Shown here: one piece after another, positions 1 to 64,000 of the stretch
Position numbering within the stretch: position 1 is the first letter of the stretch
Layout of the letters: the number at the start of each line of letters is the position of its first letter
NCBI RefSeq assembly: GCF_964204645.1
Contig: NC_134025.1
Coordinates: 18,327,101 to 18,391,100, forward strand
From: Tubulanus polymorphus
Taxonomy: Eukaryota; Animalia; Nemertea
Length of the DNA: 64,000 bases
Direction of reading: 5' to 3'
The notes under the pieces: model-generated
Databases searched by the model: none
The model's input: the letters and a program-made list of their open reading frames with translations, nothing else
Told to the model about the DNA's origin: nothing
Translations under genes and position numbers: made by a program

Positions 1-469
1 GGTGGAGAAAGCACCATAATGACCCCTGATACCGGGTGACCTTCGATGTCTTCGGTCCATACAAATAAATTTCTTCGCTGGAGCTGTTCCAAAAACTTGA
101 TCTGCAGCGAAGAGCTCTCGGGCAACATTTTTTCGACCTGAAATGAACATTGCAGTCTAGTGTTACAGTATCAGCAAATCCTCTGTCACGGCCCATCCAT
201 TCTTGTACTTACTATTCCAAAATAGAGGTGATTTTTTCCTCGTTCACCCTTTTGAGCAATTGCAACATAAGAATCAGCTCTGAAGATGTAAATTCAATAA
301 TAAGAATTATTTTGGGACTTCACTTAAATCCTTCCAAGAACAATAACCGGGAACCGTTGAATCACAATCACGGACTACTCGATCAAGGCTTCAGAACCAT
401 ACAATGTTATTTGGATTTCATTAACTAATCATCTGTTTTGATCATTTATTTACAGAGTACCTAGTTCGC

Positions 470-3400
470 AAAGGTTACCTTAGTTTCTGGTGTGTATCCT
501 CTAATGATGGTATAGGGCTGCTATTTTCAGCTGGGACATCTGTGGATGTAACTGCATTGTTGTGCTGCTGAGGAAGTAAGAACACTTAACTAAACATGAG
601 AAAAATACAAAAAATCTTTAGAAATAAAGAAGTTTCACGCACATCAAGTCTACTCTCCATTACTTCGATTGCTGGGCATGTCGTTTGTTTTTTTGCAGGT
701 AAAGTTTTTTGTAATAATGGAAGAAATATGCATGGTAGGTGCTGGGTAACAATCATTAGGATACATCATAGCAATTAAACTTACCTTGGTGATAGTTTTG
801 AATTTCTTATTTCGAGGTTCTTGTGACTTCTTCTCTTCTCGTAAACACTTTTCAACGTATGCTTCATCCGATGTTATAACGATATAATTTGCAGTCAGCC
901 TACAGGGTTTGGGTTGACAGGGTTTACGCGGTTCAGCTTGAGGGTATTTAAGAATATCGCTTAGTTTACTTGATCTTGAAGAGGTGTTATCAAATGGAAA
1001 GTAGCCACTTTGCTACAAAATAGAAATTTCGAGGTCAGGACGGATGGATTTATTTTATTAAATCTATTCACTTGTCACTCACCAATGATTTTTCTTTTCC
1101 ATGTCATATATAACGCATCACTCAACAAATCGAACCCCTGTTGATATCTTTTGTCATACTTGGCCAGTTGTTGTTTTGTGAGAGTGCTCTCAATCACAGA
1201 AAGTGCTCTATCAGCTGGACAGGCCTTAGTGATACTCACTCCCGTTGCAAGATCCTGTAAACCGATTTTGAATATATTCAAGGCCTCCTATGAAATATCT
1301 TAATCTTTTGATATGATATTATTTCTCATCTCAGTCTTACATCAGTCATATCAGTCTGGTTATCGTTAATTTGTCCTACTATCTGGTTAATTTCAGTTTC
1401 TCCCACTATACTGTTGCATGAATTCATCTGAAAATGAAAATATTTTATTGCTACCAAACGTGAGGACGGTAACATTTCTACTTTCATGATTTTACCTCCT
1501 TGTTAATGTTTTCAGGTTGATGGAATTCGGGCATTTCACTGTTATCTAAAAACAAAATATGTAAGTACTAATTGAAGGTTTTGGTTAGTTGTCGATTACC
1601 TGTCTCCCCCAGTATTATAATTACCTCCATGATCAATGATTTCAGTTCATCAACTGTTGCTGAATGAACGTACGCATCAGTGGGAATTGCCAGAGGATTA
1701 TATGGGTATAATCCAGTGGGCCTGAAACCAGTCGAGTCCCTTCTCTTAGAAGAATAATTACTTGTATCATATTGAATACCGGTAGTTTGTTTTGATAACG
1801 ATATGCGCCTTCACGCACGCCACCGCGCGTCAGCCTGATTGCTGCAGTGCGTTAATCAATAGACTGTTACACACACACTTAGGTATAATACACTACCATA
1901 CAGTGATGTAATGTATTAAGCGCTGCTATGAGCGCGCATATATGAATACATCGTTTTAAATGAAGCTGTGTCAAAATGAAAGCAGTTTTTTTTCATTAAA
2001 TAAATTTATTTATCATGAATAATTATTCAAACTGTTATAGCAGTGAGAAGATGAACACTGTCTTTTTTTGTCTGGTAGAATCAATATTTCTTGTGACCTG
2101 AAAATACTTAGTAGAAAACTGTAATCGGCGTATAAGTCGAGGTCAATAATTAAGTGGTAAAATCAAGGGTAAAAAACTCAACTTATACGCCGGTTTTTAC
2201 GGTATCTGCCATGAGTGTTGAGCAAGTGGAGTTCCAGGCCTTTTTAGTGGCCCAAAAACAGTTCTGAAAATATTTTAATAGAATTATATGCCATAATAAT
2301 AAAACAAAGACAATAATTAAACGGATAATTCATAACAAATGGTTTGTCACCTATCTAAAGGCTTGAGCCAATTGCTTGTGTGCGACGGAAGTTCAACGAT
2401 CACTATTCTATTTTCTCTGGCTTTCTCTATTAACTCAACAAAATTGTGGCTATTGTGACCATTAACGATAAGAAGTTGTGGCCGTTCACTCCCAATAGCT
2501 TTAAGGAAGTTTTCCTCAAACCTAAGTAGAACAATACCCTGTAAGAAAAAGTTATATTGATTGAAGTTTCTGTGCAGTAATTACCTATTCCTGGCATCAC
2601 TCATGATCTCGACATTTCTCTTTTCAGGGGTATACCGATACATGAAAATATACACCTACTTGTTTCGTCCAACCGCTGTCACTTGCACTGATATTCCAAT
2701 TCTTCAGCGCCCTTTCAACATCAAATCCAGTGACTGCCAGCCGGGTTTTTCCTTTCACCATGATATGTGGGTTCAGGATTTGCCTGACTGCTGACGTGCA
2801 GCCAATCACTGTAAAGAGCTCGATATAGCAGGTACTGTCTTTACTCCACGCCTGAAATTAATTATCTTCAATTTGCATGAAATATATCAAAACTGAATGG
2901 CCTTAACCTTCATTTCATTTGATTCCATGCTGATTTTTTTACTATGACTTAATTAATATTATTACCTTTCAACAACTTGCGGTGGAGAAAAATCCATTTG
3001 GAACCCGGACTCATCCATATTCCAAATATGGCGCGGCTGAAAATCTTATCCGTCGATGACACCGTGATATGAATGAAAAAACTTCATAACTCGAACAGGT
3101 TGCATGCCTGCCATTCTTACTAGCAGTTGACTCTGGTGTCCTCAGTGCTAAGTCTGGGTGGCGTTTCTTGAAACCTCTCCACCATTTCTCCGAAGGATTA
3201 CCACCTAAAAATGGCTTTCCTTTTTATCTGCAATTTTTCCAGCGTACCTCAACAATGTTTGTTTTTTGAATCCCATGCCCATCTGTGACCTATTGCAGGC
3301 AAAATCCACTAGCTCCCTCTCCTCTTGATGGTTTAGTGTCGTTTGTCCTATTTTTGCCCCCATTTCGATTCTTCCTTTGATTATATCTTGCAGTGTAGAA

Positions 3401-3528
3401 CGAGGTACACCAAATTGTTTGGCAGCAGTTTTGATAGGCATACCACCATTAATGGCATCGATAGCATTTGCTTTCTGATCAACAGAATATTGAAGATACC
3501 GATTCATCTGAAATTTGTTTCATTTAAT
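470..3528 (-). pseudogene. pogo/Tigger-like DDE transposase, degraded and intron-containing
   Basis: ORF 3205-3507 has a pipsqueak HTH (AIDAINGGMPIKTAAKQFGVPRSTLQD) and CENP-B-type HTH. Downstream fragments read WWRGFKKRHPDL, IWNMDESGF, SDSGWTKQ, QLLIVNGHNSH, ELPSHTSNWLKPLDR, separated by short GT..AG intervals. The 3' limit is approximate. Confidence 0.85.
1777..2204. mobile_element. Non-autonomous Tc1/mariner-pogo-type MITE remnant inside the transposase
   Basis: Ends ACTTATACGCCGGTTTTTACGG-TA, with an internal inverted copy (CGGCGTATAAGTCGAG at ~2127); interrupts the coding fragments. Left boundary uncertain. Confidence 0.4.
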
Positions 3529-4450
3529 TAGATGAAATGAAAATTTATTCAAAACTTTTGTCATTCAAAATTGTCATGTCATTTAAGTTGCAATAAATAT
3601 TCCATTAGAAAAATAAAGTTTGATCTCAATAGATAACTACTTCCATTCCTTGCAGAAATTGTAACTTTATATAGCTTCAAATAATATTGATGGAAGCCTT
3701 TGAAATTAAAATGCACATTTCAATAAATAGAATTATATTGATGATAAACGAATTTTTAAACATTTAAAAAAATATTTTCTCATAATTGAATCAATAAAGT
3801 ATAAATTGAATTGAATTTATTCATCGTTTTATTAAAAAAAGTTTTCAACTTTGATGTTGTATGTCTTAAGTTGTATATCGTAAGTTTATGCTGTCTGCTT
3901 GATTTGAGGATAATGGACTGGATATATAGTCATTTTAGATGGTGTTGATACGCGGTGATAAATTTATTGAATTTAGTAGGCCTATGCCACGAGTATGGAA
4001 GTGAGATAGGATCATCATTTCAGCAGTCAGTGTACCTGAATTAGGCGTACTAGTTGCCGTATATTTTTGAAACCGAGTGCCGAATTCGGGTACAAGTAGT
4101 AAAACATGTATATTTTTGGCAGCTAATCAATCTTTTAAGCATAGAGTCGATAATTAAAGCTATTTTTTATCACTTCAGATTGTACTATGTACCTTCAATT
4201 TATATTTACGATTGTAGATGACGCCAAAAATAATACAAAACTAGGTCAAATCCTAGTAAAAACAGCGACGGGTCAGCAGCTAGCAGAAGCGATTTCTTAG
4301 TCATCATAAAAGGCGCGATTAACATAAACTCCTCCCCCTAACCAATAAAATTTCTTTAACATTCAGGTGTCAAGAATATGGCCTTTGACCTTAACCATTG
4401 ATATAAGATTTGCCATATTAGGTATCTCGTCAATTGACGTGTTTATAACT

Positions 4451-4477
4451 GTGCCGAATTTAGGTCACCCTCCCCTA
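4451..4477 (-). repeat. Probable left TIR of the pogo-like element
   Basis: Reverse complement reads TA-GGGGAGGGTGACCTAAATTCGGCAC, about 0.9 kb upstream of the transposase; related sub-terminal copies near 4032 and 4078. The partner TIR is not in the window. Confidence 0.5.
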
Positions 4478-4929
4478 CTTGAATTTATTTTCAGACAAAA
4501 TGCTTTGTACATGTACAAAGGATAATTTCGTAAGTATCTTTAAATTGTATAATTTTGGTTTCTTTATTTGGGTACAATGAGAACATGCAATTGCTTATTA
4601 CTGTTCGTTTCAATTTGATACTCCAGATAAACGGAAATTTCTCAAGATTGGCGTGGAATAAGTCAGTGTAATGGGATTAAATCTAATTTCTAACCACCTT
4701 CATATAAAATCTCATTAACACAAGCACATTCTTGCTGTTCGCCTATTTCCACACGAATTTGAAATTATGAATTAATTTTCTTCAGTTGCTACTCTTTCAT
4801 ACTCGACCTGAAACCTCACCAAAATCACAGAACATGTTATGGGCTACAACTTTCCAATTGATTGTGGAAACACAATATGCTTAGGTATTAATATAATGTG
4901 CAAAAACTTTTTCCCACTTACGAATGAGT

Positions 4930-5440
4930 ACTGGTGACACCAAGATGGTCGCCAATTGCGTCATAATTAGCTGATGAAAAATACCTGTCTCAGGTATAAA
5001 ACATCCCTTTCCAAAGAATACCCATCACAAATTGCAATGAGAAATGGCAAACCAGTATGAAGCTACAGGACTCAGGATTCGGGCCAAAATTAACATTTTT
5101 GGGCACTGAAAAGGTCATAGGACGGCCATCTTGAGTCTGATCGACCTAATTTTTGTTATGCCCTGGGGGGATTCACATATATCCAAAAGATCAAGCTAAT
5201 TGATCAAAGCGTCTTCAAAATTTCCCTCAAAAAGTTAAAAATGTGTAAAAAGTGCTGATTTTGGCGAACAACAATGGCTGCCAGTCGGCCATCTTGATTC
5301 TGACAGGGCCAGTTTTTGGGCTGAAGATGGGTCTAGGGTAAATACATGTGTAACCCAAATATCAAAACGTTGCCTTGAAGCGTCCTTGAAACGGACGACG
5401 GACGAAATGTGAACGCAATAGCCCGCTTGGACTAAAGTCT
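4930..5440. repeat. Interspersed repeat fragment (Helentron/DINE-like non-autonomous?)
   Basis: Repeated GGCCATCTTG motifs and ACGGACGACGGACG microsatellite; family assignment is inference. Confidence 0.3.
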
Positions 5441-6055
5441 ATGTAACAACGTATAAAAGACTTATGTTCAGTATAAGTTCAGCCCCGGAACTCTTCCAAC
5501 ATGTCGTAAAGCAGGTTCTTGCTGATTGTCCGGGCGTCGCGAACATTTCAGATGACTTGATTATTCACAGGAAAGGGGACGATGAGCACGATGCTCGTCT
5601 TATCAAAGTGCTGGAAACTTTAGCAAAAAAACGGACTCACTGTGAATCTGCCGAAATGCCACATACGTTTACCCGAGATAGAGTATGTTGGTCATATTCT
5701 CGGAGCCAATGGTATATCTCTGACAAAAGATCGCGTGAAAGCTGTTCTCGAGGCAAGGAAGCCGAATTCCGCATCTGAAGTCCGGAGCTTCCTGGGCTTG
5801 GTGAATTTCAGTAGTTGATTCATCAATAATTTGTCGACAATCGCGGATCCGTTGAGACAGCTCACCCGAAACGGCGTATCATTCCACTGGGGTAAAGAAC
5901 ACGACCGTGCGTTTGATAAGCTGAAACTAGAGCTCGGCAAAGCAGGTACACTAGCGTATTTCGAAAAGGGTGCCCCGACTGAAATTATAGTCGACGCCAG
6001 CCCAGTTGGTCTGGGGGCAATGTTAGTGCAAACGCAGGACTAGGTAAAACGCGTC

Positions 6056-7165
6056 GTGTATTATGCAAATCGCAGCCTATCTCAGGTTGAGAGGCGTTAT
6101 TCGCAAACGGAGAGAGAGGTGCTGGGAATCGTGTGGGCATGTGAGAGATTCCACACGTTTCTTTACGGTATACGGTTCGATATCGTTACGGATCATAAAC
6201 CTCTGACTTTCATTTATTCGCCAAGGTCTAAACCATGCGCGCGGATTGAGAGGTGGGTATTACGTTTGCAACCCTATGACTTCACCGTCAAGCATATTCC
6301 CGGTAAAGAAATGGCCGCAGACACGCTGTCGCGGCTGATTAATCCATTGGACGGAAACGACGACAATATGGGCGAGGAGTATGTGCGGTTTATCGTAGCT
6401 CACGCTACGCCAGTCGCGCTGAAGGTTTCAGAGATCGGCAGAGCATCCGAGTCTGACGAGAAGCTACAAATCGTCAGAGAGTGCATCGAGATGGATAAGT
6501 GGCACGACTGTCCGCCGGGGTATAAGAACGTTCGGACTGAACTTTGCGCAGTCGATAACCTGATCTTACGGGGCTGCCGTATCATCCCCGAATCACTATG
6601 GAAACGCGTCGTGAACCTCGCGCTAGAGGGCCATCAAGGGATCGTGAAAACGAAGCGTCGGTTGAGAGCGAAAGTATGGTGGCCGGGCATAGATCGTGAT
6701 GCAGAGAGAGTTGTGAACCCATGCCGGGGTTGCCAACTTGTTAGTCTGCCGTCTAGACCGGAACCGATGAAAAGGTACGAGCTGCCGGCTGGGCCGTGGC
6801 AGGATACCGCCGCAGACCTCCTTGGCCCGATGCCGGGAGGGGAATACGTATTGGCAATTATCGATTATAATAGCCGATTCTTGGGAGTCGAGATAATCAG
6901 GGATGTAAGGTCCCGCAAGATAATACGTTGTTTAGATAAGATATTGGCAGCGTTTGGGTTACCAAGGTCGCTGAAAACTGACAACGGGAGGCAATTCATC
7001 TCGGAAGAATTCGAACATTACCTGGCCGAAAATAATATCGAGCACAGGTTAAGCCCCCCCATCTGGCCACAGGCTAATGGGGAGATAGAACGGCAAAATA
7101 GGACATTACTAAAGAGCATGCGGATTGCGCAAGCGGAGGGTAAGGACTGGCAGGGAGCACTGTAG
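6056..7165 (+). pseudogene. pol: Gypsy pol fragment (RNase H C-terminus plus integrase)
   Basis: Longest open piece; HHCC-like and DDE motifs. Confidence 0.9.
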
Positions 7166-8056
7166 GCCTATAAGTTATTATTAGCTTACCACTCCACTCC
7201 GCGAGAAAAGACCGGTGTATCGCCATCCAAGATTATGTTTGGCCGGGAAATCCGTACAAAATTGCCTGAGTTCGGCGATCGAGAATATGTCTCAGATCAG
7301 GCCGTCAGAGATCGCGATAGAGAGGAGAAACAAAAAGGCAAAGATTACGCAGATAGGCCTACGCATCGTCGAGCTAAACCAAGCGATCTGAAATCTGGTG
7401 ATCACGTATTGATCGAACAGAGAAAAGAGAATAAACTGTTACGCGGATAAGCCCTTAGTAGTAGTTAGCAGGGACGATAAAGGCGTAACGGTTCAATCTG
7501 AGAGCGGTAACCAGTACGTCAGAAATCCCGCTCACCTAAAGAAATTCGTAGAGGCGGATGATGCTGACGAGAAATCTAATTCCGATTCTGACATCGAGTC
7601 CAGGCCCGACGGTATAGTCACCGATTCTGGCTTGCTCGATTCGGAGTTGCCGGCTGACGATCAACCGGTACAAACGAGATCAGGTCGAAACGTACGCGTA
7701 CCGGCTAGATTTAAAGATTACGTGTATTGATGAATTAATTCGTAGCAGCTGTATCTTAATTTGTTAAGGGAATTTTGGATGATGTCTGAGTTTGGTATTT
7801 GCTTATATGAAGTTCCAATTAGTAGGACCCTAAGTCAAGTTATAAGTTTAGCGATAGTTGGGTTACGGGAGTAGTTTAGTCACTAGAACGGTGTTTGGAC
7901 TTAATAATGTTTAATTTAGATACTTGTAGTTTTTGATTTTATGTCCATATAGTTTGATTAGACTGGTGTTACTTGTGGTTAACGGGAAATACAAATTATT
8001 CGTATTATAGGTTTTTAGTTTTGTAAGTTCATTCAAAATCTGGTAAAAGGATAGAT

Positions 8057-8196
8057 TGTAGTGTCTTACGTCAGTGTATTAGTGTTACGTTGTTTATGTA
8101 ACCTAGTGTAGGCCGGATGTAGTTACGTGGCTGAATAAAGAGACTTTGTAGTATTGTCTAACTCTATTGTCTGTGTTTAATCAGTTGGACGTCACA
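8057..8196 (+). repeat. Gypsy 3' LTR
   Basis: TG..CA ends, preceded by purine tract AAAAGGATAGA, contains AATAAA. Confidence 0.7.
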
Positions 8197-8289
8197 GAAC
8201 CATTTACGCCGAGAGGTGCGGATCTGCACTTTTACCGATTATCGAAGTCAGGAATAACATATCGTTGGTGAATTATTAAATACAAAATG

Positions 8290-9200
8290 GCTATATTTAC
8301 GGGTGTCGTAAAGAGGTTGTAAATTCTATATTTACGACAGTTTTTTATTGATATTAGGATTATGGTCTAGAGGAGAGGATTAGTGTCAAGAGGGCGAGAA
8401 GAGGGTCCGGGTTAGGGTCCGTTTTACCCCCTAGGGATAGGATTAAGGTAAGGTGAGGCTATATGTAGTTAAAACATTCGAATGGTTTTCAGCGAGCTCG
8501 GTGGTCTACTGTCTGTCACACATGCTCTTCGTGCAACGTTTTGGTCCGTAATTTCGTTAATAATCGGTTGATCTGTAAATATTATGCATCAATTTGTTCA
8601 GTAAGGAATTTGCATTCAGAAATAAATCATGAACTGGCAGAAATTTGTTTGTGTTTTCTTCTATCAGCGATAGTTTACCTAGCATAAGCTCGCGTAATGC
8701 TGAAAAACGGCTTTTATTTTCCGTCACGTGGCGACACCTACTGTATTTTGATATGCTAATGAGCAGGTGATGACATCACTGTAACGTCTCCGAGCGTCCG
8801 CGGAGCGGATTTTTCAGCATTACGCGAGCGTATGCTGAGTAAACTATCGCTCATAAATGAAAACAAAAACAACTTTAGTGAAAATTGTTGTTTATTTCTG
8901 AATGCAAATTCCTCACTGAACAAATTGATGCGTAATAGAGGTAGATAAACCGATTATTAACGAAATTACGGACCAAAATGTCGCACGGAGAGTAGGTGTG
9001 ACGGACAGTAGTGGTATGATGCTGCGCTAGTAATTTAGTGGCCCGAGTTCGAGTCTCACTCGATCCACTCTATTTTCTCTAACTCTTGATTTTTCTAAGT
9101 CACGCATCCTAGTGCGCATGCGCAACGTGAAATAGCCAATCAGAATGAAACGTCGTAAATATAGCTAGTGTCGTCCGTTTACGGCGTCGTAAAAATAGCC
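8290..9200. mobile_element. MITE with GGCTATATTTACG / CGTAAAAATAGCC termini
   Basis: Imperfect TIRs with repeated sub-terminal motif; hosts the MITE at 8506-9011. Confidence 0.6.
8506..9011. mobile_element. ~505-bp foldback MITE, copy 1 (CTACTGTC..GACAGTAG)
   Basis: Long internal inverted repeats; flanked by TGGT on both sides (4-bp TSD). Confidence 0.8.
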
Positions 9201-9290
9201 TGAGTGTAGGCCTATTAAATATTTATCCATTCAAAGCCCTTGAAGTGCCTGTAGCGAAAACCCTACCACCAACGACGATTAGGAAACTAA

Positions 9291-9796
9291 CTACTGTCTG
9301 TCACACCTACTCTCCGTGCGACGTTTTGGTCCGTAATTTCGTTAATAATCGGTTTATCTACCTTTATTACGCATCAATTTGTTCAGTGAGGAATTTGCAT
9401 TCAGAAATAAACAACAATTTTTACTAAAGTTGTTTTTGTTTTCATTTATGAGCGGTAGTTTACTCGGCATACGCTCGTGTAATGCTGAAAAATCAGCTCC
9501 GCGGACGCTCGGAAACGTTACAGTGACGTCATCACCTGCTCATTAGCATATCAAAATACAGTAGGTAGCGCCACGTGACGGGCCATAAAAGCTGTTTTTC
9601 AGCACTACGCGAGCGTATGCTAGGTAAACTATCGCTGATAGATGAAAACACAAACAAATCTATGCCAGTTCAGGATTTATTTCTGAATGCAAATTCCTTA
9701 CTGAACAAATTGATGCATAGTATTTACAGATCAACCGATTATTAACGAAATTACGGACCAAAACGTCGCACGAAGAGCATGTGTGACAGACAGTAG
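9291..9796. mobile_element. ~505-bp foldback MITE, copy 2, inverted relative to copy 1
   Basis: Same termini and body as 8506-9011; no clear TSD. Confidence 0.8.
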
Positions 9797-10415
9797 GCCT
9801 GCTGGCCTCGCTGCCTCTGCGGACCCTTTTGAGATTACTGCAGCATGGTTTTTTGTTCACCAAGAATCTTAGTGTCTGATGTAGGGCCTACCACATTTGG
9901 TTACACTTAGGTTCGTAGAGCGACGGAGATCACTGGTGGAACCAACCACTGCCTACGAACAACCACTGCCAGTGCTGGGTGAAGGTTTATGGTCCATATA
10001 ACTGGCCAACTGACCTTATATCTTTAATCTTTTCAAGTCTTTCAAGTAATTCAACTTCATTATCAGTCAGCGAAGTCATTGTTCGATCGGAACGACCAGC
10101 GTAAAGCTATCACTTTATTCGAAACAGGTTAAACTTCAGGTTAAACTGTAGCAATACAGCATGTCCCGTGAGAGGACCTGGGGCCTGTGACGGGACATAC
10201 TTGTCCCGTAACAGGTCCCGATAGAAAATGAAAACTTTGCATTTATAGACGAAATGTCGAAAGTAACTGCACTCGATTGTTTATATACACTCAATGTTAA
10301 GAACATGTTAATGATCGAAATTATTTCAGATCAATGATATCATCAAATCGAAGCATTAAATGTAATAATGAAGATCGGATCAAGAGAAGACAGAACCACA
10401 GCTATCAAATTTTCA

Positions 10416-10605
10416 ATTTTTAGTGTATTAGACTGACTCATACTATCGAAAATAAAGTGAATGCATCTTGACAAGTTTGGTGCCAATGGTGTTAGTAACC
10501 GTTTCTTAAGCGTTACACTGCAAACAAAAGTAAAATTGAAGGGGCAACTGAATGGCCCTAGATCACTCGAGAGAGAGAATTCAAAAATTCAAAAATAATT
10601 CAAAA
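10416..10605 (+). repeat. ~170-bp short interspersed repeat, copy 1 (AATTCAAA tail)
   Basis: Near-identical to 61700-61870. Confidence 0.75.
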
Positions 10606-10948
10606 CTAACTCGCACACTCGAATTTATTTTCCGACCTTTCAACCTTTGACTTGAAACAACTTATTCCCTATTACTCTATCCAATCACAAGTCTCATAAT
10701 TTACAAGTCTCAACGCGCTGAGTATTGCGTAATATATGTTGATTCTAAATGGTTCTAGATGATCTGGTTCTAGAAAACTACACTAGCCAGTCACGAGCCT
10801 CATAATTTACAAGTCTCAACACGCAGCTGGGGATTCCCCACTGTTGAGTAGTATAACTAGGCGGGCGTTTCTGGGATACTCATACGTGGCGGGGATGCGT
10901 TGGGAGGTAAGTGTTATGTTCAATTCTAATAAAAAATTTGATATTAAA

Positions 10949-13900
10949 ATGGAAGCAAACAAGAAGTACTACTGCCCAACATGTAAAATAAGTATAGATA
11001 AATCTCAAAAAGCAAGACATAATAAAACTAAATCACATCAGAAAATAGATTAAACTTAGAATATAAAGATGAAACTAAATTAGATGAATTATTGAATGAA
11101 AAAGAAACATACAAATGTGATACATGTAATCAATCATTCAGTGAAAAAAGATATTATGAACAACATTTAAAATCTGAAAGTCATATTAGAAATATTAATA
11201 ATGATATTTTAGGTGAAGATTATTTTGATAAAGATAATGATAAGAAACAGAAGACAATTAAAAGAATGAAAAAAAAATTAAACAATAAAAGACCATACAT
11301 GGAAGATGTTAGAAATTATATTAATTCATTAGATAATAAAAAAGAAATTGAAATAACCGACGCATTTAAAAGTGATATTGGACCGGCCGCTATCGAGTTT
11401 AAATTTCATAAAGGTAAAACATTAGAAGAAAATAAAAAACATTTAGAAAATATGAAAAGTATTATAAAAATAATTACTGGTGTCGAATACCCTAAAATTA
11501 GCATATCAGTTAAAGCTAAATTTATAAAATCTGAAGATAAACCAATATATAATATAATTTCTCATTCACAACATATTATTTCAAAACAGCATATAGATGA
11601 AAAATTAGATAAATGCTATAATGAAGTAAAAAATAAAATAGAAGAGAAATATTTTGAAGGATCTGGTTTAATATTTGATGAAATAATATTTATGACTTTA
11701 CATGTGTACAATACAAAATATAATAAGTTAACTAAATCAAAACCAATTGTCGAAAATAATTTATCATATTATAAAGATGATAATATTAATGGATCAAGTT
11801 ATATTAAACTGCCATTTAAAACTAATGCTGTTATAAATGTACAAAATTTTGATGATAAATGTTTTCTATGGACAATTATAAGTTGTTTACATCCAGTTGA
11901 AGATTATAAACAACATAGTTTTAGATTAACACATTATAAACCATTTGAAAATAATTATAAAATAGATAAATTTCCTGTTAAAATTGAACAAATTCCAAAA
12001 ATAGAAAAAGATAATAATTTAAAAATAAATGTATTCGATTTGATCAAATTACCAAATACAAAAGGTAACAATATAAAACATTATACATTAGAACCTTTTA
12101 CCCATCAAAAGATTATGATTCAAATGGTGTTATAGATATATTATATTATGAGAATCATTATATGTGGATTAAACAAATCGATTTATTTTTTAGAACAGAA
12201 AATGATCACCATAAAATATATCTATGTAGAAAATGTATAACTAAATTCAGTAATGAAAGTGCATTATAAAATCATAAACAATTATGTGATAATCATGATT
12301 ATTGTAAAATGATTTTACCAAATGAAAAATATAAGATATTAGAATTAAAAAAATATGATTACAAGAATAAAGTGCCATTTGTAATATATGGAGATTTTGA
12401 ATCACTAAATAAGGAATTAACTAATCAAGATAGAAAAGAAATATATTATAAAATAAAGAAATTAAATTCTAATGAAAATGATATAATTGATTATTCAGCT
12501 CCTCTAATAACAAATACTATTAAAAAGATTCATCAATGTGCTGCAGCTTTTGGATTATATATAAAATCTGATTATCCAGAACTAATTGAAAGTGAATATT
12601 ATCATTATATAAATGAAAATGTTATCAATCATTTTGTTACTTATTAATTGAATACGAAATAAAATTTAATGAAAAGTTTAATGAAAATAAAGAAATTATA
12701 ATGACAGAAGAAGATAAAGAAGAATTTGAGTTTGCTGATAAATGTTTTTATTGTGAAAAGATATTTAATCTAAAAGATAAAAAAGTTAGAGACCATGATC
12801 GTTTGAATGGAAAGTTTAGAGGCGCAGCGCATAAGAATTGTAACTTACAAGCTAAAAAAATAAACTTTGTTCCAGTTATATTTCATAATTTATCAGGGTA
12901 TGATGCTAATTTATTTATCAAACAGCTATGTCATAAAATAGAAGAATTCAATAATGAAATGGAAAGATTAAATTCAAATAGATCAAAAGATAAAATACCA
13001 ACTTATAAATTTAAAATGTTAGCTAAAACATCTGAGAATTATATATCTTTCCAATTTGGGTGTCTAAGATTTATAGATATATATATTTTTAAGCAGTTCA
13101 TTAGATAATTTATCAAAATCATTAGTTGATGATGAATTAAAGATATTAAAGCAACACTATCCAAATAATGATGATTTTCAATTAATGAGATATAAAGGCG
13201 CAATTCCATATTCATTTTTATAATTCACATAATGATTTATATACAACTGAATTATTAAAAGAACAATTCTATGATGAATTAAAAAATGAATATGTTAAAG
13301 ATGAAGTTTATAATACAACATTGAATATTTGGAATAATTTCAAAATAAAAAATCATGGACAATTAGTAGATTTATATTTAAAATCAGATGTATTATTATT
13401 AACTGATATATTCGAAAGGTTTAGAGATGTAAATCTAAAATATTTTAATATTGATCCTTGCAATTGTTATTCTAGTCCAGGTTTAACTTGGGATTGTGGT
13501 TTAAAATTTACAGATATAAAAATGGATTTGTTAACAAATATAGATCAATTATTATTATTTGAAAAATCTATAAGAGGAGGAGTTTCATGTGTATTAGGCG
13601 ATAGATATTTCAATGTAAATGATAACCCTGGATATAAGTTATTATATATAGATGCAAATAATTTATATGGTTGGGCAATGATGGAACCTCAACCTTATAG
13701 AGTATTTGGAATGACTGAAGTTTTACAACATGAAAATAATGATAAATTTGATTGGAAGAAAAGAATTCTAGATATTGCAGATGATTCAGACACTGGTTAC
13801 TTTTTTGTGGTAGATTTAGAATATCCTGAAAACATTAAGTTTAAATCTAGAAATCTAGCATACTGTCCCGAACATAAAACTGTAACACATGAAGAATTAT

Positions 13901-14948
13901 CAAGTTATCAAAAAAGAATTAAACCTGATAATCATATTCATACAGAAAAGTTAATGGTAACTCAAGAAGATAAATATAATTATGTAGTGCATTATAGAAT
14001 GTTAAAATTCTATTTGAATCAAGGAATGGTTCTAAAAAAAAGTACATAGATATATTTCATTCAGTCAATCTAAATGGTTAGAAAAATATATAGATTTTAA
14101 CACCAAACAGAGAACTAAAGCTAAAACTGATTTTGAGAACGATTTTTTCAAACTAACGAATAATGCATTCTATGGTAAGACTTGTGAGAATATTAGAAAT
14201 AGAAATGATATTGAGTTGGTGAGCAAAGGTAAAAGAATTAGACATTTACAAACATATCCTAAATTTATTGGTAACAGAATGTTTGATGAAAATTTAGCTG
14301 CAGTTAAAATGAAAAGAACTTCTATGAAATTTAATAAACCAATTTATGTTGGAGCTACAGTTTTAGAAATATCAAAGTTACTAATGTATAAATTCTATTA
14401 TAACGTATTAAACCTCATTTTGGAGAAAAGCGCATAGAAATCTTATATTTTGATACCGATAGTTACATATTAAAGATTAAAACTAATAACATAACAGATG
14501 ATTTAAAAACATTAAAACATAATTTTGATTTCAGTAATTATCCAAAAGATCATGAATTGTGAACAATGATAATAAAAAGGTGCCTGGTAAATTCATTGGA
14601 ATTCGATCTAAAATGTATAGTTATAGAACTAAAGAACATGAAGCTAAAAAGTTAAAATGTATAACAAAAAGTGTAGTAGAAAAGAATATTCATTTTAAAG
14701 ATTACATCAATTGTATATTCAATGAAGAAGTTAGAAAACATAAGATGAAATGTTTAAGATCTGAAGATCACGAGATGTTTATTGAAGAGATAGAGAAGAT
14801 AAGTTTAAACCCATTCGATGATAAAAGATATATTCTGGATGATGGTATACACGCAGTTGCTTATGGTTGCAATTTAGAAGAATACTTAAAATTTAAAAGA
14901 GAAGAAGAGAAAGAAAAGGAAATAATGAACAGGATTCTAAAATGTTAA
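10949..14948 (+). pseudogene. polB: P1 protein-primed family B DNA polymerase (intein-free), multiply frameshifted
   Basis: YGDFES, RDHDRLNGKFRGAAH, FHNLSGYD, YIDANNLYGWAM, NAFYGKT, YFDTDS, FDDKRY; colinear with P2 PolB. Confidence 0.95.
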
Positions 14949-14976
14949 TCAATTTTAGTAAAAATATGTATAATAA

Positions 14977-15662
14977 ATGGAGTCATAACAATCACAAACT
15001 ATAAATATTCACCATAAGAAATGTTCAAAATGTGAATTAGATAAATCATTATCAGAATATCATAATAAAAAAAACTCAGAAAGATGGTAAGCAAAGTTAT
15101 TGTAAAACTTGTAGTAAACTAAGTGACAAACAAAATTATAGAAATAATACTGAAACACGCAAGGATAAGATTGAGCAATATCAAGCAAATGATAGAGAAT
15201 ATTATAATGAACTGAATAAGAATTATCAAAAAGAAAGGCGCCGAACAGATTTTAATTTTGAATTGAAATAATGTTTACGGTCTAGATTATCACATTTATT
15301 CAGTAAAGATTAACATTCAGTTACACTATCTAATTTATTGGATTGTTCAGATGAATTTCTCAAATGCTGGATTATATATCAGGTCAATGAAAAAATGAAT
15401 ATGAATAATTATGGTGAATATTTCCACATTGATCATGTGTTGCCGATTTCTAAATTTAACATGAATGATGAACACAATCAGAAATTAATTTGGAATTGGA
15501 AAAAATTTAAGACCCCTTGAAAAGAAGGAAAATATTAGGAAAGGAAATGAACTAGATTTACAGTTATATTTCGAACAGTTAGATAAAGCAAAGAAATTCA
15601 TTGAATTATGGAATAGTGATCCAAATAATGAAAAATATGTTGAATCTTTATTGAGTGGTTAA
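14977..15662 (+). pseudogene. HNH homing-endonuclease-like gene of P1, disrupted
   Basis: KKCSKC..YCKTC zinc motif, then MNMNNYGEYFHIDHVLPISKF..NW..RPL..ENIRKGN; frameshifts and stops. Confidence 0.8.
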
Positions 15663-15998
15663 AGAATATTTTGTGGATTTATAATCGAGGATCCGAAATG
15701 ACTTATCTGGACAGTTATTGTAACTGCTCCTATAGATAGACAAAAGTAGTGGGTATTAAATCCTAATTCAAATAAAATATATTAAAAATTACATATCTTT
15801 AACTAGCCATTATTTCTATTATATTTTTATTCAAAATCTATTATTTCTTTTAAAAAAGAGATTAAAAATAGATTTTGATAAGATTTGAATAAAGATTCTT
15901 TAACTTCGAATAGAAATTCTTTACCTTAACCAAGCTAGTATTAACTAAAGAGTTACTAGTACCATTTTATATTTTTTTCGCTTTTTTCTCTAATATAA

Positions 15999-16586
15999 AT
16001 GTCAAAGAAATCGAGTAAAAATAGTATTGATATTGACAAGACAATTGAAGATTTAGGTATTACAGATAATAAAGATACAGTTGTTACTAATTGTATTCAA
16101 AATAATAATATTGATTGTAAATACTATTTAACATGTAAGCATCATCTAGAATTATTAATTGCCAGCGGAAAGTGTAACGAATTCCTAAATAGAATTATAA
16201 CTTTACAAGAATTAGATAATATGAAACCAGATAAAGTAATAAAATATTTCAAAATATATGAAGAAGCTAGATTAGCTCGAATAAATGATTCTATTTCGGA
16301 TGGAATAGTTGAATGTTATTCTAAGTTATGTAACCGAGTAATACCAATTGATGATGAAAATAAATTATATACTGATTTAAAAAATGATTACTTAGTTATG
16401 ACAGAACTACAAAAATGGGTTGGATACGCTTCATTCCGATTAGGCGGAATAATGATATTAATTTCTACGGGCGTAATAACATGTTTTAATTTCAAACCTA
16501 CAGTAAATAAACCAGATAATATCGAATCAGATAATAAATCAGAAGATATTGAATCAGAACAAAAATTAACTAAAATGAATGAGTGA
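15999..16586 (+). CDS. P1 conserved hypothetical protein, homolog of 49557-50162
   Basis: Shared CKH.LE.LIASGKC and LY.DLKNDYLVMTEL.KW.GY; TAAATG start. Confidence 0.75.
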   Translation: MSKKSSKNSIDIDKTIEDLGITDNKDTVVTNCIQNNNIDCKYYLTCKHHLELLIASGKCNEFLNRIITLQELDNMKPDKVIKYFKIYEEARLARINDSISDGIVECYSKLCNRVIPIDDENKLYTDLKNDYLVMTELQKWVGYASFRLGGIMILISTGVITCFNFKPTVNKPDNIESDNKSEDIESEQKLTKMNE

Positions 16587-16920
16587 TGATACTAAGAAGA
16601 AGCCTAAATCTGAAAAACAAATTAAATGGGCTAGGGAATTAGGTAAAAGATCTTCAGAATTAAAAAGAGCTAAGAAAAAGAAATTAACTGTGATAAATGA
16701 ATCGCAGAAATTATCTGATATTAATTCGAATGATAATTTATCTAATGCTTCTAATACTGGAAGAAAAAATTACTTATATATTACAATTGGGTTAATCACA
16801 GTAATTATATTCTCTGGCGTAATATATAAATCTAAATTCAAATCTAATAATAATGAAGATGATAAACCTATTATACCAGAAAATAAATCAAATGATAAAG
16901 TCATTGAAACTAAACCATGA
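16579..16920 (+). CDS. P1 small membrane protein, homolog of 50095-50466
   Basis: KKKP...KQI.W.R.LG motif plus one hydrophobic segment. Confidence 0.7.
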   Translation: MSDDTKKKPKSEKQIKWARELGKRSSELKRAKKKKLTVINESQKLSDINSNDNLSNASNTGRKNYLYITIGLITVIIFSGVIYKSKFKSNNNEDDKPIIPENKSNDKVIETKP

Positions 16921-16944
16921 TTATTATTAATGGATTAAAATAAG

Positions 16945-17757
16945 ATGAAAAAAGAACAATATTTCTGGATATTAAATGTTATAGATATATTCAGTAGATA
17001 CGCTTGGTTTATTCCAATCAAAAATAAAACAGGTATAGAAGTTACTAATCCGTTCAAGTTAATATTTAAAGAAGCTATTCCAGGTAAGATACAATTTGAT
17101 GAAGGTAAGGAATTTTAAAATAAACATTTTAAAAAATTATTATCTGATAACAGTATAGAATATTTTTCAACACACTCTAATAAAAAAGCATCTATTATAG
17201 AAAGATTTAATAAAACATTGAAAACTAGAATGTGGAAATATTTTATAGCAAATGAAACATATAAATATATCGATGTATTAGAGGATTTAGTGAAAGGTTA
17301 TGATAATTCTAAACATTCAAGTATTGGTGTGAAACCTATACAAGCTAGAAGAGAAGATAATTCAGAAATAGTTTGGAACAATTTATATGGTGCATTTGTA
17401 ACGCATGATTTTGGAGAACCTTAATTTAAAATTGGTCAACATGTTAGAATATCTAAATATAGAAAAACATTTTATAAAGGTTATACTCCAAATTTTACGG
17501 GACAAATATTCAAGATTAAAAAGATATCAACTAAACCTTTTGTTTATAGATTAGTAGGTTTAAAAGATGAAGATATATTAGGTTATTCCTATGAACAAGA
17601 ATTATCGCTTGTACCAAATCCAGATGATATAGAATACAAACTAGAAAAAGTATTGAAAACAAAAACTCTTAAAGGAAAAAGTATTCTTTGGTTGAATATA
17701 AAGGGTATGATGATAAATTTAATGAATGGATTTTATCTATTAAAATTAAAAGAATAA
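16945..17757 (+). pseudogene. P1 retroviral-type integrase (core plus chromodomain; N-terminus missing)
   Basis: LNVIDIFSRYAW, QFDEGKEF, SIIERFNKTLKTRMWKYF, FKIGQHVRISKY, KGYDDKFNEW; internal stops. Confidence 0.88.
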
Positions 17758-18369
17758 ATGAATAAAGATTTATTTATATTTGAACCGCATAATATGTTAG
17801 TTACTGGGGTAACAAATTGTGGTAAAACACATTTCATATTAGATTTATTAGAAACTATTTATAAGAATCATTTTGATAATATAATATTATTCTGTCCTTC
17901 TTATGAAATGAATAAAACATATAATAGAGATATAGTTAAGATAAAAAAGTTTATTATATTAGATCCTAAAACAGTTAAAGAAAATTTAGATAATTGTATT
18001 AAAATAGCAATCGATATTTACAAAGGATCTAATACATTATTCATTATAGATGATTGTGCTAATTTACATGATTCAAAAGTTAGAGAAAGTGAGATATGTT
18101 ATCTGGCTTTCTCTGGGAGACATTTTGGGATAACAACATTGGTTTTAAATCAAAAATATAATTCAATTGTTAAAGATTTTTGAGAAAACATTAGATTTCT
18201 AGTTTTATTCTACAATAAAGATAGAAAATCGATGCAACAATCATTGGAAGAAAATCAAATTATACCTACTGAATTACATGATGAATATATGAATAAATTA
18301 AAAAGTAATAAAGGTTCAAAATTATTACTGCGGCTTCAATTTCCTTATGAATATAAATTTATGAAATAA
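17758..18369 (+). pseudogene. P1 packaging ATPase (A32/FtsK-like), premature stop at 18181
   Basis: Walker A GVTNCGKT, Walker B FIIDD, SGRH; very similar to 48664-49272. Confidence 0.9.
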
Positions 18370-18389
18370 GGTATTTCAAATAATTAATA

Positions 18390-18690
18390 CCCCCTTGTGT
18401 CTTTATTGTCTTTAGTAGTTTTAGTACTTTTAGTACATAAAGAATACATCTTTATTATATTCGTACTGATATAAATTATTTTTAAAACTACTAAACTACT
18501 AAAGACAATAAAGACACATAGATTTATCATTGCTGAATCAAATATAAATGATAAATCTGTGAGATAAATAAATCTATGATATTTATTACTGAATCAAATA
18601 TATATAAAAAATCTATGTGTGTTTGTTATGTCTTTATTATCTTTAGTACTTTTATTACTTTTAGTACATAAAGAATATATCTTCCTATAA
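18390..18690. repeat. AT-rich direct/inverted repeat block of P1
   Basis: TGTGTCTTTATTGTCTTTAGTAG and its inverse CTACTAAAGACAATAAAGACACA; block duplicated at ~18630. Confidence 0.6.
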
Positions 18691-19287
18691 TAGTTATAAT
18701 TGCAGAAGCCATTTATTTAATAAAGAAAATTACGTATTTATATAGGAGGAATATATTTTTGTTTTTCTAAATAATCAATAGTTAAATTAGATAAAAGTAA
18801 CTGCTAATGTTAATTGTAAAATATCATTGATATCAAATCTATCAACATTAACACTTCCCATTTTAGATACTTTTTTAATACCACTGAATAACCAACAGTT
18901 CCAACTGATAGTAATGCTCCATTATATAAACCAGTTATTATCCACTTCTGATCCGCAATTTATTTAGAAAAAAATTACTATCTTCAAAATATTTAGTTAT
19001 CTTAGTTATAATTATTTCAACATTTATAATATTATTAGTTTCATTTTCATATATTTCAGTTATTATTATTTTTAATATCATCAATAATAAAATCTTCATC
19101 TAATTCATAAAATCTTAAAGACTCTCTAATTGAATCAGTGATCTTTTCTACATTAAAAGTTTCTTTATTTACTGTTGTTTCATATTCAAATGTTGTTTCA
19201 TTAAAAAATGTAATTCATGTATTTCATTTCTTTTTCGCGTTTAAAATCAAATCCAAAACATATACTCGGTCCAACAGTTATATTCAT
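18680..19287 (-). pseudogene. P1 relics of three small genes (homologs of 42274-42615, 42616-42837 and the start of 42866-43288)
   Basis: Reverse strand reads MNITVGPSICFGFDFK, KWIITGLYNGALLSVGTVGYS and MASAIITIIG, then is truncated. Confidence 0.8.
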
Positions 19288-19299
19288 TTATATAGTGAA

Positions 19300-20056
19300 A
19301 AATTATTCTTTACATCTTATAACTAATTCATAAATTACAGGAGAATTATTTAAATCAATTAAGCATCCATTATGATTTCTTATTTCTAACTTAAAATTAT
19401 TAAATTTTGGAATACAAGGTTTAAAATCACACTCAGCTAAATTATAATTTATTTGTGTTCCAAATTGTTTAACATTTTTAATAGTAAAATATTTAATATA
19501 CTAGAATTACAAATTGTATCTTTAGTTGCTTCGAAAGTTTTTACAGGGTCGATTAAATTGCAATAAATATAAACGTGTGTAAAAGGCATTAAGTTTGGTG
19601 TAGCTTCGGCATTACGTATCCTTACATCTGGGTTAATTCCTAACAGTTTAGCTATATGTTTTCTAACCACAAATTGATGTTCATCATTAGCTAACTTTAT
19701 TCTTACTTTATTATTGATATCACTTTAAAAAAATTTAATTCCAAATCCAACAGACCCACCCATTTTTAAACGAGCTCTTTTATTAATTTCTTGCGCTAAT
19801 GTTTCTAAATTATATAATCCTGGTTTTAAAATAGATGATACCATTTATTCAAATTTCTAGCATGAACTAAAAAAGCTAAATGATCAAGACTTTTATTCGA
19901 TATATTGTAAAAAGAGTAACATAAACTTACATTTACTAATTTTAAATCTACACAATTTTGATATTCCCTATCTAATTGTACTAGTAAATTATGAGATTTA
20001 TAATTTTTAAGCCTTCTTGAATCAACAAATATTCTATATTCCTTTAATTCTACCAT
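19300..20056 (-). pseudogene. P1 minor capsid (penton) protein, frameshifted
   Basis: MVELKEYRIFVDSR..YNIS..IAKLLGI..YIYCNLI..ILNIL; homolog of 41498-42257. Confidence 0.75.
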
Positions 20057-20069
20057 TTATTTTACATAT

Positions 20070-20225
20070 TTTATTCGAAATCTATATCATGGTGCCCTTT
20101 TTCATTCTTACCTTTATATATAAAATAGAAATCACCTGAACATAATTCTTCAATATCTTCACTTGATAATCTATTAAATCTATCTGGTAAATATGTTCTG
20201 AATTTATATTTGATGATAAATTTAA
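20070..20225 (-). pseudogene. P1 relic of terminal small gene, homolog of 50614-50940
   Basis: YLPDRF..YIYKGKNEKGHHDIDFE vs FLPDKW..YHGKNEDGHHDLEIVD. Confidence 0.65.
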
Positions 20226-20327
20226 TGACCCACCACGTACGAGTATCCCAGAAACACCCGCCTATTTAAATGAAGAAATCCCACACTTCGAATTTAAAAT
20301 TATACGATTAAATTTATTCTTACGAAA

Positions 20328-20369
20328 CCACAACGTTTCGGCTGTTGACTAACAGCCATCATCAGGTGG
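20328..20369 (-). ncRNA. Minimal type I hammerhead ribozyme in the Penelope pseudo-LTR
   Basis: CCAC-CUGAUGA-U-GGCUGUU(AGUC)AACAGCC-GAAAC-GUU-GUGG: core boxes, stems I and II, palindromic ACGU stem III typical of PLE hammerheads. Confidence 0.85.
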
Positions 20370-21199
20370 AATGACCAGAAAAACAAGTAACAAAGCATAT
20401 AAACTCACAGGATCTAAAATAGAAGCAGTGTGTCAAAATTGAAGATAAACAGACCAAGCAATAAAACATCAAGGGGTACCGTGGAAACCACAGCAATTCT
20501 AAACAGTTCAGAGTAAAAACAAATTATGTAACTTTTTGAAGTGGACTGAAGAGAGTGGCGATAACAGAGTGACACATAGTGACATTAACCCAAATCTAAT
20601 AAAGAGTTGATGTGTCTGAATAATAATTGGTTATGTGGATAAAAACCAGTATTTAAATTAGTAGATAAATTGGATTTCGGGAGTTTACATATAAGGGCTG
20701 ATTCCACTATGTGTCTCTTATGAATATCTCTACAAGGATAGATTAGTTTCGAATTCTGAAAGTCAAATTGGTGATTGGTTGTAAAGACATGATTTGCTAT
20801 TCCACTCTCAGGCTTTTGGTTGCGGATATCTATTTTGTGTTCTTTAATACGCTGACTGAGAGTAATTGGGAAAGTAGGCTTTCAGATCAGAGGTCGAAGG
20901 TCGACCACTCATCACCACAAGTAATTTTTTTTCCTAATAAATAGGAGATAGAAAAGCATTCTTAGCAACAATAAATAACAGAATTAAACCAACAAAAAAA
21001 AAATTTGAAATAAAAAAGTTAGTTGATGTTACAAAAGAAATTGAACATAAGATATTGAAATTAGAAAAGATAAAAACTAAATATGGAGAGAAAGTATCAG
21101 CGAATTAAGAAATAAAAATAAGTTTAGAAAAATTAAATTTTTTTTTTTTCCTTTTTTCCAAAAATAAACACACTTTTTAATATAAAAGCGCTAATAAAA

Positions 21200-21420
21200 T
21201 GATAAAATTGTTCAATATTAAAAGTGTGAGTATAATAATTTAGATTTTCAATATTAAAAGTGTGAGTAAAGTGTGAGTAAAATGATAAAATTGTTCAATA
21301 TTAAAAGTGTGAGTAAAGTGTGAGTAAAATAATTGAGATTTTCAATATTAAAAGTGTGAATAAAGTGTGAGTAAAATAATTGAGATTTTCAATATTAAAA
21401 GTGTGAGTAAAGTGTGAGTA
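21200..21420 (+). repeat. AAAGTGTGAGT / TTCAATATT composite tandem repeat (mirror copy at ~30815-31050)
   Basis: About 45-bp units seen directly. Confidence 0.85.
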
Positions 21421-21437
21421 ATAATTTTGTTATAAAA

Positions 21438-22094
21438 ATGAAGAAAGAAGAACCCAACTTCAAAATCGAAATCAATGAAACCAATAAATCATTTTCACAG
21501 TTTAACATTAGAAATTATATTTCAGCAACAAATTTAGTATATGGAAGACAATATAAAATTGATAATATTACTATAATTAATCAAATATTATTAAATGAAA
21601 CATATTTAATTACTGAACTAATAGATACTTTAGATAATGGCGCCAAAAATCCTAAAATATTTAATACAGTTTTAAATTATAAAGGTAATTTAGATGAAAA
21701 CATAATAAATATTCTTAAATTTCCTTTTAATGAAAGAGAAAGTGATATAATACTTTCAAAAGGTAATGATAGGATAGACTTAAGAATTGAAAAACGACAA
21801 TTATATTATTGTAATTTTGATAATAAACAAATTATTTATAATGAAAATACATCAAATATTGAAATTCAATGTGATTTAGAAAACAATAATTCTTTTAAAG
21901 ATATTGCAATTCAGTGTGATTTAGAAAATAGTAAATCTTTTAAACATATCGCAATGCAATGTGATTTAGAAAATGAATTCAAAAGATTTAATCCTAATGA
22001 AAAAATTCATTGTTATTGCGGAGGTAAATATTCAAAATCACATAAATCAAAGCATTACCAAACAATTTAACATAAAAACTGGTGTAAAGAGTAA
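21438..22094 (+). pseudogene. Left-arm copy of zinc-finger/IQCDLEN-repeat protein (premature TAA at 22068)
   Basis: Nearly identical to the right-arm ORF; ATG in AAAAATG context. Confidence 0.65.
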
Positions 22095-22149
22095 CAATTC
22101 TACATTGAAAATAAATTAAATAGTCAAATAATTATTGAATTTAGTTAAA

Positions 22150-25100
22150 TGATTTAAATATCTAATAGACTGTTGAAATGATAAATTGTTTGGCTGTTAA
22201 AATGATAAATTGTTTGACAGATTGAAATGATAAACTGTTTGACAGTTGAAATGATAAATTGTTTGACAGTTTAAATGATAAATTGTTTGACAGTTGAAAT
22301 GATAAATTGTTTGACAGTTTAAATGATAAATTGTTTGACATTTGAAATGATAAATTGTTTGACTGTTGGAATAATTTGACAGTTGAAATGATAAATTGTT
22401 TGACAGTTGAAATGATAAATTGTTCGACTATTGAAATGATAAATTGTTTGACAGTTGAAATGATAAATTGTTTGACCGTTGAAATGATAAATGGTTTGAC
22501 AGTTAAAATGATAAATTGTTTTGACAGTTTTAATGATAAATTGTTCGACTATTGAAATGATAAATTGTTTGACAGTTGAAATGATAAATGGTTTGACAGT
22601 TGAAATGATAAATTGTTTGAAAGCTGAAATGATAAATTGTTCGACAGTTGAAACGATAAATTGTTCGACTGTTGAAATGATTTGACAGTTGAAATGATAA
22701 ATTGTTTGACAGTTGAAATGATAAATTGTTTGACAGTTGAAATGATAAATTGTTTGGTAGTTGAAATGATAAATTGTTTGACAGTTGAAATGGTAAATTG
22801 TTTGACAGTTGAAATGATAAATTGTTCAACTGTTGTAATGATAAGACAGTTGAAATGATAAATTGTTTGACAGTTGAAATGATAAATTCTTTGACAGTTG
22901 AAATGATAAATTGTTTGACAGTTGAAATGATAAATTGTTCGACTGCTGAAATGATAAATTGTTCGGCAGTTGAAATGATAAATTGTTTGACAGTTGAAAT
23001 GATAAATTGTTTGACAGTTGAAATTATATATTGTTCGTCTGTTGAAATGATAAATTGTTCGGCAGTTGAAATGATAAATTGTTTGACAGTTGAAATGATA
23101 AATTGTTTGACAGTTGAAATGATAAATTGTTCGACTGTTGAAATGATAAATTGTTTGACAGTTGAAATGATAAATTGTTTGACAGTTGATATGATAAATT
23201 GTTTGACCGTTGAAATGATAAATGGTTTGACAGTTGAAATGATAAATTGTTTGACAGTTTTAATGATAAATTGTTCGAATGTTGAAATGATAAATTGTTT
23301 GACAGTTGAAATGATAAATGGTTTGACAGTTGAAATGATAAATTGTTTGACAGTTGAAATGATAAATTGTTTGACAGTTGAAATTATATATTGTTCGTCT
23401 GTTGAAATGATAAATTGTTCGGCAGTTGAAATGATAAATTGTTTGACAGTTGAAATGATAAATTGTTTGACAGTTGAAATGATAAATTGTTCGACTGTTG
23501 AAATGATAAATTGTTTGACAGTTGAAATGATAAATTGTTTGACAGTTGATATGATAAATTGTTTGACCGTTGAAATGATAAATGGTTTGACAGTTGAAAT
23601 GATAAATTGTTTGACAGTTTTAATGATAAATTGTTCGAATGTTGAAATGATAAATTGTTTGACAGTTGAAATGATAAATGGTTTGACAGTTGAAATGATA
23701 AATTGTTTGACAGTTGAAATGATAAATTGTTTGACAGTTGAAATGATAAATTGTTTGACAGTTTAAATGATAAATTGTTTGACAGTTGAAATGATAAATT
23801 GTTCGACTGTTGAAATGATAAATTGTTTGACCGTTGAAATGATAAATGGTTTGACAGTTGAAATGATAAATTGTTTTGACAGTTTTAATGATAAATTGTT
23901 CGACTATTGAAATGATAAATTGTTTGACAGTTGAAATGATAAATGGTTTGACAGTTGAAATGATAAAATGTTTGACAGTTGAAATGATAAATTGTTTGAC
24001 AGTTGAAATGATAAATTGTTCGACTGTTGAAATGATAAATTGTTTGACAGTTGAAATGATAAATTGTTTGACAGTTGATATGATAAATTGTTTGACCGTT
24101 GAAATGATAAATGGTTTGACAGTTGAAATGATAAATTGTTTGACAGTTTTAATGATAAATTGTTCGAATGTTGAAATGATAAATTGTTTGACAGTTGAAA
24201 TGATAAATGGTTTGACAGTTGAAATGATAAATTGTTTGACAGTTGAAATGATAAATTGTTTGACAGTTGAAATGATAAATTGTTTGACAGTTTAAATGAT
24301 AAATTGTTTGACAGTTGAAATGATAAATTGTTCGACTGTTGAAATGATAAATTGTTTGACCGTTGAAATGATAAATGGTTTGACAGTTGAAATGATAAAT
24401 TGTTTTGACAGTTTTAATGATAAATTGTTCGACTATTGAAATGATAAATTGTTTGACAGTTGAAATGATAAATGGTTTGACAGTTGAAATGATAAAATGT
24501 TTGACAGTTGAAATGATAAATTGTTTAACAGTTGAAATGATAAATTGTTTGACAGTTGAAATGATAAATTGTTTGACAGTTGAAATGATAAATTGTTTGA
24601 CAGTTGAAATGATAAATGGTTTGACAGTTGAAATGATAAAATGTTTGACAGTTGAAATGATAAATTGTTTAACAGTTGAAATGATAAATTGTTTGACAGT
24701 TGAAATGATAAATTGTTTGACAGTTGAAATGATAAATTGTTTGACAGTTGAAATGATAAATAGTTTGACAATTGAAATGATAAATTGTTTAACAGTTGAA
24801 ATGATAAATTGTTTGAAAGCTGAAATGATAAATTGTTCGACATTTGAAATGATAAATTGTTTGACATTTGAAATGATAAATTGTTTGACAGTTGAAATGA
24901 TAAATTGTTTGACAGTTGAAATGATAAATTGTTTGACAGTTGAAATGATAAATTGTTTGGCAGTTGAAATGATAAATTGTTTGACAGTTGAAATGATAAA
25001 TTGTTTGACAGTTGAAATGATAAATTGTTTGACAGTTGAAATGATAAATTGTTCGACTGTTGAAATGATAAATTGTTTGACAGTTGAAATGATAAATTGT

Positions 25101-27170
25101 TTGACAGTTGATATGATAAATTGTTTGACCGTTGAAATGATAAATGGTTTGACAGTTGAAATGATAAATTGTTTGACAGTTTTAATGATAAATTGTTCGA
25201 ATGTTGAAATGATAAATTGTTTGACAGTTGAAATGATAAATGGTTTGACAGTTGAAATGATAAATTGTTTGACAGTTGAAATGATAAATTGTTTGACAGT
25301 TGAAATTATATATTGTTCGTCTGTTGAAATGATAAATTGTTCGGCAGTTGAAATGATAAATTGTTTGACAGTTGAAATGATAAATTGTTTGACAGTTGAA
25401 ATGATAAATTGTTCGACTGTTGAAATGATAAATTGTTTGACAGTTGAAATGATAAATTGTTTGACAGTTGATATGATAAATTGTTTGACCGTTGAAATGA
25501 TAAATGGTTTGACAGTTGAAATGATAAATTGTTTGACAGTTTTAATGATAAATTGTTCGAATGTTGAAATGATAAATTGTTTGACAGTTGAAATGATAAA
25601 TGGTTTGACAGTTGAAATGATAAATTGTTTGACAGTTGAAATGATAAATTGTTTGACAGTTGAAATGATAAATTGTTTGACAGTTTAAATGATAAATTGT
25701 TTGACAGTTGAAATGATAAATTGTTCGACTGTTGAAATGATAAATTGTTTGACAGTTGAAATGATAAATTGTTTGACAGTTGAAATGATAAATTGTTTGA
25801 CCGTTGAAATGATAAATGGTTTGACAGTTGAAATGATAAATTGTTTTGACAGTTTTAATGATAAATTGTTCGACTATTGAAATGATAAATTGTTTGACAG
25901 TTGAAATGATAAATGGTTTGACAGTTGAAATGATAAAATGTTTGACAGTTGAAATGATAAATTGTTTAACAGTTGAAATGATAAATTGTTTGACAGTTGA
26001 AATGATAAATTGTTTGACAGTTGAAATGATAAATTGTTTGACAGTTGAAATGATAAATGGTTTGACAGTTGAAATGATAAAATGTTTGACAGTTGAAATG
26101 ATAAATTGTTTAACAGTTGAAATGATAAATTGTTTGACAGTTGAAATGATAAATTGTTTGACAGTTGAAATGATAAATTGTTTGACAGTTGAAATGATAA
26201 ATAGTTTGACAATTGAAATGATAAATTGTTTAACAGTTGAAATGATAAATTGTTTGAAAGCTGAAATGATAAATTGTTCGACATTTGAAATGATAAATTG
26301 TTTGACATTTGAAATGATAAATTGTTTGACAGTTGAAATGATAAATTGTTTGACAGTTGAAATGATAAATTGTTTGACAGTTGAAATGATAAATTGTTTG
26401 ACAGTTGAAATGATAAATTGTTTGGCAGTTGAAATGATAAATTGTTTGACAGTTGAAATGATAAATTGTTTAACAGTTGAAATGATAAATTGTTTGACAG
26501 TTGAAATGATAAATTGTTTGACAGTTGAAATGATAAATTGTTTGACAGTTGAAATGATAAATAGTTTGACAATTGAAATGATAAATTGTTTAACAGTTGA
26601 AATGATAAATTGTTTGAAAGCTGAAATGATAAATTGTTCGACATTTGAAATGATAAATTGTTTGACATTTGAAATGATAAATTGTTTGACAGTTGAAATG
26701 ATAAATTGTTTGACAGTTGAAATGATAAATTGTTTGACAGTTGAAATGATAAATTGTTCGACTGTTGTAATGATAAGACAGTTGAAATGATAAATTGTTT
26801 GACAGTTGAAATGATAAATTGTTTGACAGTTGAAATGATAAATTGTTCGACTGCTGAAATGATAAATTGTTCGGCAGTTGAAATGATAAATTGTTTGACA
26901 GTTGAAATTATAAATTGTTCGACTGTGGAAATGATAAATTGTGTGACAGTTGAAATGATAAATTGTTTGACAGTTGAAATGATAAATTGTTCGACTGTTG
27001 AAATGATTTGACAGTTGAAATGATAAAATGTTTGACAGTTGTAATGATAAATTGTTCGACTGTTGAAATGATGAGACAGTTGAAATAATAAAATGTTTGA
27101 CAGTTGAAATGATAAATTGTTTGACAGTTGAAATGATAAATTGTTTGACAGTTGAAATGATAAATTGTTT
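22150..27170 (+). repeat. 24-bp tandem array (ACAGTTGAAATGATAAATTGTTTG)n, ~210 units
   Basis: Direct reading; variant units recur in duplicated higher-order blocks such as a 360-bp period at 23025/23385. Confidence 0.97.
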
Positions 27171-27294
27171 AGCTGTAAATTTAATTGTTATTTGATTTAA
27201 TCATTTAAAAGTTTAATATTTTAAAAATGATTTTAAAATATTTAAATAAAAACAAGCAAATGTTTATTAATTTTCTAATTTCTTTCTTAAATAA

Positions 27295-27513
27295 ATGGAT
27301 GGTTTCATTCCAACTGGGAAAAGTGATTTAAAACATTATTTAGTTGCTGGAGGTTTAATTTTAGCTGCGCTTTACTTTTATTATGAAAATATTTCAAAAG
27401 ATTTAATAAATGAAAATAATAAATTAAGCAAGAAATTAAAGAAGTTAAATACTAAAAATAGAAATAATTATAAAAACGGTAATAATCACAAGAAAATTGT
27501 TGAATCAGATTAA
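27295..27513 (+). CDS. 72-aa single-TM hypothetical protein (left arm)
   Basis: TAAATG start; hydrophobic LVAGGLILAALYFYY; open in both arms. Confidence 0.65.
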   Translation: MDGFIPTGKSDLKHYLVAGGLILAALYFYYENISKDLINENNKLSKKLKKLNTKNRNNYKNGNNHKKIVESD

Positions 27514-27550
27514 ATAGTGAATTAATCTATTAAAATCTTTTTCTAATTAA

Positions 27551-27833
27551 ATGAGTGCAAAATATATTAAATTTGTTAAATCTTATTTACAGAAATCAAG
27601 AGAAAATGGAATTAATTATGATGATTTCAGGGTTACTTTAATTTTCAGTTTATAGTTTGAAACAATTGTTTCATTTTTATGATGATTGTAAAATAAAATA
27701 TATTGAATTGAAAAATAATATCAATTACATTTCAGATAGAATGAATAATATTAAAAGATGCGAAATTTGTAGTAAAAAACAGAAGACGGAAAAAGGATTT
27801 AGAAATCATAAAATTAGGTATAAATTGGAATGA
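27551..27833 (+). pseudogene. Small TM/zinc-finger protein, left-arm copy frameshifted near the start
   Basis: TAAATG start; C-terminal CEICSKK.KTEKGFRNHK; mirror of 28279-28524. Confidence 0.5.
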
Positions 27834-28278
27834 TTAAATAACAAATTAAAGTAAAGAATTAAAAAAAAATCTCATTTATTGTGTAAAATTGACTAAAATT
27901 GAACTAAAATAGACAACTTTTTTAATCTAATGAAAGTTTAGTTATATTTTAGTTGAATTGTAATTAAAGTTAGTTGCAACTAACTTCAACTAGAATTGAA
28001 TAAAAAATTAAAAAGATTAACAAGACAGTTGATTTAGTGTATTTTTAGTCAATTCTAGTTAAATTCTAGTTGAAGTTAGTTGCAACTAACTTTAATTACA
28101 ATTCAACTAAAATATAACTAAAATTTCATTAGATTAACAAAGTTGTCTATTTTAGTTCAATTTTAGTCGTAGTTCAAAGTATTTCAATTTTACACAATAA
28201 ATGAGATTTTTTTTAAATTCTTTACTTTAATTTGTTATTTAATCATTCCAATTTATGCCCAATTTTATGATTTCTAAA

Positions 28279-28524
28279 TCATTTTTCCGTCTTGTATTTT
28301 TTACTACAAATTTCGCATCTTTTAATATTATTCATTCTATCTGAAATGTAATTGATATTATTTTTCAATTCAATATATTTTATTTTACAATCATCATAAA
28401 AATGAAACAATTGTTTCAAACTATAAACTGAAAATGAAAGTAACCCTGAAATCATCATAATTAATTTCATTTTCTCTTGATTTCTGTAAATAAGATTTAA
28501 CAAATTTAATATATTTTCACTCAT
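28279..28524 (-). CDS. Small TM/zinc-finger protein, right-arm copy (early stop)
   Basis: TAAATG start; mirror of 27551-27833. Confidence 0.55.
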   Translation of the reverse strand: MSENILNLLNLIYRNQEKMKLIMMISGLLSFSVYSLKQLFHFYDDCKIKYIELKNNINYISDRMNNIKRCEICSKKYKTEK

Positions 28525-28561
28525 TTAATAAGAAAAAGATTTTAATAGATTAATTCACTAT

Positions 28562-28780
28562 TTAATCTGATTCAACAACTTTCTTGTGATTATTACCGTT
28601 TTTATAATTATTTCCATTTTTAGTATTTAACTTCTTTAATTTCTTGCTTAATTTATTATTTTCATTTATTAAATCTTTTGAAATATTTTCATAATAAAAG
28701 TAAAGCGCAGCTAAAATTAAACCTCCAGCAACTAAATAATGTTTTAAATCACTTTTCCCAGTTGGAATGAAACCATCCAT
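28562..28780 (-). CDS. 72-aa single-TM hypothetical protein (right arm)
   Basis: Mirror of 27295-27513 with two amino-acid differences. Confidence 0.65.
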   Translation of the reverse strand: MDGFIPTGKSDLKHYLVAGGLILAALYFYYENISKDLINENNKLSKKLKKLNTKNGNNYKNGNNHKKVVESD

Positions 28781-28899
28781 TTATTTAAGAAAGAAATTAG
28801 AAAATTAATAAACATTTGCTTGTTTTTATTTAAATATTTTAAAATCATTTTTAAAATATTAAACTTTTAAATGATTAAATCAAATAACAATTAAATTTA

Positions 28900-30068
28900 C
28901 AGCTAAACAATTTATCATTTCAACTGTCAAACAATTTATCATTTCAACTGTCAAACAATTTATCATTTCAACTGTCAAACAATTTATTATTTCAACTGTC
29001 TTATCATTTCAACAGTCGAACAATTTATCATTACAACTGTCAAACATTTTATCATTTCAACTGTCAAATCATTTCAACAGTCGAACAATTTATCATTTCA
29101 ACTGTCAAACAATTTATCATTTCAACTGTCACACAATTTATCATTTCCACAGTCGAACAATTTATAATTTCAACTGTCAAACAATTTATCATTTCAACTG
29201 TCAAACAATTTATCATTTCAACTGCCGAACAATTTATCATTTCAGCAGTCGAACAATTTATCATTTCAACTGTCAAACAATTTATCATTTCAACTGTCAA
29301 AGAATTTATCATTTCAACTGTCAAACAATTTATCATTTCAACTGTCTTATCATTTCAACAGTCGAACAATTTATCATTTCAACTGTCAAACAATTTATCA
29401 TTTCAACTGTCAAACAATTTATCATTTCAACTGTCAAACAATTTATCATTTCAACTGTCAAACAATTTATCATTTCAACTGTCAAATCATTTCAACAGTC
29501 GAACAATTTATCATTTCAACTGTCGAACAATTTATCATTTCAGCTTTCAAACAATTTATCATTTCAACTGTTAAACAATTTATTATTTCAACTGTCAAAT
29601 CATTTCAACAGTCGAACAATTTATCATTTCAACTGTCAAACAATTTATCATTTCAACAGTAGAACAATTTATCATTTCAACTGTCAAACAATTTATCATT
29701 TCAACTGTCAAACAATTTATCATTTCAACTGTTAAACAATTTATCATTTCAACTGTCAAACAATTTATCATTTCAACTGTCAAACCATTTATCATTTCAA
29801 CTGTCAAACAATTTATCATTTCAACATTCGAACAATTTATCATTAAAACTGTCAAACAATTTATCATTTCAACTGTCAAACCATTTATCATTTCAACGGT
29901 CAAACAATTTATCATTTCAACTGTCAAACAATTTATCATTTCAACTGTCAAACAATTTATCATTTCAACAGTCGAACAATTTATCATTTCAACTGTCAAA
30001 CAGTTTATCATTTCAACTGTCAAACAATTTATCATTTTAACAGCCAAACAATTTATCATTTCAACAGT
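28900..30068 (-). repeat. 24-bp tandem array, right-arm copy, ~49 units
   Basis: Reverse complement of the left array with the same end variants. Confidence 0.97.
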
Positions 30069-30142
30069 CTATTAGATATTTAGATCATTTAACTAAATTC
30101 AATAATTATTTGACTATTTAATTTATTTTCAATGTAGAATTG

Positions 30143-30799
30143 TTACTCTTTACACCAGTTTTTATGTTTAATTGTTTGGTAATGCTTTGATTTATGTGAT
30201 TTTGAATATTTACCTCCGCAATAACAATGAATTTTTTCATTAGGATTAAATCTTTTGAATTCATTTTCTAAATCACATTGAATTGCGATATGTTTAAAAG
30301 ATTTATTATTTTCTAAATCACACTGAATTGCAATATCTTTAAAAGAATTATTGTTTTCTAAATCACATTGAATTTCAATATTTGATGTATTTTCATTATA
30401 AATAATTTGTTTATTATCAAAATTACAATAATATAATTGTCGTTTTTCAATTCTTAAGTCTATCCTATCATTACCTTTTGAAAGTATTATATCACTTTCT
30501 CTTTCATTAAAAGGAAATTTAAGAATATTTATTATGTTTTCATCTAAATTACCTTTATAATTTAAAACTGTATTAAATATTTTAGGATTTTTGGCGCCAT
30601 TATCTAAAGTATCTATTAGTTCAGTAATTAAATATGTTTCATTTAATAATATTTGATTAATTATAGTAATATTATCAATTTTATATTGTCTTCCATATAC
30701 TAAATTTGTTGCTGAAATATAATTTCTAATGTTAAACTGTGAAAATGATTTATTGGTTTCATTGATTTCGATTTTGAAGTTGGGTTCTTCTTTCTTCAT
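30143..30799 (-). CDS. Hypothetical protein with 3x IQCDLEN repeat and C-terminal CxCG..H..T.KH zinc finger
   Basis: Open right-arm copy; the finger resembles those at the N-terminus of P1/P2 PolB. Confidence 0.7.
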   Translation of the reverse strand: MKKEEPNFKIEINETNKSFSQFNIRNYISATNLVYGRQYKIDNITIINQILLNETYLITELIDTLDNGAKNPKIFNTVLNYKGNLDENIINILKFPFNERESDIILSKGNDRIDLRIEKRQLYYCNFDNKQIIYNENTSNIEIQCDLENNNSFKDIAIQCDLENNKSFKHIAIQCDLENEFKRFNPNEKIHCYCGGKYSKSHKSKHYQTIKHKNWCKE

Positions 30800-33560
30800 T
30801 TTTATAACAAAATTATTACTCACACTTTACTCACACTTTCAATATTGAAAATCTCAATTATTTTACTCACACGTTACTCACACTTTTAATATTGAAAATC
30901 TCAATTATTTTACTCACACTTTACTCACACTTTTAATATTGAACAATTTTATCATTTTACTCACACTTTACTCACACTTTTAATATTGAAAATCTAAATT
31001 ATTTTACTCACACTTTACTCACACTTTTAATATTGAACAATTTTATCATTTTATTAGCGCTTTTATATTAAAAAGTGTGTTTATTTTTGGAAAAAAGCAA
31101 AAAAAAAAAAAATTTAATTTTTCTAAACTTATTTTTATTTCTTAATTCGCTGATACTTTCTCTCCATATTTAGTTTTTATCTTTTCTAATTTCAATATCT
31201 TATGTTCAATTTCTTTTGTAACATCAACTAACTTTTTTATTTCAAATTGTTTTTTTCAAATGGTTTAATTCTGTTATTTATTGTTGCTAAGAATGCTTTT
31301 CTATCTCCCATTTATTTGGAAAAAAAATTACTTGTGGTGATGAGTGGTCGACCTTCGACCTCTGATCTGAAAGCCTACTTTCCCAATTACTACTGAGATT
31401 ACGTCTCGTTTCGCCGATGTACATCATATTACAGTCTTTACACGGTATCTTATAGACCCCGGACTCAATTAGCTCACTGTTGGGTTTATTTTTGGTTAAA
31501 ACATTAGTGAGTTTGTTATTATACTGAAAGACTAATCTAGTGTCGATGGTGCTTAATGTGGATTTAAAGCGTCCAACGTAGGTAAATACGGGATTATAAT
31601 ATTTTTTTGAGCTCTGCGCTTTGTGGTCAGGTCGTTACGTCCAAAGTGAGAAATTCGGGCTTTGAAATAAGCTTTGTTCAAAATTTTGTCTGGATAGGCT
31701 AGTTTCTTGAGAGCAGTTCTTATATGTTTGATTTCTTTATCTAAAAACGTTTCATCACAAATAAGTAGAGCTCGAAGAAATAATCCTTGGGCTATTCCAA
31801 TTTTGATGTTCAAAGGAGTAAATGAGAAAAAATGAAGATAAGCTTCAGCGTTAGTCGGTTTTCGATATACAGAGAATTTCAAATTTGTTTTAAAATAATG
31901 ATGCAATTATTTTCTTCCCACTCACAAGTGAAATTCAAAGTAGGATATAAAGAGTTTAAATAATGTAAGAATCCATTCACATTAAAATCGGGGGAAACTA
32001 AACAAAGAATATTGATACACCGGTCACAATCCTCTCTTTAATCGTTATCTATAAAATACTTGAGTAAGGTCCTGGCGAGAGAACGTGTCCGTGCACAAAT
32101 CCGAATGAATGAATTGAAATACCGGATGATAATATTGAAGATAATATATTTTATTTACCTTGAACAAAGAATGATTTTCCTAATCCCTATTGTATATGAA
32201 TCCCTATCGTTCCGAAGCTTCTCCTGTCCTGCTGTCGACACTCGTCTTACTAAGGTACAGATTCTCTCCTCTCTCTCGATAGCGGCCCCCTTTCGTAGAA
32301 AGAACCGGCATTCTCAGAATTCCGATTCTCCCACGCAGGGTCTTCCGCTTTTTGGCAAGGAGCAGCTACCCAACTGTCATGACCGTTTTTAGTTACGGAA
32401 AATTTAGCCCTACTGATTTGCTGATCTAAGGGTTTTTTAGAAACTGATTTGCCGATATAAACTTTTTCTTCCAACCCTCCTGTCATGACGCGTTGTCATT
32501 TACTCACTCCTTGCTAGTCGTTGTTGAGAGAGCAGCTATTGTCTGTGAATTACCAACGAGCGCATACAGACAACAGAAACTTCAGACAGCTAGTTTTAAC
32601 ATTTAACACAAATTAATTTTTCTAAAACATTAGCGATTATTAACAATTTGTTCTTAAACAACATCTAGATTACTCAAATTAAATATCTTTTCAAAACTTT
32701 GTTTTCTTTTCTAATTACAGTACAAATTCATTGTTTCTTTTTTAATTATTATAATTAACTACGATTCGGAATACATTGTGATTGATTATCAATTCTTAAA
32801 TTATTTGAAATACTTATACTAATTATTTCATCTACAATTTAACTAATTCTATTTTAATACAGGATAAGCAAAACAACCACATCTTCCTAAACTTCCGGTT
32901 TTTCCTTTTACGGAAAGTAGCCGGGAATATCATCAAGTATCAGCGTGATCCCTTCACGAGCCTCATTATAAATACACTCCATTGTTCCGACCCAACCAAA
33001 TATGGTTCCAACTATTTAAAAGTTTTATATAAAGATTTTCTGAATGTTTGCCAGATCTCACAGCAGAAAAACCGAGAAAGAATTGTTGTTTATAGACTGA
33101 TTTATGGTTTGCGTTGGTAGATGAAAGCATCAAACAAGAACTTTCGTAATTCTTACTACTAGTACGTTCTTGTCTGACGGCTTTAACGTAACCCCCACGC
33201 ATACGGAAACAACATTAAGAACATTTCTAAATACTACGAAACATTTTCAAATACTACGAAAATCTAGCTGTGGATCAATATCATCCACGTAACGTCGCCA
33301 AATTTTGGGTCTACTTGTTCGACTGTTGAAATGATTTGACAGTTGAAATGATAAATTGTTTGACAGTTGAGAATTTCACTTTCGACATGTTCCAAAAATA
33401 AACCGGCAAGAACATTCGACAACTAACTCGCCTATTTATACTACTTAACAGTGGGGAATCCCCAGCTGCGTGTTGAGACGTGTAAATTATAAGGCTTGTG
33501 ATTGGTTAGTGTAGTTTTCTAGAACCATCTAGAATCAACAGTAATGGGGAATACTCAACG

Positions 33561-33799
33561 TGTCGGGGATTTGTGTAAGGGTTAATTACAGCTAGGGGGT
33601 TAACGTTCTGTTTGGCTGGTCAGTGTACAGGTGGATGCACGCTGGCTATTGGTCAGTCGTGACAATTGGGTCAGGGGCTTAGTCAGTCTTTATATCAATG
33701 TATTATAGAGTATAAGTTTAGTTGGCAAATAAAGTGTGTGGAGATCACACAGACATTTATATTGAATCACGTCTTGACTTCTCACAGATCGTACCCACA
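33561..33799 (+). repeat. BEL 5' LTR
   Basis: TGTCGGGG..CCCACA; matches 60878-61115. Confidence 0.95.
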
Positions 33800-33928
33800 T
33801 GCTTTTTGGTCCCTCGGAGCGCGGAGATGTGAGTCCATACTCAAAACCTGGATTTATGACTTTATACTTTAACTTAATGTTCATACGCAAGACATGGATA
33901 TAAGGTGTTTTATCGTATTTCGTCGAGA

Positions 33929-34965
33929 TGTCTGAAAAGAGGTTAACAAGACGACGTGGAGGCCATTATGCGGCCGCAGGTAAACTAATTAAAGAGGCAG
34001 ATGCGATTATTGTGACTCAAACCGTTCAAAGACCGGATTTATTGCGTTTAGAAAGAATTTTTCGAGTTTAAATGATCAATTGGATTATATCGCAGTATTG
34101 GACTTGGAGATTTTGGACGCTATCGACGATGATGCGGCATATGAAACCAGTTTTTCAACGTATTCAGACGAACTACTTAAACTTCGAGACAAGCACCTTA
34201 CTTACGGTCAATATGTTTCTGAAAAAACTGCGAAACCGGTGCCACCTACTCCTGGTGATAAATCAAAAGTGCGATTACCTCACTTGTCTTTACCCAAATT
34301 CAGTGGGAAAATTCTAGAATGGGAACAGTTCTGGGACGGTTTTAAGGCTGCGGTGCATGATATTTCGGAAACTCTTATACCTGGGGTGCAGAAATTTCAG
34401 CATTTGCGTAATCAATTGGAAGGTGATGCTAAGAACTGTATTGCGGGTTTATCGTTAACCGCCGCTAATTACACTGCGGCGATAGTACTGTTAAAAGATC
34501 GTTATGGTCAAATTCATAAGATCGTATCTGCTCATCTGAAAGAATTAGTGGACTTACAAGCTCCTGCTGATTCACCATCGAGTTTCCGGACATTTCGTGA
34601 CTCTATAGAGTCTCATATAAGGTCGTTAGACGCGCTTGGTAAAAGTTCTGATTCTTATGGCGATATGTTATCATCTGTAATTCTGCATAAGTTACCGAGA
34701 TCCGAGAGTTAGAAGAAATTTAATTCGTTCTCGCGGAAATAAAGAGTTATCGTTACAGCAATTGCGTGATTTTATGTCGGAGGAACTGGAAATTATGAAT
34801 GCGGGATTAGATTACACTGTAGATGACTCTAGTGAACTTACGGATATTTCTAGTTTACCGGTTTTCGACAATAATCAACAAAACAGCAGTAATAAGTCTA
34901 CGAAGAATCTCAAATGTGGATTATGCGATAAACAACATAAAGTTACCGACTGTAATCTAAACGGG
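33929..34965 (+). pseudogene. gag: BEL gag, 5' part
   Basis: VRLPHLSLPKFSG..WEQFWDGF..QKFQHL..LEGDA..NY..A..LLKDRYG; CGLC..H..C knuckle just before the P2 insertion. Confidence 0.9.
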
Positions 34966-35081
34966 AGTAATTAGAATATGTGGGTTTCATACCAGAGGAC
35001 GAGAGGACGAGACACCACTCATCACCACAAGTAATTTTTTTTTTCCTACTCATCACCACAATTAATTTTTTTTCCTAATAA

Positions 35082-38000
35082 ATGGGGGAGAATGAACACC
35101 AACTAGAAAACAATAATGTCAATAAAAATCAATATTATTGTCAATATTGTAAAAAATACATCGATACATCTAATAAAACACGACATGAAAAAACTGCAAA
35201 TCATATAAAAGATGTAATAGATTTTGAAACTCCAGAAAATTCCAATGAAAGAAAAGAACGATTAGAAAATATGAATGTGAATGAAATAAAATGTAAAGTT
35301 TGTGATGAATTTATAACAAAAAGGAATTATAATAGACATCTCGAAACAGAAAAACACCATCAAAATTTGAGAAATAATGTTTTAGGAATAGATTATTTTG
35401 ATGATAAACCTCAACAAGTAAAAGAATCAACTTCAAAAACTAAATCCATTTCAAATAAACCTTACATGGAAAATGTTAGAAATTATATTGATTCACTAGA
35501 AATAAAAGATACAATTGAAATCTTAGAAACATTACATAGTAAAATTGGTCCTGCAGCTATTATATTTAGATTTTTTAAAGGTACAACAATAGAAGATTAT
35601 AGTAAATTTAATGAAATAATAGAAAAAATACTAGATTTGATAACAGATGTTGAATATCCAAAAATTAGTATCTCTGGGAAAGTAAGTTTTATAAAGTCAG
35701 AAGAAAAAATGAATTATAATATTCAAACACACTCTGAAGAAATAATTTCAAAAACACAAATAAAAGAGAAGTTAGAAAAAATATTAAATGAATTTAAACG
35801 TCATATTGAAGAAAGATATTTTGAGGGTTCTGGCTTAACATTGAATGAAATTATATATTTAGATTTAAATGTTTATAATACAAAAAGGAATAAAACATCA
35901 AAAAGTAATAAAATGTTTAAAAATGATTCAAACTTTACAACAGAAAAGGATATGAAAGCATCAAGTTATATCAAATTACCGTTTACAACAAAAGCAGTAA
36001 TAAATATTCAAAATGAAGATAATAAATGTTTTCTATGGTCAATTATTAGTTGTTTACACCAAACAGAAGATATGACACATAGTTTTAGAATAACAAATTA
36101 CCGGAAATATGAAACATTATATAAAATTGATCAATATCCAGTAACTATAAAAATGATTCCTAAAATAGAAAAAGTTAATAATTTAAAAATAAATGTATTC
36201 GAATTAATGCAATTACCAAAGACAAAAGGTGAAAATATTAAAGATTATACATTGGAAGCTTTATATTTAACAGAATATTATGATGATGAAAATGCTATAG
36301 ATTTGTTATATTATAAAAAAGATGAAAATGAACATTATATGTGGTTAAAACAAATTGATTTATTCTTTAGAACAGAAAGTGATCATCATCGTAAAATTTA
36401 TCTATGTAGAAAATGTTTATCTAAATTTATGACTGAGAATACATTATTAAAACATAAAGAATTATGTGATAATAAAGATTTTTGTAAATTAATAATGCCA
36501 ACAGAAAAAGATTATAAATTGAAATTTACTAATCATAAATTTAAAAATATTGTTCCATTTGTAATTTATGGGGATTTTGAATCGTTGAATAAAGAATTAA
36601 CTGATCAAGATAGAAAAGAAATATATAACAAAAAGCAATTATTAAAATCAATGGATAAAGGAAATGAATTAAATGAAGACACAATACAAGACCCACCAAT
36701 TATAAATACAATTAAAAAAGTTCATCAAAGAGCTGCTGCTTATGGAATTTACATAAAATCAAATTATCCCGAATTATATGAAAGTCAATATATTTCTTTT
36801 AGAGGTGAAAATGTAGTTAATGATTTTTGTGATAAAATTATTGAATTAGAAAGTGATTTTGCAAAATTATTAAACAAAAATAAAAGAATAGTTTTGACAA
36901 AAGAAGATGAAATTGATTTTAATTATGCAACTCATTGTTGTTATTGTGAAAAACGTTTTTATTCATTTGATAAAAGAGTTAGAGATCATAATCATTTAAA
37001 TTCAAAATATCGTGGAGCTGCTCATGAAGATTGCAATTTACAAGCTAAAAAAGTAAATTTTGTACCAATATTATTTCATAATTTATCAGGATATGATACC
37101 CATCTATTTATAAAACAATTATCAGGAAAATTGGGTGCAATTAATCAAGAAATAGAAGAATATAATGCTATGAATGAAGCAAATGTAAGAAAATATGATT
37201 TTAAACTATTAGCTAAAACATCTGAAAATTATATTTCATTTCAATTTGGTTGCATTAGATTTTTAGATTCTTATAGATTTCTAGCAAGTTCATTAGATAA
37301 TTTATCAAAAAGTTTAGTTGATAATGATTTTGTTATAACTCGATATTATTATCCAAATGAACAAGATTTTAAATTATTGAGATATAAAGGCGCAATTCCT
37401 TATTCATTTTATAAAACACATGATGATTTTAATGTAACAGAATTATTAAAAGATCAATTTTATGATAAATTAAAAGAGGAGTATGTGAAAGACGAAGTTT
37501 TTGATAGAACATTAAATATTTGGAACCATTTTAAGATGAAAAATCATGGCGAATTAGTTGATTTATATTTAAAATCAGATGTTATGATATTAGCTGACAT
37601 ATTTGAAAAATTTAGAGAAGTTAATTTGAATCATTTTAATGTTGATCCTTGTTATTGCTACTCTAGTCCTGGTTTAACCTGGCAATGTGGTTTAAAATAT
37701 ACAAATGTAGAATTAGATTTATTAAAAGAACCAGATATGGTTTTATTATTTGAAAAATTAATTAGAGGTGGAATTAGTGGTGTTATGGGAGATAGGTATT
37801 TTAAAGCAAATGATGAATATAAATTATTATATATTGACGCCAATAATTTATATGGTTGGGCAATGATGCAACCTCAACCATATAAAAATTTTATATTAAC
37901 AGAAGTTGAAAATGGTGATAAAACTGATTGGGAAAGCGCAATTATTAGTTTAAAAGATGAAGCACCAATTGGTTATTTCTTTGTAGTTGATTTAGAATAT

Positions 38001-40151
38001 CCTGAAAATATAAAGTTTAAAACAAGAAACTTACCTTATTGCCCAAAACATTTAACTGTAGATGATAGTTATTTAAGTGAATACCAGAAGAAAATAAAAC
38101 CGAAAGATCATGTTTTTACAGAAAAATTAATACTTACTCAAAATAATAAATACAATTATATTGTTCATTATAGAATGTTAAAATTTTATCTAAAACAAGG
38201 AATGAAATTAAAGAAAGTACATAGATATATTGAATTTAATCAATCGAAGTGGTTAGAAAAATATATAGATTTCAATACTCAACAGAGAACCATATCAAAA
38301 ACAGATTTTGAAAAAGATTTTTTCAAATTGATGAACAATAGTTTTTATGGAAAAACTTGTGAGAATATTCGTAATAGAAACGACATTGAATTAGTAAATA
38401 ATTCTGAAAGATTAAGACATTTACAATCAAGTCCTAGACATTTAGGAAATAAAAGATTTGAAGATTATTTAACAGCAGTAAAATTAAAAAGAACGTCAAT
38501 GAAATTTAATAAACCCATTTTCATTGGTTCAACAGTTTTAGAAATATCAAAATTATTAATGTATGATTTTTATTATAATGTATTACAACCCTATTTTGGG
38601 GAAAAGAATATAGAAATTCTGTACTTCGATTCTATAACGGCTGACACCCCAATATTATTAAAATGTAATAATAAAATATTGGTAAGAAGAATTTCAGAAA
38701 TAATTCCAAAACAAAATGAATGTTATATTTCATATGGTGAAAAAGAATTAATACAAATAAATGGATTAATGGATGTTTGGACGAGAAATGGATGGAAAAA
38801 ATTAAAGAATATTATTAGACATAAAACAAATAAGAAAATCTATAGAGTTAGAACTAAATTAGGATTTATAGATTGCACCGGAGATCATAGTTTGATTAAA
38901 CAAAATGGTGATAAAATAAAACCAATTGATATAAAAATTGGAGATGAATTATTACACAACAGATTTTACCCAAGAATGAATCATATGTCATTTGATGAAA
39001 TGATTAATAATATTTGTAATATAGAACCCGAAACATTGGAAGAAAAAGAATATTTTATCAAAGGATTTTTCATGGGTGATGGTTCAGCAGGTGTGTATAA
39101 TTATGTTAGTGGAACTAAATATTGTTGGTATTTATGCAATCAAGACTTAAAATTATTAGAAAGAATTAAGAAATTCTGTGAAGAAGTTTATCGAAATAAA
39201 ACATTCAAAATCATAGATGTTATGAAATCATCAGCAGTTTATAGAATACTTGTAAATAATCCTAAAGATTTTGCTATAGAATATAATGATGAATTCTATA
39301 TTCATGCAATAGTGAAAAGTAATACTTCGACAAAAGAAAAGATAGTTCCAGATTATGTATTAAATGCAAAAAATAATTTAAGAAAATGGTTCTTCATTGG
39401 ATTCTATGCAGCAGATGGTTCAAAAAGTTTCCAAAACCGCAAAACAATATCCTTTGCTCAAAAAGGAAAAGTTGCTATATCAGGATTAGATATTTTATGT
39501 AATTCATTAGGCTTCAATATGAATATTGGATTGATTAAATCTAAACCAAATTGCTTTAATTTAAGCCATGTAGAAAATGAGTTAACTGAAGAAGTTAAAG
39601 ATTTATTTGAAATATATAACCCAACAGATTATGTTTATGATTTATCAACTGAAGATGGTACATTTAACTGTGGATTTCCATTAATAGCCAAAAATACTGA
39701 CGCCTACATACTAAAAATCAAGACAAATGACATCACAAAAGACTTAAAAACATTAAAACATCATTTTGATTTTAGCAATTATCCTAAAGATCATGAACTA
39801 TTTAGCAATGATAATAAAAAGATTCCTGGTAAATTTAAAGATGAATTAGGAGGTGATGAAATGATTGAATTTGTTGGGATAAGAAGTAAAATGTATAGTT
39901 ACAGAACAAAAGATCATGAAGCTAAAAAGTTAAAAGGAATAACAAAACATGTGGTTGATAAACATATAGAATTTCATGATTATATAAAGTGTTTATATAA
40001 ATCAATTGTAATGAAACACAAGATGAATTGTTTAAGATCAGAAGATCATGAGATGTACATTAATGAAGTTGAAAAAACTAGTTTAAATCCATTTGATGAT
40101 AAAAGGCATATTTCAGATGATGGTATAAAAACATTACCTTATGGTTATTAA
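35082..40151 (+). CDS. polB: Protein-primed family B DNA polymerase with N-terminal zinc fingers and an intein
   Basis: 1689-aa open frame; Exo YGDFES, FHNLSGYD, YLKSDV; Pol YIDANNLYGWAM, KLMNNSFYGK, YFD|TD, KMY, FDDKR. Confidence 0.97.
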   Translation: MGENEHQLENNNVNKNQYYCQYCKKYIDTSNKTRHEKTANHIKDVIDFETPENSNERKERLENMNVNEIKCKVCDEFITKRNYNRHLETEKHHQNLRNNVLGIDYFDDKPQQVKESTSKTKSISNKPYMENVRNYIDSLEIKDTIEILETLHSKIGPAAIIFRFFKGTTIEDYSKFNEIIEKILDLITDVEYPKISISGKVSFIKSEEKMNYNIQTHSEEIISKTQIKEKLEKILNEFKRHIEERYFEGSGLTLNEIIYLDLNVYNTKRNKTSKSNKMFKNDSNFTTEKDMKASSYIKLPFTTKAVINIQNEDNKCFLWSIISCLHQTEDMTHSFRITNYRKYETLYKIDQYPVTIKMIPKIEKVNNLKINVFELMQLPKTKGENIKDYTLEALYLTEYYDDENAIDLLYYKKDENEHYMWLKQIDLFFRTESDHHRKIYLCRKCLSKFMTENTLLKHKELCDNKDFCKLIMPTEKDYKLKFTNHKFKNIVPFVIYGDFESLNKELTDQDRKEIYNKKQLLKSMDKGNELNEDTIQDPPIINTIKKVHQRAAAYGIYIKSNYPELYESQYISFRGENVVNDFCDKIIELESDFAKLLNKNKRIVLTKEDEIDFNYATHCCYCEKRFYSFDKRVRDHNHLNSKYRGAAHEDCNLQAKKVNFVPILFHNLSGYDTHLFIKQLSGKLGAINQEIEEYNAMNEANVRKYDFKLLAKTSENYISFQFGCIRFLDSYRFLASSLDNLSKSLVDNDFVITRYYYPNEQDFKLLRYKGAIPYSFYKTHDDFNVTELLKDQFYDKLKEEYVKDEVFDRTLNIWNHFKMKNHGELVDLYLKSDVMILADIFEKFREVNLNHFNVDPCYCYSSPGLTWQCGLKYTNVELDLLKEPDMVLLFEKLIRGGISGVMGDRYFKANDEYKLLYIDANNLYGWAMMQPQPYKNFILTEVENGDKTDWESAIISLKDEAPIGYFFVVDLEYPENIKFKTRNLPYCPKHLTVDDSYLSEYQKKIKPKDHVFTEKLILTQNNKYNYIVHYRMLKFYLKQGMKLKKVHRYIEFNQSKWLEKYIDFNTQQRTISKTDFEKDFFKLMNNSFYGKTCENIRNRNDIELVNNSERLRHLQSSPRHLGNKRFEDYLTAVKLKRTSMKFNKPIFIGSTVLEISKLLMYDFYYNVLQPYFGEKNIEILYFDSITADTPILLKCNNKILVRRISEIIPKQNECYISYGEKELIQINGLMDVWTRNGWKKLKNIIRHKTNKKIYRVRTKLGFIDCTGDHSLIKQNGDKIKPIDIKIGDELLHNRFYPRMNHMSFDEMINNICNIEPETLEEKEYFIKGFFMGDGSAGVYNYVSGTKYCWYLCNQDLKLLERIKKFCEEVYRNKTFKIIDVMKSSAVYRILVNNPKDFAIEYNDEFYIHAIVKSNTSTKEKIVPDYVLNAKNNLRKWFFIGFYAADGSKSFQNRKTISFAQKGKVAISGLDILCNSLGFNMNIGLIKSKPNCFNLSHVENELTEEVKDLFEIYNPTDYVYDLSTEDGTFNCGFPLIAKNTDAYILKIKTNDITKDLKTLKHHFDFSNYPKDHELFSNDNKKIPGKFKDELGGDEMIEFVGIRSKMYSYRTKDHEAKKLKGITKHVVDKHIEFHDYIKCLYKSIVMKHKMNCLRSEDHEMYINEVEKTSLNPFDDKRHISDDGIKTLPYGY
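38631..39695 (+). mobile_element. Intein (355 aa) with LAGLIDADG homing endonuclease
   Basis: Splits motif C as YFD|SITADTPI..VYDLSTEDGTFNCGFPLIAKN|TD; block B DCTGDHSL; LAGLIDADG helices FIKGFFMGDGS and FFIGFYAADGS; absent from P1 PolB. Confidence 0.95.
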
Positions 40152-40166
40152 AATGGATCTATATCA

Positions 40167-41429
40167 TCAAACTTCTTCATTTTCATTTAATTGTTCAGGT
40201 TCTTCTTCCATTCCATTTTTCTCATTTAAATAAAGTTCTATCTTGTTCCACATTTCATCTCGCTCTCTTTGTTTCTTTTTGTTTGTTAATTCATCAAATG
40301 GAATTATGATATCTAGGTTTAAATAATTTACAATCTTATTTAAAAAGAATTCATAATTTATTGAATCTGTTATTCTATTTTCCAAATGATACATTAATAT
40401 TTGTTTAAATATTTTTTTTATATTTTCCATATCTTCTTCTGTTAATTTAGGTTTTTCATAATAATCGTTAAATAATAAATATAAATACATTTTCTTTTGT
40501 TTTGTGTTAAATGTTGGTGGAATAATTGTTTTTATAATATCTTTTTTAGTTATTTCACCATTTTTATTTTCTATTATTTTCATTTTTTCAAGCCATTGCA
40601 TATATTCTGGTGTATGATCTTCTATAGAAAATATTTTAAAAATTTCATCTAGATAATTTAATTTTGGTTCTATGAGAAAATCTCTAGTTTTTTCTTCACC
40701 CCATAAATTCTTTTGCCATCCACATTCAACACAAAATAACACAGTACCTTCTTGCCTTAAGGTCGCATAACTACATTGTGGGCATTTTTGTTTATAATTT
40801 CTTGGTAATAGATCTTCATTAAGCTCTTGGTATTTTCTTACGTTTTCTTTATGTTTTATTGTTCTATTATGTAGATTTGAATTACTTGTTGTAATAATCA
40901 ATTTACAATATTTACAATAATATGTTTTTCTTGTTAATTCATTATATTGTTTTTCTAACTTTCCAACTGTTTCTTTATTATCTGGTAACGTTTTCTCATA
41001 TTTTATTTTTTCTAATAAATTATTTTTTCTTTCATTGAATTCAGTTTCAAATTTATTAGAAATTTTATCTATATGTGCTTTACGAAATTGATGATTCCCC
41101 CAATCTTCTATATTTTCAGGGCTATATTTTACTTGACAAGGCTCACAGAAATGATCTTTTATATTATCCTTATCATAGAATAAGAAAGGTCTTTTCCAAA
41201 TAACTTCAGGTTCAACTTCAGCAGAATTACTATCAACATTAGCCGTTGCGCCATTAATTCTACACTTCTCTGAATGTTTTTTAACATAATTTCTTGAGAA
41301 TAATTTATTACATTTTGGACAGTTTATTTTAGGGGGTTTATAATTTTCATCATGTTTTTTCATATGTCGAGCCTTATTACTTTTTCTTAGAAGTTCACCA
41401 CAAATTTCGCATGCTATCTTCTCATCCAT
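40167..41429 (-). CDS. Zinc-finger protein with C-terminal poxvirus VLTF-3 (A2L)-like domain
   Basis: CPQC..FCVECG..KLNYLDEIF..LTEEDMENIKKIFKQILMYHLEN..SINYEFFLNKI..RDEMWNKI follows my recollection of vaccinia A2L; several N-terminal C2H2-like fingers. Confidence 0.75.
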   Translation of the reverse strand: MDEKIACEICGELLRKSNKARHMKKHDENYKPPKINCPKCNKLFSRNYVKKHSEKCRINGATANVDSNSAEVEPEVIWKRPFLFYDKDNIKDHFCEPCQVKYSPENIEDWGNHQFRKAHIDKISNKFETEFNERKNNLLEKIKYEKTLPDNKETVGKLEKQYNELTRKTYYCKYCKLIITTSNSNLHNRTIKHKENVRKYQELNEDLLPRNYKQKCPQCSYATLRQEGTVLFCVECGWQKNLWGEEKTRDFLIEPKLNYLDEIFKIFSIEDHTPEYMQWLEKMKIIENKNGEITKKDIIKTIIPPTFNTKQKKMYLYLLFNDYYEKPKLTEEDMENIKKIFKQILMYHLENRITDSINYEFFLNKIVNYLNLDIIIPFDELTNKKKQRERDEMWNKIELYLNEKNGMEEEPEQLNENEEV

Positions 41430-41497
41430 TTATTAAGGAAAAATTTTATTAAAATTAATTTTTAGTGATGAGCGGTAATTTTTTTATGTTATAAATA

Positions 41498-42257
41498 ATG
41501 GTAGAATTAAAAGAATACAGAATATTTATTGATTCTAGAAAACTTACAAATTATAAATCTCATAATTTACTAGTACAATTAGATAGAGATTTCAAGAATT
41601 GTGTAGATTTAAAATTAGTTAATATAAGTTTATGTAATTCTTTTTATAATATATCGGATAAAACTATTGAACATAATACTTTTTTAATTCATATTAGAAG
41701 TATAAATAAATGGTTTAATCTATTTCTAAGACCAGGATTATATAATTTAGAAACATTATCTCAAGAAATTAATCGGAGAGCACGATTAAAACTTAAAAGT
41801 GAAGATAAATTTTCAATTAGATTTATAAAAAGCGATAGTTCTGATAAAATTAAAATAAAGTTAGATGATGAAAACAAACATGCATTTATGGTAAAAAAAA
41901 CCTATAGCTAAACTGTTAGGAATTGTACCAGATACTGTTACAGGAAACGTAGAAGGTATTTCAAATATAATACCTTTTACACACTTTTATATTTATTGCA
42001 ATTTAATCGAGCCTACAAAAACATTTGAAGCAACTAAAGATATAACTTGTAATTCTAGTATATTAAATATTTTACCATTGAAGAATGTTAAAGAATTTGG
42101 AACGCAAATAAATTATAATTTAACAGAATGTGATTTCAAACCATGCATTCCTCGTTTTAATAATTTTAGATTAGAAATTAGAAATCATAATGGATACTTA
42201 ATTGATTTAAATAACTTTCCTGTAATTTATGAATTAGTTATAAGATGTAAAGAGTAA
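41498..42257 (+). pseudogene. Minor capsid (penton) protein, frameshift at A-run ~41893-41900
   Basis: IFIDSR..L..NSFYNI..PGLYN..LLGI..YIYCNLI..ILNILP..LEIRNHNG.LIDL pattern of Polinton/PLV pentons. Confidence 0.75.
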
Positions 42258-42273
42258 TTTTTTCACTATATAA

Positions 42274-42615
42274 ATGAATATAACTGTCGGACCGAGTATA
42301 TGTTTTGGATTTGATTTTAAACATGGTAAAGAAATGAGAATTAAACTAAATGACGTAATTACTGATATAAAAAGTAAATCATTTAACAATGCATCAATGA
42401 TTGATAAAGAAAAGTATAATATAGAAAAAGTAATTGATTTAATTAAATCACCTTTAGAATATTATGAATTAAATGAAGATGGAATTATTGATGATATTAA
42501 AAACATATTAACCAAAATATATGATAATCATAAAACTAGTAATAAAATAAATGTTGAATTAATCATAAATAAGTTAACTAAATATTTTGATGATAGTAAT
42601 TTTTTTGATAAATAA
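42274..42615 (+). CDS. Hypothetical protein (113 aa)
   Basis: TAAATG start; homolog relic in P1. Confidence 0.7.
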   Translation: MNITVGPSICFGFDFKHGKEMRIKLNDVITDIKSKSFNNASMIDKEKYNIEKVIDLIKSPLEYYELNEDGIIDDIKNILTKIYDNHKTSNKINVELIINKLTKYFDDSNFFDK

Positions 42616-42837
42616 ATGAGTGATAATAAGTGGATAATAACTGGATTATATAATGGCGCATTACTATCAGTTGGAACTGTTGGTTATTCAATGGTATTAA
42701 AAAAAGTATTCAAAATGGGAAGTGTTAATGTTGATAGATTTGATATAAATGATATTTTAAAGTTAACATTAGCAGTTACTTTATCTAATTTAACAATTGA
42801 TTATTTGGAAAAACAAAAATATATTCCTCCCATATAA
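42616..42837 (+). CDS. Small hydrophobic protein (73 aa)
   Basis: TAAATG start; two hydrophobic helices; conserved in P1. Confidence 0.75.
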   Translation: MSDNKWIITGLYNGALLSVGTVGYSMVLKKVFKMGSVNVDRFDINDILKLTLAVTLSNLTIDYLEKQKYIPPI

Positions 42838-42865
42838 GAAATATGTAATTTTTTTTGCTAAATAA

Positions 42866-43288
42866 ATGGCTTCTGCAATTATAACTATTATAGGATCGGC
42901 AATCGTTAACGCTTTAGCATTTACTGGTGGTGGTTATTTATTTAAACATATTGATAAAAATAGTTCATTAGGAGAACAAAGAAGACATAACTTAGCGTTA
43001 GAGAAATACAATAAAGCTGCAGAAGAATATAGAGAAAAGAGGCAAAACTATGTGGATTACATCAATAAAGAATTATATGATCAGAAGATTTCACATAGAG
43101 ATTTTCAATCAGTTGATGATGCAATGAGTTTATATAACGCAGTAACAAATAAAGAAAAATTACATCTATACAAACCTAAATTATCAGATTATCATACCCC
43201 GAGTAAAGAACAACAGAAATATGAAATAATATGGATTTTAGGTGGAACAGTTATTGTTATATTTGTTGCTTATAAGTTTACTAATTAG
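42866..43288 (+). CDS. Hypothetical membrane protein (140 aa)
   Basis: Hydrophobic N- and C-termini around a coiled coil; TAAATG start. Confidence 0.75.
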   Translation: MASAIITIIGSAIVNALAFTGGGYLFKHIDKNSSLGEQRRHNLALEKYNKAAEEYREKRQNYVDYINKELYDQKISHRDFQSVDDAMSLYNAVTNKEKLHLYKPKLSDYHTPSKEQQKYEIIWILGGTVIVIFVAYKFTN

Positions 43289-43307
43289 TAATTTTTATTC
43301 TAAATAA

Positions 43308-43742
43308 ATGGAAGATAAAGTTGATAATATTGATATTATTCCTCATGATATAAATAAAACTAAATTAAAAACATATTTAGAAAAACAAATATTAGAATTT
43401 GAAAGTGACTTAAAGATAAAAAAGAAAAAATATTTAAAAAGTAAAATTATATATTATTTGATTATAAGTGGTTCGGTTACAATTAGTTCTGTAATAACAT
43501 TTCTAGCAATATTCAGTCCATTAACACCTTTAGCTATATCAATTGGTGTATTAGGATTAAGTTCAAGTGTTTTAACCGGTATAAGTTCAAAATTAAATAT
43601 AAAAAGTAATAAAGAAAAAATTAAAACTAATATAAAAGAAATTAATAAATTAAAGAACACACTAGATTATATAATGAGTTTAAATGGTCATATAACAGTT
43701 GAAGAACAAGATAAATTATTAAAAGAATTAATAAATTATTAA
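43308..43742 (+). CDS. Two-TM coiled-coil protein (144 aa)
   Basis: Central hydrophobic hairpin; TAAATG start. Confidence 0.7.
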   Translation: MEDKVDNIDIIPHDINKTKLKTYLEKQILEFESDLKIKKKKYLKSKIIYYLIISGSVTISSVITFLAIFSPLTPLAISIGVLGLSSSVLTGISSKLNIKSNKEKIKTNIKEINKLKNTLDYIMSLNGHITVEEQDKLLKELINY

Positions 43743-43758
43743 TTTTTTAATTATATAA

Positions 43759-45147
43759 ATGGTAGATAGTTTTCCAAAAGCTTTCCAATATAATAAATCA
43801 ATTAAATATAATATTCCAGCAATAGATTTTAATAAAGATATTACGTATAGAAATGAAGTTTTAAATTCATTAATTGATTTATATATTTATGTTACTGAAA
43901 CTAATAATTTTAATGTAAAGATGGAAAATATATTTCATATATATTTAATTAATTTTAAAAAATTGAAAGATGAAAAACAATGGTTATTAAAATCTAATAT
44001 GAAGTATTGGCAGAATCAATTAAATTTTGCTGTTTATTGTGCAACAACAGGTTGTGGAATTAGTTGGAATGATCATTTAAATAATTCTAAATATAAACTA
44101 ATTCAAAGTTTATTTAGATTTCATACATACTTTCAAATCAGAATAATATTAAATGAATTAGAGTGCGCTTTACCAGGATCTAGATATTTCAAAGAATTAG
44201 ATAATGATATTAATTTATCTAAGTTTTATAAAATTTGCAATGAATTTAATATAGATATAAATAATTCTGATTTTAGAACAAAAATTGGAACAATAAGATC
44301 ACTTCCATGCCCTAGAAAGATTGCAGAATATTGTGCACTTCCCATACCATCTAATAGTTTTTATAATATCTATAATAATAAATTAGGTTATGGTAAAATA
44401 GAAACAAAAGATTTAGAAACATTAAATTTCAATAAATTACCAAAATTTTATGATAATTTAAAACAAGAAAACAATAATGGTTGGGTATATTTCATTTTAG
44501 AGAATAGTGAAGGTTTTACTAAATCAGGTATAGAAAGAATAAATCAATCTATTAGAACTTATTTGATTTGTATTCTAGGATCACTAGTTGAAACAAGATC
44601 ACCGATAATTGGAAATTTGAATACATCATTCGATACACAGAAACAGTTTAAAGTTTTATTTGAAGATTCAATTCATAATGATAAAAATAGATCGATTCCA
44701 GAAAACATTATAAGATATCAAAATTATTTAGATAAATCTCATGTAAGACTTAATTATTGTATAGGCCCTAATCTATTAATTATTTCTAATGATTTAGTAT
44801 TGAAGATGGGAAATATAATTGGTTATAATAATCTAATTAAAACTGCAACAATAAATAATTCATTTGGATTAAATGATATAAATAAAAAGATTATTACTGC
44901 TCCAAAATTAATGGAAGGTGAAAAAAATAAAAAACATATTCAATCAACAGAAACTAAAACTAAAAATATCAAATTAAATAATGATTCCAAAATAAAAGAT
45001 TACAATACATCAGAAAATATAAAAACTGATAAAATTCAACATGATATAATTAAAACTGATAATGATAATAAATCCCATGAAAATACTAAATTAGCTATAA
45101 CTTGTATAGGAATTGTAATCGGAGGAATATTATATTTTAAATTTTAA
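43759..45147 (+). CDS. Hypothetical Polinton protein with C-terminal TM anchor (462 aa)
   Basis: Long open frame; YWQNQLNFAVYCATTGCGIS; TAAATG start. Confidence 0.8.
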   Translation: MVDSFPKAFQYNKSIKYNIPAIDFNKDITYRNEVLNSLIDLYIYVTETNNFNVKMENIFHIYLINFKKLKDEKQWLLKSNMKYWQNQLNFAVYCATTGCGISWNDHLNNSKYKLIQSLFRFHTYFQIRIILNELECALPGSRYFKELDNDINLSKFYKICNEFNIDINNSDFRTKIGTIRSLPCPRKIAEYCALPIPSNSFYNIYNNKLGYGKIETKDLETLNFNKLPKFYDNLKQENNNGWVYFILENSEGFTKSGIERINQSIRTYLICILGSLVETRSPIIGNLNTSFDTQKQFKVLFEDSIHNDKNRSIPENIIRYQNYLDKSHVRLNYCIGPNLLIISNDLVLKMGNIIGYNNLIKTATINNSFGLNDINKKIITAPKLMEGEKNKKHIQSTETKTKNIKLNNDSKIKDYNTSENIKTDKIQHDIIKTDNDNKSHENTKLAITCIGIVIGGILYFKF

Positions 45148-45163
45148 TTTTTTTATTATGTAA

Positions 45164-46609
45164 ATGGATGTAGAAGGTGGAGAAAATATTCCATTGGATG
45201 ACATGGGAAATGATAATGAAGGATATATTGATGATGAACCACAAACCGATTTTAATAAAACTAATATTGATAATGATGATGAATCAGCATATAATTCTAA
45301 TTTAACTACACCTCAATATATTGACAAAGCACGTTCAAAGATAAGTATTGAAAATGAAGTACCAGAAATAACAGAAAAAGAATACAATTATAATGAAATT
45401 ATTCATGAATTTAAACCAATATTAAAAAAATCTGGTTTCAATATAACAAATAAAGGTATGGATTATTTAGTAAAAGATTTAAAATATTTAAATGGTGATT
45501 ATTATTGGAAATTGAAAGGCGACTATTATTTTAAGATTTCAGATCTTAAAACTAGCGATAAAATAATAATACAATCAACCGCTAATTTATTAGAACAATC
45601 TAGAATTAAGAAAATCATTGATGATGTTATAACTGATGTTACACAAGAAGAAAGAATTGTTAATTTAAAAGAATTTAAACAAAGAAATGCTAAATTTTTT
45701 GATATAATTAATGCAAATTTAGAAACAGAAACAACTTCTGAACAGAATATAACTTCCAAAACTAGTAAACCTAATTCAAGCGAAGTTCAAACTGAAAAAC
45801 TTTTACCGAAGGGATTACTTGATGCAACAAATCAACAATTAGAAGATTTAGATATATTTTCTGATAAAGCAATAAGAGAAATTGTTAGTATAAGACTTGC
45901 ATCTGAAAAAATTGCATATTATAAAAGTATAAGAGATCAAAAAATTAGAACTTTAGAAAAAGAATTAACTGATAAAAATAAAGAAATAGAACAATTAAAG
46001 TCTGATTTAGATCATCAAGTAATTGATGAAATAGAATATAAACAAAAAGAATTACGTTTAGAAAAAGAAATAGATGATTTAAAATATAACAAAGAATTAC
46101 AAAAAGAAGAAAGAGATACATTGTTAAAATCATATGATTATAATATTAATAGATTAAAAGTTATTTTTAAAGATTTGTTGATTAAACCAAATTCTGAAAT
46201 ATCACTAAAAGACAGAATAAGATTATTATTTAAATTAGAAGGAATAACAATTCTTTCAATTCTAACAGCTGTAACTATGTTATTTACAACAATTGGTTTA
46301 GCAATATCAAATGCTTTAAAATCTACTCCTACTCCCACTCCCAATAAACCAGATAAACCTCCAGGAAATAATTCTATACAAGATAAAGTTAAAGATGGTT
46401 TAAAGAAATTAGCAAAATATTTATGGGAACTATCTAAAAAATCTGCTGCAGCTTTACCAGGAGTTATTGCTTCAATTGTTGGTTTTATATTGAAATCTGC
46501 AGGAAACATTATTAACTTTGCTGCTGAACATATTATTTTATTTTTAATTACAGTTGTAAGTGCTATTATTTTTGGGTTAGTGAATATGATATCAAAAAAT
46601 ATCAAGTAA
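45164..46609 (+). CDS. Coiled-coil protein with C-terminal hydrophobic helices (481 aa)
   Basis: Long open frame; acidic N-terminus, coiled coil, TM segments; TAAATG start. Confidence 0.8.
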   Translation: MDVEGGENIPLDDMGNDNEGYIDDEPQTDFNKTNIDNDDESAYNSNLTTPQYIDKARSKISIENEVPEITEKEYNYNEIIHEFKPILKKSGFNITNKGMDYLVKDLKYLNGDYYWKLKGDYYFKISDLKTSDKIIIQSTANLLEQSRIKKIIDDVITDVTQEERIVNLKEFKQRNAKFFDIINANLETETTSEQNITSKTSKPNSSEVQTEKLLPKGLLDATNQQLEDLDIFSDKAIREIVSIRLASEKIAYYKSIRDQKIRTLEKELTDKNKEIEQLKSDLDHQVIDEIEYKQKELRLEKEIDDLKYNKELQKEERDTLLKSYDYNINRLKVIFKDLLIKPNSEISLKDRIRLLFKLEGITILSILTAVTMLFTTIGLAISNALKSTPTPTPNKPDKPPGNNSIQDKVKDGLKKLAKYLWELSKKSAAALPGVIASIVGFILKSAGNIINFAAEHIILFLITVVSAIIFGLVNMISKNIK

Positions 46610-46680
46610 ACCATGATATCAAAAAATATCAAGTAAACCATGATATCAAAAAATAAATAATTAATTTTTTTGTTAAATAA

Positions 46681-47930
46681 ATGAGTGGGAGTTATATAAG
46701 TCCTTCCACGAATCATAGAATATCTAATGCTATTAAAGCAGAAAGATCACATCATATAATTACTCATAATCCTTCAAATATTAATCCCGATGAAACTTTA
46801 TACGTTAGAATCCCTCGATTAACACAAAATACTTTTTATGTTCCAAATAGTATTTATTTATCGGCCGATATAAAAGTAATCGGTAATAATAATAATTATG
46901 TTGTCGATAATGTTGGAAGATATTTGATTAAAAAGTTAACAATAAAGATTGGTCCAGAAACAGTTTTCTCATTAGATGATTATAATTTATTTATGCATTA
47001 TAAAGATTTATGGTTAACTAAAGAAAATAGAAATAATATGATATTTCAAGGAATCCAATCAGAAAACCATAATAAATTAAGATCTGAAGCCAATAACGCA
47101 GTAGTAAATAATGGCGTAGATAATTTGATTAAAAAGATTTATGGAAGTAAATATAAAATTCCATTAGACTTTGAATTGATAAATAATAATGCACCTTTAT
47201 ATAAATACGCAATTCAAGAAGATATTATATTTGAGATAACATTTGCTCCTGTAAATGAAATTGTATTATCTAGCGTTGTTAAAGATATGGGTTATAAATT
47301 ATCGAATATATGTTTAGAATATAACACAGTAACTAATGAAAATATTGCTAGCGCACAATTCAAACTCAATACAATCAAGGATTTTCATTATTATATGATT
47401 ATATTGATAAATTTAAAACTGTAACTATTAATGCAAATGATGAAATAATTAATGAGAATATTAACTTCCCAAGAAGATCTATTAAAGGTATATTAATATT
47501 TTTTACTATTGCAACATATTCTAATGGTGCAATAAATGTTGATAATTATTATAATCCTGAAATAACAAAAGTAGAAATAACTATCGAAGGAATAGCGAAT
47601 AAAATATTTTGCCAAGGAATGAGAATGATTGATCAATGGCCAGAAATTAAAAAACATTTTATGAATGAAAAAGTAAAATCATTTGAAAATTGTAATATTA
47701 ATCAAATTGATTATTATACCGGTAATAAATATGCATTATGGTTAGATTTTAGAACAACTAAAGATAATTCATTACATGGTTCTGGGAAAAAACTACAGAA
47801 CACTAAAGATGGAATACAATTATTTATGAAAAAGAATAAAGGAATCAAAAATTTTAAAATGCACATTTATATTATATCTGACGCGCAATTAAATATTGTA
47901 AATTCACAATTAGATAGTATTCAATATTAG
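46681..47930 (+). pseudogene. Major capsid protein (putative double jelly roll), frameshift near 47355
   Basis: ~415 aa beta-rich when joined; HNPSNINPDETLYVRIP, YKIPLDF, YKLSNICLEY, FPRRSIKGIL, YALWLDFR; located next to integrase and ATPase. Confidence 0.7.
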
Positions 47931-47960
47931 AAATATAAAGTTAAAATTAAGGATATATAA

Positions 47961-48663
47961 ATGAGTGGTAAAAAAACTCCTAATACTAAAGAACAATATT
48001 TAAGAAATTTATATTACAACCCTGAGAGTTCGGTTGCTTATTCTTCTACTAAAAATATATGGCGTAAAGTAAAACAAGATAAATTAGATAAGATAATCCC
48101 ACAAAATTTAGTTAAATATAAAGATATAAATGAATTTATGTTAGAACAACCAACATATACAACACATAAAAAAATTGTTAGAAAATATAAAACTCGTAAA
48201 ACTATGGTAAGTTATGTAGATCAACAGTGGCAAGGAGATTTAATTGATATGAAAAATCTTAAAAAAGATAATAATGATTAATTTATATGGAGCATTTCTT
48301 GTAGATGATTTTGGTGAACCTAAATTTAAAGTTGGTCAAAATGTTAGAATTTCTAAGTATAAAAAGATATTTGACAAAGGATACGATCGAAATTTTACTA
48401 GAGAAATATATAAAATAAAAAAGGTAATAACAACAAAACCATATGTCTATAAATTAGAAGATTTAGATGGTGAAGAAGTTGATGGTTACTTTTACGAAGA
48501 AGAATTAAGTTTAACTACTGAAAATCTAGAACAAGAATATAAAATTGAAAAAGTATTAAAAACAAAAACTATTAAAAGAAAAAAATATTCTTTAGTAAAA
48601 TGGGTTGGATGGCCAGATAAATTCAATGAATGGATATTATCAAGTAAAATTAAAAATATATAA
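47961..48663 (+). pseudogene. Integrase with the catalytic core deleted
   Basis: LYYNP..YTTHK..QWQGDLIDM joins directly to NLYGAF..KFKVGQNVRISK..chromodomain LVKWVGWPDKFNEW; the IDIFSRY/DEGKEF/ERFN segment seen in P1 is absent. Confidence 0.88.
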
Positions 48664-49272
48664 ATGAATAAAGAATTATTTATATTTGAGCCTCATAATA
48701 TGTTAATTTCTGGTGTAACAAATTGTGGAAAAACTTATTTTATATTAAATTTATTAGAAACTGTTTATGAAAACTATTTTGATAATATAGTATTATTTTG
48801 TCCAACATATGAATTTAATCAAACTTATGATAGAAACATTACTAGAAATAATAAATTTATTATATTAGATCCTAAAACAGTAAAAGAAAATTTAGATAAT
48901 TGTATAAAAATAGCAATTGATATTTATAAAGGATCAAATACATTATTTATCATAGATGATTGTGCTAATCTACATGATTCAAAAGTTAGAGAAAGTGAGT
49001 TATGTTATTTAGCTTTCTCTGGCAGACATTTTGGGATAACAACTTGGGTTTTAAATCAAAAATATAATTCAATTGTTAAAGACTTTAGAGAAAACATTAG
49101 ATTTCTAGTTTTATTCTACAATAAAGATAGAAAATCGATGAAAAATGCACTTGAGGAAAATGATATTATTCCACATGATTTACATAATGAATATATGGAT
49201 GAGTTGAAAAATATTAAAAGATCAAAATTACTATTTAGATTACAACACCCATTTAAATATGAATTTATTTAA
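48664..49272 (+). CDS. DNA packaging ATPase (A32/FtsK-like)
   Basis: GVTNCGKT, FIIDD, SGRH, LNQ; intact 202 aa. Confidence 0.92.
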   Translation: MNKELFIFEPHNMLISGVTNCGKTYFILNLLETVYENYFDNIVLFCPTYEFNQTYDRNITRNNKFIILDPKTVKENLDNCIKIAIDIYKGSNTLFIIDDCANLHDSKVRESELCYLAFSGRHFGITTWVLNQKYNSIVKDFRENIRFLVLFYNKDRKSMKNALEENDIIPHDLHNEYMDELKNIKRSKLLFRLQHPFKYEFI

Positions 49273-49530
49273 ATTCAATTAGTTTGTTAATCTAGTTGAA
49301 TTCTAGTTATTGGTAGTTGTAACAAAAATCAAATAGATTTAACAATATTTTAACTAGCTTGTTAATCTAGTTTAATTCTAGTTATATTCTAGTTGAATTC
49401 TAGTTGTTAGTAGTTGAAACAAAAATCAACTAGATTTAACAAGAAATAAACAAAAACAATAATATTTCAACTAGCTTGTTAATCTAGTTGAATTCTAGTT
49501 ACATTCTAGTTAAATTCTAGTTGCAACATC
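49273..49530. repeat. TCTAGTT / AACTAG-rich repeat block of P2
   Basis: Repeated GTTAATCTAGTTGAATTCTAGTT units; the largest non-coding gap in P2. Confidence 0.8.
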
Positions 49531-49556
49531 ACACAACTAATTTTTTTATTATAAAA

Positions 49557-50162
49557 ATGGGAGGTGAAAAGAAAATAAAATCTAAAAATGGTGATGTTCC
49601 AATTGAAAAAACTTTAGATGATTTAGGAATAACAGAAAACAAATTAATTCCAGATGATGGTGCTTTAAATAATGTTACAACAAATAATAATTATGAATAT
49701 TATCTTTATTGTAAACATCAATTAGAAATATTAATAGCATCTGGAAAATGTAAAAATTTTGTCGGTAAAAATTTAACTTATAATGAATTAGATACAATGA
49801 AATCAGTTGAAATTATTAGATTATTTAAGATTTATGAAGCCGCGAGAACAGCTAAAATTAATGACGCGATATCAGAAAATGTAGTAAAAGGTTATAGTAA
49901 ATTATGTAATTATATACTACCAATTGAAGATGAAAATAGATTATATTCCGATTTAAAAAATGACTATTTAGTTATGACTGAATTAAATAAATGGATTGGA
50001 TATTTATCATTTCAATTAGGTGGATTTATGACATTATTATCAACTGGGGTTATAACATTTTCAAATATTGAAAGTAAAAATATTTCTATAATAAATGAGC
50101 GAGGTGAAAGAAGTGAAGGAATTAACTGTGAAGAAAAAACCGAGAACTCAGAAACAAATTGA
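49557..50162 (+). CDS. Conserved hypothetical protein
   Basis: Homolog of 15999-16586; ATG at 49557 preferred over the TTG start in the track. Confidence 0.75.
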   Translation: MGGEKKIKSKNGDVPIEKTLDDLGITENKLIPDDGALNNVTTNNNYEYYLYCKHQLEILIASGKCKNFVGKNLTYNELDTMKSVEIIRLFKIYEAARTAKINDAISENVVKGYSKLCNYILPIEDENRLYSDLKNDYLVMTELNKWIGYLSFQLGGFMTLLSTGVITFSNIESKNISIINERGERSEGINCEEKTENSETN

Positions 50163-50466
50163 ATGGTCTCGACAATTAGGAATTAAATCACAAGAATATA
50201 AAAAAGCTGTAAAAGAAAAAATAAGTAATAAAAATGTTAATAAAAATGGTGAAAATATTGTTATTTCTACTCCTTCTGATAGTAGAATATTTGATAAATA
50301 TTTATATTTTACATTTGGATTTGTAATTGTATTCATTTTGATTGGGTATAATTGGTATAAGAAATCAAATAAAATTCATGATATTAGTAGTAATTCTGAA
50401 CCAACTGCTATCAAAAATGAAAGTACTTCTGAAATTCCAAAATTGATAATAAAAAAAATGGATTAA
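50095..50466 (+). CDS. Small single-TM protein
   Basis: TAAATG start; homolog of 16579-16920. Confidence 0.7.
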   Translation: MSEVKEVKELTVKKKPRTQKQIEWSRQLGIKSQEYKKAVKEKISNKNVNKNGENIVISTPSDSRIFDKYLYFTFGFVIVFILIGYNWYKKSNKIHDISSNSEPTAIKNESTSEIPKLIIKKMD

Positions 50467-50613
50467 TAGAAATAATGAATATCTCACTACTTTTGTCTAT
50501 CACTGTGTGGGTGCTGTTTATGGCACCATCTATGTGGAGCAATTAAATTGTCCAGATAAGTCATTTCGGATTCTAGATATTCATTATTTCTATTAATTTA
50601 TTTTTTTTTAAAT

Positions 50614-50940
50614 TTAATCAACAATTTCTAAATCATGATGACCGTCTTCATTTTTCCCATGATATATTATTTTAAATCCTACTAAATCTTTCAATTCCTC
50701 CGTACTCAATGAAACCCATTTATCGGGTAAAAACACTTTAAATTCTCGCGATGTACTAACATTACAGTAGCTTAAATTAGCTGATACTTTCTCTCCATAT
50801 TTAGTTTTTATCTTTTCTAATTTCAATATTTTATGTTCAATTTCTTTTGTAACATCAACTAACTTTTTTATTTCAAATTGTTTTTTTGCTGGTTTTATTC
50901 TGTTATTTATTGTTGCTAAGAATGCTTTTCTATCTCCCAT
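50614..50940 (-). CDS. 108-aa terminal protein of unknown function
   Basis: Starts inside the right TIR at TAAATG; KIKTKYGEKV..VFLP; its 5' half is copied in both palindrome arms. Confidence 0.75.
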   Translation of the reverse strand: MGDRKAFLATINNRIKPAKKQFEIKKLVDVTKEIEHKILKLEKIKTKYGEKVSANLSYCNVSTSREFKVFLPDKWVSLSTEELKDLVGFKIIYHGKNEDGHHDLEIVD

Positions 50941-51062
50941 TTATTAGGAAAAAAAATTACTTGTGGTGATGAGTGTTAGGAAAAAAATTACTTGTGGTGA
51001 TGAGTGGTGTCTCGTCCTCTCGTCCTCTGGTATGAAACCCACATATTCTAATTACTAACGGG

Positions 51063-53221
51063 AAAGCTAAACTAGCAGCAGTTCGTCGGCGGAATTTATG
51101 TTTTAACTGTCTTAAAACTGGACATCGTTCGTTTAACTGTAAGTCGACTTTTCTTTGTCGGAAGTGTAATAAGCGACATCATTCAGCTCTGTGCGACTCG
51201 TTTACAGAAAAGGTCAATTCTTCAATTAACAACGTTAGCCAGTCTAATAAGAGTAATGATTCGACATCTAATAGCGTACCGAGCGTCGGACTCGGATCAC
51301 CTCAGCCTACTGATAGTGGACAACCAGAGATTCAGTCATCAAAAGTTGATTTACCGGTGAAGGATGTTAGTCAAAACTTTTTGAGTATTAATAAGTCGTC
51401 GTGTAGTAATGTTCTACTTAAAACTGCGCTAGCTCCGGTCAGTAATGGAAGTGATAATTCGTTTTCTCATAATGCGAATATTATGCTGGATGATGGATCT
51501 CAGCGTACTTTCATTACGACACAGTTGGCCGCTCAGTTAAAATTATCGCCTATAGGGAAAGAAAATCTGAACGTTTCTACATTCGGTAACACGGATTATG
51601 TTTCGAGAGAGTGTGATTTAGTTAAATTACATTTACAGTGTGTAGATAAATCGTATTTATCTATTCGTGCATTGGTTGTTCCGCATATAACCAATCCAGT
51701 GTTCGTAGCTGAGCGTACGAATATTAACAATATACAGTCACATGGATTAAAGTTAGCTCATCCGTTGACAGAACCTGTGGGTCGATTCGATATATCGCTT
51801 TTGATTGGTGCAGACCAGTATTATGACATTGTGACCGATGAAGTTATTCGATTTGACGACTGTAACACTGTCGCAGTGGGTTCGAAACTCGGATTTATAT
51901 TAGCTGGACCAATATGTTCGTCTACGTGGGATTCTACGCCGTCAGTTATGATTGTTAACACTGAGAATCAATTACTTGAAAGTTTCTGGTCGTTGGAGAA
52001 TATTGGAATACACGATAAAATCTGTCCGACCAAGGATGTTCTATCAGATTATGTTGATACAGGTATTCAACTGCGCGATGGAAAATATTATGCGAAATTC
52101 CCATGGAAGGATTCTCATCCGGAACTTCCTACTAATCGTTTCATAGCTGAGAAACTTACTCGTAGTACCGTTCGTAGACTTGGTAAGAAACCCGATTTAT
52201 TAGCGAAATATCACGAAATTATGATGGATCAGTTGTCTCGGGATTTTATAGAACTTGTTGACTTGGATAAGCCGGTATCTGATAAAGAGCATTATATAGC
52301 ACACCATTGCGTATTCAGAGATAGTGCTACTACGCCCATACGAGTAGTTTTTAACTGTTCTTGCTGTTCTGGGAAAGACAAACCGTGTCTTAATGACTGC
52401 TTGGAGTCCGGGCCTCCGTTGTTGAATAATATTACGTCGATTTTACTCCGTTTTCGTAGCGGTTACTATGGATTTACTTCGGATATCGAAAAGGCGTTCC
52501 TTAATATAGCTTTAGAAGAAGAGGATAGAGATTCGACACGCTTTTTCTGGTTGAGTGACCCTACTGATGTAGAAAGTGACTTTGTCGTGTATCGTTTTAA
52601 GTCTGTGTTATTCGGTGCGTCGAGCTCGCCTTTTATTTTAAATGCGACCCTGCTGAAACACTTAAGTGGATAACGTTATATCAGGAGCAGATACTATCAG
52701 TGAATCGATTGAATATTATAAAGCTTCGAGAAGTATTATGTCTGATGGTGGATTCAACATTCGTTCGTGGTCATCTAATTGCGATGACGTCACTAGATTA
52801 GCTGACTCTGATGGAGTATTAGAAAAGAGTACTGAAGTCAGTGTTCTCGGCCTTCGGTGGAATACCGTTAGTGACATGTTGTCATTGAATCGAAAAACTG
52901 TGCTACAAGACTCTCAAGATCTAGTTACGAAACGGAATATTCTTCATTCGTCTGCAACTATGTACGATCCGCTTGGATTTCTATCACCGTTACTTATCAC
53001 CGCTAAGACTTTGTTACAAGACATTTGGCGAAAATGATTGGGATGATAAGTTACCGCCCGATTTTGAAGATCGCTGGAACAAGATTAATTCAGATATTCA
53101 AAGCGCATCTTTGGTAATACCGAGGAGATATTTTGATCGACCTATTGACTCTGGGTGTACGATTCATGTTTTCGGCGATTCTTCGCAAACGTCTTATGGA
53201 GCTGTGGCGTATATAGTACAA
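51063..53221 (+). pseudogene. pol: BEL gag knuckles, protease, RT and RNase H N-terminus
   Basis: CFNCLKTGH..C, MLDDGSQRTF, LLIGAD, YIAHH, IRVVFN, SDIEKAFL, FGASSSPF, VDN, YDPLG, HVFGDSS..YGAVAY. Confidence 0.92.
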
Positions 53222-53840
53222 TTAAATTCAAGATGGCGGAATCGGTCGACGTGTTTTCGCTCTAGTCCATAAAAATTACCGCTCAAAGTAAAACAGTGAC
53301 TACGTTTAAAATCTAAACACTTTCGATCTTTGGAATACTGTCGAATGAACCGTTGGGCAGCATCTGAAGCCACAAGAGCTGCCCCAGACCGTGTTTCACC
53401 GAGGAAAACCGTACGTGAGTGTGCTCAAACTTTAATAGTTGCTTAACACGTTTAACACAAATCAGCTGATATTAAATTAGCGCAAAGTTGAGGAGATCGT
53501 TATAGTGTAAGAAAGACGGCTCTGCAGAAATCTACGTTCGTCAGATATCGACTTTTCTTTTTGTTGGTTCTGTTGGTTTTGTGTTTAAATTGGAATTGCT
53601 TCAAATAAGTCGCCATTTTTAATTCAATCGTGGTGCATACTCGACATACACAACCGATCCGAACTCAAATCGTTCCGCTCTACTGAACAAGAAGTACCGA
53701 GCTGTAAACAACCAAAGCTTGTGACTCCCGGTCGCTCAGTATTCCCGTTATTGCAGTCGTCAATCTGACATGACCGCTCAGTATTTCCGTTAACAAACGC
53801 GTGCGCAAAAATAGCGATACTGAAAAGAAAAGGAACAAAA

Positions 53841-54891
53841 ATGTCCACCAACGAGTGTAAGAGCTGCAGCAACATCGAGACTCTGCTCCAGGAAATCCTT
53901 CAGAAAATCAGCATTCTACCGGAAGTAAACGAAAAAGTTGATCGAATGACTACCTCACTAGCAAACCTAACAACTCGTGTTGTATCCGTCGAAGCTGATC
54001 TGAAAGCGAATAAAAATTCCGTTGCGAATATGAGAAATGAGCTAGACGAAATACGAAGAAATCTGATCAACTCATCAAAATTAACCTCTGAAGTCAGAAA
54101 AATTGCCGAAAAAACCGCAGAACGTGTCAACTCTCTTGAGAATTACGGCCGTCGGGAAAATGTGATTTTTTACGGTATCCCAGAACAGGACCGCGAAAAC
54201 TGCGAGGAACTAGTGCGTCAAATAATCAGGGAGAAACTGGAGATCGACCAAGCAAACCATATCAAATTTCAGCGGGTTCATAGGCTGAATCGAAAAACCA
54301 GAAAAACCGGAACGCGTGGCATTATTGCACGATTCGCACTTTACACCGACAGAGAGCGCGTCAGACGCCAAGCTTACAAACTTAAGAATAGCGCTATATC
54401 GATAAGTGAAGATTACAGCCCCGAAACAGCTGTAAAGATTCGCGAAATGCTGCCGATTAAGAAATTAGCCACAAAAGCCGGTCACAGCCTTTTTCAACTG
54501 GAACGACAATCTCGTCGTAGACTCTGAAATATACAGAGGCGATGGAAGCGAATTTCATAACGTAGCGAAAGTAACCGACCAACCGGCTTACGAAGAAGCG
54601 GTAGCCAATCAAGCGAAGATAAATCCCCCTCGCGATGGACTTTTCACTTTTCGCGCTGACCTTGAACACGTACTAACAGCGACATCGACAGCACCACGCA
54701 ACTTGCCCTCGAGACAAACGGCCAAGCGCACGTCTAGGAAACCCGAGCCGAAACGGCCACGCATTGCATCGGACGAAACTGTAAACGTGGGCGCAGCCTT
54801 GGAAGGAGCGCGCGTGGTATTAGACATGAACGCGGACCAATTCATCCCTACCGAAGCTAATCGTGAAGCTCCCCCCTCGGTTGAGGCATAA
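53841..54891 (+). pseudogene. LINE ORF1 (coiled coil plus RRM)
   Basis: LENYGRRENVIFYGIPE..RVHRL..IIARF..ISEDYS; frameshift near 54490. Confidence 0.85.
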
Positions 54892-54899
54892 CAGGAGAC

Positions 54900-57800
54900 C
54901 ACAGAGCATATTTCGACTAAGTTATCGACATTAACTATAAATGTATGCGGCTTAAAAAGCAAAGAACATATTCCCGAGTTTCAATCGCTGATTAAATCAC
55001 ATGACATAATAATCCTGACCGAAATGAAGCTTAACGATACAGATGAGGCCTGGGCTTAGAACTTCTTCAACAATTTGGGGTATACTGTATTCTTAAAAAA
55101 TCGTGAGAAACTATCTTCATTCCGGTCCGGTGGCATAGCGATTGCGATAAGCAATATTTTAGCTCCTCATGTAACTATTATCAAAAGTTCTTGTAATTAT
55201 GTATTATGGCTACTTGTAGACAAGCATATAATTGACAAAGATAAAAATCTACAAATAGGGGCTGTATACTTACCACCAGAAACCAGTAAATTTGGTGGAG
55301 TAGACTGCTTTAATGCATTAAATATCGATATTCTCGAGAAATTTAATAGTACAGAATCCTTTTTATTATTATGCGGTGACTTTAACGCCTATACCGGAGC
55401 ACTCTTATACTACAACTCACCAGAAAACTACATAACTGTTGGATCAGACCTTGACAACGAGCTTCTTTTAGAAACCTATACTTGTGAACAGGTGCTTTCC
55501 AGTTATGACATATTAAGACGCAAAACTAAAGATCTCTCGGTGAATAACTATGGGTCCCGTTTAGTAGAACTGTGTAAGAACCATAGTATTATTATTTTGA
55601 ACGGCAGGATAGCTCCCGATCGATTGACCGGTGACTATACGTGTCATAAAGGCGAAATTAAACATATAGTAGATTACATGATCGCATCCCCTCATTTGAT
55701 CAGTTCTGTAAGACTGTTCCAGGTTTCAGAATTCGAAAAGCTTTTCTCTGACGTCCACAGTGGTCTAATTGCAGAGTTCAGTTTTAAGATCGAAATTCCA
55801 GACCTGGCCTCTGTGGACGCCAGTGAAAACTGTCAAGAGAAAGTTAATTGGAAGCCAGATCTGAAGGATCAATTTTTTCAGTCCTTAGAAAGGGAAATGC
55901 CTCTTCTCAATAGTATCAGTGAACGTCTCGCAAACAACACATTAAATGCAAACGAGGCCAACGACAGGCTTTGCAATATATTGTTAACCACAGCTGGTAA
56001 CGTCATGGGTAAGCGGGTTTTGAAACGTAAATCCAAACCGCGGTCAGCCGTTAAAGCCACTAACAACGTAACAGTTAGACTAGCGAGGTCTGACTATCGC
56101 CGTGCCAAACGTTTGTACCTAAGCCTGCGCACTAGAAATAATCATTTTGAAATGAATCGTGCCTTTCGTAAATATAAAAAAAACTATTAACAAATAGAAA
56201 AACGACAAAAGGCAAGAATTTAGCAGGAAAATTAGACAACTATCAAACTCTGACCCTCATACATTTTGGAAACTATTCAAAAAATCAGATAACAATTAGT
56301 GCAAAGTTCCAAACTCCGATCTCTTCCAACATTTCAAATCTATGAATGAAAGCCCAGTTTTAAACGGAAACGACCCTCTATTAAATAACGTTGATGAATT
56401 TATAGGTAGTAACTTTGACCATGGCCCTTTGAATCAACCGTTCTCTAGGGAAGAAATCTCAAAATGTATTAAAAAGCAAAAAAATTTCAAGGCCTGTGGT
56501 ATCGATGGGATACCGAATGAGTTCCTCAAAAGTGCCGAAGAATCACTACTACCTTTATTAGTAAACCTTTTTAATAATGCTCTCGATACAGGCACTATTC
56601 CAGAGTCATGGCTGAAAGGCATCATTGTCCCTTTCTTTAAACAAAAAGGTAGCTAAAAGGCCCCGATAATTATAGGGGAATCACCCTTTTAAGCAATATT
56701 GGCAAACTATTCACTAGTATTATCAACGAAAGAATTACTGAGTACTTAGAAATTAACAATCTTTTGCTACAGAACCAGGCCGGTTTTAGGAAGAATCATA
56801 GCATTATGGACCACGTATCTACCCTCAAGGCTCTAGTCGACACCTTCCTAAACAACAATCAAAAACTCTATTGTATTTTCATAGATTATAAAAAAGCCTT
56901 CGACTCTATCTGGAGAAAGGTCTTGTGGCACAAACTAATTAACAGTGGTGTCACTGGCAAAGTACTTAACGTTATACATAAAATGTATCAAGGTATCAAA
57001 TCATGTGTTTTTTCCGATAATAAAATGTCAGATTTTTTTATAGCTATTTAGGGGTAAGACAAGGTGAAAATCTGTCTCCTATATTATTTTCTTTCTTTTT
57101 AAACGACCTGAAAAGCTATCTATTAGAACGAAATAATCCAACCCTAAATTTTTTCGGACCTAACAATGTGCCATGGTTCCAACTTTTAATTCTCATGTAT
57201 GCAGATGACACGGTTTTATTAAGTGATTCGCCCGAGGGACTCCAAAAACTTATAGATAATCTCTGTGAATATTGCCAAGAATGGAAACTTTCAATTAATA
57301 ATGACAAGACAAAGGTCATCATCTTCTCGAAAAGAAGATTAAGAATCTTACCAGAATTTTACATTAATGGTCACAAATTAGAAATAGTTGATAAATTCAA
57401 GTACCTGGGTGTTCTCTTTTCATACACTGGATCGTTCACACAATGTCGTAAAACTCTTTCGGAACAAGCTATGAAAGCGGTATTTTTTGTATTAAAAAAG
57501 TCAAGTGAACATTCATTAGACCTAGATCTGACCTTGAAACTTTATGATAGTATGGTATTACCTATATTGCTGTTTGGCTGTGAAATTTGGGGATATGAGA
57601 ACACACAGGTACTCGAGCGTGTTCAGCTACAATTTTTTAAATATTTACTCAGATTGAAAAGGTCTACGTCTAGTGTATTTATTTACGGTGAGCTTGGGCG
57701 CTATCCTTTAGAGATTTATGTTAAATTGATAATCGTTAAATTTTGGACAAAATTGATAAATCAGACTGAACATTTCTCTTTTTTTATGTACAAATATATC

Positions 57801-58367
57801 TATCAAACGCACCACGGCGGTCGGAGTAACGCTTGGATTCTTAATGTTAAAAATATTCTTGTAAAAAATGGTCTCGGCCACGCTTGGGAAACTCAATCTG
57901 TACCCAGTGCTAATTATCTTTATAGTATTTTGAAACAGAGACTCATGGATCAGTATGCACAAGGCTGGCACTCCAAGGTCAACGAAACACCAATTTGCTT
58001 AACCTACAAGCGTTTTAAAAACTGTTTTAAATTCGAAGAGTACCTGACCAAATTACCCCCCAGTCTCCGCCTAGCCTTGTGTCGATTCAGATGCTCGAAC
58101 CATAAGTTACCTGTTGAAATCGGTAGATATCGCCAGATTGAGCGAAACAATAGAATTTGTCAGAAATGTCATTTGGCAGCAACTGGAGACGAATTCCATT
58201 TTCTTTTAGTATGTCCCTTTTTTCAAAGCCTGAGAAACAAATTTATACCTAGTTACTACTGGCGACATCCCAATGAAAATACCTTACATAACCTTTTCTG
58301 TTCGAGAGGTAAAACTTTGCTCAATCTGGCGAAATTCATTAAAAAAGGTATCAAATCATTTACCTAA
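54900..58367 (+). pseudogene. LINE ORF2 (AP endonuclease, RT, C-terminal CCHC)
   Basis: TINVCGL, GDFNA, VDY, SDVH; QAGFR, FIDYKKAFD, GVRQGENLSP, YADD, KYLG, C..C..DEFHFLLVC; several frameshifts. Confidence 0.92.
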
Positions 58368-58655
58368 TATAGTGTATAATTATCGGATCTCGATACTACA
58401 ATTCCGCCTCATCTTTTGCAGTATAATTTCATTATAATTATAATTATCATTATCATAAGTATTATATTACTGCTATCACCATTATTATTATTTTTACTAT
58501 TATCATAATTGTTATTATTATAAATATAATTATCATTAATAATATCATTATATTTTTTGTAATATGCTGTAATCTATGCGCTACTTTTGTGCTCTGTGCA
58601 ATGTTATTATAACTTGTGGAGTGAATAAACTAAACTGAAACTGAATAACAATGAT

Positions 58656-60794
58656 GTGTCGTTTCTGATGTCTAAATCGAAAGTTGCTCCAGTCAAGCCG
58701 ATAACTATTCCAAGACTGGAACTGTTAGCATCGCTAGTTACTGCAAGATTAGCCGATCATTTAATGTCGAGTTTAAAATCGAGGATTCCGAGATTGATTT
58801 GCGTATTATGGTCTGACAATCAGGCTGTTCTCACGTGGATCATGTCGCCTCATAATATGAAATTGGATAGATTTGTTTCGAATCGTATCGCGGAGATTAA
58901 ACGTTTGACTGGTAATTTTCAATGGAGATATTGCCCGTCGAGTGATAACCCCGCTGACATTGTATCACGAGGATCGAATCTACGATGTTTGCAGGATTCG
59001 AAGCTGTGGTGGCATGGACCGGAATGGCTACCTAATGAAGAACTTTGGCCTAAGTGGACAATATCAAACAATAGTCGGGATAGTTGTGAAATTCCCAGTA
59101 CTGAAGATTGTTTTCTGAGTACAAATAGTGTGGTATCGATACCCGAGTCTGGATTATCTGTTGTTATAGATATGAGTCGATACTCATCACTAAATAGACT
59201 TAAGCGTATTACAGCTTGGATATATCGTTTTATTAACAACGTTAAGGATACAACTAACCGTAAAACTGGAGGTTTGACAGCTCGTGAGCTTAAATTCGCG
59301 GAACTTCAGTGGATGAAAGACAGTCAGAGAGCTTCATATAGTACTGTTTTATCAGATTTAGTAAATGGTCGTAAGTCTAAACAACAGATTGTTGGACAAC
59401 TACAGTTAAGACTAGATGATAATTCGTTAATTCGTGTTGGCGGTCGTATTGATAACTCTACTATGGCTGATTCGGCTAAGTTTCCGATTCTGTTGCCAAA
59501 GAATCATTTCACGGAGTTATACGTTCGACCTAATCATATAGATTGTGTGGAACATTTAGCTACAAATTCCACTATAGCTGCTATACGACAGAATGTTTGG
59601 ATTACGCAGATTCGTCCGTTTGTGAAGAGACTTCTTAAGAACTGTTTACCATGTAGAAAACAAAACGCTCGCTGTTTTGGTGCGCCAGAAACTCCTCCTT
59701 TGCCATGGTTTCGAGTAAAAGAACAGTTACCGTTTGAGACTACGGGTGTTGATCTAACTGGTCATTTTAACGTTAAAACTCAAGCTGGAGTTATTAAGTG
59801 TTATATATGTCTTTTCACGTGCGCCGTGACCAGAGGAGTTCACTTAGAGTTAGTTATGGATAATAGCACCGAATCGTTTATTCGTGCTTTACGTAGATTT
59901 GCTGGTAGAAGATCACAGCCTTCTCTGATATTATCAGATAACGCATCTAACTTTGTTGGTGCTAGCAAGGAGCTAGATGATTTATTTAAAACTGAATTAT
60001 TACAGGATTACTTATCAACGAAAGGAATAATTTGGAAAAGAATTCCTAAAAAATCCCCATGGTTCGGCGGATTTTGGGAAAGACTTATAGGTGTTACTAA
60101 ATCGTGTTTAAAAAAGGTGATGGGACGTTCTTTAGTTACTTATGATGAGTTTATGACATTATTAATCGAGATAGAAGCCGCTATCAACGATAGACCGTTA
60201 ACGTCTGTATCGGATGACATTAATGACTTTGAGCCTATCACTCCGTCTGCGCTTATGATGGGTCGTCGTATTACATCGTTACCGGAACCGTTCGTTAGAG
60301 ATGATCAGGTTACAGATCCTGATTATGAACCGACTCCTGGATTATTATCTAAACGTGCGTCTAAACTTGCCTTGTTGTTAAAGCATTTTTGGATACGTTG
60401 GAAGACTGAATATCTAACGTCGTTACGGGAATACTATTCTAAAACTAGTAAATCAGGAAATGTGATTAAAATCGGCAGTGTTGTTCTCATACACGATTCT
60501 GATCAACCGAGGATTAAATGGAAATCGGCGTTAGTTACTAACTTGTTGCCCGGGAGGGACGGATTAGTTCGTGTTGCTAACCTCAAAACAGCTAATGGTC
60601 ATACGAACAGGCCGGTTACTAGACTCGTACCGCTTGAAATAAACGCAGATCCTGACTTTGCTTGTTCGTGTGAGTCGAAAGATGATAATAATGTTGTAAA
60701 TAGTGATAACGAAACTGGACTTGCAGTTAGACCAACGAGAAAAGCTGCTATTGAAGCTAAAACTAGAATTAGTGAAATACTTAAGATGGACTAG
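58656..60794 (+). CDS. pol: BEL pol C-terminal part (RNase H end plus integrase)
   Basis: SKVAP..TIPRLEL, DNPAD, WWHGP, GVDLTG, SDNASNF, GGFWERLIG, RPVTRLVPLE. Confidence 0.93.
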   Translation: MSFLMSKSKVAPVKPITIPRLELLASLVTARLADHLMSSLKSRIPRLICVLWSDNQAVLTWIMSPHNMKLDRFVSNRIAEIKRLTGNFQWRYCPSSDNPADIVSRGSNLRCLQDSKLWWHGPEWLPNEELWPKWTISNNSRDSCEIPSTEDCFLSTNSVVSIPESGLSVVIDMSRYSSLNRLKRITAWIYRFINNVKDTTNRKTGGLTARELKFAELQWMKDSQRASYSTVLSDLVNGRKSKQQIVGQLQLRLDDNSLIRVGGRIDNSTMADSAKFPILLPKNHFTELYVRPNHIDCVEHLATNSTIAAIRQNVWITQIRPFVKRLLKNCLPCRKQNARCFGAPETPPLPWFRVKEQLPFETTGVDLTGHFNVKTQAGVIKCYICLFTCAVTRGVHLELVMDNSTESFIRALRRFAGRRSQPSLILSDNASNFVGASKELDDLFKTELLQDYLSTKGIIWKRIPKKSPWFGGFWERLIGVTKSCLKKVMGRSLVTYDEFMTLLIEIEAAINDRPLTSVSDDINDFEPITPSALMMGRRITSLPEPFVRDDQVTDPDYEPTPGLLSKRASKLALLLKHFWIRWKTEYLTSLREYYSKTSKSGNVIKIGSVVLIHDSDQPRIKWKSALVTNLLPGRDGLVRVANLKTANGHTNRPVTRLVPLEINADPDFACSCESKDDNNVVNSDNETGLAVRPTRKAAIEAKTRISEILKMD

Positions 60795-60877
60795 CTGTTC
60801 AGTAAAATTGAGTTGTGGATTAAAACTTTCATTATCTTTATATGTGTGTTTAAGTTAACATTTTCTCCCTGGGAGGA

Positions 60878-61115
60878 TGTCGGGGATTTGTATAAGGGTT
60901 AATTACAGCTAGGGGGTTAACGTTCTGTTTGGCTGGTCAGTGTACAGGTGGATGCACGCTGGCTATTGGTTAGTTGTGACAATTGGGTCAGGGGCTTAGT
61001 CAGTCTTTATATCAATGTATTATAGAGTATAAGTTTAGTTGGCAAATAAAGTGTGTGGAGATCACACAGACATTTATATTGAACCACGTCTTGACTTCTC
61101 ATAGATTTACCCACA
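60878..61115 (+). repeat. BEL 3' LTR
   Basis: Follows the PPT and is followed by TSD CAACG. Confidence 0.95.
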
Positions 61116-61260
61116 CAACGTGTTGAGACTTGTAAATTATAAGGCTTGTGATTGGCTAGTGTAGTTTTCTAGAACCATCTAGAACCATTTAGAATCAACA
61201 TATATTACGCAATACTCAGCGTGTTGAGACTTGTAAATTATGAGACTTGTGATTGGATAG

Positions 61261-61382
61261 AGTAATAGGGAATAAGTTGTTTCAAGTCAAAGGTTGAAAG
61301 GTCGGAAAATAAATTCGAGTGTGCGAGGATTTATTTTTCGACCTTTTGACCTTTGGCTTGAAACAACTTATTCCCTATTACT
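61261..61382. repeat. 122-bp hairpin at the P1 right terminus
   Basis: 54-bp arms AGTAATAGGG../..CCCTATTACT with 4 mismatches and a 14-nt loop. Confidence 0.85.
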
Positions 61383-62060
61383 AACACTGTCCCGTGAGGG
61401 GACCCGATTCAACTTACTGTCCCGTTAGAGGACCCGATTCAACACACAGTCCCGGAGAAGACCCGAATCAACTTACTGTCCCATGAGAGGACCCGCTTTT
61501 AAATACTGTCCCGTGAGAAGACCCGATTTTGAATACTGTCCCGAGGGAGGACTCGATTCAACACACTGTCCCGTGAGCCGGAGAACCCGAATCAACTTAC
61601 TGTCCCGTGAGAGGACCCGAATCAACTTACTGTCCCGTGAGAGGGCCCGATTCAACACACTGTCCCGTGAGAGGACCCAGATCAACTTAATGTCGCGTGA
61701 ATTTTTAGTGTATAGACTGAATCATACTATCGAAAATAAAGTTAATGTATCTTGACAAGTTTGGTGCCAATGGTGTTAGTAACCGTTTGTTAAGCGTTAC
61801 ACTGCAAACAAAAGTAAAATTGAAGGGGGCAACTTAATGGCCCTAGATCACTCTCGAGAGAGAATTCAAAGTGAGAGGACCCGAATCAACTAACTCTCCC
61901 GTGGGAGGACCTGATTAAATACAATCCCGCGAGAAGACCCGATTTTGAATACTGTCCCGTGAGTGGACTCGATTCAACACACTGTCCCGTGAGAGGACCC
62001 GATTCTAAATACTGTCCCGTGAGAGGACCCGATTTTAAATACTCTCCCGTGAGAGGACCG
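61383..62060 (+). repeat. ~32-34-bp minisatellite (ACTGTCCCGTGAGAGGACCCGATTCAAC)
   Basis: About 15 diverged units; related motifs at 10160-10220. Confidence 0.9.
61700..61870 (+). repeat. ~170-bp short interspersed repeat, copy 2, inserted in the minisatellite
   Basis: Matches 10416-10590; GTGA on both flanks. Confidence 0.75.
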
Positions 62061-62193
62061 ACCCGCATTATGAGAATGCCGGTTTGCTAGCGTATCTATT
62101 TAACACCCGTATTGCTCTGGTTAGTTTTACTCGGGTGGCGCTGTATGTAAATTTCACATAAATTAACGACTTTCGGCTATTAGCGGTACTTAA

Positions 62194-62976
62194 AGGCTGG
62201 CTTATGTCGACAAGCAACGCGACGCCTACCGACGCAACTGGGTTTATCGCCGACTAGCGGCAACTAGCGGCAACTAGCGGCCTGAGAGGCCGCCAGTTGC
62301 TCCTCAATCGGTTCGACATAAGCCGGCTTGCGTCGGCAACGCGACGCCTACCGACTCGTCGCAAGCCGTATCCGGCTAGTTGCCCATGTTCTACTCCGGC
62401 CAACGGTAGGCGGGCAGTTGCTTTCGATCGCAGCCGACATAAGCCGACGACGCGACGGGGTTCCAGCCAATGAGAGACATATACATAGTACAAATCATCA
62501 CCGCTAGTTAGCGTCATTCGTAATTAGTCATAAACTTTCAAATTCAAGTAGTTCAAAACGTAAACCACACCTTTAGTACGGCAGAGGACTGGACCGAAGA
62601 TCTAGAAACGAAATTGGTAGAATTATGGTGTGAGCGGCCATCTTTATAGATGTCGCTAGCACGTTGTATTCAAAACAGAATCAGAAAGATCAAAGTCTTA
62701 AAGAAATAGCTTTTCTAATAGAAATATATTTCCTAATAATTCAAATTTATTCTCAAAGTGCTTATCACGTGACCATTTGAGCCGTTGCAGTTGCTAGTAA
62801 TCGCAACCGACATAAGCAGGGAAGCAACTGGGATGATCTCATATCCCGCTAGTCGGCCTCAGTTGCTGCGAATCGGAGCGCAGTCGACATAAGCTGGGCT
62901 GCGATCGCGGTTGCTCTCGCAGTTGCGTCGGTAGGAGTCGGTAGGCGTTGCGTTGCTTGTCGACATAAGCCAGCCT
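62194..62976. mobile_element. PIF/Harbinger-like MITE
   Basis: TIR AGGCTGGCTTATGTCGACAAGCAACGC; TAA on both flanks; internal CGACATAAGC repeats. Confidence 0.8.
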
Positions 62977-64000
62977 TAAGACCACTTGAAAACATCATAG
63001 TCAATTACGGTAGTAGTGAAAATAAAAAGATACAGTACAAAGCTACAGTAGGCCCCTACGGTGTACAGTTAGGGACATGATTCCAAGCACCATAGCACCC
63101 ATACCAGAGACATTTTATTCAGACTAAGGACTATTAGTTTAACACTGATCTTCATTTCCATTAATTAATGATCTGTTGAATTAATTAGTAATTTCGTCTT
63201 TCGGTGTTCGAGATAAAATGCCGGCAAAATAGGAACCTAACGAACCAGGGCTGACCACAGTCAAATTGCCCAACAGATAGATTTTCGAAACGACACAATC
63301 CAATTATGTTTGGTATCAAATAACTCGTGCGTGGACCTTGTCTATTAACTGGCCAATGCATGACCAGTACTAGCCATATAGTAAATTATTTGTTTTGCAA
63401 TCAATAAAGTTGTTTGGTGTCAAATAACTAGATATGATGTGGACATTAATCTAAAAATTGTTTAACTGACCAATGCTTGACCAGTACTGACCAGTTACCA
63501 GTGCTTACCAGAGCCCACCATAAGTAATTTATATGTTTAGTATTAGTAAGTAATAAAATCGTGTTGGGCATCGAGCGACTAGATATGGTGCGGGCTATGA
63601 TCTAACAACTATTTAACTGACCAATTTTTGACCAATACTGACCACATAGCTATATGGATCTGTTTCGGAAACAACTTAGTCGTGTCTGGTATCAAATGAT
63701 TTCATTTGGCCTGAACGTAAATATAACAACTCTTTTATGTGTACAAGCTAAATCAGTACTGTCTAATTACCGGTTGAATGTTTTTAGAAATGACACGGGG
63801 TATTGCCCGAATCCTTCGTTAGTACTACTAGCTCTTAAATTTAACTCTGTCGCTAGAAAAGTCTAGTCCGATTTTTGTTGTAGGTAGCGAGCTAACTTTG
63901 AAATTTCCCACTAAATGCATAAGATGTTTACGTAGGGTTTTGAACGAACAACGTTTCGATTTGTTATTGTAACGTTCGCATTTGAGCCTGTAACGTGCAC

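Follow-up and report, generated by a model that had tools for sequence, protein, structure and literature searches.

Within the 64,000-nucleotide stretch of the Tubulanus polymorphus genome analysed here (the window; NC_134025.1, positions 18,327,101 to 18,391,100) lies a Polinton-type element, P2, inserted in a BEL/Pao retrotransposon whose nearest clusters hint weakly at an arthropod host group. The element is of the Polinton/Maverick type, with a DNA polymerase B of the protein-primed kind (pPolB), an integrase, an A32-like ATPase, a capsid gene, terminal repeats and a 6-bp target duplication (Table 1). Polintons and Mavericks have terminal inverted repeats, AG...CT ends and a 6-bp target duplication; P2 has all of these, with left and right repeats of 124 bp that are 94% identical. 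The GC content of P2 is ~24% versus 33 to 45% in the flanks, and the contigs of run X1 stop at 34966 and resume at 51057, the edges of the element. No adenain-like maturation protease, a criterion for adintoviruses and group 1 Mavericks, was matched among the proteins of P2 or of its metagenomic relative L001, in which the capsid and integrase genes are intact; several of the reading frames have no assignment. Virophaviricetes are recognized by a virophage-type capsid together with a protease; the capsid model of a P2 relative ranks nearer to large-virus capsids (see below), and no protease was detected. RNA polymerase subunits were likewise not detected among the P2 proteins, and scans of viral contigs with the ATPase and capsid returned no relatives. 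The window also holds P1, which encodes a polymerase without an intein, an integrase, an ATPase and a minor capsid protein, and a palindromic element.

Table 1. Coordinates of P2, its genes and start motifs, and the two related elements in the window
Feature	Position	Strand	Remarks
P1, decayed relative of P2	10980..20230		Limits approximate; same motif
Palindromic non-autonomous element, same family, separate	20861..31391		Target duplication ACTGAG
Polinton-type element P2	34966..51056		16.1 kb, 23.6% GC, ends AGTAATT...AATTACT
Left target-site duplication of P2	34960..34965		AACGGG
Right target-site duplication of P2	51057..51062		AACGGG
Left terminal inverted repeat of P2	34966..35089	+	124 bp; contains polymerase start motif
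Right terminal inverted repeat of P2	50933..51056	-	Contains start motif of 108-aa gene
pPolB	35082..40151	+	1689 aa, open frame
Intein with LAGLIDADG domain	38631..39695	+	355 aa; insertion in YFD/TD motif of pPolB
VLTF3-like protein	40167..41429	-	420 aa; N-terminal zinc fingers, zinc ribbon, probable VLTF3 domain 40215-40814
CTCATCAC box	41465..41472	-	Upstream of VLTF3-like gene
Putative minor capsid gene	41498..42257	+	Two frames, break near 41900
Major capsid gene	46681..47930	+	Two frames, break near 47350-47420
Integrase with chromodomain	47961..48663	+	Catalytic core absent from P2 copy
A32-like packaging ATPase	48664..49272	+	PF04665, E=2.5e-13
Start motif, pPolB	35063..35084	+	T-run class; no co-directional P2 gene upstream
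Start motif, VLTF3-like gene	41427..41448	-	
Start motif, putative minor capsid	41479..41500	+	Variant TAAATAATG; only one of 15 under matrix threshold
Start motif, 113-aa gene	42255..42276	+	Occupies entire 16-bp gap
Start motif, 73-aa gene	42597..42618	+	Within upstream coding sequence
Start motif, 140-aa gene	42847..42868	+	
Start motif, 144-aa gene	43289..43310	+	
Start motif, 462-aa gene	43740..43761	+	Occupies 16-bp gap
Start motif, 481-aa gene	45145..45166	+	Occupies 16-bp gap
Start motif, major capsid	46662..46683	+	
Start motif, integrase	47942..47963	+	A-rich core class
Start motif, packaging ATPase	48645..48666	+	A-rich core class; within integrase coding end
Start motif, 201-aa gene	49538..49559	+	Variant TAAAAATG
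Start motif, 123-aa gene	50076..50097	+	A-rich core class; within upstream coding sequence
Start motif, 108-aa gene	50938..50959	-	Within right terminal repeat

Three genes of the P2 copy are broken. The polymerase matched PF03175 on the portion ahead of its intein (E=1e-17). The insertion site and family of this intein are common to metagenomic family-B polymerases, one of which bears an intein and groups with the polymerase of the iridovirus-related contig L217; the intein is related to those of large-virus-type polymerases, a relationship that is new here, and the intein tree resolved no donor. The retroviral-type integrase was recognized through L001, which matches PF00665 and to which the P2 copy is similar. 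The major capsid protein is predicted to be a double jelly-roll through an intact relative, P0001, which is 77% identical to P2 across the first piece of the gene. The P0001 model (pLDDT 84) matches the capsids of PBCV-1, iridoviruses and virophages, with the large-virus capsids ranking above those of Mavirus and Sputnik. The gene at 41498, a putative minor capsid gene by its N-terminal pattern, gave no profile match, and its conserved 254-aa counterpart in L001, a candidate for the single jelly-roll minor capsid protein of Polintons, matched neither Pfam nor PHROG. For the 462-aa protein, the predicted structure had a pLDDT of 29 and could not be used.

The 420-aa reading frame on the minus strand probably encodes a VLTF3 (vaccinia A2-like) late transcription factor, an assignment made here for the first time. 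C-terminal fragments of 129, 200 and 215 aa matched PF04947 at 26.7 to 26.9 bits, above the cut-off of 25, and this family was not listed for a 287-aa fragment or the full-length protein. In pairwise comparison with four VLTF3 proteins, none of 500 shuffles scored as high as the domain itself, and the zinc ribbon followed by a helical C-terminal domain aligns co-linearly at 22 to 24% identity with non-iridovirus members. The hhalign match was weak (E=0.016, probability 2.8), and a local profile of 18 VLTF3 proteins did not place the domain above shuffles. With z values of 4.8 to 9.8 for non-iridovirus homologues and -0.2 to 2.3 for four iridovirus-related ones, the domain is nearer to the former, which we count against dependence on a helper virus. 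Late transcription activity is described for vaccinia A2. Neither VLTF2 nor a PCNA-like partner was detected among the P2 proteins. The CTCATCAC box upstream of this gene recurs in P2 only within the terminal repeats (35018, 35049, 50973 and 51004). The element has five copies versus 0.13 expected, 4/5 being terminal-repeat copies, and the box is restricted to the polymerase, VLTF3-like and 108-aa genes. It was not seen at the gene starts of L001-L004, contigs that lack the relevant gene ends.

The initial annotation had reported TAAATG across the start codon of 13 P2 genes, and the hexamer indeed spans the ATG at 13/13 of them. P2 has 18 open reading frames of at least 70 aa, and the gene-start set of 15 was obtained by dropping three of these (46138-46716, which is antisense, and those at 47619 and 48274, which are inner fragments of broken genes). 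TAAATG is present at 13/15 gene starts versus 35/618 other ATGs (Fisher p=5e-14), or at 13/18 if the dropped frames, which lack it, are counted; the other two starts carry the near-variants given in Table 1 (at 41498 and 49557). The motif is longer than first described, and its spacing is fixed: TAATTTTT lies upstream at 11/15 starts versus 2/618 other ATGs, and the core consists of TAA at -19..-17 and T at -14/-13, with T at -14 in all 15 starts and at -13 in 14. Scored by itself, this upstream part sets the 13 true starts (lowest score, -1.4) apart from the other occurrences of TAAATG (highest, -3.1; p=7e-8). A T-run 7 to 8 nt upstream had also been proposed for most genes; T-runs are present at most of them, but the spacing before TAAAT is 5 to 9 nt with a mode of 6, and the genes at 47961, 48664 and 50095 have an A-rich core and no T-run. 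Counts of TTTTTNT were left unused, as they reflect the A-rich coding strand. The short gaps described earlier were confirmed, with 8 of 11 co-directional junctions measuring 0 to 30 bp (of the other three, one is an overlap and two are gaps of 71 and 284 bp), and three 16-bp gaps consist solely of the motif. TATAWAW is absent from -60..-10 of all 15 P2 genes, and there is no poly(A) hexamer in the 150 nt 3' of the ATPase gene. A stop-start artefact was rejected, the TAA being the stop of the upstream frame in only 2/13 cases, as were a splice acceptor (AG precedes the ATG at 0/15 starts) and a poly(A) signal as the sole cause (AATAAA is contained in the motif at 8/15 starts and absent at 7/15).

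The motif also recurs outside P2, as had been claimed, in P1 (14977, 15999, 17758, 19287(-) and 20056(-)) and in the palindromic element (27295 and 27551, to which 28524(-), 28780(-) and 31311(-) can be added). Three metagenomic genotypes related to P2 carry it at 24/26 starts. The signal stands out from that of other Polinton-like sequences, since AT-rich, pPolB-bearing contigs gave TAAATG at 7/68 starts and the T core at 0/68. Orthologous starts of L001 and P2 are 73% identical over -20..-1 and 39% identical further upstream; for non-orthologous start pairs the values are 65% and 33 to 34%. Because the motif is retained although its flanks have diverged, including in L001, and is also retained inside coding sequence, it appears to be under current or recent selection.

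The geometry of the P2 motif fits the vaccinia late promoter as given in published descriptions (PMC11980589 and PMC5294985). The vaccinia promoter is described as having a T 10 nt ahead of TAAAT (PMC11980589), and the 10th base upstream is T at 12/13 sites in P2 and 18/25 in its relatives. Poxvirus late promoters, in the available portions of four sources (PMC11980589, PMC5294985, PMC4542343 and PMC3061580), resemble the P2 motif in the TAAAT over the start codon, the T about 10 nt upstream among other Ts and a spacer of 5 to 7 bp; P2 differs in being a 16-kb integrated element with no RNA polymerase detected and in the added TAA at -19..-17. The match to poxviruses put forward by the initial annotation holds at this level of detail, but the hexamer is not specific to them. 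Wiseana iridescent virus has TAAATG (AATAAATG) at 55/134 starts, nearly exclusive of an early-like motif (2/55 AATAAATG starts versus 44/79 others), and the large-virus contigs L145/L147 have TAAATG at 17/47. Unlike P2, Wiseana has no T core, with T at -13 in 36% of cases; its starts show a near-invariant AA at -5/-4 together with A at -9. The T core fits best with poxviruses, partially with some iridovirus-related metagenomic viruses and not with classic insect iridoviruses. Since TAAATG is common to iridoviruses, the motif does not name a helper. A helper search by motif (120 loci; 38 of 64 parts scanned) gave no contig with two exact matches, a scan for MSV199-domain proteins aimed at entomopoxviruses yielded nothing recognisable as a poxvirus, and comparison of the deoxynucleoside kinase encoded by L001 pointed to no named virus.

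Taken together, a late-promoter-like signal and a probable VLTF3 suggest that P2 is likely transcribed by RNA polymerase taken from a large DNA virus in the same cell. We hypothesize that the ~20-base signal at nearly all P2 genes acts as a promoter of the late type used by large cytoplasmic DNA viruses, and that a co-infecting helper would provide the RNA polymerase that transcribes P2, probably aided by the VLTF3-like protein, which would draw the helper's late machinery to the TAAATG promoters. Poxvirus late promoters initiate within AAA and depend on viral RNA polymerase and late factors. As in vaccinia, P2 transcripts would then start within TAAAT and acquire a 5' leader of non-templated A, and P2 would be silent until the cell is infected by the helper. 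We count toward this reading the enrichment, spacing and conservation of the motif, the T at -13, the missing TATA boxes and poly(A) hexamer, the gaps made up of the motif, the single motif class at all P2 genes, the polymerase and VLTF3-like genes included, the failure to detect an RNA polymerase subunit, the relations of the intein, the low GC content and the kinase of L001; Mavirus and Sputnik are described as making extensive use of their helper's late promoter. Overall, we consider it about an even chance that P2 is a virophage-like element transcribed in this way. The more specific proposal that animal Polintons of the P2 clade are provirophages of a poxvirus-like helper, with a poxvirus late promoter ahead of every gene and their own VLTF3 to capture the helper's late transcription machinery, is doubtful; if it is true, the animal would inherit an infection-triggered parasite of poxviruses.

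The probable VLTF3 also allows a model that the initial annotation did not consider, in which P2 is a nuclear virus that needs no helper: host polymerase II would first read the polymerase and VLTF3-like genes via CTCATCAC, and the VLTF3-like protein would then direct polymerase II to the other TAAATG promoters. To our knowledge, mriyaviruses lack an RNA polymerase, as do chloroviruses and prasinoviruses, which have VLTF3. Mriyaviruses are described as small viruses with VLTF2 and VLTF3, and VLTF3 is described in some Polinton-like viruses. P2 has its own VLTF3-like gene, for which reads under the same species label give about the same depth as for the polymerase, and its integrase implies a nuclear phase. 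The confinement of CTCATCAC to three genes would suit a first wave of expression without a helper and counts against the helper reading; however, most copies of the box are repeat-borne and none was seen at the available gene starts of L001-L004. Moreover, with the ATG inside the presumed initiator there would be no leader, there is no upstream TATA box, polymerase II 3' ends would not fit into the 0- to 30-bp gaps, the protein has no detected partner of the VLTF2 or PCNA-like kind, and P1, which is incomplete, keeps the motif with no VLTF3 match. We regard this model as somewhat unlikely.

It is very unlikely that the motif, rather than being a promoter, provides a context for translation starts or serves as a splice or poly(A) signal, the genes being cut from longer transcripts. 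AT-rich invertebrate genes commonly have A at -1 to -3 as their start context, the motif is locked in position to the ATG, and about half of the starts contain AATAAA; however, the other 7 starts do not, none has an AG, and few of the TAA trinucleotides serve as upstream stops. The conserved core furthermore lies 12 to 19 nt upstream and is absent from AT-rich control sets, and the motif is present at 35082, 41429 and 50940, where there is no co-directional upstream gene. Similarly improbable is that the motif is left over from a former life as a virophage, or is an AT-rich promoter of independent origin that merely converges on the consensus of poxviruses, with some other factor reading it today. 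The broken genes of P2, a motif composed of A and T only and the different start context of L005, which is distantly related and shares the capsid family, are consistent with such a history, whereas retention in three metagenomic genotypes with diverged flanks, including L001 with its intact capsid and integrase, argues against it.

Among protists, sharing a promoter with a giant virus is accepted as the sign of virophage life, and P2 would give such a sign in an animal genome, with a 20-base motif at nearly every gene and a candidate late factor. Either helper dependence or a self-made switch would explain how such elements turn on. In the literature searched, no such promoter was found reported for an animal Polinton. 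Animal Polintons, Mavericks and adintoviruses (PMC8502044, PMC11131425 and 10.64898/2026.06.19.733378) share with P2 the pPolB, retroviral-type integrase, A32 ATPase, double jelly-roll capsid, terminal repeats and 6-bp duplication, and differ from it in that P2 has a pPolB intein and a VLTF3-like gene and no adenain protease detected; the word "promoter" occurs 0 times in the available text of these three sources, and a 2026 preprint states that virions of animal Polintons have not been observed. The entomopoxvirus-associated Polinton-like viruses of Barth et al. 2024 (PMC11296320) resemble P2 in being Polinton-related elements of animals and have been tied to a poxvirus helper, although the evidence for that association is co-purification in occlusion bodies, and "promoter" occurs 0 times in the available text. 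P2 differs from the Mavirus/EMALE-CroV and Sputnik-mimivirus systems (PMC8547959 and 10.1101/2022.07.28.501842) in its animal host, its other motif, its own VLTF3-like gene and the lack of a detected protease, but resembles them, as far as these sources describe them, in being a small integrating element that is AT-rich, has a double jelly-roll capsid and shares one motif among the regions upstream of its genes.

The genes of P2, the Polinton-type element in the window, begin at a common signal. TAAATG lies over the start codon of 13 of its 15 genes, as the initial annotation had proposed, compared with 35 of 618 other ATGs (p=5e-14); three of 18 ORFs were left out of this count as antisense or inner pieces, and the proportion is 13/18 if they are included. 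The signal spans about 20 bases, with T-A-A at positions -19 to -17 from the ATG (13/15, 14/15, and 13/15), T at -16 to -10, including a T at -14 in 15/15, then A/T, and finally TAAATG. The T run previously placed 7 to 8 nt upstream is present, but its end lies 5 to 9 nt from TAAAT (mode, 6), and an A-rich core replaces it in three genes. With a leave-one-out matrix, 14/15 P2 starts scored higher than the 99th percentile for 615 other ATGs. The upstream portion of the matrix was by itself enough to tell true P2 starts from other TAAATG sites. The TAA is the stop codon of the upstream ORF in 2/13 cases, which argues against a simple stop-start context as the cause. This one motif class is used by every P2 gene. 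Co-directional genes are separated by 0 to 30 bp in 8/11 gaps, in line with the short spacing first noticed, and three gaps of 16 bp are composed of motif only; the gaps are too small for host-type 3' ends. No TATA box was found upstream of the 15 genes (TATAWAW at -60 to -10). Every motif site that the initial annotation had named in P1, the decayed neighboring copy, and in the palindromic element of the same family was found.

The same signal was detected in four metagenomic contigs related to P2, which represent three genotypes (L002 and L003 are near-identical); TAAATG is present at 24/26 ORF starts, and the T-rich core upstream of it is present at 15/26. Identity between orthologous starts of P2 and the relative L001 is 73% over -20 to -1 and 39% further upstream. 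For nonorthologous pairs the values are 65% versus 33 to 34%, and therefore different genes have one motif in common. Control sets were all scored like P2 and its relatives. Eight other contigs bearing a protein-primed polymerase (pPolB), the comparison with other Polintons suggested earlier, had TAAATG at 7/68 starts and the T core at 0/68. The counts were 0/8 in two distant relatives, 10/86 in 18 giant-virus bins (4 selection sites taken out), and 24/324 in 57 other viral loci (18 taken out). A 4.3-kb Polinton-like viral contig (L056) has several starts with a T run and TAAATG or near variants.

Features of P2, its surroundings, and related contigs
Feature	Position	Strand	Description
P2	34966-51056		23.6% GC; 124-bp terminal inverted repeats, 94% identical; AACGGG target duplication on both sides
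CTCATCAC box	35018, 35049, 41472(-), 50973(-), 51004(-)		four copies in terminal repeats
Polymerase intein	38631-39695		355 aa, with homing endonuclease
VLTF3-like protein	40167-41429	-	zinc-finger protein
SLATT-like ORF	43308-43742		weak two-helix membrane domain (E=0.0025, below cutoff); conserved in the relative L001
Intergenic repeats	49273-49530		284-bp stretch of short CTAGTT/AACTAG repeats
Palindromic element	20861-31391		10.5 kb; own 6-bp target duplication; ends of family type; kilobases of 24-bp tandem repeat; small ORFs preceded by P2-type motif
Host-flank inverted repeat	8503-9799		510-bp pair, 95%; spacer 277 bp
Deoxynucleoside kinase gene	L001:10340-10981	-	close relative; motif in front
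Capsid gene context	L005:1262-1294		distant relative, same capsid family; TATATAAAATG, which differs and contains TATATA

P2 is flanked by a BEL/Pao retrotransposon of 33 to 45% GC. The retrotransposons indicate an animal host, and the nearest BEL/Pao clusters hint weakly at an arthropod. Reads labeled as the same species cover P2 about 4 to 20 times more deeply than this flank (90% identity), and P2 is therefore a multicopy family. The element encodes a protein-primed polymerase B interrupted by an intein, an A32-like ATPase, and an integrase bearing a chromodomain, although the integrase core is absent from this copy. The major capsid gene and a putative minor capsid gene are each in two frames; a double jelly-roll fold is predicted for P0001, an intact relative of the major capsid protein. 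Neither a protease nor a subunit of an RNA polymerase was detected among the proteins of P2 and L001, although several ORFs are unassigned. P2 has the core Polinton features and shows no sign of the protease expected of canonical adintoviruses. It lies outside the virophage taxon, and its way of life may be like that of a virophage.

The C-terminal half of the zinc-finger protein is probably a VLTF3 late transcription factor, as judged from its sequence. Three fragments scored above the Pfam Pox_VLTF3 cutoff; the domain was not listed for longer forms and was missed by the full-length Pfam scan. The alignment is colinear from the zinc ribbon through the last helix. Against four non-iridovirus VLTF3 proteins, 0/500 shuffles reached the pairwise score, whereas against four iridovirus-related ones z was -0.2 to 2.3; a local profile and hhalign gave weak results. 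Vaccinia A2 is described as a late transcription factor in the portion of the literature available, where VLTF3 is also known from mriyaviruses, some Polinton-like clusters, and the key of a MELD virus figure.

The intein is nearest to those of other Polinton-type polymerases (61%, 46%, and 41%), followed by 87 hits to inteins of metagenomic family-B polymerases, which are inserted at the same motif. One intein-carrying family-B polymerase clusters with that of an iridovirus-related contig. The site is empty in the P1 polymerase. Homing-endonuclease insertions in Polinton polymerases are described in the available text of PMC11161782.

In vaccinia late promoters, as far as the source texts were available, TAAAT overlaps the start codon, a conserved T lies 10 nt upstream amid Ts (PMC11980589), and the spacer is 5 to 7 bp (PMC5294985); TAAATG is also annotated in salmon gill poxvirus and an entomopoxvirus. 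The vaccinia-position T occurs in 12/13 P2 cases and 18/25 cases in the relatives, poxviruses being compared by published descriptions. The poxvirus late promoter likeness originally claimed is borne out in this position. The hexamer is not diagnostic of poxviruses, however: Wiseana iridescent virus has TAAATG at 55/134 starts (T core in 11/55). In the same virus (L127, L149, and L155 to L169), an early-like AAAATTGA is found at 2/55 AATAAATG starts versus 44/79 others, a near-exclusive split that looks like a late-class signal; no description of such a signal for this virus was found in the accessible part of a 2017 review. Two metagenomic contigs encoding an Rpb5 subunit (L145 and L147), which we take to be iridovirus-related by gene content, have TAAATG at 17/47 starts, 7 with the T core, a set biased upward because L145 derives from a contig first found by motif scan. 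That the P2 family consists of provirophages of a poxvirus is an unlikely reading. A helper, if P2 depends on one, could be a pox-like virus, a relative of iridoviruses, or another kind of virus.

In vaccinia, transcripts that start at TAAAT acquire an A leader. We hypothesize that P2 remains silent in uninfected cells and is expressed late once a helper has entered, the helper's RNA polymerase starting inside TAAAT and adding an A leader and the VLTF3-like protein helping to recruit the helper machinery to P2; we consider the chances of this model to be about even. An ATG inside the presumed initiator, the lack of a TATA box, the tiny gaps, and the single motif class together suit a large-virus RNA polymerase. 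The CTCATCAC box occurs 5 times in P2 versus 0.13 expected, precedes only the polymerase, VLTF3-like, and 108-aa genes, and possibly marks a second expression class. A helper-free cascade, begun by host polymerase II via this box and continued by the element's own VLTF3, is a less probable but still appreciable alternative. It is improbable that the motif is a translation, poly(A), or splice signal, and equally so that it is a relic or convergence; both fit worse than the helper-dependent and helper-free models.

In the literature outside subscription papers, we found no report of an animal Polinton with a large-virus late promoter, and the word "promoter" is absent from the other Polinton literature searched. 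Polinton-like viruses occur in entomopoxvirus occlusion bodies, without promoter analysis in the text available (PMC11296320). Sharing of a helper's promoter is, in the accessible parts of the reports, established in protists for Mavirus, Sputnik, and Gezel-14T and also for a pacmanvirus transpoviron. What is new here, and partly supported, is an animal Polinton that uses promoters in the manner of a virophage, together with a candidate late factor.

Follow-up and report, generated by a model that had tools for sequence, protein, structure and literature searches.

A predicted self-splicing LAGLIDADG intein in motif C of a Polinton polymerase on an animal chromosome

Metazoan genomes have been described in reviews as lacking inteins (PMC5784728; PMC8529194). 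The pol-c inteins of Mimivirus and other Nucleocytoviricota occupy polymerase motif C at YxD/TD (slashes mark insertion points) and combine Ser1, a terminal Asn followed by Thr+1, a block B with Thr and His, and a LAGLIDADG endonuclease (PMC549080; PMC5784728; for prasinoviruses PMC5371798). The Mimivirus site reads YGD/TDS, in agreement with a preliminary description of the locus studied here, which had named YxD/TD as the position used by archaeal and Mimivirus-type PolB inteins; polymerases from E. coli to human share a conserved motif-C site (PMC549080). Here we report an insert with the same features in a window of 64,000 nucleotides from the nemertean Tubulanus polymorphus (contig NC_134025.1, positions 18,327,101 to 18,391,100, forward strand), to which all coordinates below refer. 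Whereas the Nucleocytoviricota pol-c inteins lie in the delta-like PolB of a giant virus, the window intein lies in the protein-primed polymerase (pPolB) of a 16-kb Polinton and occurs in many copies in animal chromosomal DNA. Endogenous-virus polymerase inteins in a eukaryotic nucleus, as here, have been described on nuclear scaffolds of Klebsormidium, Tetrabaena and a labyrinthulomycete (PMC10710043). Those hosts are algae and protists, whereas the present one is an animal with a mixture of filled and empty targets; the words Polinton, Maverick, animal and metazoa do not occur in that paper.

Inteins occur in animal DNA viruses, which already expose animal cells to them during infection. Those of invertebrate iridoviruses were reportedly treated by Bigot in 2013. 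Iridovirus polymerase inteins are listed in PMC5784728, and Chilo iridescent virus provides an example (PMC549080). Iridoviruses are, however, free large viruses, and the Chilo intein ends in Gln where the window intein ends in Asn. Nucleases inside Polinton polymerases have also been described, as HNH and VSR insertions in pPolBs (PMC10748475), and such insertions have been proposed to stem from intein invasions (PMC11161782). No Hint domain is described for the HNH/VSR insertions, and they sit in other parts of the protein, whereas the window insert would combine splicing and LAGLIDADG functions at the catalytic motif; "LAGLIDADG", "Hint" and "homing" do not occur in PMC10748475. The archaeal homing-endonuclease inteins PI-PkoII, TliVMA and PI-PfuI have a two-domain fold like that modelled for the window intein, from which they differ in their prokaryotic hosts and in sequence (13–18% identity in structural alignments). 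Homing by gene conversion has been demonstrated for the Haloferax polB intein (PMC3024317), whereas it is predicted for the window intein.

In the literature searched, supplements aside, we found no description of an intein with Hint and LAGLIDADG domains in any Polinton, protein-primed polymerase or animal chromosome; supplementary data of Polinton surveys (PMC10748475, PMC11161782), or further papers, may nevertheless record a pPolB with an intein. The novelty lies in the kind of host gene and in the genomic setting, the intein allele itself being a known one. We read the locus, with a probability of about 0.8, as a motif-C intein in a Polinton pPolB that is predicted to splice itself out, restoring the DTD motif, and whose LAGLIDADG domain would home into empty sister copies. 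It is a complete, multi-copy intein in animal chromosomal DNA, though within a viral gene, and offers a concrete route for inteins into animal nuclei; why inteins have not passed from there into animal host genes, despite the conserved motif-C site, becomes a testable question. The natural population of filled and empty targets makes homing and target escape measurable from genome data. A site-specific nuclease directed against a multi-copy element may affect Polinton copy number, and the intein would mark Polintons and large DNA viruses as partners in gene exchange.

Anatomy of the intein

The insert is a stop-free translation, in frame within the pPolB ORF (Table 1), that splits polymerase motif C (YFD/TD), being preceded by ...ILYFD and followed by TDAYI.... 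A second, decayed Polinton copy in the window (73% nucleotide identity) aligns as far as 38630 and again from the codon that follows 39695, its own site being empty. The insert is exact, since the decayed copy skips precisely 38631-39695. The following residues of class 1 inteins are present: S1, T83 and H86 of block B (T83-G-D-H86), D337 of block F, the terminal N355 (Lys354-Asn355) and T+1. The TIGR01445 profile of the intein N-terminal region scored 30.8 bits on the insert (cutoff 24.5), and Pfam LAGLIDADG_3 (PF14528) was above its cutoff. Pfam Intein_splicing reached 41.4 on the whole protein against a cutoff of 35.8, and 34.3, narrowly below it, on the insert alone.

A single-sequence fold of the intein reached a pLDDT of only 35.8, and a model based on a 29-row alignment (AF2; pLDDT 85.6, pTM 0.88) was used instead; the domain limits in Table 1 follow its secondary structure. 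The best structural matches of this model in the PDB (Foldseek) were the homing-endonuclease inteins TliVMA (E 1e-16), PI-PkoII and PhoVMA, with I-DmoI also among the matches. In a PDB search by sequence, PI-PkoII was the single significant match, and an ESM Atlas search returned generic LAGLIDADG and intein clusters only. The model has an alpha/beta fold with two LAGLIDADG helices (residues 136-150 and 248-262), each ending in an acidic residue, D150 and D262 respectively.

Twenty Polinton inteins, a set that includes near-copies, were compared with the window intein, to which they are 41-61% identical. S1, T83, H86, D150, K237, D262, D337 and N355 are invariant in all of them. The helices that the preliminary description had regarded as apparently intact appear so in the model and in the conservation of both acidic residues. 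In the window intein Lys354 replaces the penultimate His that is usual in class 1 inteins. This His is not known to be obligatory for inteins. It is listed among conserved intein residues in PMC7765530. The preliminary description had noted the Lys. It is an ordinary feature and not a special one: the penultimate residue is His in 14, Lys in five and Ser in one of the 20 Polinton inteins, and of 217 distinct motif-C relatives, 109 carry His and 82 Lys. Lys354 is therefore not treated here as defining. The earlier claim of a full-length, in-frame intein at motif C stands, given the exact 355-residue insert with Hint and LAGLIDADG matches. It is a full-length intein of the pol-c type with Hint and LAGLIDADG folds, for which splicing is predicted.

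The ORF is otherwise uninterrupted, but its catalytic motif is split by the insert, which therefore has to be removed. Class-1 splicing would start with an N-O shift at Ser1, aided by T83 and H86, and proceed through attack by Thr+1 and then cyclisation of Asn355. Excision would restore the catalytic DTD motif of the polymerase.

Table 1 Features of the window (Polinton, intein and surroundings).
Feature	Position	Strand	Evidence or remark
Intein, 355 aa: Hint N part ~aa 1-110, LAGLIDADG endonuclease ~aa 120-313, Hint C part ~aa 320-355	38631..39695	+	Profiles, AF2 model, PDB matches
Block B, T83-x-x-H86	38877..38888	+	T and H invariant in 20/20 Polinton inteins
D150, acidic end of LAGLIDADG helix 1	39078..39080	+	Invariant in 20/20; model helix 136-150
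D262, acidic end of LAGLIDADG helix 2	39414..39416	+	Invariant in 20/20; model helix 248-262
Blocks F and G, from D337 through the final Lys354-Asn355, then Thr+1	39639..39695	+	D337 and N355 invariant in 20/20
Upstream flank, unusually G/C-ending codons (recoded-looking homing site)	38601..38630	+	
Downstream flank, unusually G/C-ending codons	39696..39743	+	GC3 8/16; window length chosen post hoc
pPolB ORF (P0001), 1,689 aa, uninterrupted including intein	35082..40151	+	Relatives 49-60% identical carry PF03175
Intein-free motif C of second, decayed Polinton copy	14440..14470	+	Site between 14454 and 14455
Left terminal inverted repeat, 124 bp	34966..35089	+	94% identical to right repeat
Right terminal inverted repeat	50933..51056	-	
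6-bp target-site duplication	left 34960..34965, right 51057-51062	.	
Probable gene for the major capsid protein, broken into two frames	46681..47930	+	Capsid_N E 0.002, weak, below cutoff; second piece no match
Probable integrase remnant, two pieces, C-terminal chromodomain	47961..48663	+	Chromo E 6e-5, below cutoff
A32-type packaging ATPase	48664..49272	+	Pox_A32 E 2.5e-13
BEL/Pao LTR retrotransposon, gag interrupted by Polinton	33561..61115	+	Pao peptidase, DUF1758, DUF5641

The Polinton and its chromosomal setting

Polintons (Mavericks) are characterised by terminal inverted repeats and a 6-bp target-site duplication. The window element (34966-51056, 16,091 bp, ends AG...CT) has both, together with a pPolB and an A32 ATPase. 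The window pPolB itself gave no match to PF03175 at E 0.01, and no protease match was found among the scanned ORFs of the element. The two-piece gene upstream of the ATPase gave no match to an rve catalytic core and is probably an integrase remnant. This copy is defective, with split capsid and integrase genes, and its polymerase frame is whole.

The Polinton interrupts the gag of a BEL/Pao retrotransposon, with DUF1759 on its left side and, on its right, a zinc knuckle. The LTRs of the retrotransposon (33561-33799 and 60878-61115) are 97% identical. Its protein is recorded on a contig of 32,063,560 bp, and those of the 120 matches listed that name an organism are all animals. BEL/Pao elements are described as metazoan-only in PMC3118150. 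We also compared the window with raw reads from a different sample under the same species label (X5, about 12% of the reads covered) and with assembled contigs that may come from the assembled sample (X1). The empty chromosomal site, a direct joint from 34959 to 51057, is present in 11 raw X5 reads with nine start positions and in one X1 contig, and X1 contigs terminate exactly at both Polinton junctions. The host is an animal, because the reads show the empty chromosomal site of the Polinton.

An assembly chimera or a non-animal contaminant would agree with the contrast in GC content (22-25% in the element, ~35-45% in the flanks) and with the matches listed, among which no read spans a filled junction. 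This explanation is extremely improbable in view of the exact duplication within a gag that continues on both sides, the empty-site joint and contig ends described above, and the 32-Mb contig with its animal matches. The Polinton with its intein is integrated in an animal chromosome, and the animal origin regarded as probable in the preliminary description is borne out by the empty-site reads, the BEL/Pao host and the animal-only named matches. The intein resides in a viral gene on this chromosome and not in a metazoan host gene.

Phylogenetic position and origin of the intein

The nearest relatives of the window intein are the other Polinton inteins. Scans with the intein recovered 37 viral loci, 80 metagenome matches kept of 130 and 11 loci in prokaryote genomes, archaeal matches being weak; non-Polinton inteins were at most about 41% identical over the full length. 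In the BFVD, the best structural matches of the model were PolB inteins of a phycodnavirus, Pandoravirus, Marseillevirus and Megavirus. A FastTree analysis of 208 of the 217 distinct motif-C inteins (length 300-440) recovered one Polinton group of 19 rows (support 98). In a quick tree of 81 rows, three long-branch non-Polinton rows fell beside the Polinton rows, and clade support was 53. A more careful tree was built from 62 hand-chosen rows, namely 11 Polinton inteins, 44 other motif-C inteins and, as root, seven motif-B-site inteins. It left out long-branch rows, including the three that had joined the Polinton rows in the quick tree; archaeal pol-c inteins are absent from the trees, and most of the other rows in the careful tree are without individual classification. 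In this tree the Polinton inteins grouped with the 44 motif-C inteins, apart from the seven motif-B-site inteins (100/100), and all 11 formed one clade (100/100) on a stem of 0.47 changes per site, nested among the others. An AU test on a 34-row subset rejected a non-nested position of the clade (p = 0.027), a result that depends on the root.

The sister group of the Polinton clade (98/93) consists of nine rows: three giant-virus-labelled contigs, three unlabelled PolBs and three T4-like phage polymerases. On two of the three giant-virus-labelled contigs, the neighbouring genes are eukaryote-like, with ubiquitin, SET and WLM among them. FYMINK composition is nearly equal in the Polinton clade and its sister group (0.42 and 0.415 between the two), against 0.375 in the others, and an AT-driven composition common to both may draw them together. 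The donor lineage may therefore be best left broad, since the sister group holds phage as well as giant-virus rows and shares this composition.

The preliminary description had proposed an acquisition from a co-infecting large DNA virus and, from it, replication in a viral factory. Nesting among the PolB inteins of large DNA viruses and the BFVD matches agree with such a source, and we favour an ultimate origin there on these comparisons. A recent pickup by the window element itself is very unlikely, as it is contradicted by the single long-stemmed clade of all 11 Polinton inteins and by the ceiling of about 41% identity outside Polintons. The data lend no support to life in, or dependence on, a giant-virus factory and do not speak against it either, as a shared cell is enough for capture and the intein tells nothing about the replication compartment. 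A single old capture with subsequent homing is favoured over a recent pickup because of the one clade, its long stem and the patchy occupancy of the site. The donor would be a PolB gene of a large DNA virus, probably a giant virus, and one such capture followed by spread among Polintons would explain the data. The intein would have persisted for long among co-resident Polintons by repeatedly invading copies and being lost again.

The occupancy of the site was mapped onto a tree of 49 upstream exteins, whose empty rows were chosen by hand. Ten changes are needed, eight of them forced by starred branches, and occupancy is no more clustered than in shuffles, 76-80 of 500 of which were as low. The intein may also have crossed between polymerase classes. 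Upstream of residue 1137, the polymerase of another intein carrier, P0007, is unalignable with the window polymerase (P0001). Its intein is nevertheless 46% identical to the window intein and groups with it (99/92); an AU test for its nesting inside the clade was not significant, exclusion not being rejected (p = 0.143). The intein of P0007 would probably represent one jump to a distant pPolB class.

Filled and empty alleles and the question of homing

Among the 120 best pPolB relatives (cluster representatives), the motif-C site was filled in four, empty in 106 and unscorable in ten. In X5, mean read depth at 80% likeness was 212 over 14 intein bins and 516 over 13 extein bins, a ratio of 0.41 that gives rough occupancy only, since distant families inflate extein depth. 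At 90% likeness, depth was about 145 for the intein, 248-317 for the extein and 32-42 for the host flank. Among the X5 reads listed, at least 34 skip the intein and at least 159 diverge from the window sequence at 38617. Family P0004, whose members are 95-99% identical, comprises seven filled and 15 empty copies, a count that draws on two sister clusters and on the 15 members listed out of 136. The exteins of P0143 and P0146 differ by 0-1.4%, and one of the pair carries the intein and the other does not. Filled and empty alleles thus coexist in the window species and in two other Polinton families.

Under our main reading, the LAGLIDADG domain would cut the empty site of sister Polinton copies, and repair would copy the intein in. 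Alternatively, the intein may splice while its nuclease is no longer active; vertical inheritance with recurrent loss, together with ordinary recombination among copies, would then account for the patchiness. As expected from this explanation, the coarse branching of the intein tree matches that of the extein tree, and identity falls in step in extein and intein (60/61%, 49/48% and 46/41%). We nevertheless consider it unlikely: both catalytic Asp residues and the block-D Lys are invariant in all 20 Polinton inteins, the full-length Polinton inteins recovered, in a search biased towards full length, all measure 337-355 aa and include no mini-intein, and excess variation in the invaded family P0004 is limited to the site.

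A further alternative parts from our main reading solely in the place of homing. Homing may be restricted to infection or activation, when Polinton genomes are free and replicating, and integrated copies may be passive snapshots that escape conversion in the chromosome. The window copy is defective in its capsid and integrase genes and differs from most X5 reads inside the intein, and many empty copies persist, one of them in the window itself, all of which suits this scenario. However, both allele types are multi-copy in one sample, where the intein depth is several times that of the host flank, and archaeal polB intein nucleases convert chromosomal as well as plasmid targets (PMC3024317). 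We give homing confined to free genomes somewhat less than even odds. A stronger version of the main reading, in which a live intein cycle runs in animal germlines, with integrated copies converted, jumps between distant polymerase classes, an arms race in which the empty copies that survive evade cutting through changes around the catalytic motif, and re-invasion of escaped sites by variant inteins, among them possibly the window copy with its recoded flanks, is equally tentative and likewise falls a little short of an even chance.

Homing would also select for cut-resistant empty sites. In P0004, the filled copies are identical within 10 aa on either side of the site, whereas filled and empty copies differ there by ~40% against a background of 1-4%. 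The empty copies fall into three main variants, none of the 15 matches the filled flank, and they vary 5.5-fold above background in the same interval. In five control families without an observed intein, each represented by 6-12 members that include the site, the variation ratio was 0-0.4, and across 111 unrelated empty pPolBs the interval is of middling variability (68th percentile). This excess, a protein-level signal in one family, suggests escape from the nuclease; the pattern could alternatively arise from recombination or conversion tracts and not from selection. In the second invaded family, P0146, the single empty allele has an unaltered site.

The flanks of the window intein are unusual in themselves. 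Within 10 codons on either side, GC3 is 9/20, whereas the exteins have 9.6% and no background window exceeds 0.32. The downstream flank has Ala at +3, where Ser is usual, and at five listed positions in 38618-38627, 77-95% of the reads differ from the window copy. This odd flank may have been copied in by conversion from a different donor; alternatively, a site that had earlier escaped may have been invaded anew.

Motif-C sites and inteins in other polymerases

P0548, a pPolB of a related family (about 70% identical), is an empty allele in which TDAYI follows the site, as in the focal copy. Among the sampled members of the P0548 family, TDSYI stands at this position in six of seven. Motif-C inteins are also carried by three T4-like phage DNA polymerases of PHROG 262 (P0012, P0015 and P0289), and these cluster with giant-virus inteins in the intein tree. 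This grouping suggests that inteins have been exchanged between phages and giant viruses. Two further Polinton pPolBs, P0010 and P0163, are recorded under the bacterial names Candidatus Thiodiazotropha and Sulfurimonas; P0010 contains the intein. Both are probably host DNA within bacterial bins.

Coding features of the focal Polinton

The start codon of the focal pPolB (P0001; window 35082) sits within the terminal inverted repeat and is directed inward. The same arrangement was found at the opposite end for a 108-aa ORF (start codon at 50940). A CxxC...DH...H..C stretch lies at about aa 620–655 of the pPolB (window about 36935–37050). By eye, it resembles the endonuclease VII/HNH insertion of relatives, in one of which (P0143) PF02945 was found; a Pfam search of P0001 itself returned no match for this stretch.

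Other mobile elements in the window

Transposable elements accompanying the focal Polinton
Element	Window position	Content
LTR-retrotransposon integrase remnant, and an inverted repeat pair	5464–7165 and 8503–9799	remnant with rve match; repeats of 510 bp, 95%
Decayed second Polinton	about 10850–20270	related pPolB (73% nt), ATPase, other genes
Fold-back element	20861–31391	long arms of 2.5 kb in inverted orientation (93%)
LINE-like element	about 53800–58400	ORF1-like coiled coil, reverse transcriptase pieces

The decayed Polinton has an intein-free motif C, and its ends are short inverted remnants. The fold-back element, about 8 kb of which consists of tandemly repeated 24-bp units, is probably a non-autonomous Polinton derivative: its termini resemble those of the focal Polinton, and 200 bp of it are nearly identical to window 50775–50975. 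The BEL/Pao LTR retrotransposon that hosts the focal Polinton has the LINE-like element nested inside its pol region.

Follow-up and report, generated by a model that had tools for sequence, protein, structure and literature searches.

Analysis of a 64,000-nucleotide stretch of DNA from the nemertean Tubulanus polymorphus (the window) showed that a Polinton located in it, P2, encodes a poxvirus-type VLTF3 domain fused to zinc fingers, and that most P2 genes start with a motif laid out like a vaccinia late promoter. No RNA polymerase or capping enzyme gene was matched by Pfam among the 16 P2 ORFs scanned; the first-pass annotation had likewise stated that this element encodes no multisubunit RNA polymerase. 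P2 encodes a pox-like late factor and has gene starts that match pox late promoters, and for these reasons it likely borrows pox-like transcription machinery, much as virophages exploit that of giant viruses. On balance, we lean towards P2 being a virophage-like parasite whose genes a co-infecting pox-like virus, as helper, would transcribe with its RNA polymerase, P2 supplying a late factor of its own. The coordinates of the features discussed are collected in Table 1.

Table 1. Features of Polinton P2, with positions in the window
Feature	Position	Strand	Remarks
Polinton P2	34966..51056	.	16,091 bp, within a BEL/Pao retrotransposon; delimited by TIRs, target duplication and GC content
Left TIR	34966..35089	+	carries the pPolB promoter-like motif and start codon
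pPolB-start motif	35064..35084	+	T-run and TAAATG
Protein-primed DNA polymerase B (pPolB) gene	35082..40151	+	1689 aa, includes an intein
Zinc-finger/VLTF3 fusion gene	40167..41429	-	420 aa, open frame; syntenic homolog in L055
VLTF3/A2L-like domain (about aa 216-400)	40230..40784	-	C4 zinc ribbon, then two predicted helical bundles
Four N-terminal zinc fingers	40851..41411	-	C2H2, C2HC, two U1/matrin-like; zf-U1 E 9.7e-7
VLTF3 gene promoter-like motif	41427..41445	-	combines an A-rich core, a T5 run and TAAATG, as does the region before the L055 homolog
Likely minor capsid gene	41498..42257	+	split over two frames; weak match to one L141 ORF (E 7e-6)
Seven T-run + TAAATG motifs	42256..46683	+	one per consecutive gene start, from 42274 to the capsid gene at 46681
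Major capsid gene	46681..47930	+	split over two frames; Capsid_N E 0.002
Integrase-chromodomain gene	47961..48663	+	broken; A-rich core and TAAATG at start
A32-like packaging ATPase	48664..49272	+	Pox_A32 E 2.5e-13; A-rich core and TAAATG at start
Right TIR	50933..51056	-	carries the same promoter-like motif; the 108-aa ORF starts in it
108-aa ORF start motif	50938..50958	-	T-run and TAAATG

The TIRs of P2 are 124 nt each and 94% complementary, and are flanked by a perfect 6-bp target duplication, AACGGG, found at 34960-34965 and 51057-51062. The GC content of P2 is 20–26%, versus 34–48% for its flanks. ORFs in the downstream flank matched DUF1758, RVT_1, Peptidase_A17 and DUF5641 in Pfam and correspond to a BEL/Pao retrotransposon, a group typical of animals. 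All P2 frames of at least 80 aa were listed. They include the pPolB, retroviral-type integrase, packaging ATPase and capsid genes of the Polinton/Maverick set which, together with the TIRs and the 6-bp duplication, bear out the Polinton setting given in the first-pass annotation. The frames of pPolB and VLTF3 are open; several others are broken in the present copy, namely the capsid, integrase and likely minor capsid genes, the last of these being labelled by its motif. Both pieces of the major capsid gene matched a single 421-aa ORF of locus L067. An adenovirus-type cysteine protease is usual, though not universal, in Polinton/Maverick elements; it had no Pfam match among the 16 P2 ORFs scanned, several P2 ORFs being without assignment. 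Neither a VLTF2 partner nor A1L/G8R partners were detected among the P2 ORFs.

P2 was found in four of five listed sequencing runs, all with one species label and from one study. One of these runs, which may be the window's own source, contained 15,088 P2-matching contigs, 4,447 of them at ≥99% identity, 4,927 at 95–99%, 4,331 at 90–95% and 1,383 below 90%; this spread of identities points to P2 being a member of a multicopy family. No RNA run was listed among those containing P2; the single run guessed to be RNA yielded two contigs with short partial P2 matches, which are uninformative on expression.

The product of the fusion gene contains every motif that the first-pass annotation had quoted for it, in the order stated there, and the reading of these motifs as a VLTF3/A2L-like domain fused to multiple zinc fingers was confirmed. 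Four fingers precede the domain; their ligands, as read from the sequence, are C7/C10/H22/H26, C37/C40/H52/C56, C95/C98/H113/H119 and C172/C175/H187/H193. The full-length 420-aa protein showed no Pox_VLTF3 match in Pfam at E ≤ 0.1, only zf-U1 being reported. When aa 204-410 were submitted alone, close to the segment (aa ~210-410) for which a Pfam check had been proposed, PF04947 (Pox_VLTF3) was matched with E 4.6e-6 and 26.9 bits, above the cut-off of 25; the domain of the L055 relative had no PF04947 match reported in the same search. In the ESM Atlas, 27 of 30 matches to the P2 domain belonged to Pox_VLTF3 clusters (best score 0.94, with 210 of 256 features in common), as did 26 of 30 matches to the L055 domain (best 0.93). 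In one of the clusters matched by L055 the commonest taxon was Preplasmiviricota, the taxon being known for only five members.

A phmmer search with the VLTF3 domain against 1.84 billion representatives returned only four proteins at E ≤ 0.001. Two are zinc-finger fusions, P0146 (the L055 protein) and P0147, with fingers similar to those of the P2 protein; P0148 has no family assignment; and P0149 (226 aa, Pox_VLTF3 plus A2L zinc ribbon) is the sole one of the four with a Pfam VLTF3 assignment, so that the top sequence match of known family was of the poxvirus A2L type. Over 200 aligned residues P0149 shares 27% identity with the P2 domain; it is 63% identical to the A2L of L160, a 232-kb pox-type contig. 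L160 also encodes two genes of entomopoxvirus type, an NAD-dependent ligase and a fusion of AP endonuclease with polymerase beta. The A2L zinc ribbon profile (A2L_zn_ribbon, PF08792) was present in P0149 and in the L160 A2L, and absent for the P2 domain at E ≤ 10. A profile built from four non-pox homologs and run against 13,892 frames matched the L160 A2L at E 2.4e-12; apart from this protein and the profile's own members, nothing scored below E 0.1. When six sequences were aligned, 13 columns were invariant, the zinc ribbon cysteines (C216/C219/C233/C236) were present in 6/6, and the ribbon and helical core were wholly kept. Word-based protein searches found no homolog of the VLTF3 domain, a phage collection gave no match, and no locus was retrieved from viral_contigs, whether the query was the VLTF3 domain, the ATPase or either of two alignments. 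A PDB sequence search with the VLTF3 protein gave only zinc-finger matches at useful E-values, and one with the pox-type A2L gave none.

A structure model of the domain was built from the six-sequence alignment, which included two pox A2Ls, and reached a pLDDT of 82. The Foldseek comparison suggested in the first-pass annotation, run with this model against BFVD, placed cowpox VLTF3 first (E 1.9e-6, TM 0.59) and entomopoxvirus VLTF3s at ranks 3 and 4. Of its 13 matches at E ≤ 0.001, seven were named VLTF3 or late transcription factors, three were unnamed and three were otherwise named; VLTF3s of Megaviricetes scored within about one order of magnitude of the pox proteins. A poor model made from the single sequence (pLDDT 49.5) also had pox VLTF3s at ranks 1, 2 and 4, with a best E of 8e-3. 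No PDB structure matched the VLTF3 model at E ≤ 0.001; vaccinia Rap94 and human and yeast TFIIB chains were among the top rows, all of them weak (E ≥ 0.13, TM < 0.2). From sequence and modelled structure, membership of the P2 protein in the VLTF3 family is secure. Its affinity to the pox branch, judged by similarity ranks in both, is likely, and AT-driven composition may inflate it. Compared with poxvirus VLTF-3 (vaccinia A2L; PF04947 and PF08792), the P2 domain shares the C4 zinc ribbon, the helical core, a C-terminal Trp and a length of about 200 aa; it differs in being only 24–27% identical, in its four extra fingers and in lacking a PF08792 match.

Fifteen gene starts were defined as the first ATGs of P2 ORFs of at least 70 aa; one antisense ORF and two downstream pieces of broken genes were excluded. 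With this gene list, which was set after the motif had been noticed, TAAATG was present at 13 of the 15 starts versus 35 of the 618 other P2 ATGs (p 5e-14), and TAAATG preceded by AATTTTT within positions -24 to -9 was present at 10 of the 15 versus 0 of 618 (p 1e-18). Across the window the combined pattern had 13 matches (0.42 expected), ten of which are P2 gene starts. Shuffling the 30-nt upstream stretches in 20,000 trials produced a mean of 0.11 and a maximum of three matches, as against the ten observed. The consensus published for vaccinia late promoters has TAAAT plus G over the start codon and, among Ts, a conserved T at the 10th base upstream (PMC11980589); a T-rich core, a spacer of 5–7 bp and TAAAT are likewise described for pox late promoters (PMC5294985). 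As judged from the sequence, the P2 gene starts follow this layout, the T at the corresponding position (-13) being found in 14/15. The genes between 42274 and 46681 are separated by gaps of 0, 28, 19, 16, 16 and 71 nt. The motif is no by-product of the end of an upstream gene, since it also precedes the first genes, borne by the TIRs, and the divergent VLTF3 gene.

Vaccinia intermediate promoters consist of TAAA with an A-rich stretch 15–19 nt upstream, and vaccinia A2L is itself an intermediate gene (PMC11980589). In P2, the A-richest cores (5–6 A in -22 to -15) precede the VLTF3, integrase, ATPase and 123-aa genes, while the remaining genes have T-runs. This division, based on four genes, is suggestive of an intermediate-like (A-rich) and a late-like (T-run) class. 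A CTCATCAC box lies immediately 5′ of the motifs of the pPolB, VLTF3 and 108-aa genes (35018, 35049, 41465, 50966 and 50997); it is tandemly doubled in the TIRs and is a candidate binding site. It was considered as a target of the fingers; being absent from the displayed L055 terminus, it is kept as a lead only.

Locus L055, whose pPolB core is 84% identical to that of P2, carries the VLTF3 fusion at the same, syntenic position (45% identity over 343 aligned residues), and the T-run plus TAAATG motif at 2/2 genes. Loci L056-L058, partial contigs with pPolB cores 72–73% identical, form a sister branch in which a different gene occupies the VLTF3 slot after pPolB; their TAAATG motifs mostly have A-rich cores, a T-run being present at only 1 of 9 TAAATG starts. 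With L059 excluded as a near-duplicate of L057, and with L055-L058 being kin and thus not independent, TAAATG was found at 11 of the 13 ORFs of at least 120 aa in L055-L058, versus 23 of 455 across 93 distant loci, of which the 33 AT-rich ones account for 15 of 153. Two distant PLV-like loci without a VLTF3 match, L143 (5/5) and L158 (5/8), also have TAAATG at most starts; in the sequences compared the motif is clade-restricted but not unique. The T-run class accompanies VLTF3 in only one of the lineages compared. Counted by eye, L160, the closest stretch of pox-type genome, starts 8 of its 21 ORFs with TAAATG and has a T5 run at only one of these eight. A stringent form of the promoter pattern retrieved 54 loci from viral_contigs, none of them related to P2 and none with more than three composite motifs. 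In many distant PLV-like contigs, among them L063, L136, L138 and L152, the ATG is immediately preceded by TATATA-like stretches, similar to the TATATA initiator reported for late genes of African swine fever virus (PMC5294985). Two database labels, that of L158 as part of a bacterial MAG and that of the Polinton-type pPolB P0007 as Sulfurimonas, probably reflect binning contamination.

The first-pass annotation had argued that VLTF3 works with a viral RNA polymerase, and had inferred that P2, lacking one, exploits a helper. This argument is invalid by itself: mriyaviruses (PMC11253617) and ariadnaviruses (10.64898/2026.08.29.747986), presumed to be nuclear, keep VLTF3 without an RNA polymerase, so VLTF3 alone implies no helper. 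The helper hypothesis gains independent support from a feature that the annotation had not seen, the pox-late-type promoter architecture present at most gene starts. In the scheme that we infer, covering the helper, P2 expression, its start sites and the role of the fingers, infection by the helper would wake the silent provirus; how a nuclear P2 copy would meet a cytoplasmic polymerase is the weakest link. Intermediate factors of the helper would then activate VLTF3, integrase, ATPase and the 123-aa ORF, whose cores are A-rich. Next, P2 VLTF3, the helper polymerase and the helper's other late factors would initiate within TAAAT at the T-run genes (pPolB, capsid and membrane-type genes); the resulting mRNAs would be leaderless and carry 5′ poly(A) heads, like the products of the pox late transcription mechanism. 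The zinc fingers would bias the factor towards P2 nucleic acid, drawing polymerase off the helper's late genes. That P2 is a hyperparasite is likewise something we infer.

An autonomous, nuclear P2, in which VLTF3 as a TFIIB-like factor recruits host RNA polymerase II to the T-run/TAAATG motif, is the best placed alternative, though we regard it as unlikely. P2 integrates, as its target duplication indicates, and so reaches the nucleus; polymerase-less viruses retain VLTF2 and VLTF3; an own late factor fits autonomy; and the weak structural matches mentioned above include TFIIB chains besides Rap94. However, no VLTF2 was detected alongside VLTF3 in P2, and the motif abuts the start codon, with T at -3 in 13 of 15 genes, which is unfavourable for start-codon scanning on Pol II mRNAs. 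Intergenic gaps of 0–28 nt are too short to hold a Pol II end and a separate promoter, and TAAATG is still used by relatives whose VLTF3 slot holds a different gene. The mriyaviruses and 'Ariadnavirales' also differ from P2 in that they keep VLTF2, belong to Nucleocytoviricota and lack a DNA polymerase (PMC11253617; 10.64898/2026.08.29.747986).

The use of TAAATG by L143, L158 and the partial contigs L056-L058, in which no VLTF3 was detected, bears on a second alternative, since the factor therefore seems dispensable for such promoters. P2 would here depend on a helper and be read by the helper's factors, and its VLTF3 fusion would act as a decoy, inhibiting helper late genes by binding the polymerase or its late partners; the low identity of the domain to pox-type A2L (27%) and its extra fingers would suit such a role. 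The intact ribbon and helical core, with their 13 invariant columns, argue against it. So does the concentration of T-runs in the VLTF3-bearing lineage (P2 10/15, L055 2/2, L056-L058 1/9), as expected if the factor reads the T-run, although a single lineage makes this argument weak. We consider the decoy improbable.

Least probable is that the motif serves RNA processing or translation (a splice or trans-splice acceptor, a poly(A) signal over the next start, or stop-start coupling) and that VLTF3 is unrelated cargo. In its favour, 8 of the 15 genes have an AATAAA that overlaps the start, one gene's stop codon runs straight into the next gene's start codon at 42615/42616 and 48663/48664, and TAAT with the T-run resembles a branch point and pyrimidine tract. 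Against it, AATAAA is missing at the other seven starts, and the motif is also present where no transcript comes from upstream, before the terminal gene at either end and before the divergent VLTF3 gene. The splice-acceptor reading was rejected because AG is absent between the T-run and ATG in 12/12 T-run genes.

For animal Polintons, an autonomous nuclear life and dependence on a helper are both still debated. The matter has been framed as virophage-first versus nuclear escape (PMC10328495). Mavirus and the Cafeteria EMALEs offer the closest working model for P2: they too are integrated elements with TIRs, target duplication, pPolB and integrase (10.1101/068312; 10.1101/2025.10.09.676808), and their promoters copy the late motif of the helper; mavirus promoters resemble the late motif of CroV, and the provirus stays silent until CroV infects (10.1101/068312). 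In contrast to P2, known from sequence alone, they have a protist host and CroV as helper, and their activation was shown experimentally (10.1101/068312; 10.1101/2025.10.09.676808); P2 has a motif of poxvirus type and encodes a late factor of its own. PLVs also occur in entomopoxvirus occlusion bodies (AHEV_PLV1/2, CBEV_PLV1 and Ca_PLV1) and, like P2 here, are small Preplasmiviricota proposed to be hyperparasites of animal poxviruses (PMC11296320). A cysteine protease is present in them, together with a tyrosine recombinase in some and no detected integrase in the others, while the integrase of P2 is of the rve type and P2 encodes VLTF3 but no detected protease; the terms 'VLTF', 'promoter' and 'TAAAT' are absent from the main text of that report (PMC11296320).

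VLTF3 homologs have been reported before in stony coral polintoviruses (PMC11131425, citing Krupovic and Koonin 2016). VLTF3 also labels MELD viruses in a published figure (PMC8502044), and two PLV clusters have it at a frequency of about 30% (10.64898/2026.06.19.733378). The coral elements resemble P2 in being integrated animal Polintons with pPolB, a retroviral-type integrase and a VLTF3 homolog; there VLTF3 was read as a gene exchanged with giant viruses, and section 8 of the report mentions no pox affinity, zinc-finger fusion or promoters (PMC11131425). Entomopoxvirus-associated PLVs and VLTF3 in polintoviruses are thus already published; for a pox-late-type promoter layout at Polinton gene starts, no report was found in the literature covered, which excludes most subscription papers.

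The vaccinia-late-like gene starts of P2 make helper dependence directly testable with standard reporter and 5′-end assays, and their layout points to a class of helper worth seeking; promoter scanning may be a means of assigning helpers to Polintons. As a more tentative extension, doubtful at present, a clade of animal Polintons would be endogenous virophages of poxviruses or their relatives that copied the helper's intermediate and late promoters one gene at a time, and one lineage would have captured A2, added nucleic-acid-binding fingers and come to redirect the helper's polymerase. If this extension holds, the promoters of such Polintons would be fossil evidence of an unsequenced pox-like host virus and of an inducible antiviral role. 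A captured, retargeted late factor would be a new route by which a parasite takes over a poxvirus-type polymerase.

Inspection of P2 and its surroundings gave some further observations. The pPolB gene contains a LAGLIDADG intein of 355 aa (38631-39695, + strand) inside the YxD-TD catalytic motif. Inteins at the same site were found in 2 of 120 pPolB homologs (P0008, 61%; P0014, 48%), while the pPolB genes of L055 and of a neighbouring degraded element have none. A 34-nt inverted repeat (50451-50484 and 50575-50608) lies at the ends of two convergent genes; these share one sequence after their stop codons, a possible shared 3′-end signal. The window also contains degraded relatives of P2: an element with broken pPolB, integrase and ATPase genes at about 10900-18400 (+ strand), and, at 18700-20200 (- strand), an inverted remnant of the genes at 41498-42837 and 50614-50940 that keeps T-run and TAAATG at 19287. 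No VLTF3 remnant was detected in either. At about 20900-31340, long inverted arms (21221-22220 and 30017-31016, 99% identical) surround some 200 copies of a 24-bp satellite. The outer ends of this structure resemble the P2 TIRs in sequence and include the 5′ portion of the 108-aa ORF; because of these P2-like ends it may be a non-autonomous derivative.
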